From the NCBI GenBank assembly GCA_019694555.1, contig JAIBBS010000017.1, positions 5,826 through 69,825 on the forward strand: a DNA stretch of 64,000 nt, given 5' to 3'. Origin of the DNA: Nannocystaceae bacterium. GTDB lineage: Bacteria > Myxococcota_A > Polyangia > Nannocystales > Nannocystaceae. The position numbers and the translations under genes were made by a program. The notes under the pieces were generated by a model. It saw only the letters and a list, made by a program, of their open reading frames with translations. It did not search any database and had not been told where the DNA came from. Shown here one piece after another: positions 1 through 64,000 of the stretch; the stretch's first letter is position 1; every line of letters starts with the position of its first letter.

Positions 1-674
1 ACATCGAGCACACCCTCGGGGCTCGCGGCGCCCGGACGCGCAGCCACGGGTTGCACGTCGCCCATGCCGTGCTCGCGCGTGTTCGCGTGCTCGGGCACGA
101 AGCGATCGCCCCACGGGTAGTCGCGGCCGTCGACGCCCCGCGCCGCGCGTTCCCACTGCGCCTCGCTGGGCAGCGAGCCGAAGCCACCGTGCTGCTCGCC
201 CCACCACTGGCAGTAGGCCTCGGCTTCGACGCGGCTGACGAGCACCGCGGGCTCGTCGACCCGCGCCGGCTGTGGCCGACCTTCGTGCCAGGCGTAGCGC
301 GAAGGCGGCTGCGTCGCCGGCACGCTGCACACCGATTCCTGCCGGGCGGCCGACGCCGCATCGATCCACGGCTCGGGCGCACCGGTGCTCCACACGAACC
401 GCGCGTACTCGTCCTGCGTGACCGGGTGGATCATGATGTGGAACGCCGCGATGCGGACGCGGTGCTCGCTCAGCTCCGCGCGCACCGACGCGACGGCACC
501 GCGGGCATCGCTGCCGCTGCGCGCGGCCTGCTCGATCGCCCGCGAGCGCGAGTCGAGGCTCGAGCCCATGGTGAAGCTGCCGGCGTCGATCGTGACGGTG
601 CCGGCGGTGTCGAGGTTGCCGTGCACGCACGCGGTCGTGATCGCGAGCACGGCGAGCGATGCGAGCGCGCGCAT
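1..674 (-). CDS. FGE-sulfatase / SUMF1-domain protein, partial (N-terminus in window, C-terminus runs off the left edge)
   Basis: The minus-strand ATG at 674 gives MRALASLAVLAITTACVHG, a signal peptide. Downstream are W/Y/G-rich motifs typical of the formylglycine-generating-enzyme fold: HRVRIAAFHIMIHPVTQDEY, YCQWWG, RDYPWGD. This ORF is absent from the supplied track because it continues past position 1. Confidence 0.65.
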   Translation of the reverse strand, partial: MRALASLAVLAITTACVHGNLDTAGTVTIDAGSFTMGSSLDSRSRAIEQAARSGSDARGAVASVRAELSEHRVRIAAFHIMIHPVTQDEYARFVWSTGAPEPWIDAASAARQESVCSVPATQPPSRYAWHEGRPQPARVDEPAVLVSRVEAEAYCQWWGEQHGGFGSLPSEAQWERAARGVDGRDYPWGDRFVPEHANTREHGMGDVQPVAARPGAASPEGVLD

Positions 675-764
675 GCCCGGCTCATCGGCCGGCCGCGCGC
701 GCGACTGCAGCGCGGACCTGGCCGGGCCGCACCGCGATCGCGGCGGCCCGCGACGGCGCCCTGC

Positions 765-1646
765 TCACGAGCGCCGCGCGGCCGCGGCCTCGAGCGCGGG
801 ACGGAACTTCGCCAGCGCGTCGCCGAGCACCGGCGTGCCGTGGGCCGGCAGCACGTGCGCGAACGGCAGCTGCAGCACCGCACGCAGATCCTCCGCCGGC
901 GGCTTGCACTGCGACAACCATCCCGGGCCGACGTTGAGCGGCTTGATGAAGCCGAACATGCGCATCATCAGCGCGCCGAGCCAGCTGAAGAACTCGTCGC
1001 GCCGCTCCCAGTTCTGCAGCGCATCACCGGCGATCACCACACCGCCGTCGCGGGCGAGCAACAGCAGCGCCTCGGGCGGGGTCGAGCGGAACAGGTGCAC
1101 GCTCGCGTCGCGCAGCGGCAATCGGGTGCTCGCGTCGTAGCGCTCGTCGGGCTCGAAGTACGGCGGCGCCTTGGGCGAGAAGCCCGGCATGTACGGCGCA
1201 TCGACCGGCGCCCACACGCGCGCGCCGTAGTGCTCCTTGTAGAAGGGATCGTCCGCACCGTGGTTGCCCGCGAGCCGGATGACGTCGGTGACCTTGCCCA
1301 GGCGATCGAGCGCCTCGAGCCCCTGCGCGTCGAGACGCACGCTGTTGATCAGCACCAGACGTCCGCCCTCGCGCACCACCGTCATCGCGCGGCTGAAGCG
1401 GACCGGCAGCGGCCCCGGCATCGCCACGGTGCCGGTGACGAACCACAGATCGGGAAGCACCTCGGTGAGGACGCCATGCGGACGGGCGGGCGGATGCGGA
1501 CGCGGCTTCACCCTGGTGGCATAGCAATCGTCGGCGCCGCCGACGAGGTGGCGGATCGGCCAATGTCGGGGGTGATTTCCGCCAACCCGCGACCCGACGC
1601 GGTCGATGGGGCGGAAGCTCCGCTGCTTCCCCCCGTGCCCGGCCAC
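765..1646 (-). CDS. hypothetical protein (possible metallo-hydrolase fold)
   Basis: 293-codon ORF with a non-repetitive, balanced composition (W, F, Y and K present). The motif LVLINSVRLD...VIRLAGNHG resembles metallophosphoesterase or MBL-like hydrolases. The exact start is uncertain. Confidence 0.45.
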   Translation of the reverse strand: MAGHGGKQRSFRPIDRVGSRVGGNHPRHWPIRHLVGGADDCYATRVKPRPHPPARPHGVLTEVLPDLWFVTGTVAMPGPLPVRFSRAMTVVREGGRLVLINSVRLDAQGLEALDRLGKVTDVIRLAGNHGADDPFYKEHYGARVWAPVDAPYMPGFSPKAPPYFEPDERYDASTRLPLRDASVHLFRSTPPEALLLLARDGGVVIAGDALQNWERRDEFFSWLGALMMRMFGFIKPLNVGPGWLSQCKPPAEDLRAVLQLPFAHVLPAHGTPVLGDALAKFRPALEAAAARRS

Positions 1647-1671
1647 GCCGGGCTTCCCGTCGCTGCGCGCC

Positions 1672-2859
1672 TCAGTCGGCTCCGTCCCAGCGCTGCGCCA
1701 CGATGGTGCTGGCCTTGCGGTCGGGATCGTCCGGCGGCCCCGCGAGCAGCCACGCGGTGGTCTCGTCGATCCACAGCGGCCGCAGCCACTGCAGGCCCGC
1801 CGGCGGCGCGACGTCGCGTTGCTCGCCGTCGTGCAGCCGCGTGATCACGGCGCGCTCGCCATGATCGATCGTGAGCACACGGCCGTCGTCGGCGACCATG
1901 CCCCAGCCGCCGTGGCCGAGCCGGTCCGGCAGCGGTGCGACCGCGCGCGGGGACGCGTCGTCGCCGGGCGCGAGCCACAGCGTCGCGTCGCGGTACCACG
2001 CCGCGGGATCGAGCTGCGCGTCGACCCACACGATCGCGCCGCTGCGGCGATCGATCGCGAGCTCGGAGAGCTCGCCGGCCGCGGCGTGCGAGGCCACCGC
2101 GGCGTGATCGAGCGCGCGCACGAGCGTGCGACGATCGAGCGCCTGCAGCAGTGCACCCCGCGGCAGCGCGCGCGGCCGCGTCGCGCCGGTCGCGACCGGC
2201 ACCAGCGCGCCCGCGGGATCGACCGCGACCACGCCCGAGGCCTCGAGCTCGACCCAGGTCTCGGGATCGCCGACCGCGAGGTGGCTCGCGAGCTCGGGCA
2301 GCACCACGCGCTCGAGCGCCGCATCGCCCCACGGCCGCCGCACCAGCGCATCGCGGGTCGCGCCCGCGGTGTGCACGATCGCCGCGACGCCGCGCTCGCC
2401 GACCGCGACGCGCACGGCACAACCGTCGGGCGCGCCCGGATCGGCGCGCAGGCCGAACACCGCCGCGCCGCGCAGCGGCGTGACCACGTGGGTCCAGCCC
2501 TGCAACGCGCGCTGGCTCGAGTCGCCCTCGTGGCGCATGTACGTGAGCAACGGTGCCCCGCCGACGCGACGCACCGGCTCGGGGCCGTGCACCGACAGCG
2601 TGTTGTGGGTCGCGCTCGACCACGGCGTCGCGAGCTGCTCGCAGCCCTCGCCGCAGCCGGTCCACGTCGGTGCACCGAGCTCGGTCGCGGGCGCGGCCAC
2701 CACCGTGACCCCGCACGCGCCGTCGCGGACCGCGAGCTCGGGCGCCGCCGCCGGCGCGGGCTCGGGCTGCGGCGACGCGCGCCGCGACGGCGCGCTCGAC
2801 CACGCCGCGGGGGCGGTGCACGCCGCCGACAGCAGCAACACGCTCGCCAGGTGGCGCAT
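1672..2859 (-). CDS. secreted hypothetical protein
   Basis: An internal ATG at 2859 gives MRHLASVLLLSAACTAP, a signal peptide. It overlaps the stop of the upstream protease by 1 nt, suggesting an operon. The ORF track extends it upstream into Arg-rich junk. Confidence 0.55.
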   Translation of the reverse strand: MRHLASVLLLSAACTAPAAWSSAPSRRASPQPEPAPAAAPELAVRDGACGVTVVAAPATELGAPTWTGCGEGCEQLATPWSSATHNTLSVHGPEPVRRVGGAPLLTYMRHEGDSSQRALQGWTHVVTPLRGAAVFGLRADPGAPDGCAVRVAVGERGVAAIVHTAGATRDALVRRPWGDAALERVVLPELASHLAVGDPETWVELEASGVVAVDPAGALVPVATGATRPRALPRGALLQALDRRTLVRALDHAAVASHAAAGELSELAIDRRSGAIVWVDAQLDPAAWYRDATLWLAPGDDASPRAVAPLPDRLGHGGWGMVADDGRVLTIDHGERAVITRLHDGEQRDVAPPAGLQWLRPLWIDETTAWLLAGPPDDPDRKASTIVAQRWDGAD

Positions 2860-5609
2860 CAGAACGCGGCCTCCATCGCGCGGATGTCGAGCTCCTGCTC
2901 GCCGACCGCCACGCGATGCGACACCGGGGCCGACTGCGGCAGCGCGCCCAGCCAGTACACGCCGTGGCTGGTCGCGTGGGCCGGCAGCGCGAGCATGTCT
3001 TGCGCGTGCTCCTGCGCCCACAGGTGCACGCCGGTGTCGTCGAACGTCAACACCGACACGACCACGTGCCACGGCGCGGACGATGTCACCACCAGCTCGC
3101 TGCGCGGGCCGATCGTGAGCGCGAGCGTCTCGAACGCGTGCGCGTCGGGCCACGCGCCCACGACCTCGACCGTGCGGCCGCGCGGGAACCGGAGCAGCCG
3201 CGCGCCGAACTGCTCGTCGACGCGGTCGATCGCGTAGTAGGCGTCGTCGCTGGCGTCGTACGCCAGCGACAGCACCTGGCCCGGCCGCACGTCGCCGATG
3301 AAGCGCTCGTACTCGGTCTCGCCGGTGTCGAGGTCGATCGTGCGCAGCATCGGCTGGCCCTGCACGTCGCGTTCGAACACCGCCAGCTCCTGGCGACGGG
3401 CCGACATCGCCGCGACCAGCCCTCCGGCGGTGGGCACCTGCGGCTCGCTGTACGGCGCGGGCTCGACGTGCAGCAGACCGTCGTTGCGCACCACCATCAT
3501 GAGCCGGCCGCCGGCATCGAAGAACGCACCGACCGCGCCGCCGTGCGCGGCACCGCCTGCGTCGCCGGCGAACACCGGCACCATGCCGGGGTCGCGCAGG
3601 TGCATCACCAGCTCGTGGTCGATCACGTCGCCACCGCCGCGCACGCCACCGCCGGCGGCGAGCAGCAGCACCTCGTCACCACCCATCGGGTCGTGCGGGA
3701 CGCCGGTGAACCAGCCATCGTCCGCACCGATGCAGTCGCTACACGGCAGATCGAACGGATCGACGTAGGGATCGACGAGCGGGACCTTGAACCATGGGAT
3801 CGTGTCGCACGGCAGCGGCACCGGCGGCGTGGCGACCTCGTCGACGGTGATCCGCGCGAAGTTCTGCCGCCGCCGTTGCTCGGACTCGGTGCCGGTGATG
3901 GTGCCGGGCGCCGGCGGCGAGCCGATGCTGTTCCAGTGGGTCCCGACCCACGCCCACGCCAGGCCGTCGAAGACCTCGGTCACGGCACCGGGCACCACCG
4001 GTCCGAGCGAGAGATCGGCCCAGTAGTTCCAGCCCAGCCGCCGCGGTGTCGGCGAGATCGGCGTCGTGGTCTTGGTCAGCGACGGGTGCGTGGTGGCGAA
4101 GCGACCGCCGCCGTCGGTGACGACGGTGCCGCTCGCCATCTCCGTCAGCGTCATCGAGCGCCAACCCCACGGCATGCCGACGCTGTCGCGGTTGCAGCTG
4201 TAGCTCATGGCGCAGATGCTGGGATCGCTGGACTCGCACGAGCACGACAGCATGCGCGTGATGCCATCCTGGTCGGCACCGGTGCCGACGAACGACTCCG
4301 CGACGATGACGTTGCCGTAGGAGATGCCGCAGTCGCCCGCGGACGGGTAGCCGCCGCAGATGGGCTCGCGCGAGAACTCGCAGGCGATGCGGCGACCGTC
4401 GGGCCGGGTGTCGTCGAAGCGGTCGTAGCTCGCCGTCAGCCGCGTCTGCGGATAGGGATCGCAGACGTCGCCGGGGAAGTTGGTCTCGACGTAGAAGTCG
4501 TCGCGCGGCGGCTCCACGCCGGCGGCGTAGGCCTTGGCGTAGGCCTCGCGCTCGGCCGCGAGGTTGCTGTTGCGCTGATCGGGGTTGGCGATGAGCCGAC
4601 AGTTGTCGCAGTGATCACCGCGCCAGTCGCCGTCGCTGTTGACCTGCGTGGGGTTGAAGACCTCGGGGCAGTTGTCGCACGCCGCGCCCACGCCGTCGCC
4701 GTCCGGATCGGCGCCGGTGCACTCGCCCTCCCAGGTGCCGCTCTTCTTCGACCACGCGGTGTCGTAGATGAAGTCGTGGTTGTCGGGCGCGTCGGTCTGC
4801 GCCCAGTAGCTGGTGGTCTCGTTCGACATCGACGCGACGCCGCACACCAGCGGCGGGCTGGTCTTGTTGAACAACGGCCCGCCCGAGTCCCCGCGCAGGA
4901 TCCCGCGGTACTCGTCGAAGATGAACGAGGTCTCGCACAGGCCGTCTTCACATTCGATGTCGCTCTCGTAGGCCTGCCGCGTGGTCGCGCGCTCGCCCGG
5001 GCTGTCGAGTCGACCCCAGCCGGTGTAGCGCCCGGAGAACTCGCCCGGACACGTGATGCCCGGCTCCCACGCGTGCACCGGTTGGATGTTCCACAGCCCC
5101 GGCCCCGTGCCCACCGGCATGCGGCGATCGAGCTCGAGCACCGCGATGTCGTGCGGTGCGAAGTCGGAGGTCCACGGCGCCGTGTCGCGCAACCACCCGC
5201 GGATCGCCGTGGCGGTGTGCGTGGGGTGATCGGACTTGTGCAGGCCCACGCCGATGCTGACGCTCTTGCTGCCCTTGATCGCCCAGTCGGTGCCGTACGG
5301 GCTCACCGTCACGGGCACGCCCCACATCCCCGGCACGCCCTCTTCGTTGGACGTGAGGCAGTGATTCGCGGTCAACACCCGCGTCGGTGAGATCAACGTG
5401 CCGGTGCACAGCGCGTCGCCGGCGTTGGTCAGACGCACCGACGCGTTCGCCAGCGGCGTGTCGACGTCGTCCCAGCCGTGACGGATCCGCGGCTGCTCGC
5501 CGGGGTCGCGCGGGTGCTCGTTGGCTGCGCAGCCGACGGTGGCGAGCAACGCCGCAGCGCTCGCGCGGCAGAAGCGATTGCGGCAAGACGATCGAAGGGA
5601 CGGACGCAT
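2859..5609 (-). CDS. trypsin-like S1 serine protease with thrombospondin type-3 (TSP3) Ca-binding repeats and a large C-terminal extension
   Basis: S1 protease motifs are present: TANHC (His), DIAVLEL (Asp) and GDSGGPL (Ser). They are followed by DxDxDGxxDxCDNC repeats (ADPDGDGVGAACDNCPEVFNPTQVNSDGDWRGDHCDNC). The start is the ATG at 5609 (MRPSLRSS..., a signal-like N-terminus). Confidence 0.85.
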   Translation of the reverse strand: MRPSLRSSCRNRFCRASAAALLATVGCAANEHPRDPGEQPRIRHGWDDVDTPLANASVRLTNAGDALCTGTLISPTRVLTANHCLTSNEEGVPGMWGVPVTVSPYGTDWAIKGSKSVSIGVGLHKSDHPTHTATAIRGWLRDTAPWTSDFAPHDIAVLELDRRMPVGTGPGLWNIQPVHAWEPGITCPGEFSGRYTGWGRLDSPGERATTRQAYESDIECEDGLCETSFIFDEYRGILRGDSGGPLFNKTSPPLVCGVASMSNETTSYWAQTDAPDNHDFIYDTAWSKKSGTWEGECTGADPDGDGVGAACDNCPEVFNPTQVNSDGDWRGDHCDNCRLIANPDQRNSNLAAEREAYAKAYAAGVEPPRDDFYVETNFPGDVCDPYPQTRLTASYDRFDDTRPDGRRIACEFSREPICGGYPSAGDCGISYGNVIVAESFVGTGADQDGITRMLSCSCESSDPSICAMSYSCNRDSVGMPWGWRSMTLTEMASGTVVTDGGGRFATTHPSLTKTTTPISPTPRRLGWNYWADLSLGPVVPGAVTEVFDGLAWAWVGTHWNSIGSPPAPGTITGTESEQRRRQNFARITVDEVATPPVPLPCDTIPWFKVPLVDPYVDPFDLPCSDCIGADDGWFTGVPHDPMGGDEVLLLAAGGGVRGGGDVIDHELVMHLRDPGMVPVFAGDAGGAAHGGAVGAFFDAGGRLMMVVRNDGLLHVEPAPYSEPQVPTAGGLVAAMSARRQELAVFERDVQGQPMLRTIDLDTGETEYERFIGDVRPGQVLSLAYDASDDAYYAIDRVDEQFGARLLRFPRGRTVEVVGAWPDAHAFETLALTIGPRSELVVTSSAPWHVVVSVLTFDDTGVHLWAQEHAQDMLALPAHATSHGVYWLGALPQSAPVSHRVAVGEQELDIRAMEAAF

Positions 5610-5729
5610 CGCGGATTTCCTCGGTAGGCCGGCGCGACGCCGGCACACCGGACTGACCCGCTGGGGTCCGATCCGTCTCGCGAAAAAACGCGCCGACCGA
5701 GCAAGGCCCGCCGGCGAGACGCGCGGTGC

Positions 5730-6227
5730 TCAGAACTCGATGCGCCACGCGAGCGCGAGGCCGCGTCCGCGCGAGTACATCCGCAAGCTGTGACGCTGCA
5801 CCAGCTTGCCGTCGCGACGGATGCCGAGCACCGGCAGTCCCGCGGACGCGACCGAGCCCACCGCCGTCAGCGCGGTCGCACCGGCACCGGGCCGGTGCAC
5901 CAGCACGTCGCCACGCATCTCGGCGAGCCCCAGCACCAGCTGCTCGCGGCGCTGCGGCGCGAACGGATCGAGCGCGCTGCCGCCGTCACCGGCCATGATC
6001 CACCGCGTCCACGTCAGCTCGCGACCCGCACGCATCTCCGTCAGCCACGGCCGCAGCGACACCACCGGCGCGTCCGCGGAACGCAGCAACACCGCGCCGT
6101 CTTGCGGCTCGGCGCTCTCGTCCGCACGCGCGGGCGTTGCCGCTGCGAGCACGCCAAAAGCCAACGCGGTCGCGCCCAGTCGGGCGAAACGGCGTCCCAA
6201 GCGGCGGTCTGTCGACGCGATCCCCAT
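5730..6227 (-). CDS. secreted hypothetical protein (165 aa)
   Basis: The ATG at 6227 gives MGIASTDRRLGRRFARLGATALAFGVLAAATPARA, a signal peptide. The rest of the listed 695-aa ORF is Arg/Gln-rich junk. Confidence 0.5.
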   Translation of the reverse strand: MGIASTDRRLGRRFARLGATALAFGVLAAATPARADESAEPQDGAVLLRSADAPVVSLRPWLTEMRAGRELTWTRWIMAGDGGSALDPFAPQRREQLVLGLAEMRGDVLVHRPGAGATALTAVGSVASAGLPVLGIRRDGKLVQRHSLRMYSRGRGLALAWRIEF

Positions 6228-6591
6228 CGCGCCAGATGAGGCTACCGTTTGGCGCGCGCGTCGTGAAGCCCGTTTGTCGCCCATCGGTAGGCTCGTGGGG
6301 GGAGACATCGACCCCCAGAACGCCGGGGATGTGCCGCGCCCTACGCCAGCGGCGCGCGATCGGTACGATTTTGGTGGCACGGCTGCGCCCCACGGTCCAA
6401 AGCCGCCCACGCCGTGGCATGGGGTGCGCACCGGCTCGGGGCCGATCGCGGCCACGGCCGCTGCGAGCGCCCAGGCGGCGCGCAGCCGCGCACCGGCCGG
6501 CCCCGCGGGCTTCGTGCGCGTCGAGCAGCCTCGCAACCCGGAGCGTACGGGCGACGCGGCGGCTGCAGTACGATGCGGGCGCCTTCTTGCC

Positions 6592-6789
6592 ATGGAGGAC
6601 GAGACCCGAGTCCTGCGCGCCATCAGCACGGTGATGTTCGTGCTCGGCATGGGTGCGCTGCTGCTGTTCCTGCGCGATCCGTCGCTGCAGCGCCAACCGC
6701 AGGCGATCCTCTTCGGCGCGACCGCGACCGTCGGCGCCTCGGTCCTGCGTGCGCTCGCGCGGCTGCTGGGTCGGCGGCCGCCGCAATGA
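6592..6789 (+). CDS. small hydrophobic protein (65 aa)
   Basis: MEDETRVLRAISTVMFVLGMGALLLFLRDP... contains one predicted TM helix. Its stop overlaps the permease ATG in an ATGA arrangement. Confidence 0.3.
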   Translation: MEDETRVLRAISTVMFVLGMGALLLFLRDPSLQRQPQAILFGATATVGASVLRALARLLGRRPPQ

Positions 6790-8234
6790 GTCCGGTGGCG
6801 AAGCAGGCGCCCGTGGACCCGTGGCTGCGCGGCGCGCTCGTGCTCGCGGCGATGCTCGCGACCGCGACGTTGCTGCTGGGCGTCGTCGATGCGCTCGCGG
6901 AGGCGATCCCCGATCGCGCCGCGATCGCGCTCGCGGCCACAAGCCTCGCGCGCACCGGCGCGATCGTGCTCGTGACCGCGGTGGTCGCGACGGTGATCGC
7001 ATGGCCGCTCGCGCGTGCGGTGCCGTCGTCGCTGCTGCTGGGCTGGGCGCTGGTCGGTGCACCGGCGCGCAGCCTGGGGGTGCTCGATCTGGGCCTGGCC
7101 CCCGGCGCGCTCGCGATCGCCTACGCGTCGATCCTCGGTGGCGCACCGTGGATCGCGCTGTTGGTGCAGCTGCGGCGCGAAGCGCTGCCACGCGGCGTGC
7201 TCGAGGCCGCGCAGGATCTCGGCGCCTCGCCGCTGCGCGCGTGGTGGACCGTGGAGCTGCCGCTGTGCCGCGGCGCGCTGGGCTTCGGCCTGATGTGGTG
7301 CGCGCTGCAACAGCTCGCCGATGCCACCACGTGGGAGCTCGCGGGCGGCGGCAAGCTGTACTCGACGGCGCTGGTGCTGCGCGACGCGGCGCTCGAGGAC
7401 GACGCACCGGCGCTGGTGTCCGCGGTGCTGCTGGGGCTGTTGGCGACGAGCGTGCCGCTGTCGTGGTGGATCGCGTCGATGTTGCGGCGCATCGCGATGG
7501 ATCCGACCGCGGCCCCGCGCGCGCACTGGCACGGGCCTGCGCGCGGCCTCGCGATCGCGCTGGCGATCCTGGTCGCGCTGCCGCTGGTGGCGCTGGTGCC
7601 CGCGGCGCTGCATCCGATCGGTCCGCTCGACGCCCGGCTCGCGTCGCGGCTGCAGCCGACGATGGTGGTCATCGCCGGCACCGCGGCGCTGGGCGTGCCG
7701 CTGGGCGCGGCCGCGGCGATCGCCAACGAGCGCTGGGCGCGACTGCTGCCGGCGGTGCTGCTGCCGCTGGTGATCCCGCCGGGCGCGTACGCAGCCGCGA
7801 CGCTGTTCGCGGCGCACGGGCTGGGCTGGCCGCCGGGCCCGTCGCTGATGATCGCCGCGAGCACGCCGACCGCGGTCGCGCTGGCGTTCGTGGTCACGAC
7901 GCTGGCGCTGCCGCGCGTCGCACCGACGCTGCGCGAGGCCGCTGCGAACCTGGGCGCGGGCGCGTGGGCGCGGCTGCGGTGGCTGTGGTGGCCGCGGCTG
8001 GCGCCCGCGTGGGCCGGCGCGGCGGTGCTGGTCGCGGCGTGGTGCCTCAACGACACCGCGGTCGCGCCGTACCTCGCGGGGCCGGGCGACAGCACGCTCG
8101 CGATCGCCACGACCACCGCATACCGCGGCCTCGATGCCGCGACCGCGACGCGATGGGCGCTGCTGCAGGCGACGACCGCGATCCTGGCCGCACTCGCGCT
8201 GCCGCGGCTGCGCGCCGCACGGAGTCGTGCATGA
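6786..8234 (+). CDS. ABC transporter permease, fused PotB/PotC-like double-domain protein
   Basis: Two EAA-loop motifs are present: EAAQDLGASPLRAWWTVELPL and REAAANLGAGAWARLRWLWWPRL. The protein has a polytopic membrane composition. Its stop overlaps the ATPase start (ATGA). Confidence 0.85.
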   Translation: MSPVAKQAPVDPWLRGALVLAAMLATATLLLGVVDALAEAIPDRAAIALAATSLARTGAIVLVTAVVATVIAWPLARAVPSSLLLGWALVGAPARSLGVLDLGLAPGALAIAYASILGGAPWIALLVQLRREALPRGVLEAAQDLGASPLRAWWTVELPLCRGALGFGLMWCALQQLADATTWELAGGGKLYSTALVLRDAALEDDAPALVSAVLLGLLATSVPLSWWIASMLRRIAMDPTAAPRAHWHGPARGLAIALAILVALPLVALVPAALHPIGPLDARLASRLQPTMVVIAGTAALGVPLGAAAAIANERWARLLPAVLLPLVIPPGAYAAATLFAAHGLGWPPGPSLMIAASTPTAVALAFVVTTLALPRVAPTLREAAANLGAGAWARLRWLWWPRLAPAWAGAAVLVAAWCLNDTAVAPYLAGPGDSTLAIATTTAYRGLDAATATRWALLQATTAILAALALPRLRAARSRA

Positions 8235-9193
8235 CGCTGACGATCGACGGGCTGTGCAAGCGTCACCCCGGCAGCGCGCACGCGGTCGGGCCCATCGATC
8301 TCGCGTTGCCCAGCGCCGGCTACGTCTGCGTGATGGGGCCGTCGGGCTGCGGCAAGACCACGCTGCTGCGGCTCGTCGCGGGGCTCGAGCGGGCCGACGC
8401 CGGCAGCGTCACGCTGCGGGGCACGCGGATCGACGGCCTGCCACCCGAGGCCCGCCCGACACGCTTGCTGTTCCAAAGCGGCGCCCTGTTCCCGCACCTG
8501 GACGTCGCGGCGAACATCGGCTTCGCGCTGCGACTCGCCGGTCGCAGCGCCGACGCGATCGATCGCCGCGTGCGCGCGCTGGCGACGATGGTCGAGCTGC
8601 CCGAAGCCCTGCTGTCGCGCACGCCCGAGGGCCTCTCGGGCGGCGAGCGCCAGCGCGTGGCACTGGCGCGCGCGCTGGCCGACGATCCGCCGGTGCTGCT
8701 GCTCGACGAGCCGCTGTCGGCGATCGATCGCCCGCAGCGCGCGAGCCTGCGCGAGCGGCTGCGGGTGCTGCAACGCGAGGCCGAGCGGCTGTTCGTGCAC
8801 GTCACGCACGACCCCGACGAGGCGCTCGCGCTCGCCGATCTGCTGGTCGTGATGGACGAGGGCCGCGTCTGTGCGCAGGGCCCCGCCGAGGCGCTGTACC
8901 AACACCCGCCCGATCGCGCGACCGCGCGTCTGCTCGGCGAGCTCACCGCGGTGCCCGGAGATCCCCGGCGTGCGCTGCGGCCCGAACACCTGCGCGCCGT
9001 CGCGGCCGACGGCGCACGCGCGCGGGCATCGGTGGTGTCGCGTCAGCGCACCGGCGAGTGTGTCGAGTTGACGCTGCGATCGCGCGACGACGGCCCGGCC
9101 GTGCGGTTGCGGGCCTTGCAGTCGCATGCCAACCTCGGCGACGAGATCGGCCTGTGCTGGGACGACGACGACGTGATGGACTTCCCACCCTGA
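8231..9193 (+). CDS. potA: ABC transporter ATP-binding protein (PotA-like)
   Basis: Walker A (GPSGCGKTT), the LSGGERQRVALARAL signature, Walker B (LLLDEPLSAID) and the H-loop are all present. Confidence 0.9.
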   Translation: MTLTIDGLCKRHPGSAHAVGPIDLALPSAGYVCVMGPSGCGKTTLLRLVAGLERADAGSVTLRGTRIDGLPPEARPTRLLFQSGALFPHLDVAANIGFALRLAGRSADAIDRRVRALATMVELPEALLSRTPEGLSGGERQRVALARALADDPPVLLLDEPLSAIDRPQRASLRERLRVLQREAERLFVHVTHDPDEALALADLLVVMDEGRVCAQGPAEALYQHPPDRATARLLGELTAVPGDPRRALRPEHLRAVAADGARARASVVSRQRTGECVELTLRSRDDGPAVRLRALQSHANLGDEIGLCWDDDDVMDFPP

Positions 9194-10260
9194 GCACGCG
9201 CGCTGCGGCGACGTCGTGGTCGCGACGCTCGCTGTCGCGGGCGGTGCTCGCGAGCCTGGTGCTGCCGGCGGGCTGCGGCGGCAAGTCGAAGCCGGTGCTG
9301 TCGCTGTACAACTGGGGCGACTACATCGCGCGCAGCGTGCTCGATGCCTTCGTCGCGCGCGAGGTCGCGGCCGGACGACCGCTCGAGATCGTCGAGGACG
9401 TGTTCTTGTCCGAGGCCGAGATGGTCGCGAAGCTCAAGACGCTCGCGGCCTACGACGTGGTGTTCCCGATCGACTACCTGCTCGACGAGCTGGTGCGCAA
9501 CGGATCGCTCGCGCGCATCGACCCCGCGACGGTGCCGGGCATCAAGCACCTGGGCAAGCACTTCCAGCCCTGGCACAACGACGAGGGCACGGTCTACGCG
9601 ATCCCCTATCTGTGGGGCACGACCGGCATCGGCTACGACAGCGAGAAGGTCGACAAGCCCACCAGCTGGAAGGCGCTGTTCGACGCGCGCTACGCCGGGC
9701 ACATCAGCGTGATCGACAGCAAGGGCGACGTCATGGATCAGGCGTTGCTGGCGGCCGGACTCGACATCAACAGCCGCGACAAGGCCAAGATCCGCGAGGT
9801 CGTGGGCCCGATGCTGCAGCAGCAGAAGGAGATCCTGCGCGCCTACGACAGCAACCCCGCGCGCGCGCTGGTCAGCGGCGACACCTGGATCGCGCAGATC
9901 GACAGCGGCGACTTGCTGGCGGCGCAGGCGAGCAAGCCCAGCTTGCAGTACGTGATCCCCGACGAGGGCGCGGCGCTGTGGACCGACTACGTCGCGGTCG
10001 CGTCGCAATCGAAGTCACGCGAGCTCGCGCTGCGCTTCATCGACTACCTGCTCGAGCCCGAGGTCGCGGCCGCCAACGCCAATGCGCTGTCGTTCGCCAC
10101 GCCCAACGCGACCGCGCTGGAGCAGGACCTCATCGACGCGGCCGACGACCCGCACATCTACCCGCCGCCCGAGGTCATCGCGCACCTGCAGCGCAGCCAG
10201 AACTGGGTCGGCGGCAACGCGGCTCTGGTCGACGAGCTGTGGCAACAGCTGCGGGGCTAG
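9154..10260 (+). CDS. spermidine/putrescine-type ABC substrate-binding lipoprotein (PotD/PotF family)
   Basis: A lipobox (LVLPAGCGG) is followed by PotD-like sequence: LSLYNWGDYIA, AIPYLWGTTGIGYD, DEGAALWTDYV. There is no in-frame ATG. Candidate starts are the GTG at 9154 (Tat-like SRRSLSRAVLASL signal) or the CTG at 9190, which overlaps the potA stop. Confidence 0.8.
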   Translation: MLGRRRRDGLPTLSTRAAATSWSRRSLSRAVLASLVLPAGCGGKSKPVLSLYNWGDYIARSVLDAFVAREVAAGRPLEIVEDVFLSEAEMVAKLKTLAAYDVVFPIDYLLDELVRNGSLARIDPATVPGIKHLGKHFQPWHNDEGTVYAIPYLWGTTGIGYDSEKVDKPTSWKALFDARYAGHISVIDSKGDVMDQALLAAGLDINSRDKAKIREVVGPMLQQQKEILRAYDSNPARALVSGDTWIAQIDSGDLLAAQASKPSLQYVIPDEGAALWTDYVAVASQSKSRELALRFIDYLLEPEVAAANANALSFATPNATALEQDLIDAADDPHIYPPPEVIAHLQRSQNWVGGNAALVDELWQQLRG

Positions 10261-10889
10261 CCCTCGTCGCCGTCGCTGCCGCCCTGGCCGAAGTCCTTCT
10301 GCAGCGCCGCGGCCCAGCGATCGAGGTCGTCGATCGTGCTGCGGATCAGCTGATCCGACACGTGCATGGCCTCGATGCGCTCGCGCAGCATCTGCCGCGC
10401 GCGGAACAGCCGGCTCTTCACGGTGCCGGTCTGCACCCCGAGCACCGCGGCGATGTCCGCCACGCCCATGCCCTCCCAGTAGTGCAGCTCGACGCAGATC
10501 TGGAAGTCGATCGGGATGCTGCGCAGGCCCTTGAGCAGCAGCTTCTTCTCTTCGTGCATCGCCCGCAGCTGGCTCGGCGTGCCCATGAGGTCCTCGGCCG
10601 AGACCTCCATGAAATCCTCGAGCTTGCCGTGCGTGCGCTTGTTCCGATACTGGTGGAACAGCAGGTGCCGCGCGATGCCCAGCAGGTACGCGCGGAAGGT
10701 GCCTTCCTTGATGCGGTCGAAGCTCTCGAGGCTGGCCAGGAAGGTCCGCTGCGTCAGATCCTCGACGTCGCTGTCGATCTTGCTGCGGAAGAAGCGATAG
10801 ACGCTGCTGAAGTGACGGTCCACGAGCTCGTTGCCCGCGGCCTTGTCGCCGTCCTTCCAGCGCTTGAGCAGCTCGAAATCGTCGCTCAA
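10257..10889 (-). CDS. ECF (sigma-70 family) RNA polymerase sigma factor
   Basis: The sigma-2 region (DLTQRTFLASLESFDRIKEG, FRAYLLGIARHLLFHQYR) and the sigma-4 HTH (ADIAAVLGVQTGTVKSRLFRARQMLR) are both present. Confidence 0.9.
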   Translation of the reverse strand: MSDDFELLKRWKDGDKAAGNELVDRHFSSVYRFFRSKIDSDVEDLTQRTFLASLESFDRIKEGTFRAYLLGIARHLLFHQYRNKRTHGKLEDFMEVSAEDLMGTPSQLRAMHEEKKLLLKGLRSIPIDFQICVELHYWEGMGVADIAAVLGVQTGTVKSRLFRARQMLRERIEAMHVSDQLIRSTIDDLDRWAAALQKDFGQGGSDGDEG

Positions 10890-10935
10890 CTCGTCCAGCC
10901 TACGTCGTTTGCCAGCCGAGCACCACCGCCCGGGT

Positions 10936-11679
10936 TCAGCGCGGCCGCCGGGGCTCGCGGAGCACCCGCAGGAACCAGGCCACGCCGGCCGCGAGCGTCA
11001 CCAACGAGAACGCACCGCAGGCCAGGCCCCAGAGCCAGTAGGTGCCGCCCAGGGCCTGGGCCATCTGGGCCGTGTCCGAGGGCATGGTGCCCGCACCGGT
11101 CACCGCGGTGTCGGTGAAGAGGTAGTCGGCGCGCGAGAAGACCGACAGCGCCAGCTGGGTCGCCAGGAACACGCAGCCCAGCTGCGCGGTGGCGTCGCTG
11201 CCGCGCACCGCCAGCCACGCGGCCGCGCCGGCGACCGCGATCGTGAACACGATGCCGAACGGATTTCGCACCACGAGCGTGAGCGCAACGACCAACGCGA
11301 TCGCGATGACACCCAGCAGCGTCCGCGCGCCGCGACGCGAGCGACCGGCCGCGAACGCGATCGCGGCGACGACCGCGGGCCCCAGCAGACCGCCCGCAGC
11401 GGTGAGGCCGTGCGCGAGGTGACCGCCGCCGCCGCTGTGACGCGCGACGCCGGAGCCATCGGCGAAGATCGCCAGCGACTCGAAGCTCCCGCCGGTCAGC
11501 ATCGCCGCGACGCCGTGCCCCAGCTCGTGGAACAGCGTCGACAGCAGCAACAGCGGGTATGCCAGCAACGCGCCGAACGGCACCAGGTACAGCGCGAGCG
11601 TGAGCACCACGCTCCACTTGAGCGCCGCACGGGCGCGCCTGCGCGTCGCGGCATCTTCGAGCCAGTCGAGGTGGTGCAT
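10936..11679 (-). CDS. membrane metalloprotease, M50 (site-2 protease)-like
   Basis: The HELGH zinc motif lies inside a TM helix, and the protein has multiple hydrophobic segments. It is located immediately upstream of the ECF sigma gene on the same strand. Confidence 0.65.
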   Translation of the reverse strand: MHHLDWLEDAATRRRARAALKWSVVLTLALYLVPFGALLAYPLLLLSTLFHELGHGVAAMLTGGSFESLAIFADGSGVARHSGGGGHLAHGLTAAGGLLGPAVVAAIAFAAGRSRRGARTLLGVIAIALVVALTLVVRNPFGIVFTIAVAGAAAWLAVRGSDATAQLGCVFLATQLALSVFSRADYLFTDTAVTGAGTMPSDTAQMAQALGGTYWLWGLACGAFSLVTLAAGVAWFLRVLREPRRPR

Positions 11680-11744
11680 GGCGAAACCCCCGAGCTTGGG
11701 ATACCACGCGCAGCGCGGCGTGCATTCCGGCTACACTGCCATCC

Positions 11745-12161
11745 GTGCAGAACGCCTCGGACACGCCCGATCGCCGAGTCGTCGCGACGCACCCGCGCGC
11801 GCGCACCCGCCTGCCCCGCCCCATCGCGCGCGCGGCCGGGCTCGCACTCGCGCTCGCGACCGCGCCCTGGGCCTGCGGCGACGTGGAGCCCGACCACCCC
11901 GTGACCACCAGCGCCGGTCACGACTCCGGCGCCAGCGGCGACTCCACGGCCGACACCACCGCCGGCTGCACCATCGGCACCGAGGGCTGCGCCTGCACCC
12001 CCGGCGGCGCGTGCGACGACGGGCTGTCGTGCCTGTCGATGCTCTGCGTCGACGCGGGCAACCAGTGCACCGCGGGCACCGAGGGCTGCCCCTGCATCGG
12101 CGGCCTGACGTGCATGTCGCCGCTGGTGTGCTTGTCCGATACGTGCGTGATGCCGCGATGA
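11745..12161 (+). CDS. Cys-rich secreted lipoprotein with repeated GTEGCxCxxGGxC motif
   Basis: There is a signal peptide plus lipobox (LALALATAPWACG). An internal repeat is present: GTEGCACTPGGACDDGLSCLSMLC and GTEGCPCIGGLTCMSPLVC. Confidence 0.45.
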   Translation: MQNASDTPDRRVVATHPRARTRLPRPIARAAGLALALATAPWACGDVEPDHPVTTSAGHDSGASGDSTADTTAGCTIGTEGCACTPGGACDDGLSCLSMLCVDAGNQCTAGTEGCPCIGGLTCMSPLVCLSDTCVMPR

Positions 12162-12174
12162 TCGCGACGCACGA

Positions 12175-13077
12175 TCACGGCGCCGGCGGCTGAGCCGACT
12201 CGGCCGCCTTGCCCCCCGCACCCCCGGCCGGCGCCGTCTGGGCGCCACCGGTGGGCTTGGCGAACTTGCTGCCGTCGACGGGCACGTCGATCTCCACCAC
12301 CGTCAGCATCTGCGTCGCCTTGGCGATGCCGATGTCCATGACTTGCTTGTGCGGCAGCTTGAAGCCCTTCACGTCGCGGTAGTCCTGCAGCTCGACGGTG
12401 ACGGGGGTCTCGCCCATCGGGGTCTGCTGCTTGAATTGATGCGCGACCTGCAGGCCGCTTTCCGCGTCGAACGACAGCGTGACGGTCGCGCCGCTCTTGG
12501 CAGTGAGCTCGACGTCGTAGACCGGCTTGCCGCCGAGGTCGCGCTTGCCGACCGTGCGTGCCGCGGTGAAGTAGCGCTGCCACTGCGCCGGCAGCGATGG
12601 GCTCGACGCCCACGCCTGCTGCTCGGCTTCGATGCCGGTGAGCGTGCGCAGGCCGCTGACGGGATCGTCGGCCCAGATCACGTCGCCCTGCTTGCCCGCG
12701 CGCACCGTGCCCACGCCGACCATGGTCTGCTCGCTGTAGAAGTCGCCGGCCTTCCACCACAGCTTCATGTCGCCGCCGATGTTCTGCGACAGCACCGCGA
12801 CCGTGCCCTCGAGGTGCAGGCTCTGCAGCTGCTCGATCTTGTCCTTGCCGCCCTGCGCGACCGTGGCCTTCTCCAGCAGCGACTCCGCGCTGGGCAGATC
12901 CGACGCCGTCGCGTTGCCGTCGGCCTTGGTGTCGCCCGACTTGCCGTCGGCCTTGGCGGTCGCGCCCTTGGCGTCGGTGGTCGTGCTCTCGGCTTTCTTC
13001 GCGTCGCACGCGGCGGGCACGAGCAACAGTGCAAGGGACAGGCGCAGCCACGGGCTGCGACGGCGCGGACGGTTCAC
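12175..13077 (-). CDS. lipoprotein, hypothetical
   Basis: The GTG start at 13077 gives VNRPRRRSPWLRLSLALLLVPAAC, a lipoprotein signal, followed by a K/T/A-rich linker and a globular domain. It overlaps the stop of the upstream S41 peptidase (GTGA). Confidence 0.6.
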   Translation of the reverse strand: MNRPRRRSPWLRLSLALLLVPAACDAKKAESTTTDAKGATAKADGKSGDTKADGNATASDLPSAESLLEKATVAQGGKDKIEQLQSLHLEGTVAVLSQNIGGDMKLWWKAGDFYSEQTMVGVGTVRAGKQGDVIWADDPVSGLRTLTGIEAEQQAWASSPSLPAQWQRYFTAARTVGKRDLGGKPVYDVELTAKSGATVTLSFDAESGLQVAHQFKQQTPMGETPVTVELQDYRDVKGFKLPHKQVMDIGIAKATQMLTVVEIDVPVDGSKFAKPTGGAQTAPAGGAGGKAAESAQPPAP

Positions 13078-14510
13078 GGTGGCGCTCCTGGGGCTTTGGG
13101 ATCGGTCGACGCAGACGTGGCGTCGCTGCGCATGGCCGCGACCGCGGCCTCGAGCACGGGATCGTGCCCACCCACGAAGGCCTCGCGGGTCTCGGGCACG
13201 AGCACGTCGGGCACCACACCGACCCCCTCGACCACGGTGCCCTTGGGCGAGCGATAGTCGCCCACGACATACTGCAGGATCGCGCCGCCGGGCAGCTCGT
13301 CGATCACCGACGGCAGCGCCGCGCCGGCCGACGCGCGACCGCCGAAGATCGTCACGCGACCGAGGTCGCGCAGGCCCGCGGCGAAGATCTCCGACGTGCT
13401 GGCGGTGCCCTCGTCGACCAGCAGCGCGACCTTGCCGGTGAAGCCCAGCGCGTTGCCCTCGACGTTGAACTCCTGCTTGAAGTCGCGAAACTGCAGCGTG
13501 CCCAGGCTGCCGGGCTGCGACAGCAGCATGCGCGCCACCGGCACGCTCATGGCCCCGACGCCGCCGGGGTTGCCGCGCAGATCGAGCACCAGCGCGGTCA
13601 TGCCCGCGTTGCGCAGCTCGGCCATGCCGGCCTCGACGCGCTTGACCATCGGCAACATCCACACGTTGAACGCGAGGTAGCCGACGGTGGTGCCCGGCAT
13701 CATGCGCCAGTTCACGCGGGTCGGGATGTTCTCGAGGTTGCCCAGGGTCACGCGCTCGCCCTCGGGCTCGGCGCACTGCAGCATGCGGATGACCTGGCGA
13801 CCGTCGGCCTCGGCCAGCTTGACCTTCTTGGCCTGGCCCGCGCGTGCGCACGACAGCCGCGCCGAGGCCACGCGCCCCAGCTCGAACGCGAGCTCGCTCG
13901 GACGCTCGGCGCGCGCACGCAGCCGCGCGATGGCCTCGTCGAAATCGCGATCGTCGACCGCGAGCAGCGTCGCGCCGGGCTCGACCTTGCCCAGGTGACC
14001 GCCGGCGCGGCTGTCGACCACGACCAGGCGATCGTCGATCCAGCGCACCGACAGCGGTGGCTCGGCCGAGCCCTCGCGGCGTTCGTCCTCGTCACCGCCG
14101 CCGCCGGGCGGGAACAGACGGAAGTGGCTCTGCCCCAGCTCGCCGAGCATCTCGTTGATGATCGCGTAGCCGCGCTCGGCGTCCTCGATCCCGACCAGCT
14201 TCTGCGCGTAGCTCAGGCGCAGCGCCGGCCAGTCCTTGCAACCCAGCGTCGGGTCGTAGTGCTTCTGCAGCACGCGCAGCCACACCTGCTGCAGCGTGTC
14301 GGCGTAGCGGCTCGCCGGCAGCGGCGGCAAGGTCGAGGGATCGAGCGTGCCGTAGTCGATGCACGCGGGCGAAGGCGGCGTGGCGGCCTTGGCCTCGGGC
14401 GTCGGCGCGGTCTCGGATCCAGCGGGCGCGGGCGTCGGCGCTGCGCCGCCGCAACCGAGCGCGAGCGCGAACACGGCGGCCACGGGGCCGCGACCGCGGG
14501 TCGGGATCAT
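13074..14510 (-). CDS. S41 family C-terminal processing peptidase (lipoprotein)
   Basis: The ATG at 14510 gives MIPTRGRGPVAAVFALALGCGG. Motifs include VLDLRGNPGG, LVDEGTASTSEIFA and an S41 catalytic-region signature. Confidence 0.85.
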   Translation of the reverse strand: MIPTRGRGPVAAVFALALGCGGAAPTPAPAGSETAPTPEAKAATPPSPACIDYGTLDPSTLPPLPASRYADTLQQVWLRVLQKHYDPTLGCKDWPALRLSYAQKLVGIEDAERGYAIINEMLGELGQSHFRLFPPGGGGDEDERREGSAEPPLSVRWIDDRLVVVDSRAGGHLGKVEPGATLLAVDDRDFDEAIARLRARAERPSELAFELGRVASARLSCARAGQAKKVKLAEADGRQVIRMLQCAEPEGERVTLGNLENIPTRVNWRMMPGTTVGYLAFNVWMLPMVKRVEAGMAELRNAGMTALVLDLRGNPGGVGAMSVPVARMLLSQPGSLGTLQFRDFKQEFNVEGNALGFTGKVALLVDEGTASTSEIFAAGLRDLGRVTIFGGRASAGAALPSVIDELPGGAILQYVVGDYRSPKGTVVEGVGVVPDVLVPETREAFVGGHDPVLEAAVAAMRSDATSASTDPKAPGAPP

Positions 14511-15214
14511 TCGTAGGTGACGCGCTCGAGCGCGGCGAGATCCAGCACCACGATCTCCTGCCGGCTCAAGTTGAGGATGCCGTTGCGCTGCATGCGATTG
14601 AGCGCGCGCGAGATCTCCTCGCGCACGGTGCCCAGTCGCGCCGCGACGGTGTTCATGTCGAGCTGACGCGGGATCACGGTCTGCTTGCCCGGCTCGGCGC
14701 CGTTGCGCACCGCGAGCGTGAACAGGAAAGAAGCCAGGCGGCGTTCGACCGAGCGCAGCGACAGATCGAGCACGAGGTCGATCAGGCGGTTGGCGCGGAA
14801 GGCCATGTGCCGCATCAGCGCGAACGCCAGCGCCTCCGAGCGCGCGGTCAGCTTCACCACCGCGTCGGTCTCGAAGCGATAGACCTCGGAGTCGGCCATC
14901 GCGAACGCACTCGCAGCGCACTGCACGTCGCGCGGCAGGAAGCCCTCGCCGATCATCTTGCCGGGCTCCGCGAGGTACAGGATCTGCTCGCGGCCCTCGC
15001 TCGAGATCAGGCTCAGCTTGAACTCGCCCGACTTCACCAGGAACAGCCCGGGGCCGGGCTCACCGCGACGGAACAGCGAGCGCTTGCGCTTGACGTCGAG
15101 CAGCTCGGCGATCTGGCACAGCTGGCCCAGCACGTCGTCGGGCACGCGGTCCCACCCTGCCCAGCGCTTGAGCATCTTCGAGACCAGCTCGGCGTCCCCG
15201 GCGTCGACTGCCAT
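14507..15214 (-). CDS. Crp/Fnr family transcriptional regulator
   Basis: It has a cNMP-binding-like domain (GEFKLSLISSEGREQILYLAEPGKMIGE) and a C-terminal HTH (RQLDMNTVAARLGTVREEISRALNRMQRNGIL). Its stop overlaps the start of the S41 gene. Confidence 0.85.
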   Translation of the reverse strand: MAVDAGDAELVSKMLKRWAGWDRVPDDVLGQLCQIAELLDVKRKRSLFRRGEPGPGLFLVKSGEFKLSLISSEGREQILYLAEPGKMIGEGFLPRDVQCAASAFAMADSEVYRFETDAVVKLTARSEALAFALMRHMAFRANRLIDLVLDLSLRSVERRLASFLFTLAVRNGAEPGKQTVIPRQLDMNTVAARLGTVREEISRALNRMQRNGILNLSRQEIVVLDLAALERVTYE

Positions 15215-15336
15215 GCCGCGCAGTGTAACTCCATGGGACGACTCATGCGACTGTTCTCACGGCTCGGCAGCGCGCCGATGGCCCTGCTGCTGTCGCGCCG
15301 CGGGGCTCGGCGGCGCGGGACCAGGCGTTCAGGGGT

Positions 15337-15681
15337 TCACGCGGGCTCGAAGCGACCCGCGCGGAACAGCCCGGATTTGCGGCCCAGCGGCGGGGACTCC
15401 GGCGCGAGCTGGCGCAGCCAGGTCCACGAGTAGATCCCGGCGTCGTGTCCGTCGCTGAAGCGAATCCCCAGCGCATAGGCGCCCATCTCGTGAAGACCCA
15501 CCGCGGTCACCTCCGCGGGCGGTTCGTGGAAGCGGACCACGTCGCCGTGACCCTGGCACTGCGCGCACGGACACCAGCCGCGCAGATATGGGATCGGCAG
15601 CTCGCTGCGGCTGCCGTCGGCCCACGTGATCGCGAGCAGATTCTCGCCGCGGTGGTGGGCGACATCGAGCGGCTGCGCCAT
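15337..15681 (-). CDS. DUF971-like protein (gamma-butyrobetaine hydroxylase N-terminal-like zinc domain)
   Basis: The ATG at 15681 gives MAQPLDVAHHRGENLLAITWADGSRSELPIPYLRGWCPCAQC..., which matches the DUF971 pattern. Confidence 0.6.
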   Translation of the reverse strand: MAQPLDVAHHRGENLLAITWADGSRSELPIPYLRGWCPCAQCQGHGDVVRFHEPPAEVTAVGLHEMGAYALGIRFSDGHDAGIYSWTWLRQLAPESPPLGRKSGLFRAGRFEPA

Positions 15682-15795
15682 GCGGCCGCGAGCATACCGC
15701 GACCGTCGGCGTTGCCGCGCGACGCCGGTCGCGCCGCGCACTCGCGCGAGCGCGGGGTTGCCGTGGCTGCCGTGACCGCGTCAAGCTCGGCCTCG

Positions 15796-16161
15796 ATGCT
15801 GCCGTTTTGCCGCCCTGCGCCGCTGGCGATGCTCCTGCTCGCGCTGTCGTGTCAGCGAGATCCCGCCCAACCCGCCGAGGGCGGTGGCGAAGGCGGTGGC
15901 TCGACCGGCGACTTCGATGCGCAGCTCGAAGAGGCGTGCCGGCCGTGGTGCATGCACAACCTCGACTGCAACCCCGGTGCGACCGAGGTCGAGACCTGCA
16001 CGGCGTCGTGCGTCGAGGTCGAGTCGAAGTACGCGCAGGACTCGCAAGAGTGCCGCGACGCCGTGATCGCGTTCTACGACTGCCTCACGACCGCGATGTG
16101 CGGTGGCGGCTCGAGCTGTCAGGACCAGAGCACCGCCGTGCACGATCTCTGCGGCGCCTGA
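15796..16161 (+). CDS. small Cys-rich secreted lipoprotein (121 aa)
   Basis: MLPFCRPAPLAMLLLALSC is a lipobox. The protein contains 10 or more Cys in a compact acidic domain. It is divergent from the DUF971 gene. Confidence 0.5.
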   Translation: MLPFCRPAPLAMLLLALSCQRDPAQPAEGGGEGGGSTGDFDAQLEEACRPWCMHNLDCNPGATEVETCTASCVEVESKYAQDSQECRDAVIAFYDCLTTAMCGGGSSCQDQSTAVHDLCGA

Positions 16162-16190
16162 GCGCCGCGTCCACGGACGCGGGCGTTCTC

Positions 16191-17084
16191 TCAGCTGCCC
16201 ATCGCGCGCAGGACCCCGTCGAGGCGGTGGCACAGCTCGACCGGCACCCACAGCGCGCGGCCGTGCGGGCCGCCGCGGAACGCCAGGCCGCAGCTCTCGA
16301 GCTCGGCGCACGGCGTCGGTGCCGGCGTCGCGTCGCCGACCGCCATCGCGACGCGCTCCTGTTGCAGCACCGCCTCGATGCCGCGCGCGTCGAGTCGATC
16401 GCGCACGAGCGCGGCCAGCAGCACCAGCGCGTCGCTCGACAGCGTCGCGACCAGGATGCCCAGCAGGTGATCGTCGCGCAGCACCTGCTCGACCTCGAGC
16501 TCGATCGCGCCGCGCATGGTGGTCACGCCGATGCCGGTGGCGGCCATGCGCCGCGACAGGCCCAGCCGCCGCGCGATCACGGTCAGGGCCATGTCGCCGG
16601 CCTGCTCGAGGCCCGCGCGCAGCGAACGGGATCGCAGCGCGTCGTCGCTGCTGGCCGGCGTCGATTCCTCGGGCGCGCGATCGGGCTGCACCAGCGGCGC
16701 GGTCAGCTCGCGGTCGTCGATGCGGATCGCGAGCTCGAACGCCCGCAGCCGCGCGCGCTCGTGACCCACGAGCCCCGCGACCATCGCCCGCGTGACCGCG
16801 CGCAACGCCGCGACGCCGTCGGCCGCGACGGTGTGCTCGATGCGATCGGGCTCGGCGAGATAGCGCGCCGTCACGGCATCGGCGTGCGCGAGCCGTGAGA
16901 CCAACTCGACCGGCCAGCGCGTGAACGGATGACCGCTGGCGTGCAGCGCCCGCAGCAATCGCGCGACCGAGCGACGCGTCGCGCGGACCTCGTCGTGCAG
17001 CGGCATCGGCTCGGCGTTGGGCTGCGGCTCACCGGCGATCAGGCGCAAGCGCGGGCTCGACTCGCTCTGCATGTCTGGCTGCAT
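16191..17084 (-). CDS. hypothetical protein
   Basis: The ATG at 17084 (MQPDMQSESS...) begins a 297-aa non-repetitive Ala/Leu/Arg-rich protein. The upstream half of the listed ORF is junk. Confidence 0.35.
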   Translation of the reverse strand: MQPDMQSESSPRLRLIAGEPQPNAEPMPLHDEVRATRRSVARLLRALHASGHPFTRWPVELVSRLAHADAVTARYLAEPDRIEHTVAADGVAALRAVTRAMVAGLVGHERARLRAFELAIRIDDRELTAPLVQPDRAPEESTPASSDDALRSRSLRAGLEQAGDMALTVIARRLGLSRRMAATGIGVTTMRGAIELEVEQVLRDDHLLGILVATLSSDALVLLAALVRDRLDARGIEAVLQQERVAMAVGDATPAPTPCAELESCGLAFRGGPHGRALWVPVELCHRLDGVLRAMGS

Positions 17085-17186
17085 CGCTGTCCGAGGCCAC
17101 GGGCTTGAAGCCGCCGCGCGCACCGTCGGCCCCGATCCCGGCCGCTTCGCCGGAAACTTGGTCGTGGCGCGCCTACATGTAGGATA

Positions 17187-17627
17187 GTGACGATGGAGCC
17201 CGAGAACCCGCACCACAGCGCTCCCCGCAGCTTTCGCGTGCAGCCGTTGCCGCGCCCCGGCGGTCCCCCGTTCGATCGCCGCAAGCGGCGATCGAGCTCC
17301 GCCGCGGTGGCGATCGAGCTCGCGCTCACCAGCGCCGCCGCGCGTGCGCGTCTGGACGCGATGCTCGTGGTCGACGACGACGGCATGCTGGTCGCGCGCA
17401 GCCGCGGCACGCTCGATCTGTCGATGCTGGCCGCGGTCACGCCCATCGTGGGCCGCGGTCAGGCCATCCCGCGCATCAAGCGAGAGGGCCGACAGCTCGA
17501 CATGAGCGTCGAGGTGATCGAGATCGCCGGCGATCGCTACTACGTCGCCGCGCTCGGCGGGCGCTACCTCGAGCGCCGCCGCGAGCTCGAAGACGGCGCC
17601 GCCGCGGCGCGCCGGATCCTGGCTTGA
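17187..17627 (+). CDS. roadblock/LC7 (MglB-like) domain protein
   Basis: IELALTSAAARARLDAMLVVDDDGMLVARSRG...LSMLAAVTP resembles a roadblock/LC7 fold. The start could be the downstream ATG. Confidence 0.4.
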   Translation: MTMEPENPHHSAPRSFRVQPLPRPGGPPFDRRKRRSSSAAVAIELALTSAAARARLDAMLVVDDDGMLVARSRGTLDLSMLAAVTPIVGRGQAIPRIKREGRQLDMSVEVIEIAGDRYYVAALGGRYLERRRELEDGAAAARRILA

Positions 17628-17685
17628 ACCGGGACGCTTCCGCTGGCTCCGCGACGAGAGCCCTTCGGCCTCGGTGGATGGGCGT

Positions 17686-18867
17686 TCACTCGAATGCGGC
17701 CAGCGCGGCGCGCAGGCCCGCATCGGACTCACCGGCGACGGGCGTGATCGGATCGAGTGCGACCGACACGTCCGGCGTCACGCCGGCGCCGTCGACCCGG
17801 CGATCGTCGGGTGAGAAGTAGCGCGCGACCGTGAAGGTCGCGACCGAGCCATCGGGCAGGCCCAGCACCTCCTGCACGGTGCCCTTGCCGTAGCTGCGCT
17901 CGCCGACGATGCGCGCGCGCTTGTGATCCTGCAGCGCCGCCGCGAGCAGCTCAGAGGCCGACGCGCTGTGCCGGTCCTGCAGCACCACCAGCGGCGTGAT
18001 CACGTCGCTGCCCTGGCTGTGCGCGGCCTCCTCGCGCAGCAGGCGGCCGCCGCGGCCGCGGGTGCGCACGAGCACGCCCGAGGCCACGAACGCGTCGGCG
18101 ATGACCAGCGCCTCGTGCACCTCGCCGCCGGGGTTGCCGCGCACGTCGAGGATGATGCCCGCGAGATCGTCCCCCAGCGCGCGGCGACGGGATGCGATCG
18201 CGGCCAGCACCGCGGCGCCGCTCTCGGCCCCGAAGTGCCGCAGCACCACGTGCACGAAGCTGCGCCCGCGATCGTCGCGCACGATCGCACTGGTGACGGT
18301 CTTGCCGCGCGGCTTGTCCAGCACCAGCGACACCTCGCGCGGCGCGGCACCGTCGCCCGATTGCACGAGCAGCGCGACCTCGTCGCCGGCGGCGCCCGCG
18401 AGCAACACCTCGGCCTCGATCTGCGTCTCGATGCGATCGACCTCGCGCTCGCCGATGCGCACGACACGATCGCCGGGTGCGAGGCCGGCCTTCGCCGCGG
18501 GCGACGACGGCGTGACCGCGAGGATCTCGAGCGCCGGCCCCTGCTGCGCGTCGTGGCGCAGCGCGACCGCGAGCCCGGTGCTGCCGGCGTGCGGTCGCTT
18601 CGTCAGCGCCTTGCGCTGGGCCGACGTGAGGAAATGACTGTGAGGGTCCAGCTGCGCGAGCATCGCGGACAGCCCCGCGGCGAGCAGCGCCGGTTCGTCC
18701 ACGGGCTCGACGTACCGCTCCAACACCGCGTCCAGGGCCTGTTCGAAGCCCGAACGATCGAGCCGGGGCGCAGGCGCGGCAGCGGGCCCTGGCCCGAAGC
18801 TGGCCGTGAGCGCGAGCGTGACCGCGACCCCCAGAGCAAACCCACCGACCGCGCCACGGGCCGTCAT
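17686..18867 (-). CDS. S41 family C-terminal processing protease (CtpA-like, PDZ-containing)
   Basis: The protein has a signal peptide, a PDZ-like region (GLAPGDRVVRIGEREV) and the motifs ILDVRGNPGGEV and YGKGTVQ. It is a paralog of the gene at 13074..14510. Confidence 0.85.
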   Translation of the reverse strand: MTARGAVGGFALGVAVTLALTASFGPGPAAAPAPRLDRSGFEQALDAVLERYVEPVDEPALLAAGLSAMLAQLDPHSHFLTSAQRKALTKRPHAGSTGLAVALRHDAQQGPALEILAVTPSSPAAKAGLAPGDRVVRIGEREVDRIETQIEAEVLLAGAAGDEVALLVQSGDGAAPREVSLVLDKPRGKTVTSAIVRDDRGRSFVHVVLRHFGAESGAAVLAAIASRRRALGDDLAGIILDVRGNPGGEVHEALVIADAFVASGVLVRTRGRGGRLLREEAAHSQGSDVITPLVVLQDRHSASASELLAAALQDHKRARIVGERSYGKGTVQEVLGLPDGSVATFTVARYFSPDDRRVDGAGVTPDVSVALDPITPVAGESDAGLRAALAAFE

Positions 18868-18916
18868 GAACGGTCATCGTGTCGTATCCTCCGCGCGAGG
18901 TCAAAGCGCCCCCCCA

Positions 18917-20836
18917 ATGAAATCCACGACGACGCTCCACATCACCACGATCGCGCTCGCTCTGGCACTGGTGCCTGCGTGCAAGAAGGACGAGCCCAAG
19001 CCGGAAGAGAAGAAGGCGGAGGCGCAGACCAAGACCGCCGAGCCCGGCAAGACCGACGGCAAGACCGCCGAGCCCGGCAAGCCCACCACCGACACGCCCA
19101 AGCCGATCCCCGGCACCGGCGTCACGCCGACCAGCGCACCGCTGTCGCCGGCGTCGAAGCTGTCGCGCGGTGCCGTGCTCGCGCACGTGCTCATGCCCAA
19201 CCCCGGCGCGATGCTGTCGGACATCAAGGCGCAGATCGTTCCGGCCCAGGCCGCGCAGTTCGTCGACGAGACCTTCTTGCGCACGATGGGCGCGGGCACG
19301 CTGGGCAGCCGCTCCGGCATCGCCAAGAACCTCGATCTGACCAAGCCCATGGGTTGCGCGCTGGTCGACACGGCCTCGACCAAGGCTCCGGTCGCGTGCG
19401 TGATCGGCTACACCGGCGGCGCCAAGGCGCTCGTCACCGATCTGGGCGAAGAGGGCAAGCAGACCGACGCCGGTGGCCACACCGCGAAGTACAGCGTCGG
19501 CGGCCAGGACATCTTCGTCGACGACATCGGCGGTGAGGCCATCGTCAGCACCGCGGCCGACGTGTTCGAGAAGGCCAAGCCCTACATCGAGGAGAACCTC
19601 ATCGCGCGCGCCGGCAGCGTCGCGACCGACCTCGAGGTCGTCGCGTATCCCGGCAGCCTCATGACCCGCTACGAGGCCGAGCTGCGCCCGGTGCTCGAGG
19701 CGATGGGCAAGATCCCGCCGGCGCCGATCCCCGGCGCGGCCCCGGGCTCGGAGAAGCTGCTGACCGCGGTGGCGACCTACAGCGCGAAGGCCAACGCACG
19801 CACCGTGCAGACCTTCCGCGACATGGAACAGTTCACGCTCGCGTTCTCGGTGGAGCCCGCCGGCTTCGTCGCTCGCTACGCGCTGTTCCCCGTCGCCGGC
19901 AGCGAGCTCGAGGCGCAGACCAAGCTCACCGCCGCGGGCCCGCTCGATCCGAAGTTCATCCGCAGCCTGCCGAGCTCGTCGTGGGCCGTCATCGCGGTCA
20001 ACAGCCACGTCGGCGAGGTCGCCGACATGCCGTCGGTGAAGGAGATGCGCGACGTGTTCATCTCGGCGTACGCCGATGCCGTGGGCAAGGACCCGGCTGC
20101 GACCGCGGCCGCGGTCGACACCTTCGTCACCGAGGCGCGCGCGACCTACTCGGGCGTGTCCGGCCTGGCGTTCATGCACGAGCCCGGCACGCTCGGTGGT
20201 CTCGCGCTGGTCGCCGGCCTGCAGCCCGGCAAGAGCGCGCGCGAGGGTTGGAAGACCTGGTCCGAGGGCTTCACGCCCGAGGCGATCCTCGGCGCCGAGG
20301 CGGCGAAGAAGGTCACGTGGTCGTTCCAGATGGACGCGGCCAAGGCCGGCGACGTCGCGGTCGACCGCTGGATCATCGAGCCCACCGACGCGGTCAAGGC
20401 CGACATGCGCAAGGACGGCGGCGCGAAGCTGGCCGAGTGGGAGACGCGCATGGGCGGCCTGCGCCTGGTCATCAACCGCGTCGAGAAGAACGACGAGGTG
20501 GTGTGGGTCGTGAGCCCGGGCTCGGACGACAAGTACGCGCAGAGCGTGGTCGACGCGATGGGCGGCACCGCCGCGCTCGCCGACGACGCGGGCCTGTCGC
20601 GCGTGCTCGATCGCAACCCGTCGGTTTCGACGATCTTCGCGTTCGACGTCAAGGGCATGTTCGGTTGGATCAGCGAGCTCATGCCGCCCGAGGAGCGCGC
20701 CAAGCTTCCGGCCGGCATCGGCAGCGATCTCAGCGACGTGTTCATGGCCGCGTCGTACGGCGACAACGGCTCGCAGTCGGGCGAGATCGTGGTCTCGCAG
20801 GCGCTCATCGATCAGCTGCGCGCGCTCGCGAAGTGA
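18917..20836 (+). CDS. lipoprotein, hypothetical (639 aa)
   Basis: The ATG at 18917 gives MKSTTTLHITTIALALALVPACKKDEPK, a lipobox, followed by a Lys/Pro/Thr-rich linker and a large domain. Confidence 0.7.
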   Translation: MKSTTTLHITTIALALALVPACKKDEPKPEEKKAEAQTKTAEPGKTDGKTAEPGKPTTDTPKPIPGTGVTPTSAPLSPASKLSRGAVLAHVLMPNPGAMLSDIKAQIVPAQAAQFVDETFLRTMGAGTLGSRSGIAKNLDLTKPMGCALVDTASTKAPVACVIGYTGGAKALVTDLGEEGKQTDAGGHTAKYSVGGQDIFVDDIGGEAIVSTAADVFEKAKPYIEENLIARAGSVATDLEVVAYPGSLMTRYEAELRPVLEAMGKIPPAPIPGAAPGSEKLLTAVATYSAKANARTVQTFRDMEQFTLAFSVEPAGFVARYALFPVAGSELEAQTKLTAAGPLDPKFIRSLPSSSWAVIAVNSHVGEVADMPSVKEMRDVFISAYADAVGKDPAATAAAVDTFVTEARATYSGVSGLAFMHEPGTLGGLALVAGLQPGKSAREGWKTWSEGFTPEAILGAEAAKKVTWSFQMDAAKAGDVAVDRWIIEPTDAVKADMRKDGGAKLAEWETRMGGLRLVINRVEKNDEVVWVVSPGSDDKYAQSVVDAMGGTAALADDAGLSRVLDRNPSVSTIFAFDVKGMFGWISELMPPEERAKLPAGIGSDLSDVFMAASYGDNGSQSGEIVVSQALIDQLRALAK

Positions 20837-20853
20837 GCGCTCGTCCGCGGACT

Positions 20854-20885
20854 GAGAGCCTGTCAGCGGATGCTGACAGGCTCTC
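20854..20885 (+). terminator. intrinsic-terminator-like hairpin after lipoprotein gene
   Basis: Perfect 14-bp inverted repeat gagagcctgtcagc-ggat-gctgacaggctctc, 18 nt after the stop codon. Confidence 0.5.
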
Positions 20886-20993
20886 GTCGCGGAGCGACCG
20901 GAAGGTGAGGGGTCCCGTGACCGGCTTGGCCGGGCACGGGGAGAGGAAGCGGAGCTTCCTCTCCATAGACTGAGCCACGGTTGCGCGGCGTTC

Positions 20994-21021
20994 GAGTCGG
21001 GGGCGCGTCCGTCCCCGACTC
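20994..21021 (-). terminator. hairpin downstream of minus-strand beta-propeller gene
   Basis: 9-bp inverted repeat gagtcgggg / ccccgactc, 20 nt past the stop at 21042. A third hairpin (ggagaggaagc-gga-gcttcctctcc) lies at 20940..20964. Confidence 0.4.
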
Positions 21022-21041
21022 CGCCGCGGGCGGAAGCGCCG

Positions 21042-23432
21042 TCAGCCCGGCACGTAGCGGAACGCTCGCAGCCCCGCGAGCGAGACGCCGTCGTGGAACA
21101 GCAGCACGTCGTCGTCGACGTCGTAGGTGAGCTTCTGCCCCGCGGCGTTGGCGGGGAAATCGGCCGGCGGAGCCGGCAGCGCGGTCCAGCTGTCGGCGTC
21201 GAGATCGTAGGCCCACAGCTGCAGCGGCTCGCCGCTCATCGCCAGCACGCGCTGGTGCGCGTCGTCGTACGCGAGGTGGGCGTAGCCACCCGGCGGCGCG
21301 GCGGCGGGCGTCTTGGCGACGCAGCGCCCCGCGTCGACGTCGACGACGTAGGTCGCGCTGTCGAGCGGACCGTTGTAGTGCGCGCCGCCGAAGATCACGA
21401 ACGTGCCCGCGGCCGCGTGGTAGGCCGCGCCGGCGAAGCCACCGGTGGGACAATCCGCGAGCGTGCGGAAGCGATTGCTCGCGACGTCGTACAGATGCCG
21501 GCTGAAGTACGCCAGCTGGTGCTCGGCATCGAATGCGCCGGTGACCTCGACGCCCGGCCGCGCGAGCTCGGGCGGCAACAGCCGCTGCCCACGGCCCGCG
21601 AGCAGGTCGTAGGCGTACAGCGTCCAGCCGGTACCGCTGTTGAGCGTCAGGTTGCCGTTGGTCAGGTACAGCCCGCGCTGGCCATCGACGGTGACGTTGC
21701 CCTCGTCGTGACCGATGCCGGGTAGATGCTCGCTCCACGCGTTCTCGGTGATCTCGAGGACCTCCCAGCGGTTGTGCGAGAAGTCGTAGCCCAGCAGCGC
21801 GTTCTGGTCCTCGCCGTACGACAGCTGCACCGCATGGTACTTGCCGAACACCACCGCGCGCTTGGCCGCGGCGATGTAGTTGATGCTGCTGTAGCCCTCG
21901 TCGCCCACGCCCTGCGCGTCGACGGTGATCCCGCCGGCGTCGAGCACGGTCCAGGTGTTGGGCACCAACCGGGGCGTGGCGCCGTCGCTGCCGTAGCGCG
22001 TCAGCGCGACCGGGACCTCGTCGCCGTCGTCGCCGCGCCTGGCGACGTAGACCTGCTTGGTCGCCGAGGGAACGTGCTTCTCGGTCCACACCACGTGGGG
22101 CACGCCGTCGATCGATGCCAACGCGGGCGCATCCACGGCGCCATCGCCCGGATGCACCGACAGCGGCGTCTCGACCTCCGACCACGCCCCGCCGCTGCGC
22201 GTGCGCGTGTACAGCTCGGCCTTCTCGCCCGGCCGCCCCTCGCTCCACGCGAGCACGAGCCCGCCCGCGCCCGCGAGCAACGCCGGCCGTCCGGGTTGGC
22301 CATCCGCGAGCGCGTTCGCCTCCTGCGCGTCGACGCTCCACGTCCCCGCGTCGAAGTGACCGGTGCGGATGCGGTAGTCACCCGCGCCGGCCTTCTCCTG
22401 CCACGCCAGGTGCAGGCCCTCGTCGTCGGCCGCGAGCGACAGGTAGTTCACTTGCCCGTCGGCGTCGGCATCGAGGCGCTCGGGATGGGCGACGAACGTG
22501 TCGCCCTGCAGCGACGCGATCCACAGCGAGGCGTCGTCGTACAGCAGTCCGTCCGCGGCGCTCTCCTCGATCTCGCTCCACGCCACCCACGGCACGCCGT
22601 CCTCGTCGACCATCGCGAGGTCGATGAGCTTGCGACGCGCGGTGCCGGTGGGCTCGCCGTTCCACGGTCCGCCCACGGTCGTCCAGCCGTCGCCGTCGCG
22701 GCGCTTGACCACGATCGCGTCGATGTCGCCCTGCTCCGCGAGGTTCTCGATCCACGCGACGTGCAGCACGCCGCCGATGTCCGCGAGCACGGGATTGCGC
22801 GCATCGTGGGTCGGCGCGAGGTTGAGCGCGCCGAAGGCATCGCCGGCGTCGGCGTCGTTCACCCACGCGCTGCCGTCCCAGTGCGCCACGAACACCGCCG
22901 ACTCGTGATCGTTGGCCCAGCCGTAGCCGCCGCCTTCGTACCACGCGACGTAGATGGTCCCGCCCGAGACCGCGACGCTCGCATCGAAGGCTTCGGGCCA
23001 CAGCACCCCGTCCGCTTCGGTGTGGCCGATGCGTCCGCCCAGTGGGCTCCACGCGCCGTCGACGTAGCGCGCGACGGCGATGCCCGAGTGCTCCCACACC
23101 GCGGGGTTGCGGTGCTGCGTCCACGCCGCCACCACCGTGCCGTCCGGACCCGCGGCGATCGCCGGGTTGTTGGTCCAGCCCTGCGGATCGACCGAGAGAG
23201 TGCCGCCCAGCCGCGTCCACATCGACGGCGGCAACGGCTCGCCGGTGGTCGTGTCGCTGCCGCCACCGGAGCCGGAGTCGTCGGCGATGCTCGTCGTCGC
23301 AGCCGCGCTGGTGTCCGACGACGCCATGCCGGTGCCGTCGCTCGACGAGGCGCCGCCGTGGGGGCTGGCCGGCGCGTGGCAGCCCCACGCGCCGGAGATC
23401 ACGAGCCACGAAGCGAGCCGGGAGGGCGACAT
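21042..23432 (-). CDS. secreted lipoprotein with Ser-rich linker and beta-propeller / kelch-like repeats (796 aa)
   Basis: MSPSRLASWLVISGAWGC is a lipobox. It is followed by an S/D/T-rich linker, many W/G/D repeat blades, and a C-terminal galactose-oxidase or kelch-like region (YAYDLLAGRG, WAYDLDADSW). Confidence 0.75.
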   Translation of the reverse strand: MSPSRLASWLVISGAWGCHAPASPHGGASSSDGTGMASSDTSAAATTSIADDSGSGGGSDTTTGEPLPPSMWTRLGGTLSVDPQGWTNNPAIAAGPDGTVVAAWTQHRNPAVWEHSGIAVARYVDGAWSPLGGRIGHTEADGVLWPEAFDASVAVSGGTIYVAWYEGGGYGWANDHESAVFVAHWDGSAWVNDADAGDAFGALNLAPTHDARNPVLADIGGVLHVAWIENLAEQGDIDAIVVKRRDGDGWTTVGGPWNGEPTGTARRKLIDLAMVDEDGVPWVAWSEIEESAADGLLYDDASLWIASLQGDTFVAHPERLDADADGQVNYLSLAADDEGLHLAWQEKAGAGDYRIRTGHFDAGTWSVDAQEANALADGQPGRPALLAGAGGLVLAWSEGRPGEKAELYTRTRSGGAWSEVETPLSVHPGDGAVDAPALASIDGVPHVVWTEKHVPSATKQVYVARRGDDGDEVPVALTRYGSDGATPRLVPNTWTVLDAGGITVDAQGVGDEGYSSINYIAAAKRAVVFGKYHAVQLSYGEDQNALLGYDFSHNRWEVLEITENAWSEHLPGIGHDEGNVTVDGQRGLYLTNGNLTLNSGTGWTLYAYDLLAGRGQRLLPPELARPGVEVTGAFDAEHQLAYFSRHLYDVASNRFRTLADCPTGGFAGAAYHAAAGTFVIFGGAHYNGPLDSATYVVDVDAGRCVAKTPAAAPPGGYAHLAYDDAHQRVLAMSGEPLQLWAYDLDADSWTALPAPPADFPANAAGQKLTYDVDDDVLLFHDGVSLAGLRAFRYVPG

Positions 23433-23495
23433 CGGTCCCTCAGTCGCGCGAGCCCGCGCTCGCGGCTCACGCGGGCGGATGCCGCAGCCGTGCGA

Positions 23496-23672
23496 TCACG
23501 CCGCGCGCTTGGTGACGGGCACGGTGCCGCTCGCCTCCGCGGGCGCGCTGCGGCCCCGCTCGAACATGCGGGCGAGCCGCGCACGCTGCACCTCGATCGT
23601 CAGAGCCTCGGTGGTCACCGCGTCGACGAACCGTGCCACGAACGCGTAGTACCGGAGATTGGGTGCCTGCAT
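23496..23672 (-). CDS. small hypothetical protein (58 aa)
   Basis: The ATG at 23672 is preceded by a strong SD (GGGAGGGA, 6 nt upstream). The product is MQAPNLRYYAFVARFVDAVTTEALTIEVQRARLARMFERG.... A GC hairpin lies downstream at about 23441..23460. Confidence 0.45.
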   Translation of the reverse strand: MQAPNLRYYAFVARFVDAVTTEALTIEVQRARLARMFERGRSAPAEASGTVPVTKRAA

Positions 23673-23897
23673 CGTCGTCCCTCCCGTCCTGCCAAACCCA
23701 ACGGAGCTCGGGGTCCGGCCTGACACTCGGCTGAACGAGTGCAGGCGCCGTACCATATCGGTGCACGGGCGAGCGGCCCGGGCGTTCCCAGAAAAAGCCT
23801 TTCGCCTCGCGACCAGCTCGCGGAATCTCCGCGCACGCACCGGGGTTCGCTCCGCCCGCAGCGTCAAGGCCCCGGCGGAGGCCGTCGGCGTTCCATC

Positions 23898-24824
23898 ATG
23901 CCACCTGTGATCCCCGGGCCGACAGAACCCGTGACGCGCCGCTGCGACGGCTGCGGAGCGACGCTCGCGTCTGCGCCCGAGCGCATCGCCCAGCGCTGCA
24001 GCTACTGCGACGCGCACCTGGTCGACGCGACCGCCGTGGCGGTGGTCGACGCGGTGTGCCCGTTCGCGATCTCGCAGCGCGCGGCGATGCAGCGCATGCG
24101 CGAACACGTCGCCGGCAACCCGTGGCTGGCCTCGGAGCTGCGGCTGCTCGCGCGCCGCGGACAGCTGCGCCCCGAGGTGCTGCGCGGCGTGTTGGTGCCG
24201 TACTTCGTCTACGACGCCCGCACGCAATCGCGCTGGCAGGCCCGGATCGGCGTCGACTGGTGGCGGCGCGAGACCGTGCGCGACAAGGACGGCAAGACCC
24301 GCACCGAACACGTGCGCGAGACCGAGTGGTTCGAGCTCGGCGGCACCGCGGTCGGCGAGTGGCTCGATCACCTCGAGTGCGCCTCGGTCGCGCTCACCGC
24401 CGAAGAGGTCGATCGCCTGGGCGGCTTCGATCTCGGCGCGGCCGTGGCCTACGATCCGCGCGTGCTGGCGGGCTCGGTCGCGGAGCTGCCCTCGCGCACG
24501 CGTGCGCAGGTCGATCGCGACGCGACCGCGGCGGTGCGCGAGCTCGAGGCCCGGCGCATCGAACACAAGCTGTTGCCCGGCGATCACGCGCGCATCGTCG
24601 CGCTGGCGACCGAGGTCACGCTGGGTCACGCGCGGCTGGTGCTGGCGCCGGTGTGGCTGGCGAGCTTCCGCCACGGCGGTCGCTCGCATCGCATCCTCGT
24701 GCACGGCCAGCACGGTGCGTGCGTCGGGCGGCCGCCGCTGTCGCGCGCGAAGGTCTCGCTCGCCGCAGCCGGCTTCGCGCTGGCGATCGTGGCGCTGCTG
24801 TGGCTCGCGGGGGTGTGGTCGTGA
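23898..24824 (+). CDS. zinc-ribbon membrane-anchored protein (paralog A)
   Basis: The N-terminal motif CDGCGATL...CSYCDAHL is a CxxC...CxxC zinc ribbon, and there is a C-terminal TM helix (AAAGFALAIVALLWLAGVW). It is a paralog of the next gene. Confidence 0.6.
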   Translation: MPPVIPGPTEPVTRRCDGCGATLASAPERIAQRCSYCDAHLVDATAVAVVDAVCPFAISQRAAMQRMREHVAGNPWLASELRLLARRGQLRPEVLRGVLVPYFVYDARTQSRWQARIGVDWWRRETVRDKDGKTRTEHVRETEWFELGGTAVGEWLDHLECASVALTAEEVDRLGGFDLGAAVAYDPRVLAGSVAELPSRTRAQVDRDATAAVRELEARRIEHKLLPGDHARIVALATEVTLGHARLVLAPVWLASFRHGGRSHRILVHGQHGACVGRPPLSRAKVSLAAAGFALAIVALLWLAGVWS

Positions 24825-25687
24825 TCGTCGTGCGCTGCGACGCGTGCGGCGGCTCGGTCGCCTTCGATGCCGAGCGGGCGCGCGCGCAGTGTCTGTTCTG
24901 TGCCGCGGTCGCGCTCGAGCCGTTGCCGCTGGACCAACCGCCGCCACCGCCCGAGCGCGTGGTGCCGTTCGCGATCGACGACGCGGCCGCGCGCGAGGGC
25001 TTCGCGAAGTGGTGCCGCGGCTCGTGGTGGCGGCCGGCGGCGCTGCGCGACGTCGCGTTGCAGCTGCAACCGCTGTGGCTGCCGGCCTGGCGCGCCCGCG
25101 CCGAGGTCGAGCTGCACTGGGCCGGGCTGGTCGCCGCGCGCACGCGCAGCGGCAGGCGCCCGCGCGCCGGTGTCGATCGCGGCGCCGCCGAAGCGATGAT
25201 CCCCGCGTCGCTGGGCGTCTCGCCGGCGGAGCTGGCCCAGGCCGCGCCGTTTCCCCCCGCGAGTCGCAGCTGGAGCGGCCACGACGGCGCGATCGCCCGC
25301 GAGCTGCCGAGCCTGACCGAGGCCGGCGCGCGCACGCGCGTGCTCGCGACGCTCGAGGCCACGCGGCTGCGCGAGGTCGCAGCGCGCGAGCACCTGCACG
25401 ATGCCGGTGGCACGGCGCGGCTGCACGCGCTGGCGACCTCGCTCGAGTCGCTGCCGGTGTACATCGGCGCGTTCCGCTTCCGCGACCGGCCGTGGCGCGT
25501 GGTCATCAACGGCGCGACCGGCAAGCTGGTCGGACGCGCGCCGATCGACCGCGTCAAGCTCGCGATCGCCATCGCGATCGGCGTGCTGCTGCTGCTGGCG
25601 TTCGCGTGGTGGTCGCGACCGCCGGATCAGCCCGGCGAGCCCGAGGACGACGCGCAGCCCAGCGTCGCGCGCCGCCGCTCGAGCTGA
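24821..25687 (+). CDS. zinc-ribbon membrane-anchored protein (paralog B)
   Basis: The GTG at 24821 overlaps the upstream stop (GTGA). The motif CDACGGSV...CLFCAAV is a zinc ribbon, and the protein shares blocks with paralog A (PVYIGAFRFRDRPWRVVINGATGKLVGRAP vs PVWLASFRHGGRSHRILVHGQHGACVGRPP). There is a C-terminal TM helix. Confidence 0.6.
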   Translation: MIVVRCDACGGSVAFDAERARAQCLFCAAVALEPLPLDQPPPPPERVVPFAIDDAAAREGFAKWCRGSWWRPAALRDVALQLQPLWLPAWRARAEVELHWAGLVAARTRSGRRPRAGVDRGAAEAMIPASLGVSPAELAQAAPFPPASRSWSGHDGAIARELPSLTEAGARTRVLATLEATRLREVAAREHLHDAGGTARLHALATSLESLPVYIGAFRFRDRPWRVVINGATGKLVGRAPIDRVKLAIAIAIGVLLLLAFAWWSRPPDQPGEPEDDAQPSVARRRSS

Positions 25688-25733
25688 GCGACGCCGTGGC
25701 CCAAGGTCGCCGTCGACGCGCGGCCGGCCGGGC

Positions 25734-27956
25734 TCACTGGGTCATCGTCGCAGCGTCGCGCACCGGCCCCACGCCCAGGGCGTGCAGCAGGAACGAGAAC
25801 GTGTCCACCGACTGCTCGATGTCCTTCTTGATCATGTCCGAGCCGCTGTGGCCGGCGTTGGTCTCGATGCGCAGGTACACCGGCTTGGGCGAGACCGCCT
25901 GCATCGCCGCGACGAACTTGCGTGCGTGCATCGGGTCGACGCGATCGTCGCTGTCCGCCGACAGCATCAGCAGCGCGGGATACGGCTTGCCGCGCTGGAT
26001 GTGGTGGTACGGCGAGTACGCGAACAGCGTCTCGAACTGGCTGCGGTCCTCGGCCGAGCCATACTCCGCGATCCACGTGCGGCCGGCACCGTAGAGGTGA
26101 TAGCGCACCATGTCGAGCAGCGGCACCGCGCAGACCACCGCGCCGAACAGCTCGGGGTGCTGCGTCATGGCGGCGCCCACCAGCAGGCCACCGTTGCTGC
26201 CGCCCATGATCGCGAGCTTGTCCGGCCGCGTGATGTCCTGCGCGATCAGGTGCTGCGCCGCGGCGGCGAAGTCGTCGAACACGTTCTGCTTGTTGGCGCC
26301 CATGCCGGCCTGGTGCCAGGCCTCGCCGAACTCGCCGCCACCGCGCAGGTTGACGACCGCGTACACGCCCCCGTGCTCGAGCCACATCACCGCGCGCGAG
26401 CTGTAGTTGGGCTCGAGGCTGACGTTGAAGCCGCCGTAGCCCACCATCAGCGTGGGGTTGTCGCCGCGACGCTGCATGTCCTTGCGATGGACCACGAACA
26501 TCGGGACCTTGGTGCCGTCCTTCGACGTGAACCACATCTGCTCGGTCACGAACTGCGAGGTGTCGACCGGGATCTCGATGCGCTGCCACAGCTCGGACTT
26601 GCCCGACGCGATCGAGGTCTTGAAGATCTGCGGCGTCTCGGTGAACGAGCTGAAGTAGTAGTAGCCCTCGTCTTCGTCGGGCTCGCCCATGATGCTGGTG
26701 GCGCTGCCGAGGCCGGGCAGCTCGACCTTGCGCACGAGCTTGCCGGACAGATCGCGGACCTCGAGCTCCGAGTGGGCGTCGCGCAGGTACGACAGCACCA
26801 GGTGATCGCCGACGATGTTGGCGCCGTCGAGCACCGCGTCCGACTCCGGCACGATCTCGCGCCAGTGCTCGCGCGCGCGCTTGGCCGGATCGACCACGTA
26901 CACGCGGTAGCGCGGCGCGCCGTCGTTGGTGTGGACGTAGAACTTGTCGCGCCAGGCGCTGACCGAGAAGATCGCGGGCTTGTCCTTCACCAGCGGCTCG
27001 AAGCGCGGCGCCGTGGTCGGCGGGCGGCGCTTGCCGCCCTTGGCCTTGCCGAGATCGGCGACGTAGACGTCGCTCGCGCTCCACCCCCGCGAGTGGTTCA
27101 CCAGCAGCCAGCGACCGTCGCGCGACACCGACGCGCCGACGAAGCGCGTGGGATCGCCGGTGGCCGCGAACATGATCGGGTCCGTGGCCGGATCGGTGCC
27201 CAGGCGATGGAAGCGGACGTCGGCGTGACCGGGCAGCTCCGTGACCGGGATCTTGGGATCGGTCGGCAGATACACGTAGAAGAAGCCCGAGTCGTCGGGC
27301 AGCCACGACGCCGCGGCATAGCGCGCGCCCTCGATGGTGTCGACGGTGAGCTCGTTGCCGGTGTCGAGATCACGGACGTACAGCGTCGCGGCGTCGGCGT
27401 TGTTGCGCGACAGCTTGTACGCGAGGTAGCGACCGCTGTGGCTGGGCATGATGCCGTGCACCGAGACGCTGCCGTCGGCGGACATCGTGTTGGGATCGAG
27501 CAGCACCTCTTCGGGGCCGTGCTCGCCCTTGCGCACGTAGTAGATCGCCTTCTCCTTGTCCTTGTGGCTGCGCGAGTAGAAGTAACGGCTGCCACGGCGC
27601 GCCGGCGGCGAGATCGTGTCGAGATAGGACAGCTCGGTCAGGCGCTGCTCGAGGTCCGCGCGCAGCGGCAGCGCGCCCAGGCGCTTGCGCGCGTAGTCGT
27701 CTTGCGCCTTCATCCACGTCGCGACCTCGGGGTCGGCGGCGTCCTCGAGCCAGCGGTACGGGTCGTCGACCTTGCGGCCGAACTGGACCTCGCTGGTCTC
27801 GGTCGTGCGGGTCGTCGGGGTGGTCGTGTCGTCGTGCGCGGTCGGCATCGTGGCACCGCCACCGGCGGGGACCGTGCTGCCGCCGCCGCTGTCGTGTTCC
27901 GGGCGGCACGACAGCAACGCGAGCGCGAGCAGTGGGACGGTCGTCAGGTGGCGCAT
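25734..27956 (-). CDS. prolyl oligopeptidase (S9A family) lipoprotein
   Basis: The ATG at 27956 gives MRHLTTVPLLALALLSC. There is an N-terminal beta-propeller and a C-terminal alpha/beta hydrolase domain with GGSNGGLL (nucleophile Ser) and the pattern DPYRWLED...YGGFNVS...DDRVDP...GHSG. Confidence 0.9.
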   Translation of the reverse strand: MRHLTTVPLLALALLSCRPEHDSGGGSTVPAGGGATMPTAHDDTTTPTTRTTETSEVQFGRKVDDPYRWLEDAADPEVATWMKAQDDYARKRLGALPLRADLEQRLTELSYLDTISPPARRGSRYFYSRSHKDKEKAIYYVRKGEHGPEEVLLDPNTMSADGSVSVHGIMPSHSGRYLAYKLSRNNADAATLYVRDLDTGNELTVDTIEGARYAAASWLPDDSGFFYVYLPTDPKIPVTELPGHADVRFHRLGTDPATDPIMFAATGDPTRFVGASVSRDGRWLLVNHSRGWSASDVYVADLGKAKGGKRRPPTTAPRFEPLVKDKPAIFSVSAWRDKFYVHTNDGAPRYRVYVVDPAKRAREHWREIVPESDAVLDGANIVGDHLVLSYLRDAHSELEVRDLSGKLVRKVELPGLGSATSIMGEPDEDEGYYYFSSFTETPQIFKTSIASGKSELWQRIEIPVDTSQFVTEQMWFTSKDGTKVPMFVVHRKDMQRRGDNPTLMVGYGGFNVSLEPNYSSRAVMWLEHGGVYAVVNLRGGGEFGEAWHQAGMGANKQNVFDDFAAAAQHLIAQDITRPDKLAIMGGSNGGLLVGAAMTQHPELFGAVVCAVPLLDMVRYHLYGAGRTWIAEYGSAEDRSQFETLFAYSPYHHIQRGKPYPALLMLSADSDDRVDPMHARKFVAAMQAVSPKPVYLRIETNAGHSGSDMIKKDIEQSVDTFSFLLHALGVGPVRDAATMTQ

Positions 27957-28128
27957 CGGCCGGGATGCTAGCAGTCCACGCGTGGTCGGCCGGGTCGGCA
28001 TGGACGCTTCGAAACCCGCCACTTTCGTGCGGTTTCGCGGCGCCCGCCGGCGCCGGCTGCGGCCGGTCGTGCGCTCGGGCGGCGGCAGTGGACAGGACCG
28101 GCCTGCAGTGCTCCGATGGGCACCGGCG

Positions 28129-28710
28129 ATGCTGGACGCGTCGGAGATCGATCGGCCCAAGGGCGAGCCGCGGATCCGCGGCGCGATCGTGCTCAACAAC
28201 CTCGTGGGCTTCGAGGACATCGTCGGCGTCGACGTGGTCCGGCGCGCCCTGGCCGGATTGCCGCCGGAGCTGGTGCACGAGGCCAGCGCGGTGGTGCCGG
28301 TCGCGTGGGTCCGCGCCGATCTGGTCGACTCGCTGTTCGCCGCGATCGCACACGCGGCCCGGCGTGAGCCCGAGGATCTGTTCCCCGAGGCGATCGAGCG
28401 CGGGGTCTACCGCACGCTGCACACGGTGTGGCGCGCGCTGATGCACCTGTCGAGCGACGCGGCCATCGTCAAGCGCACGCCGGCACTGTTCGCCCGCACC
28501 TATTCGTGCGGCCGGCTCGAGGCGCGCTTCCTCGGCGACGGCGCGGCCGAGGCCGAGCTGTTCGAGTGGCCCGGGGTCTCGCGCTTCCGCATGCTCGCGA
28601 TCGCGGCCGGCGTCCGCGCGGTGTTGCGCGTGGCCGGCCGCGAGACCGTGCTGGTCCGCAGCGAACGCACCGCCGACGGTGCCCGCTTCCGCGCCAGCTG
28701 GTCGCGCTGA
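28129..28710 (+). CDS. hypothetical protein (193 aa), possibly a member of a myxobacterial paralogous family
   Basis: This is a clean ORF starting MLDASEIDRPKGEPRIRGAIVLNNLVGFEDIVG.... Its composition is non-repetitive. Confidence 0.5.
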   Translation: MLDASEIDRPKGEPRIRGAIVLNNLVGFEDIVGVDVVRRALAGLPPELVHEASAVVPVAWVRADLVDSLFAAIAHAARREPEDLFPEAIERGVYRTLHTVWRALMHLSSDAAIVKRTPALFARTYSCGRLEARFLGDGAAEAELFEWPGVSRFRMLAIAAGVRAVLRVAGRETVLVRSERTADGARFRASWSR

Positions 28711-28716
28711 CGCGAC

Positions 28717-30582
28717 TCACGGACGCGCGCGTGCGAGGTGCTCGGGCACCATCGCAGCCGCCGGCGAGAGCACGTCGGCGGCGAAGCGGTAGCCGTCGTG
28801 CTCGGCGTCCGCGTAGTAGGTCGAGCCGTCGTCGGCGACGTAGAACAGCATCTTGCCGCCGCCGGCCGCGGTCGAGAACGCCGGGAAGTACGCGGTCACG
28901 CGCTCGTGGTGACCGTCGTCGGCGACGTACTCGATGTCGGTCGTGAACGGCTGCGCCGCGACCGTACCGAAGGTGTGGCCGACCATGAGGTGCGCGCCGG
29001 GATAGCTGGCGCCGGGGTAGTCGTACGGCGAGCCGTTGGACGCGAGCAGGAACACACCCTGACAGTTGTTCCAGCCGTCTTGGGTCTGCGCGCAGAAGTA
29101 CTGCGTGCGATCGACCGCGGCGCTGCGCGTGACTGCGACGACATCGCGCACGTGCAGCGGCGCGTCGGCGTCGGTGCAGCGCAGGCGCGCGGCGTAGATC
29201 TCGGTGCCGCCGACCGACGAACCCAGCTCCGAGCTGCCGCCCCAGCCGCCGATCGCGAACAGATCGTCGTCGCTGGTCACGACCACGTCGCGCAGGCGGC
29301 TGAAGCCGGGGCCGCTGGCGATCGCGTCGAGCCCGAGGACCTCGCCGTCGGCGTCGATGAACGCGAGCGCGTCGTCGTAGCTGCCGGCGCTGGCGCGCTG
29401 CAGCGGGCCGATGGTGGTCGCACCGTCGTAGGCGAAGCCGAGGATGGTCGTGCCGCGGCCGTCGATGTCGAGCGTCTCGGGCAGCTCGTCCGACGCGCCG
29501 CCGAGCGCCCGTGCGTCGACCAGCTGGCCGGCGGCGTCGTAGCGCTGCAGCAGCAGATCGCCGGCGCCCTGGGCCACCAGCGCCTGTCCGCCCACGGTGA
29601 CGCTGCCGCTGAAGTGGGCCAACGTCGCGAGCTCGCCACCGGGCCCCTGGGCCACCAGCGACACCGCGGGATCGGTCACGGCGTTGCCGGCGTGCCACAG
29701 CAGGCTGCCGTTGCTCGCGTCGAAGCGGGCCAGCGTCGCGGTGCCGCCGGTGCCGTCGGCGATCGAACCCGCGGCGACGAGCGTGTGGTCGTGGCCCAGC
29801 CGCAGGTCGCGGATCTCCGACGCGGACGCGACCTGCCACAGCTGCGTGCCGTCGGCGGCGAAGTGGATCAGCCGCGTCTCGCTGCCGCCACCGCCGGTGA
29901 TCAGGCGGCGCACGCCGATCGTGATCTCGCCGGCGTCGTCGACCACCAGGCCGCTGTAGTAATCGGAGCTGTCGGTGCCGCCGAGCTCGCGCGTCCACAG
30001 CACGTGGCCGTCCTCGTCGAGCACGCCCAGGAACACGTCGCCGATCGTGACGTGGTTGGGATCGGGCGGCGGCAACATCGGCGTGTACACGTCGCCCAGC
30101 ATGGTGCCGGCGTTGGTGCTGCTCGCGACCGCGATGATGCCTCCGCCCGCGGCGAGCGAGCCGCGGTTGTTGACGTCGCTGTCGATCATCTCGACCGCCC
30201 ACAGGAACTGCCCCGAGGCATCGAGGCGCGTGATCACGCCGGGGTAGAACACCGACGGTGCGGTCGGCAGCGTCAGCGCGCCGAAGTTGCCGCTGCTGCC
30301 GGCGCCGAGGAAGCGACCGAGCATCGCGATGCCGCCGTCGTCGAGCGCGGCCGCGGCCACGCCGGTCTCGCGCGGCTGGCCCCCGAACGCGATCGACGAG
30401 CCGCCGTGCTGCGACCAGCTGCGCACCGGCGTGCACGCGGGCGCGCCGGCGTCGACGCGATCGTCCTCGGTACCGGGACCGAGCCCGCGCGGCGCCGCAT
30501 CGCCGTCGCAGCCCAGCGCCATGGCCACGAGCGCCAGCGCCAACCCGCGCGCCCGATCCCTGTCTTCGTGTCGCTGTCGCAT
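28717..30582 (-). CDS. lipoprotein with beta-propeller-like repeats
   Basis: The ATG at 30582 gives MRQRHEDRDRARGLALALVAMALGC, a lipobox. The protein is repetitive in G/D/T/L blades. Confidence 0.7.
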   Translation of the reverse strand: MRQRHEDRDRARGLALALVAMALGCDGDAAPRGLGPGTEDDRVDAGAPACTPVRSWSQHGGSSIAFGGQPRETGVAAAALDDGGIAMLGRFLGAGSSGNFGALTLPTAPSVFYPGVITRLDASGQFLWAVEMIDSDVNNRGSLAAGGGIIAVASSTNAGTMLGDVYTPMLPPPDPNHVTIGDVFLGVLDEDGHVLWTRELGGTDSSDYYSGLVVDDAGEITIGVRRLITGGGGSETRLIHFAADGTQLWQVASASEIRDLRLGHDHTLVAAGSIADGTGGTATLARFDASNGSLLWHAGNAVTDPAVSLVAQGPGGELATLAHFSGSVTVGGQALVAQGAGDLLLQRYDAAGQLVDARALGGASDELPETLDIDGRGTTILGFAYDGATTIGPLQRASAGSYDDALAFIDADGEVLGLDAIASGPGFSRLRDVVVTSDDDLFAIGGWGGSSELGSSVGGTEIYAARLRCTDADAPLHVRDVVAVTRSAAVDRTQYFCAQTQDGWNNCQGVFLLASNGSPYDYPGASYPGAHLMVGHTFGTVAAQPFTTDIEYVADDGHHERVTAYFPAFSTAAGGGKMLFYVADDGSTYYADAEHDGYRFAADVLSPAAAMVPEHLARARP

Positions 30583-30705
30583 GTTCGTCTTCGCCCGCAC
30601 GCCGGCTCACCGGCACCGACCTCAGTAACCCCGGGGTGAACGCGGTTCGGCGGCGGCGGTCCCTCGAGCGCGGGGGCCGCCGCGGGACCTGCTAGCCTGC
30701 GCGCC

Positions 30706-31779
30706 GTGAACGAGTTCCGTGGTCTGTGGCTGGTGGCGACAGTGGCACTGTGCGCGTGTCCGGGCGGTGACGATGCGGGCGGTGGCGACACCGGCAGCAG
30801 CGGCGATGGCACCTCGCAGAGCGCGTCGTCCACCGCCACCGCGGGCGACTCGACCTCGCTGACCACCAGTGAGTCGAACACCACCGCGACGACCACGGTC
30901 GGCACCACCACGACCGACGGCAGCAGCAGCACCACCACCGACCCCAGCGGCAGCGACAGCGGCAGCGACGGTGGCAGCACCGGCGGTGGCGTCGACGCGA
31001 ACGGCTGCCCCGCCGACGCACCGCAGTCGTGGGTGATGTGCGAGGACTTCGAGGGCATCGACGATCCCGCCACGCAGCTGTCGCAGTGGAACGTCGCGGG
31101 CGACGCCTTCGGCGTCGAGGGCGAGCAGGGTGACGACAGCGATCGCGCGCTGCGGGTGACACTCACGCCCAACCTGATGTTCGGTGGCTGGGTCACGCTG
31201 CGGTTCGGTGACGGTCCCGATGCGCCTGCGGTCGACTCGCCCGATGGCCACTTCGACGAGGTCTGGGTGCGCTACAGCCTGCGCACGGGCGACGACTGGC
31301 CCGGCTACCCCATCGGCGACGTCGGCGAGGTCATCAGCATGAACGGCGCCAACTGGGGCATCGCGGCGGACCTCAACCTGCGCGCCGAGGCGCCGATGCG
31401 ACTGCATCCGCTGGTGTGGAGCTGCGTGTTCGGGGGCAACCTCGCGTGCGACGGCAACAACGACTGGGCCGGCACGCTGCAGAACATCTGGGGTCAGGAG
31501 GGTCCCACGGTGCTGTTCGACGACAACAGCGCGGGCGTGCAGCGCTGCGTGGTCGCGCACATGCGACTCAACACCGTGGGCCAGGCCGACGGTGAGGTCG
31601 ACGTCGTCGTCGACGGCGTGCAGGAGATCTCCGGCACTGGCCTCGATCTGCGCGGCAGTTGGGACGACTACGGCATCAACGCGGTGCGCTTCACCAACTA
31701 CACCAACCCGCCGGCGCAGCCGCTGGACTTCTGGGTCGACGACGTGGTGGTGGCGACCGAACCGCTGCAGTGCCGCTGA
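30706..31779 (+). CDS. lipoprotein with Ser/Thr-rich linker, hypothetical
   Basis: The GTG start gives MNEFRGLWLVATVALCAC, a lipobox. A long S/T/G low-complexity linker is followed by a globular domain. Confidence 0.65.
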   Translation: MNEFRGLWLVATVALCACPGGDDAGGGDTGSSGDGTSQSASSTATAGDSTSLTTSESNTTATTTVGTTTTDGSSSTTTDPSGSDSGSDGGSTGGGVDANGCPADAPQSWVMCEDFEGIDDPATQLSQWNVAGDAFGVEGEQGDDSDRALRVTLTPNLMFGGWVTLRFGDGPDAPAVDSPDGHFDEVWVRYSLRTGDDWPGYPIGDVGEVISMNGANWGIAADLNLRAEAPMRLHPLVWSCVFGGNLACDGNNDWAGTLQNIWGQEGPTVLFDDNSAGVQRCVVAHMRLNTVGQADGEVDVVVDGVQEISGTGLDLRGSWDDYGINAVRFTNYTNPPAQPLDFWVDDVVVATEPLQCR

Positions 31780-31805
31780 CGCGCGCGCCGGAATCGGCGC
31801 GTCAG
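31776..31805. terminator. bidirectional terminator hairpin between convergent genes
   Basis: ctgacgcgcgcgccg-gaat-cggcgcgtcag is an inverted repeat that spans exactly the two convergent stop codons (TGA at 31777..31779, and the fhs stop at 31802..31804). Confidence 0.5.
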
Positions 31806-33436
31806 GACAGCCCGACGATGGTGCCGTCGACGAGGTCGATCTTCGCCGCGGCCGGGACCTTGGGCAGACCGGGCATGCGCATCAGCTCGCCGGTGAGCAC
31901 GACGATGAAGCCGGCGCCGGCGTTGATCTGCAGCCCGCGCACGGTGATCTCGAAGTCGCGCGGACAGCCGCGCAGCTTGGGATCGTCCGACAGCGAGTTC
32001 TGGGTCTTGGCCACGCAGATCGGCAGGTTGCCGTAGCCGAGCTTGTCGATGTCCTTGAGGTCGCGCTCGGCCGACTTGGTGAAGGCGACACCGCGCGCGC
32101 CGTACATCGCCTGGGCCACGGCTTCGATCTTCGCCGGGATCGAGGCCTCGAGCGGATACAGCGGCTCGAAGCGCGCGCCGCCCTTGTCGACCGCGGCGAT
32201 GACCTGACGGCCGAGCTCGAGCGCACCCTCGCCGCCGCGGCCGAAGTGCTCGCACACGGCCACGCCGACGCCGCGCTTGGCACAGGCCTCGGCGACCACG
32301 GCGAGCTCCTCGTCGGTGTCGCTGCCGAAGCGGTTGAGCGCAACCACGGCGGGCTTGCCGAAGCGCGCGACGCTCTCGAGGTGCTTCTCGAGGTTGGGCA
32401 GGCCCGCGGCGACGCCGGCGGGATCGGGCTTGTTGATGGCGTCGAGCGCGACGCCACCGTGCATCTTGAGCGCGCGCGCGGTCGCGACCAGCACGACCGC
32501 GTCGGGATCGAAGCCGGCGCTGCGGCACTTGATGTCGAAGAACTTCTCCGCGCCGAGATCGAAGCCGAAGCCGGCCTCGGTCACGACCCAGTCGGCGAGC
32601 TTGAGCCCCGTGCGCGTGGCGATGACGCTGTTGCAGCCGTGGGCGATGTTGGCGAAGGGCCCGCCGTGCACGATCGCGGGCGTGCCCTGCTCGGTCTGCA
32701 CGAGGTTGGGCAACAGCGCGTCGCGCAGCAGCGCCAGCATCGCGCCGGTGACCCCCAGCGCGCCGGCGGTGACGGGCGCGCCGCTGCGATCGAAGCCGAC
32801 CAGGGTGCGATCGATGCGACGGCGCAGGTCGTCGGCGTCGTCGGCGAGGCACAGCATCGCCATCAGCTCGGAGGCCGCGGTGATGTCGAAGCCGGCCTCG
32901 CGCGGGGTGCCGTTGGTCTCGCCACCGAGCCCGACGACGATGTTGCGCAGGCTGCGATCGTTCATGTCGATCACGCGGCGCCACAGCACGCGACGGGCAT
33001 CGAGCCCCGGCGCGGTGCCGAAGTGCACGCAGTTGTCGATCGCGGCCGCGAGCAGATTGTGCGCACTGGTGATGGCGTGGAAGTCACCGTTGAAGTGCAG
33101 GTTGATGTCGTCCGAGGGCGACAGCCGGCTGCGCCCGCCACCGGTGCCGCCGCCCTTCACACCGAAGCACGGCCCCAGCGACGGCTCGCGCAGCACCGCG
33201 GTCGCGCGGTGCCCCAGCAGCGTCAACGCATCGGACAACCCGATCGACGTCGTGGTCTTGCCCTCACCCGCCGGCGTCGGCGTGATCGCCGAGACCAACA
33301 CCAGCCGCGCCGGGTTGGCACTCGCCCGCGGTCGCGTGAGCACGGCGCGATCGATCTTCGCCTTGTCACGCCCGAACGGAATCAGGTCATCGGACGACAG
33401 ACCCAGGCGCGCGGCGACATCGAGCAGTGGCAGCAT
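31802..33436 (-). CDS. fhs: formate--tetrahydrofolate ligase
   Basis: Full-length match to the Fhs family: PTPAGEGKTTTSIGL, NLHFNGDFHAITSAHNLL, HGGPFANIAHGCNSV, EAGFGFDLGAEKFFDIKCR. Confidence 0.95.
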   Translation of the reverse strand: MLPLLDVAARLGLSSDDLIPFGRDKAKIDRAVLTRPRASANPARLVLVSAITPTPAGEGKTTTSIGLSDALTLLGHRATAVLREPSLGPCFGVKGGGTGGGRSRLSPSDDINLHFNGDFHAITSAHNLLAAAIDNCVHFGTAPGLDARRVLWRRVIDMNDRSLRNIVVGLGGETNGTPREAGFDITAASELMAMLCLADDADDLRRRIDRTLVGFDRSGAPVTAGALGVTGAMLALLRDALLPNLVQTEQGTPAIVHGGPFANIAHGCNSVIATRTGLKLADWVVTEAGFGFDLGAEKFFDIKCRSAGFDPDAVVLVATARALKMHGGVALDAINKPDPAGVAAGLPNLEKHLESVARFGKPAVVALNRFGSDTDEELAVVAEACAKRGVGVAVCEHFGRGGEGALELGRQVIAAVDKGGARFEPLYPLEASIPAKIEAVAQAMYGARGVAFTKSAERDLKDIDKLGYGNLPICVAKTQNSLSDDPKLRGCPRDFEITVRGLQINAGAGFIVVLTGELMRMPGLPKVPAAAKIDLVDGTIVGLS

Positions 33437-33583
33437 CGCGCACGACCGTACCCGCCTTCGCGCGCGAGGTGAACCACGACGACGCGGCCGGGCACCTGGC
33501 GCCCGCGCGCGGCCGCCTGCGCACGCGGGGCGGCGCGCGGTCGCGGGGCCGCGCGCGGTCGCACCGCGGCAGGACGCTCGGCC

Positions 33584-36118
33584 TCAGCGCTTGCCCGCGG
33601 GCTCGCCGTTGCTCGGTGCTGCGCCGCCCGCGGCGGGGATCGCCCGCTGTGCGAGCTTCTTGGTCAGCGACTCGAGCGGCGTGCCGGCGAAGACGCGGTC
33701 GAGCACGTCGGTCAGGGTCTTGCCGCCGACGAAGTTCTGCACGCTCATCGCGTCGGCGATCTTCACCAGCGCCTCGTGGCTCGACAGTGCCAGCAGGGCC
33801 TCGGAGAAGCCCGGCTGCGCCGCGGAGAAGCGCGCGACCGCGGCCTCGACCTCGGCGCGCAGCGCCTCGAGTCGCAGCGCCTGGGTCTGCTGCTCGACGC
33901 GCAGCTGCTGGTCCGCGGTGGCCTGTCGCCGCGCGAGCTCGGCGGCGTGGCCGATGTCCGACGCGGCGTTGCGCGCGATCACGGCCTGCTTGCGGTCTTC
34001 GTGCTCCTTGATCTCGGCAGCGACCTGCGCGAGCACGACGTCGAGCCGCGCGCGCACGTCGGCCGACTCGAGCGTTGCGAGCTTGGCCGTGGTGGCCGAG
34101 CGTGCCTCCGCATCCTGCTGGCGGATGCCCTCCTGCTCGCGCACGACCTCGAGGTTGCGACGCGCGCGCGACAGCGTGATGTGGCTCTGCATGGTCTCGA
34201 GCTCGGCCGCGCTCAGCAGCTCGGCGATGCGCGGATCACCGATCTCGACCCCCAACACCTCGACGTCGGTCACGTGCATGCCGTTCTCGGAGAAGCGCAT
34301 GCCGGGGCGCTCGCCGCCGTCCTTGGACTTGCCCAAGATGGTGTCGCGCACGATGTCGACCGCGTCGGCGTAAAACGGCTCGATCGCGAACTTCTTGATC
34401 GTGCCCTTGAGCACCGAGCGCACGTGGTCGCACAAGAACTTCACGTAGTTCTCGACCTCGAACCACTTGGTCGGCTCGCCGGTGAAGTTCACGCGCATCG
34501 AGTACTTGAGCTCCACGCCGACGTGGTCGCTGGTCTCGACCTCGCAGATGTCCGAGACCTTGTTGTTGAGCACGCGCAGGTACACCGTGCGCAGCAGCGT
34601 CTCGGTGCTCTTGGGCTTGCCGGTCGACAGCTCGAGGATCTCCAGCGATTCGTCGTACTCCAGCAGCACCGTCTGCGGGCCCAGCTCCACGCGGCGATGG
34701 CCCTTCTTGTCCACCACCAACATCGCGTAGCCGACCCACAGGTTCAGCGTGGGCACGCCCTCGTACTTGGTGTTGAACACGATCGTGCGCGGCTGGTTGA
34801 AGTTGCTGCCGCGCTCGAGCACGTCGCCGACCATCGCCGCGGTGTCGCGCGACACGGACGACTGGTCCATCGCGACCGCCTGCGCCGGCGACGGCGCCGC
34901 ACCGCGCGGGCGCTTCTGGCTGCGCTCGTAGTCACCCTCGGAGACCACGCCGGCGCGGGTCGTGGGCGCGGTGGCCATGACCTGACGCAGGCCGCGGTTG
35001 TACTGCAGCGCCTCGTCGTTGCCGGGATACCAGACCATGCACTCCTTGTCGGAGAGCACGCGCCGCACGATGACCTCGTCGACGGGATTGGGCAGCAACA
35101 TCGCCGGACCGCGGGCCATGCGGATCTCGCCGGTCTTGCGGTTCATGACGTAGCGCGCCTCGCCGGCCGGCACCGCCACCGCGAAGTGCTTGTCCTTGCC
35201 GTCGTAGCGCACCAGCGAGTGTTCCTCGCGCGGGAAGTAGATCGCAGTCTGCTTGCCGGTGATGAAGATCTCGTCGCCTTCCTTGAAGGCGTGACCGCCC
35301 TCGGTGTACGGCGCGATGACCTTGATGTGCAGGCCCTGGATCTCGTTGAGCTCGAGCGCGCGGAACTTGCGATGGCCGTCGCGCAAGATGAACGACTCGG
35401 TCGGCTCGGGGAACACCACCTGCGGGCCCCGCTCGTAGCGCTTCTTGCCGTTCTGTTCGACCAGGATGCAGTACTCCAGCCGCTCGAGCGTGAGCGCGTC
35501 GCGGACGTAGTTGGCCTGCTCGTCGGGCACCACGCCGACACCGGTCGGCGGGATGTAGAACGACACGTCGGTGCCCTTGATGATGTAGAGCTTGCCGACC
35601 GTGAGGTCCGGCGGTGCCGCCAGCGTCGGTTCCGAGACGCCCTCGACCGCGGGCTTGATCACCGCGGTGCCCCAGCTGCGACGGGCCTCGTCCTCGTTGT
35701 AGACGCGCACCAGCAGGTACTGGTTGGAGCGCAGGTGGTGGCCCTTCACCAGCTTGACGATCTGCCCCGGCCACAGCGCGAAGTTGCACGGGCCGGTGAT
35801 GTTGATCTTCTTGCCCACGTCGAGATCGGGGCTGGGATGCACGCCGCCGGACGAGGGATGATCGCCGCGCACCGAAGGATTCTTGAGGATGAGGTAGTAG
35901 CCCTCGGGTGCGATCGCGCCGACCTGCACCGCGTCCTCGAGCGAGCACGGCTCGAAGCGCTTGGTCGTGGGGTTGAACAACACCGGCCGCTCCTGCGCGG
36001 TCGGGTTGATCACGGTCGGACCGGTATACGTCTTGATGACGCCCTTGGTCACGTCCTGCATGTACGCGTACTCGCTGGGTGCGAGCACCAGGTCGCGCTT
36101 GTTGCCACGCTCGTCCAT
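33584..36118 (-). CDS. major vault protein (MVP) homolog, 844 aa
   Basis: The N-terminus (YAYMQDVTKGVIKTYTGPTVINPTAQERPVLF) parallels eukaryotic MVP ([30 protein letters not shown]). Several 50-60-aa repeat units follow. The shoulder region (NYVKFLCDHVRSVLKGTIKKFAIEPFYADAVDIVRDTILG...MRFSENGMHVTDVEVLGVEIGDPRIAELLSAAELETMQSHI) parallels MVP [40 protein letters not shown]...[37 protein letters not shown]. The C-terminus has a long Ala/Gln/Arg/Glu coiled-coil cap-helix. The length matches MVP (about 860-890 aa). Confidence 0.85.
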   Translation of the reverse strand: MDERGNKRDLVLAPSEYAYMQDVTKGVIKTYTGPTVINPTAQERPVLFNPTTKRFEPCSLEDAVQVGAIAPEGYYLILKNPSVRGDHPSSGGVHPSPDLDVGKKINITGPCNFALWPGQIVKLVKGHHLRSNQYLLVRVYNEDEARRSWGTAVIKPAVEGVSEPTLAAPPDLTVGKLYIIKGTDVSFYIPPTGVGVVPDEQANYVRDALTLERLEYCILVEQNGKKRYERGPQVVFPEPTESFILRDGHRKFRALELNEIQGLHIKVIAPYTEGGHAFKEGDEIFITGKQTAIYFPREEHSLVRYDGKDKHFAVAVPAGEARYVMNRKTGEIRMARGPAMLLPNPVDEVIVRRVLSDKECMVWYPGNDEALQYNRGLRQVMATAPTTRAGVVSEGDYERSQKRPRGAAPSPAQAVAMDQSSVSRDTAAMVGDVLERGSNFNQPRTIVFNTKYEGVPTLNLWVGYAMLVVDKKGHRRVELGPQTVLLEYDESLEILELSTGKPKSTETLLRTVYLRVLNNKVSDICEVETSDHVGVELKYSMRVNFTGEPTKWFEVENYVKFLCDHVRSVLKGTIKKFAIEPFYADAVDIVRDTILGKSKDGGERPGMRFSENGMHVTDVEVLGVEIGDPRIAELLSAAELETMQSHITLSRARRNLEVVREQEGIRQQDAEARSATTAKLATLESADVRARLDVVLAQVAAEIKEHEDRKQAVIARNAASDIGHAAELARRQATADQQLRVEQQTQALRLEALRAEVEAAVARFSAAQPGFSEALLALSSHEALVKIADAMSVQNFVGGKTLTDVLDRVFAGTPLESLTKKLAQRAIPAAGGAAPSNGEPAGKR

Positions 36119-36163
36119 CTCGGGCTGCCTCGTCGAAGGGGGGCAGCAGCGTAGCAGGGTTTG

Positions 36164-44920: not shown

Positions 44921-45560
44921 GACCCTTCCCCCGAAGCGTGCGCAAGAGGCTGCGGCCCAGCTTGTGGCGAATCCGTGCGAGCAGGACGCCCAGGGATGCG
45001 TTGGCCGAGTCGCTCGGCGCACCCCAGACGTGCGCGAGCAGCACGTCCCGCGGCACCACGCCCCCGTCTGCGCGCGCGATCGCTTCGAGGATCGCCCACT
45101 CCTTCGCAGTCAATGCGACATCGAGGCCCGCACGCTTGGCTCGTCGAGCGGCGAAATCCAACTCCACGTCACCGCGCGTGCAGCGTGCGACCAGAGGCTG
45201 AGTGCCGCGACGCCCCAAGGCACGCACGCGCGCACGCAGCTCGGCGATGGCGAAGGGTTTCACGAGGTAGTCGTCGGCCCCGGCGTCGAGACCATCGACC
45301 CGGGCGCGCACGTTGCCGGCCGCGGTGAGGATGAGAATCGCGACGCTCGAACCGTCGGCCCGTAGCGCTCGGCACAGATGGAGACCGTCGCCATCGGGCA
45401 AACCCAGGTCGAGGACCACCACGTCGAACGAGGCCTCGAGCAGTGCTTCGCGTGCCATCGTGATCGACGCAGCCGTGCGCGTCGCGTGGCCATCGCGTGC
45501 GAGCGCAGTCCGCAGCAGCGAACAGAGCTCATCATCATCATCCACGATCAGGAGGTTCAT
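44907..45560 (-). CDS. OmpR-family response regulator
   Basis: The receiver domain (LIVDDD...DVVVLDLGLPDGDG) and the winged-helix output domain (LTAKEWAILEAIA, VWG) are both present. It overlaps the HK start by 14 nt. Confidence 0.9.
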   Translation of the reverse strand: MNLLIVDDDDELCSLLRTALARDGHATRTAASITMAREALLEASFDVVVLDLGLPDGDGLHLCRALRADGSSVAILILTAAGNVRARVDGLDAGADDYLVKPFAIAELRARVRALGRRGTQPLVARCTRGDVELDFAARRAKRAGLDVALTAKEWAILEAIARADGGVVPRDVLLAHVWGAPSDSANASLGVLLARIRHKLGRSLLRTLRGKGHALG

Positions 45561-48500
45561 GCCTCCTCCTCGCCAGGGAGGCCGCGTCCACGGCCGAAGA
45601 TCAGGTAGGCGGCCGGCGTGACGATGAGGTTCAGCAGTGTGCTCGTGACCAGACCTCCCAGAATCACCACCGCCATCGGGTGTTCGATCTCCTGGCCCGG
45701 GCGGTCGCCGAACACGACCAGGGGCACCAACGCGAGCCCGGTGGCGAATGCGGTCATGAGGATCGGTGCCAGGCGCTCGCGAGTGCCACGCACCACCAGC
45801 GCAATGTCGAACTCGAGGCCCTGCTCGCGCTCGAGGTGGCGGTAGTGGCTCACCAGCAAGATGCCGTTGCGCGCAGCGATCCCGAGCACGCTCACGAAAC
45901 CCACCAGCGAGCCCAGCGAGAGCACGCCGCCCTGCAGGTGCGCGGCCGCAACCGCCCCAACCGTCGCGAATGGCAGGGTCGCCGCGACCAACAGCGTGGG
46001 CCTGAGCTCGCGGAAGTCCGCGAAGAGCACCAGCACGATGCCGAGGACAGCCAGCACGCTGCCGACGCGCAGCGAACGTGCAGCGCGCTCGCGTGCGCTC
46101 GCCTCGCCCAGCAGCTCGGCGTGGTGGGCCGGCGCGAACTGCTGCTCGTCGATCACGCGCTGGGCCGCGGCCGCCACGTCACCGAGCGGACGCGTACCAT
46201 CGAGTGAACAGGCGACGTCGATGCGCCGCGTCCCGCCCTCGTGCTTGATCGCACCGGGCGTCGCCCGCACGGCGACCTCGGCCACGTCGCGCAGCCGCAC
46301 GGGGAATCCCAACGGCGTCTCCAACGACAGCTCGCGCAGCGCTGCCACGTCCTCGCGCACCGCCGCCGTGCCCCAGACCACGACGGCGACGGGTCGCAGC
46401 TCGCGGTAGATCTCGCCGACCCGCGTGCCGCCGATCAGCGTCGTGACCTGGGCTCGTATCGCGGCGTGGGTCAGCCCGTAGACCTCGGCGGCGACGGGCA
46501 GCGGCGACACCTCGATCTGCGGCACATCGACGATGGCCTCGACCGAGACCTCGCGGGTGCCCTCCACCGCGCGCAGCGCATCCGCCAACGCGCTCGCGCG
46601 CTCGCGCAGGTGGTCGAGGTCCGGACCGGCGACGCGGACGACGATCTCGGCGTGTCCGCCACTGAGAACCTCGTCGACCCGTTCGCGCAGGTATGTCTTC
46701 ACGTCGTGGTAGACGCCGACGTAGGGCGCGAGCACCTCGTCGATCGCCGCGATCGCGCTGGCGTGGTCGGCCGCGGGATCCACCGAGACCCAGATCTCCG
46801 CGAAGTTGGGGCCCACGACCTCGTCCGACACCTCCGCGCGTCCGATGTGCACCCCGGCGTTGCGTACGCCTGGGATCTGCAGCAGCTCGCGGCTCACTCG
46901 CTGGGCGCTCCGCCGCACGGCCTCCACCGAGCTCCCGGGCTTCGCGATCCAGTGCATCAGAAAGTCCTGCTCGCGGAACTCCGGCAGGAAACCCGCGCCG
47001 AGCCGGGAGAAGCCCAACGCGCCAGCGAGCAGCGCGAGCGCGGCCCCGGCCAGCACCAGGCGGGGATGGGACAACAGCGACCACAGCAGTGACGTGAAGC
47101 GACCGTCGAGCCGAGGCCGAGCGTGCGGGTCGGTGCGTCCGGGCAGCAACAGCAACGAGAGCGCCGGCGTGACCGTGAGCGCGACGATGAGCGAGCACGT
47201 GATCGCCAGGATGTATGCGAGCGCCAGCGGACGGAAGAAGGCACCTGCGAGGCCCGGCAGGAGATACACCGGCAGAAACACCAGCGCCACGATCAAGCTC
47301 GCATGCACCACTGCGCTGCGCACTTCGACGGAGGCAGCGAGAACGATCTTGGCAGCGGAGATCCGGTCGATGCCCTTGCCGTGCTGCCGCAGCCGTCGAT
47401 GGATGTTCTCGACGTCGATCACGGCGTCGTCCACCACCTCGCCCAGCGCGATGGACAGGCCCGCGAGCACCATGGTGTCGAGCGTCGCGCCGGCGTGGTG
47501 CAGCACGGCCAGCGCTGCGAGCAACGCGAGCGGGATTGCGAGGACGCTGATGAGTGCGGTGCGCCAGTTTCGCAGCGCGATCAGCAGCACCAGGACCACC
47601 AGCACACAGCCCATCGCGAGCGCCGCCTCGAGATTGTCCACGGCGCGCTCGATGAACGCCGCAGGCCGAAAGATACTCGCATCGATCTCGACCCCGCTGA
47701 GCGCGGGCGCGAGATCGTCGAGTGCGTCGTCGATTGCGTCCGTGATGGCGAGCGTGTTCCCCCACGGCTGCTTCTCGACGATCAGCAGCAACCCTGGTCC
47801 ACCGTCGATGACGGCATCGCCGGGCAAGGGTGGATGGCCTTCGACCACCTCCGCGACGTCCCCGAGCGTGACGTTCGTACCGCGGCGCCACGACAGCGGC
47901 GCAGCGGCGAGCGTCGCCACGTCGCGCACGGCGGCTGGGTGACTCACCGCGAGGCGTTGGTTCGGACCGTCGACGAACCCGCCCGACCCCGGGTTCACCG
48001 CGGCGCTCGTCGCCTGCACGACCTCGTCGAGGCGCACGCCGAACAGCTCGAGGCGCTCGGGATCGACCAGGACCTGCAGCTCCCGACGGGCCTCACCCCA
48101 GACCGCCACGTTCGCGACGCCCGGCACCGCCATCAGGCGCGGGCGAATCGTCCACCGGGCCAGATCGCTCAGCTCCAGTGGCGTGTGTGCGTCGGATCGC
48201 AGGCCGATCTTCAGCACGCGTGCGGTGCTGCTGGTGGGTGACAAGACCACCGGCGTGCGCGCGAGCGCGGGCAACTGCGGCTGCGCCAGTGCCACACGCT
48301 CTTGCACGAGCTGCCGCGCGCGGAAGAGATCGCTGCCAGGCTCGAAGAGCACGACGACGGACGCCAAGCCGAGCACCGACTTGGATCGCAGCGTCGTCGC
48401 CAGCGGCGTGCCCTGCAGCGCGTCTTCGAGCGGGCGCGTCACCAGCGTCTCGACCTCGACACTCGACAGCCCGGGTGCCTCGACTTGAATCTCGACGCGC

Positions 48501-48634
48501 GGTGGCGCGAACTCGGGGAAGGCGTCGATGCGCGCGCGTTGCAGCGCGTCGAGTCCGATCCAGATGACCAACGACGCCAGCGCGAGCACGACCACGCGCT
48601 GTCGCAGGCACGCGTCGATCAACGCGCGGATCAA
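45557..48634 (-). CDS. RND heavy-metal efflux pump, CzcA/CusA (HME) family
   Basis: 1025 aa with 12 TM helices and two large periplasmic loops. The N-terminus (MIRALIDACLRQRVVVLALASLVIWIG) and VENIHRRL are typical of CusA/CzcA. Confidence 0.9.
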   Translation of the reverse strand: MIRALIDACLRQRVVVLALASLVIWIGLDALQRARIDAFPEFAPPRVEIQVEAPGLSSVEVETLVTRPLEDALQGTPLATTLRSKSVLGLASVVVLFEPGSDLFRARQLVQERVALAQPQLPALARTPVVLSPTSSTARVLKIGLRSDAHTPLELSDLARWTIRPRLMAVPGVANVAVWGEARRELQVLVDPERLELFGVRLDEVVQATSAAVNPGSGGFVDGPNQRLAVSHPAAVRDVATLAAAPLSWRRGTNVTLGDVAEVVEGHPPLPGDAVIDGGPGLLLIVEKQPWGNTLAITDAIDDALDDLAPALSGVEIDASIFRPAAFIERAVDNLEAALAMGCVLVVLVLLIALRNWRTALISVLAIPLALLAALAVLHHAGATLDTMVLAGLSIALGEVVDDAVIDVENIHRRLRQHGKGIDRISAAKIVLAASVEVRSAVVHASLIVALVFLPVYLLPGLAGAFFRPLALAYILAITCSLIVALTVTPALSLLLLPGRTDPHARPRLDGRFTSLLWSLLSHPRLVLAGAALALLAGALGFSRLGAGFLPEFREQDFLMHWIAKPGSSVEAVRRSAQRVSRELLQIPGVRNAGVHIGRAEVSDEVVGPNFAEIWVSVDPAADHASAIAAIDEVLAPYVGVYHDVKTYLRERVDEVLSGGHAEIVVRVAGPDLDHLRERASALADALRAVEGTREVSVEAIVDVPQIEVSPLPVAAEVYGLTHAAIRAQVTTLIGGTRVGEIYRELRPVAVVVWGTAAVREDVAALRELSLETPLGFPVRLRDVAEVAVRATPGAIKHEGGTRRIDVACSLDGTRPLGDVAAAAQRVIDEQQFAPAHHAELLGEASARERAARSLRVGSVLAVLGIVLVLFADFRELRPTLLVAATLPFATVGAVAAAHLQGGVLSLGSLVGFVSVLGIAARNGILLVSHYRHLEREQGLEFDIALVVRGTRERLAPILMTAFATGLALVPLVVFGDRPGQEIEHPMAVVILGGLVTSTLLNLIVTPAAYLIFGRGRGLPGEEEA

Positions 48635-49806
48635 TGCGGCACCCCGAACTCGGCGCCGAACAACTCGGCGACCCCGACCCGGACTACGCAGCGTCCGACG
48701 GTGGGTCCACGTTCGAACGCGGTGCGGCCGCCCTGCGAGTGCAGCGGGACGACCGCCTCACGTACGAATGCGCCGGGTTCGTCGCAGGTGTAGACCCAGG
48801 CGCCGCCGTTCACGTCGTAGACGATCGCGGAGCTCGGGATGGTCGTGTGCTCGGCCTCGGCGCGCTCGGACAGCTCGACGGCGACGCGCTCACCCACGAC
48901 CGCTCCCATGTCGGCCGGCGCCACGAAGTAGAGGTCGACGTTCGCCGTGACCGCGTCGACCGACGGTGCCGCCGATACACGCGCCGCGGTCCAGCGCATG
49001 GTGGCACCGAGCGGGCCGATCGCCGCGGGGTCGGCACGATCGATCCGCGCCAGCAGCCCCGGCGGCACCGGCACGCGCACCCACAGGTCTTCCGTGGGTG
49101 TGATCTCGAACAGCGACGCGCCCGCGGCGACCACCTGCCCCGGCGCGGCGCCGAGCATGCGAACCGCACCGTCGGTCGGCGCCACCACGCGCAGCGTCAC
49201 GTCGGAGGACAGCGGCGCGCGGCCAAGCCCCGCTTCGCGCGAGCGTGCGGCGTCGAGATCCGCGCGCGCAGCCTCGAGATCGGCGCGGGCTTCCTCGAGT
49301 GCACGCGCGCTGGCGGCACGATCCGCGACCAGGGCCTCGAGCCGCGCGACGCGTGCCTCGGCCACCTGCAGACGCGCGGCGCCCGTGGAGATCTGGCGTT
49401 TCGCCTGCGCCCGGACGTCACGGTCGACCGGCGCGAGCGGAACCAGGCGCAACGCCACCGTGCCGGCACGCAGCAGCGTGCCGGCCTGTAGCGGCGCGTC
49501 GCCGGCACGCACCGTGCCGGGCAGCGGCGCCGTGACGACGATCGCCCTTCCCGGAGGTGCGACCACGAATCCCGGCACGTGGTGCACCCGCGCGGTGGCT
49601 TGTCGCGCGACCGCCTCGGTCTCGAGTCCGAGCGACGCGATGGTCTCGGCCGTGAGCTCGAGTCGTCGCAGTCGGTCCTCGCGCGCGACAGCGTTCCCGC
49701 CGACCGGCGGGTCGCGAGGCTGCGCGGCTGAGTCGGGCGACTGCCTGCCGCATCCGCACGCCACGACCAGGATGAGGCACCACGCGACGAGCGGTGGTGT
49801 GGTCAT
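48631..49806 (-). CDS. RND membrane fusion protein (CzcB/CusB, HlyD family) lipoprotein
   Basis: A lipobox (LILVVACGC) is followed by a coiled-coil hairpin (ARLEALVADRAASARALEEARADLEAARADLDAAR) and beta-barrel domains. It is translationally coupled to the RND gene. Confidence 0.85.
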   Translation of the reverse strand: MTTPPLVAWCLILVVACGCGRQSPDSAAQPRDPPVGGNAVAREDRLRRLELTAETIASLGLETEAVARQATARVHHVPGFVVAPPGRAIVVTAPLPGTVRAGDAPLQAGTLLRAGTVALRLVPLAPVDRDVRAQAKRQISTGAARLQVAEARVARLEALVADRAASARALEEARADLEAARADLDAARSREAGLGRAPLSSDVTLRVVAPTDGAVRMLGAAPGQVVAAGASLFEITPTEDLWVRVPVPPGLLARIDRADPAAIGPLGATMRWTAARVSAAPSVDAVTANVDLYFVAPADMGAVVGERVAVELSERAEAEHTTIPSSAIVYDVNGGAWVYTCDEPGAFVREAVVPLHSQGGRTAFERGPTVGRCVVRVGVAELFGAEFGVPH

Positions 49807-51107
49807 CTCAGCCGCTCCAATGCGGCGAGCCGACCGCCGGTGGCGCGCTCGAGCTCGGCGTGGGCGCGCCGGACCTCCGCATCCAGCTCGACCTCACGCA
49901 GTCGCGTCTGTTCGAGACGCTGCGCCGAGAGCAGCACGCCGCCGTAGTCGCTCTCGCCGGCGCGATACCGGGCCGTGGCGGTAGCGAGCTCGCGCTGTCG
50001 CGCGTCGACGATCTCGCCGTGGTACAGCGATGAGGAACGCTGTGCGGCGGTCAGCTGCGCGCGCGCCTGCGTGACCTCGACGCCGATACGTAGCGCGAGC
50101 TCCTGGTAGCGCCACCGCGCGGCCTGTTGTCGGCCCTTCGCGCGCCCCCGCCCGGCCTGGTTCTGCGATGCCAGCGGGATCTCGGCCTGCACGCCGCCGG
50201 TGTAGGCGGCGCCGTTGCCGGACACGACGCCTGCGAGCGTGAACACCGAGGCGCGCTCGAGACCCACGATCAGCGATGCGGCATCGATGGCGATCGCTGC
50301 CGCGCGGAGGTCCGCGCGAGAGGCGAGCGCCAGCGCCGTCAGGCGATCGGCGGGCGGCGGCGGCTCCGTGGCAGCGGCTCCGTCGTCGGGAACGAGTCGA
50401 ACCGCGTCGGGATAGCCGATGCGCGCGGCCAAGCGACTCGCCGCGACCGTCACCTCGAGCTCCGCGCGCGCGGCATCGTCGGCTGCGAGCATCGCGTCGG
50501 CGTCGGCCGCGTCGACCTCCGCGGGCGCGACGTCGCCGGCTTCGGCGCGGGCCCGCACGACCGCGGCGATCTCGGACCACTGCTGCGCGATCACCTGGCG
50601 CACGCGCACGCGTTCGTGCGCGAGCCGCCATTCGACGTGCGCGAGCTTGGCATCGCGCGCGAGGTCGGTGCCGACCTGTACCAGGGACTGCGCGACCTCG
50701 GCGAGGTTCTTGCGGGCGATCTTCACGCGCCGCGGCAGCATGATCAGGGTCTCGAGCGGCCACGTCACCAACGCGCCGAGCTGCTGCGGCCCCGCGGGAA
50801 ACAGCAGGCGCAGCGTCGGATTCGACGGGCGCTTGGCGCCCGCGAGCTCCGCCTCCGCAACGCGCAGGCGCGTGAGCTCGACACGGAACGCCGGGCTGTT
50901 CCAGATCGCAATCGCGACTGCTTCGTCGGCGCTGCAGCCATCCGCGACGACGACCCCGGGCGGCAGCGTCGGTGGATCGGTGGGCTCGCGCCGCGCGTCG
51001 TAGCCGCCGCCGACGCGAGCACGAAGCTCCTGCGACACGTCGGGGGTGGCGGTCCGCCCCGCACACCCGCCGAGCGCGAGGGCCAATGCGGCGTGCCTGC
51101 AGCGCAC
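49803..51107 (-). CDS. outer-membrane efflux protein (TolC/CzcC family)
   Basis: The GTG at 51107 gives VRCRHAALALALGGCAG, a lipobox. Two OEP-type helical repeat halves follow. An alternative upstream ATG at 51266 would add a 50-aa leader. Confidence 0.75.
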   Translation of the reverse strand: MRCRHAALALALGGCAGRTATPDVSQELRARVGGGYDARREPTDPPTLPPGVVVADGCSADEAVAIAIWNSPAFRVELTRLRVAEAELAGAKRPSNPTLRLLFPAGPQQLGALVTWPLETLIMLPRRVKIARKNLAEVAQSLVQVGTDLARDAKLAHVEWRLAHERVRVRQVIAQQWSEIAAVVRARAEAGDVAPAEVDAADADAMLAADDAARAELEVTVAASRLAARIGYPDAVRLVPDDGAAATEPPPPADRLTALALASRADLRAAAIAIDAASLIVGLERASVFTLAGVVSGNGAAYTGGVQAEIPLASQNQAGRGRAKGRQQAARWRYQELALRIGVEVTQARAQLTAAQRSSSLYHGEIVDARQRELATATARYRAGESDYGGVLLSAQRLEQTRLREVELDAEVRRAHAELERATGGRLAALERLR

Positions 51108-51262
51108 CGGCCGACCCTGGCCCGGACGTCGGACCCGGGCAACAGGAAACCCTTGCCCGCGGACCGTCGCGTTCGCCTCCCGTTCGATTTCGACTCGGTC
51201 CGGCGCCAACACGGAGCGAGCGACACCCCGCCAGCGCAGCGTCGGCGCGGGACGACCCGGCG

Positions 51263-52348
51263 TCATGGCGACATCGCATCGATCCAAGCAGCAAGTGCCT
51301 TCGTTCCTGCCGGGTCGACCTTGTGGCTCACCAGTGGCGGCATCGCGTAGTCATCCCGACGATCGGTCATCAGCCACAGCAGGCTCGACTCGTGCACACC
51401 CGGCGTGACGCGCAGTGCACCCGGGAACCGTTGCGCCACCGAAGCGGTGGTGGGCTCGACCCCGACCGTGGCGGCGTACGCCTCTGCCTCCGTCGCGTCG
51501 GAGACCGGCGCGCCGTGCTGCGGCAACTGCCAGATCTCGTCGGCGCGGATCCGCAGCAGCAGCTGTGTCTCGTCGCCGAGCCCCCGCGACGAATGACACG
51601 GCATGCCACAGTTCGCATGCAAGTACCCGAGCGCCGCGGCCGCGCGGCCGGTCGAGTCCTCCGGCAGCCTGGCCTGCGGGCTCGACGGTGCCCAGCTCAA
51701 CCGCCCGTCGTCGCGGAGCACCTGCAGCGTCACGCCGAGCGCTCCGGGAAGCGCGAGCGCGACAGCCTCGATCCCCAGGAGCTTGTCGGCGCCGCCGTGA
51801 TGACACTTGCCGCAGTCCTTGGCTGTCGGGATCTCGTAGTCATCGCCGACGATCGTCGGCATGCGCGACGTGTCGAGCGTCGCGTCGCTGCCCGAAGCGT
51901 CCCAGATGTACGTGCCCGAGGCCCACTCCGATGGCGCACGCTTCCAGAACAGGCGCGTCTCGACCAGCCGACCGTCGAACCGAAACTCCTTCCACGCCTT
52001 CGTGCCTTCGGGGAACTGCCACGCGTCGAAGTCGGTCGTGTCGATTTCGGTTCCGGGGGGGAGGTACAGATAGCGTTGCTTCTCGGCGCCATCGCTCCAC
52101 AGGGTGACACCAGGTTCGTAGGGCGCAACGCGTTCGACGTACTGCCCGGGATCACGATCGAGCTGCAGGCCGGTACAGAAGACGTCGGCCGGGAGTCCGT
52201 GCTCGGGGATCACGCAGTCATCGGCGATTCCATCGCGGTCGGGGTCGGGGTCCCGGCTGCCAGCGCATCCAAGGACTGCGAGCATCCCGGTCGAGAAGAC
52301 TCCCGGCCCCCGACACGGAGGTCGACGGAGCCGTACGCGATCAGTCAT
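51263..52348 (-). CDS. lipoprotein with two CxxCH haem-binding motifs (c-type cytochrome-like)
   Basis: The ATG at 52348 gives MTDRVRLRRPPCRGPGVFSTGMLAVLGC. CGKCH and CGMPCH are both present. Confidence 0.55.
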   Translation of the reverse strand: MTDRVRLRRPPCRGPGVFSTGMLAVLGCAGSRDPDPDRDGIADDCVIPEHGLPADVFCTGLQLDRDPGQYVERVAPYEPGVTLWSDGAEKQRYLYLPPGTEIDTTDFDAWQFPEGTKAWKEFRFDGRLVETRLFWKRAPSEWASGTYIWDASGSDATLDTSRMPTIVGDDYEIPTAKDCGKCHHGGADKLLGIEAVALALPGALGVTLQVLRDDGRLSWAPSSPQARLPEDSTGRAAAALGYLHANCGMPCHSSRGLGDETQLLLRIRADEIWQLPQHGAPVSDATEAEAYAATVGVEPTTASVAQRFPGALRVTPGVHESSLLWLMTDRRDDYAMPPLVSHKVDPAGTKALAAWIDAMSP

Positions 52349-52790
52349 TCGCTGCTCCAGCCTCGATCCAGCCGCGAATCGCGTCCACCGCTTCCGCATC
52401 CAGTGCGGCCCCGCCCAGGGGCATGCGGGAGCCACACGACGGGTTGTCGGAGAACTTGTCGAGGAACAGGCTCCGATCGGGATCGTATGGCGTGACCAAG
52501 GGCTGCCCCGAACACCCATCGCTGGCCGACGCCACGCCCACGAGTGCGGCATACGCCGAATCAGGGTCCGAACCCATTGCAAGGTTGCCGTTGCTCACCT
52601 GACTCGCCGGCATCGCGTGACAGAAGTTGCACCGCGCAGGCGTCGTCGTCGGAAAGTACCGATCGTAGATTTCCGTGAACGTTGCCGGCGCCGGACCGGA
52701 TGCGGATTCGCATGCCGCGACGATCAGACCGATCCCGACCACGAGCCCGGCCGGACGCCGACGCTGCAGGCGACTCAATTGGGTTCGCAT
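52341..52790 (-). CDS. monohaem c-type cytochrome lipoprotein (149 aa)
   Basis: The ATG at 52790 gives MRTQLSRLQRRRPAGLVVGIGLIVAAC. CNFCH is the haem-binding motif, and SCGSRMPLGG provides the Met ligand region. Confidence 0.55.
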   Translation of the reverse strand: MRTQLSRLQRRRPAGLVVGIGLIVAACESASGPAPATFTEIYDRYFPTTTPARCNFCHAMPASQVSNGNLAMGSDPDSAYAALVGVASASDGCSGQPLVTPYDPDRSLFLDKFSDNPSCGSRMPLGGAALDAEAVDAIRGWIEAGAAND

Positions 52791-53746
52791 TGGAATGGTC
52801 CATTGGCAATCGGTGGAAGCGTGTGGAGGTAGACCGCGATGTCGTGCCGGTCCTCGTCGGTCATCGCGCCAAGGCGATCGGGACCACCGGGGTGAGTGCT
52901 GCAGAGCGCGCGGCCGGTGTCCTTCTCGAGATTCGTCGCGAGCACCGCTTCGATGTCGGCGACGCTCAGGTCCGCCAAACCTGTCGGGTCCGGCGTCAGG
53001 TTCACCGAGGTCTGCTCCGGCGCGCCTCGGATGAAGGTGTACTTCTTGCCTCCGGCGAACGCCTTCGCGAGATTCGGCACATCCGGACTGAGCTGCTCGG
53101 TGTGACAATTCAGGCAAGCCGCCGCCGCGAGATAGCGACCACGCTCGGCGGCGGCAAAGTCGGGGTCGCTCTGGGCCAGCGTCGTATGCGGAACATCCGC
53201 GTCCTGGACGTCCGGCGCCGGGGGCTGCTGGTCGAAGTGGGGGAAATCTGCGGCGACCACGTTGTCGTTGGGTGGGACGGTCCGCAAGTATTGGATGATC
53301 GAGTCGACATCCTCGGGCGTCAGCAGCGAGTACTCCGGGTACGGCATGATCGGGTAGATGGCGATGTGTTCGTCGTCGATGCCGTCGATCAATGCGGTTC
53401 GGATCTGCGAGTCGGTCCAAGCGCCAAGGCCCTCCGGGTCGTGCGACGTCAGGTTCTCGGCGTTGACGGTGATGATCGTGCCGTCGACGTCGGTGAAGTC
53501 GTACGAACGGCTTCCCGCGAGGTAGAGCGACATGTCCGGCTCACCGTTCTCGTCGTTGGGCGTGTGACACACGCCGCAGAGCAAGACGTGGTCGACGAGG
53601 TATTGTCCGCGCTCCACCGTCCCACGGTAGGCCTTCCCGGGGTCCTCGCCCGTGTCGCTGCTGCCGGCCTGGGCGTCGTCGACCGAGGCGCAGCCGCCGT
53701 GCATGAGGAAGAGAACGGGGAGCACGTGGTGACATCTGCGGAGCAT
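52775..53746 (-). CDS. dihaem c-type cytochrome
   Basis: The ATG at 53746 gives MLRRCHHVLPVLFLMHGGCA. CGVCH and CLNCH are present, and there are two cytochrome-c domains. Confidence 0.7.
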   Translation of the reverse strand: MLRRCHHVLPVLFLMHGGCASVDDAQAGSSDTGEDPGKAYRGTVERGQYLVDHVLLCGVCHTPNDENGEPDMSLYLAGSRSYDFTDVDGTIITVNAENLTSHDPEGLGAWTDSQIRTALIDGIDDEHIAIYPIMPYPEYSLLTPEDVDSIIQYLRTVPPNDNVVAADFPHFDQQPPAPDVQDADVPHTTLAQSDPDFAAAERGRYLAAAACLNCHTEQLSPDVPNLAKAFAGGKKYTFIRGAPEQTSVNLTPDPTGLADLSVADIEAVLATNLEKDTGRALCSTHPGGPDRLGAMTDEDRHDIAVYLHTLPPIANGPFQCEPN

Positions 53747-53781
53747 GCGTTGTGCTTTCGCTTGGGCTCGGAGGCGCGTTC

Positions 53782-54327
53782 TCAGTAGCCCTGACCGCCA
53801 GGGCAGAATGTGGCGTAGAAACGGCCGCGGACCTCCGCGTCGGCGCCTGCGTAGCTCGCTTCCACGGTCCCGACCACCTTCACGCCGGGTTCGCTCTGCG
53901 TGAACGTGACGTGTCCGTCCGTCGCCGCGACCTCGTACGCCGACGACTTCCCGCCCGCGGCGTAGTTGACCTCGGCGCCACCCTCTTCGACGGCGACCGT
54001 GCCCGACGCCCGGGTCGAAGGGACGACGATCTCGATGATCTGGGCGCCGACCGCGACGTCTCCGAGCCAGCGGGAGACCATCAGCTGCGCGCACGTGAGC
54101 GAGACCGAGCTCAGGTAGACGAGGGTCTCGCCGCTGTTCTCGATCATGATCGAGGCGACGGTGGGCTCGATCTCTCCGAGATCGCCGAGTTCCCCCATCA
54201 GGAGCGTCTCGGTGTCTCCGTAGTCCTGTTGGTCCGGGCTGCGGTCGCACGCGGTCAACGAGGTGATCCACGCGGTCGCCCCGTACAGGAGCGACCAGCG
54301 AGCCCGGGGCGCGAGTCGAGCCGTCAT
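53782..54327 (-). CDS. lipoprotein, hypothetical (181 aa)
   Basis: MTARLAPRARWSLLYGATAWITSLTAC is a lipobox. The domain is acidic and Thr/Val-rich. Confidence 0.5.
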   Translation of the reverse strand: MTARLAPRARWSLLYGATAWITSLTACDRSPDQQDYGDTETLLMGELGDLGEIEPTVASIMIENSGETLVYLSSVSLTCAQLMVSRWLGDVAVGAQIIEIVVPSTRASGTVAVEEGGAEVNYAAGGKSSAYEVAATDGHVTFTQSEPGVKVVGTVEASYAGADAEVRGRFYATFCPGGQGY

Positions 54328-54490
54328 TGCGTGTTAGGGCTCGTGCTTCGCCCTGCGTTACGGCGTCGCGCGGCAACCCACCGATCCGTTCGGCTCCCGT
54401 TCGCTTCGTTGGCACGGAGCGAGGGGTTCTCCGGGATCCCTGCGCTCCGGGATCGATCCACGAGTCGCAATACCGGACCGGCGAGGCACT

Positions 54491-54663
54491 CGCGTCGAGC
54501 GCGAGGGCGTCGTCGTCGAGCCCTTCGAGGAGGTCGCGCTCCGCTGCAGGGCGAGGCCGGGGCTGCAAGCACGGCGCGCGAGGGTTCGAGGCGCTCGGCA
54601 TCGCCGAGGTCGCGCTCGACCGCGTGGTCGACGGTCCGCGCCGCGGCCGTGCTCGCCACGCGC
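54491..54663 (+). pseudogene. frameshifted fragment copying the 3' end of the M48 peptidase gene (compare 56323..56493)
   Basis: About 90% nucleotide identity over about 173 bp to the 3' end of the gene at 54930..56525. There is a 1-nt deletion (gcgctccgctgcag vs gcgctcgcgctgcag). The fragment is not in any long ORF and is followed directly by DR-R. Confidence 0.6.
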
Positions 54664-54683
54664 GACGACCCGAACGTCACGCC

Positions 54684-54745
54684 GCGAGACACCGCCGGTG
54701 CAGCTGCTGCCCAGCGGCCGCATGCTGCGGCTGGGCTGAGCGGCG
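54684..54745 (+). repeat. 62-bp direct repeat, right copy (DR-R)
   Basis: 61/62 identical to 43467..43528 (one synonymous-position G/A difference). It carries the last 17 codons and stop of the small Cys protein gene but has no upstream gene body. Confidence 0.85.
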
Positions 54746-54929
54746 CGCGCTGACGCGACCCCGTGATCGGATTGCCGCTTCGGCGCGCGAGCGCCGTCGT
54801 CGCTGGCCGTAGGCCCAAGCGCGCGTGCGTGCAACGTCGCGCCGCAGTCGTGATACGAACCCTGTGCTGGCGCAGCCTGCAGGTCGCAGGTCACACCGGC
54901 CTCGTTCACGGATTCGGACGCAGCCACGA

Positions 54930-56525
54930 ATGACCAACCGCCCACCGCGATTGCCCGCCGTCGTCGTGATCGCGTCGATGTTCGCGTTCTTCGTGATCGC
55001 GCTGCTCATCGCGGCTGCACTGTGCTGGCTCGCATGGGTGTTGTACGAGCGCGCGTTCACTGGCGGCTGGACGCAGGGGGGGTTGCACCTGGCCGCGCTC
55101 GCGACCCCGTTGGTGGTGGCGGCGGGCACCATCGTATGGTCGCTGCTGCCGCGTCGCGATCGCTTCGTCCCGCCGGGTCCCGAGCTGAGCGAACGCGACG
55201 CGCCCGGGTTGTTCCGCGAGATCCAGCGCATCGCCGCCGCGACCGGGCAGGCGCCGCCGGGCCACGTCTACGCGTCCTTGGGCGTCGAAGCCTTCGTGAC
55301 CGAACGCGGCGGCGTGATGGGCTTCGGTTCCACTCGTGTGCTCGCCGTGGGCCTGGCGCTGCTCGAGTTGTTGTCCGAGACCGAGGCCGCTGCAGTCCTC
55401 GCGCACGAGTTCGGGCACTTCCACGCCGGCGACACCAAGCTCGGGCCGTGGGTGCTCGGCACGCGCGCGAGCATCGGGCGCACCATCGAGAACCTCGGCC
55501 GCGTCGGCGACCTCGAGATGGACCTGTGGATCGTGCGCAGGATGCTCGCGCTGGTGCGCGGCCTGAGGGCCCCGTTCGAATGGTTCTGGAGGCTGCACCT
55601 GCGGATCACACGCGGCATCGCCCGCGCGCAGGAGTACGCCGCCGACGCCGTCGCGGCCCGTGTCGTGGGACCGCAGGCACTGGCCGAGGCGCTGAAGAAG
55701 ACTCGCGTCGGCTCGCTGGCATTCGATGCCTACCTGCACACGTCGGTGTTGCCGGTGTTGGAGGCTGGCTTCCGGCCGCGGATCACCGAGGGCTTCCGCG
55801 CGTTCCTCCGCGCGCAGCGACAGGGCCCCGCGCTCGACCTCGCGCTGCACGAGGCGCTCCACGATCACAGCGGCACACCCGACGACTCGCACCCACCGAT
55901 ACCCGATCGGCTCGCCGCGCTCGCAAAGCTGTCGGGGCCACAGCCGCCGTTCGACTCGCGCCCAGCGATCGCATGGCTCGAAGACGTGGCATCGCTGGAG
56001 GCACGCATCATCGTGAGCCGGCCCGACGGCACCGCGCTGCAGGACGTCGCATGGACAGACGTCATGATGCGCGCGTTGGCACCGGTGTGGCGCGATCGAC
56101 TCGCGCAGGACCAGCGTGTGCTCAGCGGGCTCACGCCGGCCCTTGTCGTACTGCAGCCCGCGAACATGCGCCGGCGCGTGCGGGCGTTGGTCGGCGGCAT
56201 CATCGACGGCGCGCCCGACGACGAGGTCGCCGCGCGGTTCGCCGAGGTGGTCGGCGCCGCCGTCGTCCTCGCGCTGGTCGACCGCGGCTGGACCGCGATC
56301 GCCGTCACCGGCGAGGGCATTCGCGTCGAGCGCGACGGCGTCGTCGTCGAGCCCTTCGAGGAGGTCGCGCTCGCGCTGCAGGGCGAGGCCGAGGCTGCGG
56401 CGTGGCGCGCGAGGGTCGAGGCGCTCGGCATCGCCGAGGTCGCGCTCGACCGCGTCGTCGACGGTCCGCGGCGCGCCCGTGCTCGCCACGCGCAGACGAC
56501 TCGCGCGCGACGGGGCGCGCGCTGA
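54930..56525 (+). CDS. M48 family zinc metallopeptidase (HtpX/Ste24-like), membrane
   Basis: The ATG at 54930 begins a protein with two N-terminal TM helices, AHEFGHF (HExxH) and a downstream EYAADA glutamate motif. The long C-terminal domain is duplicated as a fragment at 54491..54663. Confidence 0.8.
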   Translation: MTNRPPRLPAVVVIASMFAFFVIALLIAAALCWLAWVLYERAFTGGWTQGGLHLAALATPLVVAAGTIVWSLLPRRDRFVPPGPELSERDAPGLFREIQRIAAATGQAPPGHVYASLGVEAFVTERGGVMGFGSTRVLAVGLALLELLSETEAAAVLAHEFGHFHAGDTKLGPWVLGTRASIGRTIENLGRVGDLEMDLWIVRRMLALVRGLRAPFEWFWRLHLRITRGIARAQEYAADAVAARVVGPQALAEALKKTRVGSLAFDAYLHTSVLPVLEAGFRPRITEGFRAFLRAQRQGPALDLALHEALHDHSGTPDDSHPPIPDRLAALAKLSGPQPPFDSRPAIAWLEDVASLEARIIVSRPDGTALQDVAWTDVMMRALAPVWRDRLAQDQRVLSGLTPALVVLQPANMRRRVRALVGGIIDGAPDDEVAARFAEVVGAAVVLALVDRGWTAIAVTGEGIRVERDGVVVEPFEEVALALQGEAEAAAWRARVEALGIAEVALDRVVDGPRRARARHAQTTRARRGAR

Positions 56526-56541
56526 TGCGGCGCGCAGATCC

Positions 56542-57540
56542 TCAGCGCGCGTTCACGAGATTCCACCGCGCCACGTCGAGCGGCTGCGACGGACCCGCGC
56601 CGGCCGAGAAGCTCCACCCCACCGCGCCGTCGGCTCCGGGGATCGCATCGGCGTGCATGCGCGGGCCGGGGTCGGGCTGGTTGTAGCCGTAGTTGTAGCC
56701 GCTGTCGTAGCCGGTGTTGTAGCCGCCGTCGCTGTTGTAGCCACCGTCGCTGCCGTAGCCGCCGTCGCTGCCACCGCCGTCGCTGCCGTAGCCCGACTCG
56801 CCACCGTCGCCCGACTCACCACCGGACTCGCCACCGGACTCGCCGCCCGATTCACCACCGGACTCGCCACCGGACTCGCCGCCCGACTCGCCACCGGACT
56901 CGCCGCCCGACTCGCCACCCGATTCGCCGCCCGAGCCCTCGGAGCCGTCGCCCCCGCTCGAGCCGCTCATCGACTCGGACATGCCCTGGCTCTGCTTGTA
57001 CCAGTCGTAGCAGAGCATCGCGGTGCCCGCGACGCCGACGGCACACTTGCCCCAATCGAACGGATCGACCTTCTTCACGAAGGCCTGCAGGCACTGGATG
57101 CCCGCGCCGACGCCTGCGAGGCCGCACTTCGCTCCGGCACTGACCTCGCGGAAGCCCTGGGTGTTGCCGTCAGTGTAGAAGGCGTGCAGCGCGTCGGAGT
57201 CCGACAGCGTGTTTTCGACCAGCGAGCCGTCCTCGCGCAAGCTCAGCGTGCCGGTGGTCGCGCCCTCGGCTTCGATCGTGAGGGTGTCGTCGGTCGCGGA
57301 CATCGTGAACACGACGACCGCGCCGTTGGAGCCGTCGACGCCGACGACCTGCATCGCCGCGCCACCGAGCGGCGCGATGTTCCACCGCACGATGCCCAGC
57401 TGCGCTCGCGTCTGATCCGACGCGCCGAGCAGCGCGATGCCATTGCCATCACCACCGTGGTCTCGTCCCGCCTCCGCGCATCCGGAGATGCCCAGCGCAG
57501 CGAACACCACAACTGCAAGTCGCAACCGCGGACGTGCCAT
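56542..57540 (-). CDS. lipoprotein with (GGESGG)n tandem-repeat low-complexity region
   Basis: The ATG at 57540 gives MARPRLRLAVVVFAALGISGC. A globular N-terminal domain is followed by about 10 units of GGESGG, then G/S/D/Y-rich repeats. Confidence 0.65.
   Translation of the reverse strand: MARPRLRLAVVVFAALGISGCAEAGRDHGGDGNGIALLGASDQTRAQLGIVRWNIAPLGGAAMQVVGVDGSNGAVVVFTMSATDDTLTIEAEGATTGTLSLREDGSLVENTLSDSDALHAFYTDGNTQGFREVSAGAKCGLAGVGAGIQCLQAFVKKVDPFDWGKCAVGVAGTAMLCYDWYKQSQGMSESMSGSSGGDGSEGSGGESGGESGGESGGESGGESGGESGGESGGESGGESGGESGDGGESGYGSDGGGSDGGYGSDGGYNSDGGYNTGYDSGYNYGYNQPDPGPRMHADAIPGADGAVGWSFSAGAGPSQPLDVARWNLVNAR
56790..56935. repeat. tandem 18-bp coding repeat (ggactcgccaccggactc-like units)
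   Basis: About 8-10 near-identical 18-nt units encode GGESGG on the minus strand. This makes the region prone to slippage. Confidence 0.7.
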
Positions 57541-57666
57541 CGAGTTTGCCCACCCTTCGCGCACTGCCGTCGTGCGCGACCTTCCTGTTCTACGTAGGGG
57601 GTCGGAGGTTCCCGACGTTTTCACTGCGGGCGCGTGGCGGTTCCGCGCAGGCCTGGGGCCGGCCCG

Positions 57667-58083
57667 CTACCACGTGCCGGTGTTGGGCATCGACAACCAC
57701 GGCTCGCGGGGCGGCAGGGCCTCGCCGGCCTGCAGCAGCTCGATCGAGATCTCGTCCGGCGAGCGCACGAACGCCATGCGGCCATCCCGCGGCGGACGCA
57801 GGATCGTGACCCCCGCGCGCTGCAGCCGTTCGCACGCGGCGTAGACGTCGTCGACTTCGTACGCGAGATGGCCGAAGTTGCGCCCGCCGCCGTAGGGCTC
57901 GCGCTGATCCCAGTTGTACGTCAGCTCGACCTCGGGCGCGCCGGGCTCGGTCGCGAGGAACACCAGCGTGAAGCGGCCGGCCTCGACCTGCTTGCGCCGG
58001 ACCTCCTTCAGCCCCAGCACGCCGAAGAACTCGAGCGCGCGATCGAGGTCGAGGACGCGGAGCATGGTGTGCAGGTACTTCAC
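57667..58083 (-). CDS. gloA: lactoylglutathione lyase (glyoxalase I)
   Basis: The GTG at 58083 gives [20 protein letters not shown], which matches the E. coli GloA N-terminus [26 protein letters not shown] and GHLAYEVDD are the metal ligand regions. Confidence 0.85.
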
Positions 58084-58200
58084 CGCCGCAGCGTACACCG
58101 CGGCGTGACCGCGTGGCGCGAGGCAGCGCACCGCAGCGCGAGCACGTCGGCGCTGGCCAGCGGCTCGCCGAGCGCGCGGCGGATTTCTGCGATGATCGCG

Positions 58201-58635
58201 AGCGCCGTGGACCAAGACCGCACCGCACTGCGCACGATCCTGCTCGAGACCCGGACCATCGCGGTGTTGGGCGCGCACTGGGAGCCCGATCGCCCCGCGT
58301 GCTACGTGCCCGAGTACCTCGCCGAGGTGGGCTACCGCGTGCTGCCGGTGAACCCCGCCGGCGTCGGTCGCGAGGGCTTCGGTGCGCGCTACGTCGCGCG
58401 CCTGACCGAGCTCGACGAGCCGGTCGACATGGTCGACGTGTTCCGGCGCTCGGCGCTGGTCGCCGATCACGTCGACGAGATCCTCGCGATGTCGCCGCGA
58501 CCGAAGGTCGTGTGGCTGCAGCTGGGCGTCCGCAACGACGACGCCGCGGAGCGATTGCGGCAGGCGGGGATCACGGTGGTGCAGGATCGCTGCACGCTGG
58601 CCGATCACCAGGCGCTGGGCCTGCCGCGACGCTGA
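58201..58635 (+). CDS. CoA-binding domain protein (YccU-like)
   Basis: [34 protein letters not shown] and VWLQLGV match the CoA_binding_2 family pattern. Confidence 0.7.
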
Positions 58636-58783
58636 GCGTCAGCGTGCGCGCTGCGGCACGCCCAGCGCGACGACGCGCCCGGCCCCAGGCCTGCGAGCCC
58701 GCCCAGCGCCGCCGCCGGGCCCACGACGCGGCCACGCGGCAGCGCGCCGAGCCAGAGCGAGAGCGCCGAGCCCAGCAGGTCGA

Positions 58784-59686
58784 TCACGTCGAATCGCGCA
58801 GGCGATCGTGGAACCGCAGCATCGCCGCGAGCACCGCGTCGGGCGCCTCGATCTGCGGGTAGTGGCCGATGCCGGGCAACACCACCAGCTGCGCCTGCGG
58901 CAACAGCTCGCGCCAGCGCGCGATCATGTCCGCACCCGAGACCGGATCCGCGGCGCCGTCGATCAGCACCAGCGGCACCCGCGTCCGCTCGAGCGCACCG
59001 ACCCAGCGCGCGCGATGCTGCTTGCGCTCGCGGATGTAGTCGATCAAACGCGGCAGCGCGAGCTGGCCGTCGGCGTGACGCAGCATCGTCCACAGCTCGT
59101 CGACGAAGGCCGGCGACGGCGGCGTGTCGCGCCCGAAGATCGCGTGCAGGCCCCGCGCGAGCGTGCGCCGCGAGCTCAGGCGCGCGACCAGGGGGCCCAG
59201 GCGCGTCGCGAGCAGCCGCTGCACCGGACGCGGGTGGTGACACTCGGGGAACAGCCCGCCGTTGAGCAGCACGCACGAGGCGATCGCGAGCCCGCGGCCG
59301 GCCCGCTGCTCGTGGCGCGCGAGCAGCTCCTGCGCGACGGTGTCGCCGTAGTCGTGCGCGAGCAGGTGCACGCGATCGACCCCGCGCGCGGCCAGCAACG
59401 CCTCGAGCCGATCGGCCTGATCGAGCATCGAGTAGCGAAACGATCGCGGTTTGTCGGACCAACCGAAGCCCAGCAGATCCGGCGCGATCACACGGAAGCG
59501 CGGCGTCAGTCCCGGCAGGATCGCGTGCCAGTCCCACGACGCGCTGGGAAAGCCGTGGATCGCGAGCATGGCCTCGCCGCGGCCGCGCTCGACCACCGCG
59601 ATCGCGTGACCGCGATGCTCGAAGCGCTGCCCCTGCCGGCGCCAGGTCTCGAACGCGGGCGATACCACGGCGCGAGCGTAGCTCAA
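58784..59686 (-). CDS. alpha/beta hydrolase fold protein
   Basis: HGFPSASWDW is the oxyanion-region motif, LLAHDYGD places the nucleophile in a GxDxG-like context, and there is a C-terminal GHYPQIE His. The start is a TTG with a GGGGA SD. Confidence 0.85.
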   Translation of the reverse strand: MSYARAVVSPAFETWRRQGQRFEHRGHAIAVVERGRGEAMLAIHGFPSASWDWHAILPGLTPRFRVIAPDLLGFGWSDKPRSFRYSMLDQADRLEALLAARGVDRVHLLAHDYGDTVAQELLARHEQRAGRGLAIASCVLLNGGLFPECHHPRPVQRLLATRLGPLVARLSSRRTLARGLHAIFGRDTPPSPAFVDELWTMLRHADGQLALPRLIDYIRERKQHRARWVGALERTRVPLVLIDGAADPVSGADMIARWRELLPQAQLVVLPGIGHYPQIEAPDAVLAAMLRFHDRLRDST

Positions 59687-59705
59687 TCCCCGCGCCCGTC
59701 GCGGC

Positions 59706-61049
59706 TCACCCGGGGCACTGCGCGCTGGGCTCGGCGTAGCCGTGGGTGATGAAGAAGATCGGATGGCCCGGCGTGAACGCGCCCGGCGGCAGCACGTCCC
59801 AGGTCATGCCGTCGGTGCTGCGCAAGAACCTCTGCTCGTCGTAGCCCAGCCACACGTTGTTCACCGCGACCAGGGTGCCCTCGGGGCTGCGCGCGACCGG
59901 ACCGACGTCCTCGTCGGATGCGATCGCTTCGGTCGTCCACGTCACGCCGTCGCTGCTGCGGTAGCGGTTGCCCCAACCCCAGAACCAGAACTCTTCGCCG
60001 GTCCAGATGCCCGAGCTCGCGATGCGGCTGTCGGTGATGACGTGTGATTCCCAGGTCTGGCCGCCGTCGATCGAGCGGCACGCGTGGCCGTCGCCATCGG
60101 CCATCAGCAGCACGTCGTTGCCGCCGAGGATGTCGCCGTAGGCACCCGGACCCTCGCCGACGCAATCGGCGGGGAAGCTGCTCGGGCGCCACCAGGTCTC
60201 GCCGGCGTCGGAGCTGACGAGCACGTCGGCGCTGGTGTTGCCGCTGGCGTACGCGACGAAGCGACCTTCGCCGCCGTAGCTGCCCCAGCCGAAGCGACGC
60301 ACGGACCAGATCACGCCCTCGGTGCCCTCGAAGTCGGCCTCGGTCGTGGGCATCCACGCGGCGCCGTCGCTCGACACCTGCGGCGTGCGCGAGGCGACGA
60401 CGAAGCGCTCGCCGTCGAAGCGCAGGCCGCCGAAGCTGTCGTTGTCGAGGCCCACGGTCCAGTCGAAGCCGTTGGTGCTCCACGACACCGCGCCGGGCCA
60501 ACCCCAGCCCCACGTCGCGACGAAGCGGCCGTTGCCGTACGCGACGCCCTTGCTGAAGCCGGGGCTGTGGCCGCAGTCGCATGCGTCCATGCTGCAGCTG
60601 CCGTCGTACCAGACCTGCGAGCACACCGAGCCGTCGTTGGCGCTGCAGTCGACCGGCGTGGTCGAGCCGCACAGGTGCACGTCGCCTTCGAGATCCCACG
60701 AGCGATCGCCGATCCACGTGAGCCCGTCGTCGCACGAGATCGTCGAGCGTCCGACCATGCCCTGCGCCACGAACACCGGCACGCCCTCGGGCACGCTGCC
60801 GGTGTCGCTGCTGCTGCTGCCGCCGTCGTCGGTCGCGTCGGTGCCCGCGGTCGTGCTCGCGGTCGTGCTCGCGGTGGTGCTGCCGCTCGCGCTGGTGCCG
60901 GCGCTCGTGCCCGGGCTGCCGCTGCTTTCGCTGCCCTCGCTGCCACTGGCCTCGCCCGCGTCGCTCGACGCGGCCGGGCCCGCGCCGGCGTTCGAGCAGG
61001 CCAGTGCGAAACCGAGCAACAGAAACGGGGTCCTGGGTGCGCGCGACAT
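59706..61049 (-). CDS. lipoprotein with Ser/Thr-rich linker and W/G-rich repeat domain (BNR/sialidase-like propeller?)
   Basis: MSRAPRTPFLLLGFALAC is a lipobox. A long S/T/G linker is followed by repeats containing SxDGGxTW-like motifs (SIDGGQTW, SSDGVTW, STDGMTW), which resemble BNR/Asp-box repeats. Confidence 0.7.
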   Translation of the reverse strand: MSRAPRTPFLLLGFALACSNAGAGPAASSDAGEASGSEGSESSGSPGTSAGTSASGSTTASTTASTTAGTDATDDGGSSSSDTGSVPEGVPVFVAQGMVGRSTISCDDGLTWIGDRSWDLEGDVHLCGSTTPVDCSANDGSVCSQVWYDGSCSMDACDCGHSPGFSKGVAYGNGRFVATWGWGWPGAVSWSTNGFDWTVGLDNDSFGGLRFDGERFVVASRTPQVSSDGAAWMPTTEADFEGTEGVIWSVRRFGWGSYGGEGRFVAYASGNTSADVLVSSDAGETWWRPSSFPADCVGEGPGAYGDILGGNDVLLMADGDGHACRSIDGGQTWESHVITDSRIASSGIWTGEEFWFWGWGNRYRSSDGVTWTTEAIASDEDVGPVARSPEGTLVAVNNVWLGYDEQRFLRSTDGMTWDVLPPGAFTPGHPIFFITHGYAEPSAQCPG

Positions 61050-61118
61050 GCCGGGCGCTTCAGTAACGCGAGCGGCCGAGTTGTCTCGCCCGCCCGCGAA
61101 AACTCACCCTTCGCGGCG

Positions 61119-61868
61119 TCAGCTGGGGATCCCGGCGGCCTGCTCGAACGGCGCCTTGCTGATGCGCCACACGCCGACGAAGGGATGATCGATGTCCCAG
61201 ATCACCGCACGGATCATGGTCAGCACCGCCGCCAGGGCCACGAACGCGACGTGGCCGAGCTGCGTCTGGGCGCCCGCGGGCAGCGCGAACACGCCGGCGA
61301 GCAGCAGCAACGACAACAGCGCGAGCAGGTGGTTGAGCGTGGCCGGCATGCGGTGCTTGGCCGCGCTGACGCGCGAGACCCTGCACTCGCGCAGGGCCGC
61401 GAGCGCGTCCGACAGCCGCGCGATCGCGGTCGCACCGTGCTCGGGCGCGACCGCGAGCTCGGCCACGCGCGCGTCGAGGGCGTCGAGCGCCGCGACGGCC
61501 ACGCGGCTCTCCGACAGTGTCGCGAGCTCGTCCCACTCCGCCGCCGCCGCGGTGAGGTACGCGCGCGTGGCCGCGCCGATGCGACGCCGCGCGGCGTCGC
61601 CACCGGAGCCGGTCAGCGCCGCGAGCCGCGGCAGCTCGGTCGCGAGGCTGCCCTCGCGCACGGTGAGCTTCTGCAGCGCGTTGAACTGCTCCCACACCAC
61701 GAAGATCACGAACGCCGTCAGCACGCTGTAGATGCCGCCGAGCAGCTCGAGCAGCGTCTCGAGCGCGGGCACGGCATCGACACCGAGCCCCGGCACGCCA
61801 CCGGGCACCAGCAGGCACACCAGCGCGGCGAGGACGATTGCGACGACGATCTTGACGTAGACACCCAT
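61119..61868 (-). CDS. membrane protein, hypothetical
   Basis: The ATG at 61868 gives MGVYVKIVVAIVLAALVCLLVPG, a TM segment. There are further TM helices near the C-terminus. Confidence 0.5.
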   Translation of the reverse strand: MGVYVKIVVAIVLAALVCLLVPGGVPGLGVDAVPALETLLELLGGIYSVLTAFVIFVVWEQFNALQKLTVREGSLATELPRLAALTGSGGDAARRRIGAATRAYLTAAAAEWDELATLSESRVAVAALDALDARVAELAVAPEHGATAIARLSDALAALRECRVSRVSAAKHRMPATLNHLLALLSLLLLAGVFALPAGAQTQLGHVAFVALAAVLTMIRAVIWDIDHPFVGVWRISKAPFEQAAGIPS

Positions 61869-61956
61869 GGGTTTTGCGACCTCGTCGAGGTCCAACCCCC
61901 GGCCGCGGCGCCGCATGCCCGACCGCGGCACCGCCGCACCGCCGCGGCGCGTGGGC

Positions 61957-62511
61957 TCACGGCGCGTCGTCGTGGCTGTGGATGCCGAGCCCGTCGGCGA
62001 TGCGGTTGTAGTAGGCGAACAGCGCGATCACCTGCACCGCGTGCGCGATCGCGGGATCGCTCCAGCCGTGCTCGCGCAGCGCCGCGACGTCGGCCTCGCG
62101 CACCGCCGCCGGCGTGCGGGTCAACGTCTGCGCGAATGCCAACAGCGCAGCCTCGGCCGGCGGCAGAGTCGGCAGCTCGCCGCGCAGCAACGCATCGGCG
62201 ATCGCGGGCGCATCGGGTCGGTGGGCGACCTCGGCACGGAGGTCGTCGGCGTGCGAGCGCAGTCAATACTCGCACGCGTTGATCATCGACACGTACGACG
62301 CGAGCAGCTCACGCTGCGCACGCGAGAGCGGCTCGTCACGCGCGTGCATCAATCGCAGGTACAGCTCGGTCGACGCCTCGAGCACGCGCGGCTGCAGGCT
62401 CTGGATCCGGATCACCGCGAAGACCTTGCCCGCGCGGCGCACCGCGGCGTCGTACAGCCTGCGCAACAAGCCCTCGGCACGCTCGGGCGCGACGGTGTCG
62501 ATGAACGGCAT
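61957..62511 (-). CDS. AhpD-core / carboxymuconolactone-decarboxylase (CMD) family peroxidase-related protein with an in-frame TGA at the CxxC second-Cys position (candidate selenoprotein, or nonsense pseudogene)
   Basis: The N-terminal ORF 62263..62511 (MPFIDTVAPER...LLASYVSMINACEY) stops at the TGA at 62265..62263. Reading continues in the same frame as LRSHADDLRAEVAH...ALFAYYNRIADGLGIHSHDDAP, which is ORF 61957..62190. This reconstitutes the family motif CxYCxxxH as ACEY-[TGA]-LRSH. A hairpin (cgaccuc-cgugcc-gaggucg) begins 17 nt after the UGA. Confidence 0.6.
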
Positions 62512-62649
62512 GCGGGGATCGTACTCGCCCGGCGGGCACGGGGACCGTATTCACCCCGCGGCCCGCTCCGGTCGTCGCGGCGTGACCACTGGCACGATCG
62601 CCGACGCGGTCGGGCGAACCGTTGGGCCGCCACCGACGACACACGGCGC

Positions 62650-63150
62650 ATGGTAGGTTCGTCGACAATCAGTTTCGCGTTGGCTCTGGGAGCGACCTTG
62701 GTGACGGTCGCAGCATCGGGCGCACCCGCAGGCTCGGAGGCGGCCGCGGGCACGCCGGCATCGGCAGCGGTCGAGGACACCGGCGTGGGCATGGTCTCGA
62801 TGGCGGCGTCGGAGAGCAGCGGTGGCATCGTCGATCCCCGCACGCCCGAGGGCGACACCCGCAAGTGCTTCGTCGGTTGGGTCACGACCTCGCGCTCGGG
62901 CAGCAGCTGCACCGTCACGCTGACCGCCAAGGTCGCGATGCAGACCAGCGCGTGCAGTGACTATCCCAACCCCAATCCGACGACGCAGGCGTTCCTCGAC
63001 GGGGGACTCAAGCTCGAGACGCCGGGCTGCACGGTGTCGTCGGCACCCAAGGGCAAGGACACCGTCATCAGCTGCAACCCCTGCCCCACCGAGATCACCA
63101 TGACCGTCAACGCCGACGCCGGCCGCAGGGTCACGCTGCCGCTGCCGTGA
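62650..63150 (+). CDS. secreted hypothetical protein (166 aa)
   Basis: MVGSSTISFALALGATLVTVAASGAPAGS is a signal peptide. A Cys-containing Thr/Ser-rich domain follows. Confidence 0.5.
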   Translation: MVGSSTISFALALGATLVTVAASGAPAGSEAAAGTPASAAVEDTGVGMVSMAASESSGGIVDPRTPEGDTRKCFVGWVTTSRSGSSCTVTLTAKVAMQTSACSDYPNPNPTTQAFLDGGLKLETPGCTVSSAPKGKDTVISCNPCPTEITMTVNADAGRRVTLPLP

Positions 63151-63911
63151 TGTCCGCCCGCACCTCGACCACGTCCCAGGAGTTGCCGAACATGTCGATC
63201 CCCGAACGTCGTGAGACCGCAGTGCTCGTCCCCGTCGCCCATCACATCGAGCCGCTGTGCGAGGCCGGGCTCACGGCGCTCGAGCGCATGGGCTACCCCG
63301 TGTTCCGCGTACGCGGCCACTCGGACATCGCGCGCGGTCGGAGCCAGATGGCGACACAGGCGCTCGAACAGGGTCATCGCGCGCTCATGTGGATCGACGC
63401 CGACATGATGTTCGTGCCCGAGGACGTCGAGCGCTTCCGCCAGGGCGAGCACGCGCTGGTCGGCGGCGTGTACCCCGTCAAGGGCCAGCGGCGGCTGACG
63501 ATGCGGCCGCTGCCGGGCACCACCGAGCTGGTGTTCGGCGAGCAGGGCGACGTGGTCGAGGTGCTCTATCTCGCAACCGGGTTCCTCTTCACGCGGGCGG
63601 AGGTCTACGCCGACATCCAGCGGCGGCTGGAGCTGCCCCGCTGCGGCAGCGATCCCGCCGATGCCGCGATCCCGTTCTTCCTCTCGATCGTGGCCAACGA
63701 CGGCGGCACACCGTCGTACCTCAGCGAGGACTTCTCGTTCTGCTACCGCGCACGCGTGGCCGGCCATCGCGTCATGGCCGACACACGCGTGCGCCTCGGC
63801 CACATCGGCACGTACGTCTACACCGTCGAGGACGCGGGCCGCGATCGCGTGCTGCACCCGAGCTTCTGCTTCCGCCTCATGCCCGAGCACGAAGGCGCCC
63901 CGGGTCAGTAG
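63150..63911 (+). CDS. hypothetical protein (glycosyltransferase-like fold?)
   Basis: The ATG overlaps the upstream stop (TGATG). The sequence RETAVLVPVAHHIEPLCEAGL...WIDADMMFVPEDVERF resembles nucleotide-sugar transferase cores. The assignment is weak. Confidence 0.5.
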   Translation: MSARTSTTSQELPNMSIPERRETAVLVPVAHHIEPLCEAGLTALERMGYPVFRVRGHSDIARGRSQMATQALEQGHRALMWIDADMMFVPEDVERFRQGEHALVGGVYPVKGQRRLTMRPLPGTTELVFGEQGDVVEVLYLATGFLFTRAEVYADIQRRLELPRCGSDPADAAIPFFLSIVANDGGTPSYLSEDFSFCYRARVAGHRVMADTRVRLGHIGTYVYTVEDAGRDRVLHPSFCFRLMPEHEGAPGQ

Positions 63912-64000
63912 CTGCTCGCGTCGAGCTTCACCTTGCCGCGGAACACCCAGTACACGATCGCGGTGTACGTCGCGACCAGCGGCATGCCCAGGATCGCGAT
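63904..64000 (-). CDS. cydB: cytochrome bd ubiquinol oxidase subunit II C-terminus (partial, continues beyond window)
   Basis: The minus-strand translation ...IAILGMPLVATYTAIVYWVFRGKVKLDASSY* resembles the CydB C-terminus (...PVILLYTAWCYWKMFGRITKEDIE). Only 32 codons are visible. Confidence 0.4.

Follow-up and report, generated by a model that had tools for sequence, protein, structure and literature searches.

The question raised by this locus is whether a single in-frame TGA divides an oxidoreductase gene into two truncated pieces, or whether it encodes selenocysteine (Sec) within one continuous protein. The window, meaning the whole 64 kb stretch of DNA that was analysed (G+C content of ~72%), carries on its minus strand two open reading frames, 62263..62511 (82 aa) and 61957..62190 (77 aa), that share one frame. 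Translated from end to end (62511..61957), the frame comprises 184 codons and is interrupted once, by the TGA at 62265..62263, in the context SYVSMINACEY-TGA-LRSHADDLRAEV or, in its longer version, ELLASYVSMINACEY-TGA-LRSHADDLRAEV. Both halves have a coding-type composition (GC3 of 0.91-0.92 and GC2 of 0.47-0.52), and a six-frame scan of the 64 kb window found this to be the sole TGA with coding-like, stop-free stretches of 40 codons on either side. The signature TGA-N9-CAY-N6-GAYCTCCGKGNNGAGRTY is found at a single place in the window, where shuffled sequences give an expectation of 0. Overall, the locus is very probably an intact, functional Sec-encoding gene for a 184-residue AhpD-like oxidoreductase of the TIGR01926 family, whose UGA would be recoded with the help of a SECIS hairpin (Table 1). 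Our confidence stays short of certainty because Sec insertion is deduced from sequence and because the Sec machinery was not found in the window.

Table 1. Positions of the predicted gene and its elements, numbered along the window.
Feature	Coordinates	Strand	Details
Predicted AhpD-like selenoprotein CDS, complete	61957..62511	-	ATG 62511..62509; predicted Sec-TGA at codon 83; terminal TGA 61959..61957
Predicted selenocysteine codon, in-frame TGA	62263..62265	-	residue 83; replaces the second Cys of CxxC
Active-site segment with AhpD proton-relay residues	62251..62310	-	E68 62310..62308; C80 62274..62272; Y82 62268..62266; U83 (predicted); H87 62253..62251
Putative bacterial SECIS hairpin	62226..62245	-	5' arm 62245..62239 CGACCUC; loop 62238..62233 CGUGCC; 3' arm 62232..62226 GAGGUCG

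The family assignment depends on reading through the TGA, which was translated as C when the full-length product was scored against protein profiles. In particular, the product scores 128 bits against TIGR01926 ('peroxidase-related enzyme', NCBIfam; cutoff of 81.8), with residues 3-181 lying on positions 2-177 of the 178-position model, and the full model is covered only when the TGA is read through. The product is also a member of Pfam CMD (PF02627; 35.5 bits versus a gathering threshold of 23) and scores above the cutoff of the AhpD core domain model (TIGR00778 ahpD_dom; 36.9 bits versus 27.8). It is not a member of canonical AhpD (TIGR00777; 21.4 bits versus 191.95), nor of the AhpD-related CFYUT model NF041238 (69.6 bits versus 175), where the match is limited to the C-terminal part of a 357-position model, and it falls below the cutoff of the YciW-related (seleno)protein model NF053654 (20.6 bits versus 310). 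The reading frame and the end-to-end match to TIGR01926 agree in supporting the preliminary description of this DNA, which had joined two same-frame ORFs, parted by one TGA, into a 184-aa readthrough product.

The position of the TGA within this product is that of a redox-active residue. The best PDB homolog is 6K40 (E 3.5e-22, residues 9-177), followed by 3C1L, 2OYO, 2PFX and 2PRR (to 4e-14), and in two alignments the TGA at codon 83 falls on the second Cys of the homolog (CVYC in 6K40, CYYC in 3C1L). Read from the sequence, the motif E68-X11-C80-E-Y82-[TGA]83-X3-H87 is complete and fits E-X11-C-X-[H/Y]-C-X3-H, and H87 is invariant in the homolog alignments; judging from the PDB homologs, the active-site residues are predicted to lie on a helix-turn-helix of two adjacent helices. 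The AhpD proton relay consists of Glu118/Cys130/His132/Cys133/His137 in M. tuberculosis AhpD and of Glu36/Cys48/Tyr50/Cys51/His55 in PA0269 (PMC3141380), and residue 83 corresponds to Cys133 of the M. tuberculosis enzyme, where this exposed Cys attacks AhpC (PMC6626918).

A homolog search over 5.8 billion proteins found that many database homologs are half-proteins, with N-halves that end ...C-E/H-Y and C-halves that start M/V-x-x-H-x-x-DLRAEV. These break at the same codon, so gene callers have cut them at the TGA. Further, in a locus scan of one genome per species that used a peptide pattern taken from alignment A2 and found more than 584 relatives, the aligned codon is TGA in all of the best 80 loci, which were kept for analysis; with a pattern derived from Sec-type homologs, this 80/80 count shows conservation of the UGA and is silent on the frequency of Cys forms. 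The 80 loci span at least 7 phyla (Myxococcota, Acidobacteriota, Planctomycetota, Chloroflexota, Gemmatimonadota, Latescibacterota and Actinomycetota), and the closest among them are Nannocystaceae metagenome-assembled genomes (MAGs) with protein identities of 82% and 77%. Enhygromyxa salina SWB007 and Nannocystaceae ST9 are further carriers of the ortholog. A more distant Cys homolog (P0005) has TGC at this codon and lacks both the hairpin described below and the DLRAEV peptide. The preliminary description had placed the TGA exactly at the second catalytic Cys and expected a TGA/TGC column among orthologs; the PDB alignments, the motif and the 80 loci concur on the placement, and the column holds TGA in these loci and TGC in the distant Cys homolog.

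Two database records show other treatments of this codon. In JGI 3300075934, protein P0001 (L085:363-950) reads CPYW where the DNA has TGA, and P0003 shows the same 'W'; the caller of L085 evidently used a TGA=Trp code, which leaves P0001 as a selenoprotein stored at full length with a false Trp. In JGI 3300081968, protein P0004 (L086:367-963) has GGA (Gly) in place of the Sec-TGA together with a near-intact SECIS-type hairpin (GAT CTC CGG GCC GAG GTC). This GGA lies on a single 1.5 kb contig and may reflect either recent Sec loss or an error in the reads.

A sequencing or assembly error, with TGC or TGT as the true codon, would need a one-base change from TGC to TGA, and the source is a metagenome-assembled genome. 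However, the same TGA is present in a Logan assembly (L084) that is 99.8% identical to the window, and the same split gene pair appears in two more assemblies (L089, L090); altogether, the identical 82-aa N-terminal half, and hence the same TGA, is found in at least 5 other assemblies. Moreover, the TGA occurs in three assemblies (L081-L083) of a relative that is ~86% identical in DNA, as well as in every one of the 80 orthologs, and we consider an error extremely unlikely.

The same comparisons bear on a nonsense pseudogene, in which a TGC/TGT-to-TGA change would have inactivated a normal CxxC AhpD-like gene and left its downstream part to decay. A lone in-frame stop does split the gene, GenBank annotates two ORFs (MBX7078721.1 and MBX7078720.1), and the Sec machinery was not found within the 64 kb window; however, the downstream part is under purifying selection, with dN/dS values of 0.31, 0.36 and 0.44 in three relatives, similar to the N-terminal half (0-0.32). 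Both the downstream frame and its stop codon persist in the ~86%-identical relative as well as in two less closely related Nannocystaceae, which upholds the earlier argument that an intact flanking frame speaks against decay. The TGA stands at the same codon in orthologs from at least 7 phyla, and a conserved hairpin with codon constraint at the RNA level lies just downstream, making a pseudogene very unlikely. Taken together, the same allele in at least 5 other assemblies, the 80/80 TGA codons and the purifying selection exclude, for practical purposes, both an error and a pseudogene.

The hairpin begins 17 nt after the UGA and doubles as the coding sequence for D-L-R-A-E-V. It folds with a free energy of -10.5 kcal/mol (z = -3.45), a stability matched by 1 of 200 shuffles. 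The published rules for bacterial SECIS elements (bSECIS) call for a 3-9 nt loop with a G within its first two positions (usually followed by G/U), a 4-16 bp stem, a UGA-to-loop distance of 16-37 nt and a free energy no higher than -7.5 kcal/mol (PMC13188914). The window's hairpin conforms to all of these, with a 6-nt loop (CGUGCC), a 7-bp stem, G-U at loop positions 2-3, a distance of 24 nt and its energy of -10.5 kcal/mol. Across the family, 74 of 81 sequences, the window included, satisfy all four bSECIS constraints; the other 7 miss the energy threshold, where 6 keep a weaker but recognisable hairpin and one (L070) has a disrupted canonical stem.

The pairing itself is conserved. In a gap-free, 60-column alignment of 81 sequences (A3), 93% of the stem cells of the seven proposed pairs are paired, compared to 25-48% after shifting the 3' partners by 1-3 columns, and none of 500 shuffles reached the observed pairing or covariation score. 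Two of the pairs covary: at pair 33-46, 62 sequences have C-G and 16 have U-A (GAC...GUC vs GAU...AUC), together with a Val-to-Ile change, while pair 30-49 is C-G in 37, G-C in 15, U-G in 8 and U-A in 4. The other five pairs are nearly invariant and therefore hardly inform on pairing in either direction; among them, the changes at 31-48 and 36-43 are limited to one-sided replacements of G-C by G-U. Codon choice is similarly restricted. The stem Leu is CTC in 79 of 81 sequences, compared to 36% of the Leu codons elsewhere in the same genes, and the loop Arg is CGG or CGT in all 81 and never CGC, which makes up 50% of the Arg codons elsewhere. By limiting this Arg to CGG/CGT, the sequence G followed by G/U is fixed at loop positions 2-3. 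Codon usage at the hairpin shows RNA-level selection. A stable 7-bp hairpin 17 nt after the UGA, a GU within its loop and a position plausible for a bacterial SECIS had all been proposed beforehand; the fold (z = -3.45) is present and conserved, the G-U is correctly placed at loop positions 2-3, and the published bSECIS rules, the covariation and the synonymous-codon constraint bear out the position.

General RNA searches gave less. An Rfam search of 61900..62560 at a permissive E-value returned chance matches only (E >=2) and no SECIS family, and the whole window returned no Rfam match at gathering score. RNAalifold found no consensus pairs on the 60-column alignment, and explicit pair counting was used instead. 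The whole 76-nt region folds no better than shuffles (z = -0.87), so only the second of its hairpins, the one described above, is meaningful. A first hairpin, with the UGA in its loop (GUGCGAG...CUCGCAC), was rejected on account of this shuffle-like fold and of its lack of conservation in the family (A3 columns 1-24). An intergenic hairpin at ~61872..61886 (GACCUC-GAC-GAGGUC), whose arms resemble those of the SECIS, was also rejected, as the 86%-identical relative does not preserve it.

Six Acidobacteriota/Terriglobia loci (L030, L031, L037, L047, L056 and L076), with peptides such as DLRVES or DLRAES, lack the usual hairpin. In its place is CACGGAGA-GGA-UCUCCGUG, a hairpin positioned 7 nt further upstream whose spacing is 17 nt and whose free energy ranges from -8.4 to -11 kcal/mol; this shifted hairpin occupies ~10-30 nt after the TGA and re-uses the CUCCGU segment as its 3' arm.

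Among the sequences examined, most Sec forms contain the peptide D-L-R-A-E-V/I and the few Cys and Ser homologs lack it, and the UGA+SECIS element is near base-for-base constant over at least 7 phyla. These two observations suggest, tentatively, that the SECIS and the peptide motif are one sequence, with the hairpin GAY-CUC-CGK-GYN-GAG-RUY fixing D-L-R-A-E-V/I, and that it could form a self-contained UGA+SECIS cassette that spreads horizontally among Sec-competent bacteria, including aerobic marine myxobacteria (Nannocystaceae). We consider such a cassette possible, though somewhat short of probable.

A conserved UGA followed by a conserved hairpin could also serve another purpose. The UGA may terminate translation, giving an 82-aa protein and a separately initiated C-terminal protein, or it may be read through by a near-cognate Trp or Cys tRNA, with the hairpin acting as a readthrough or pausing signal. 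Gene callers give two products at this locus, Sec insertion is itself a deduction here, and no Sec machinery was found in the 64 kb window. However, the codon after the TGA is mostly no start in orthologs (ACN, ATC or GCN), and the first downstream start in the window comes 24 codons on, which would drop the invariant H87. Moreover, the UGA coincides exactly with the redox Cys, the hairpin matches a SelB-dependent SECIS in spacing, loop size and G[G/U] signature, and the AhpD-like family is a recognised selenoprotein family. Both non-Sec uses are, in our assessment, distinctly unlikely.

The Sec machinery was sought both in the window and around the orthologs. No tRNA-Sec was found in the 64 kb window, and neither Pfam scans of ~50 ORFs nor tblastn probes found selA, selB or selD there. 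Searches by tblastn with approximate E. coli SelA, SelB and SelD queries, run on the window together with 84 loci, produced no more than two weak SelB matches, and the only one of the two that was scanned, in L018, proved to be LepA/EF4. In the flanks of 1 of the 84 loci, a tRNA-Sec is present (L028:626-722 (-), anticodon TCA), located 9.5 kb from the AhpD-like CxxU gene on a Phototrophicaceae (Chloroflexota) chromosome; the genes between the two are unrelated (a HAD-type phosphatase-like gene, a TPR protein, a glycosyltransferase and a peptide ABC transporter).

No neighbouring gene is common across phyla, where the single large cluster consists of the gene's own antisense shadow ORF, and the absence of a conserved neighbour leaves no pointer to the substrate. 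Scans of the window found no AhpC/Prx domain. In Nannocystaceae, a gene for a bestrophin-like membrane protein (61868..61119) follows on the same strand. Two long ORFs run antisense to the real genes, 61867-63150 (+) with 427 aa and 60084-62282 (+) with 732 aa; both are shadow ORFs typical of a genome with 72% G+C, and an antisense ORF opposite the AhpD-like gene recurs in 69 related loci.

Several other features of the window were recorded. An ORF at 42289-42915 (+) has a partial match to Sulf_transp (YeeE/YedE-type; E 3.7e-10), and the syntenic position of the L081 contig is occupied by two adjacent Sulf_transp genes. Some Sulf_transp proteins have been put forward as transporters of selenium or sulfur. 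Compared to L081:13750-17700, from the relative ~86% identical to the window, the window's segment at ~44000-56500 contains ~12 kb of extra genes, which sit between a glyoxalase/324-aa gene and the Sulf_transp genes. The extra block includes an RND efflux system made up of an AcrB-type gene (45557-48757), an HlyD-type gene (48631-49893) and an outer-membrane factor (49803-51350), as well as a histidine kinase and an M48 peptidase. Further, an 859-aa ORF at 33584-36163 (-) matches Pfam MVP_shoulder (E 1.7e-26) and Vault_3 (E 7e-11); to judge by these matches, this myxobacterial genome contains a major-vault-protein-like gene, located directly upstream of a formate-tetrahydrofolate ligase gene (31802-33583) on the same strand.

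As a selenoprotein, which is the reading we favour, the product would be an AhpD-like thiol/selenol oxidoreductase with the UGA at codon 83 recoded to selenocysteine. The hairpin within the coding sequence, 24 nt downstream, would act as the SECIS by binding SelB-GTP-Sec-tRNA(Sec) and delivering it to the ribosome at the UGA. The redox centre would then be C80-x-x-U83, situated inside a proton relay of E68, C80, Y82, U83 and H87. As Sec would occupy the position of M. tuberculosis Cys133, it may be the exposed nucleophile that attacks an oxidised partner, and on this basis we propose that the enzyme cycles between selenol/thiol and selenenyl-sulfide forms, potentially reducing a peroxiredoxin-type partner or a peroxide.

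The main value of this analysis is a correction of annotation. GenBank describes the gene of the Nannocystaceae MAG as an 82 aa 'carboxymuconolactone decarboxylase family protein' (MBX7078721.1) and a 77 aa 'hypothetical protein K1X88_05985' (MBX7078720.1); the intervening 24 codons, with His87 and the putative SECIS among them, are left without annotation. When the full-length product was looked up by exact match with position 83 set to X or W, no database entry matched, and many database homologs are likewise halved or given Trp at the UGA. The gene would also imply that this Nannocystaceae lineage decodes UGA as selenocysteine; our literature search found no paper joining selenocysteine with Nannocystaceae, Enhygromyxa or Plesiocystis. 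The 81-sequence alignment presents an unusually clean bacterial SECIS, whose RNA constraints are legible in codon usage, and could serve as a training set or benchmark for SECIS and selenoprotein predictors. The gene itself opens no new biological question and is an ordinary selenoprotein gene.

AhpD-like selenoproteins (COG2128/TIGR01926, CxxU) were first described in 2005, when the Sargasso Sea metagenome yielded 27 sequences (PMC1088965), and the GOS survey counted 'AhpD-like 1' as the fourth most abundant prokaryotic selenoprotein family, with 299 sequences (PMC2398784). The AhpD-like protein (TIGR01926, CxxU) appears in the selenoprotein family list of a 2026 review (PMC13188914), in line with the preliminary description's statement that a bacterial family of this kind had already been described, and the BSepDB database also lists the family. 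The window's gene is a further member. It scores above the cutoff of the same NCBIfam model, has CxxU with the predicted Sec at the second Cys, and carries its putative SECIS shortly after the UGA, within the coding sequence and with a G among the first two nucleotides of the loop; it differs in nothing essential, being a copy in a Nannocystaceae (Myxococcota) MAG that was annotated as two ORFs.

Other known systems are more distant. NF041238, NF041047 (distant AhpD homolog), NF053654 and the CMD-like CxxU protein (PF02627) share CxxU within an AhpD/CMD fold, but the window's product scores far below the cutoffs of NF041238 and NF053654, and these proteins are different subfamilies. M. tuberculosis AhpD (Rv2429; TIGR00777) has the same E-X11-C-X-[H/Y]-C-X3-H relay motif on a helix-turn-helix (PMC3141380), and its Cys133, the nucleophile that attacks AhpC, corresponds to the predicted Sec position (PMC3141380, PMC6626918). 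In contrast to that enzyme, the window's protein belongs to another chain topology class (the ~180-aa 'peroxidase-related' type), lies outside TIGR00777, has Tyr in place of His132 and, as predicted, Sec in place of Cys, and is encoded without an adjacent ahpC. The nearest structural counterparts are 6K40 ('alkyl hydroperoxide reductase AhpD' according to its depositors), 3C1L (Mlr4105), 2OYO, 2PFX and 2PRR, which are full-length homologs of equal length and motif position; they differ in having CxxC and, instead of the SECIS-encoding D-L-R-A-E-V, the peptide H-G-A-A-L/V-R.
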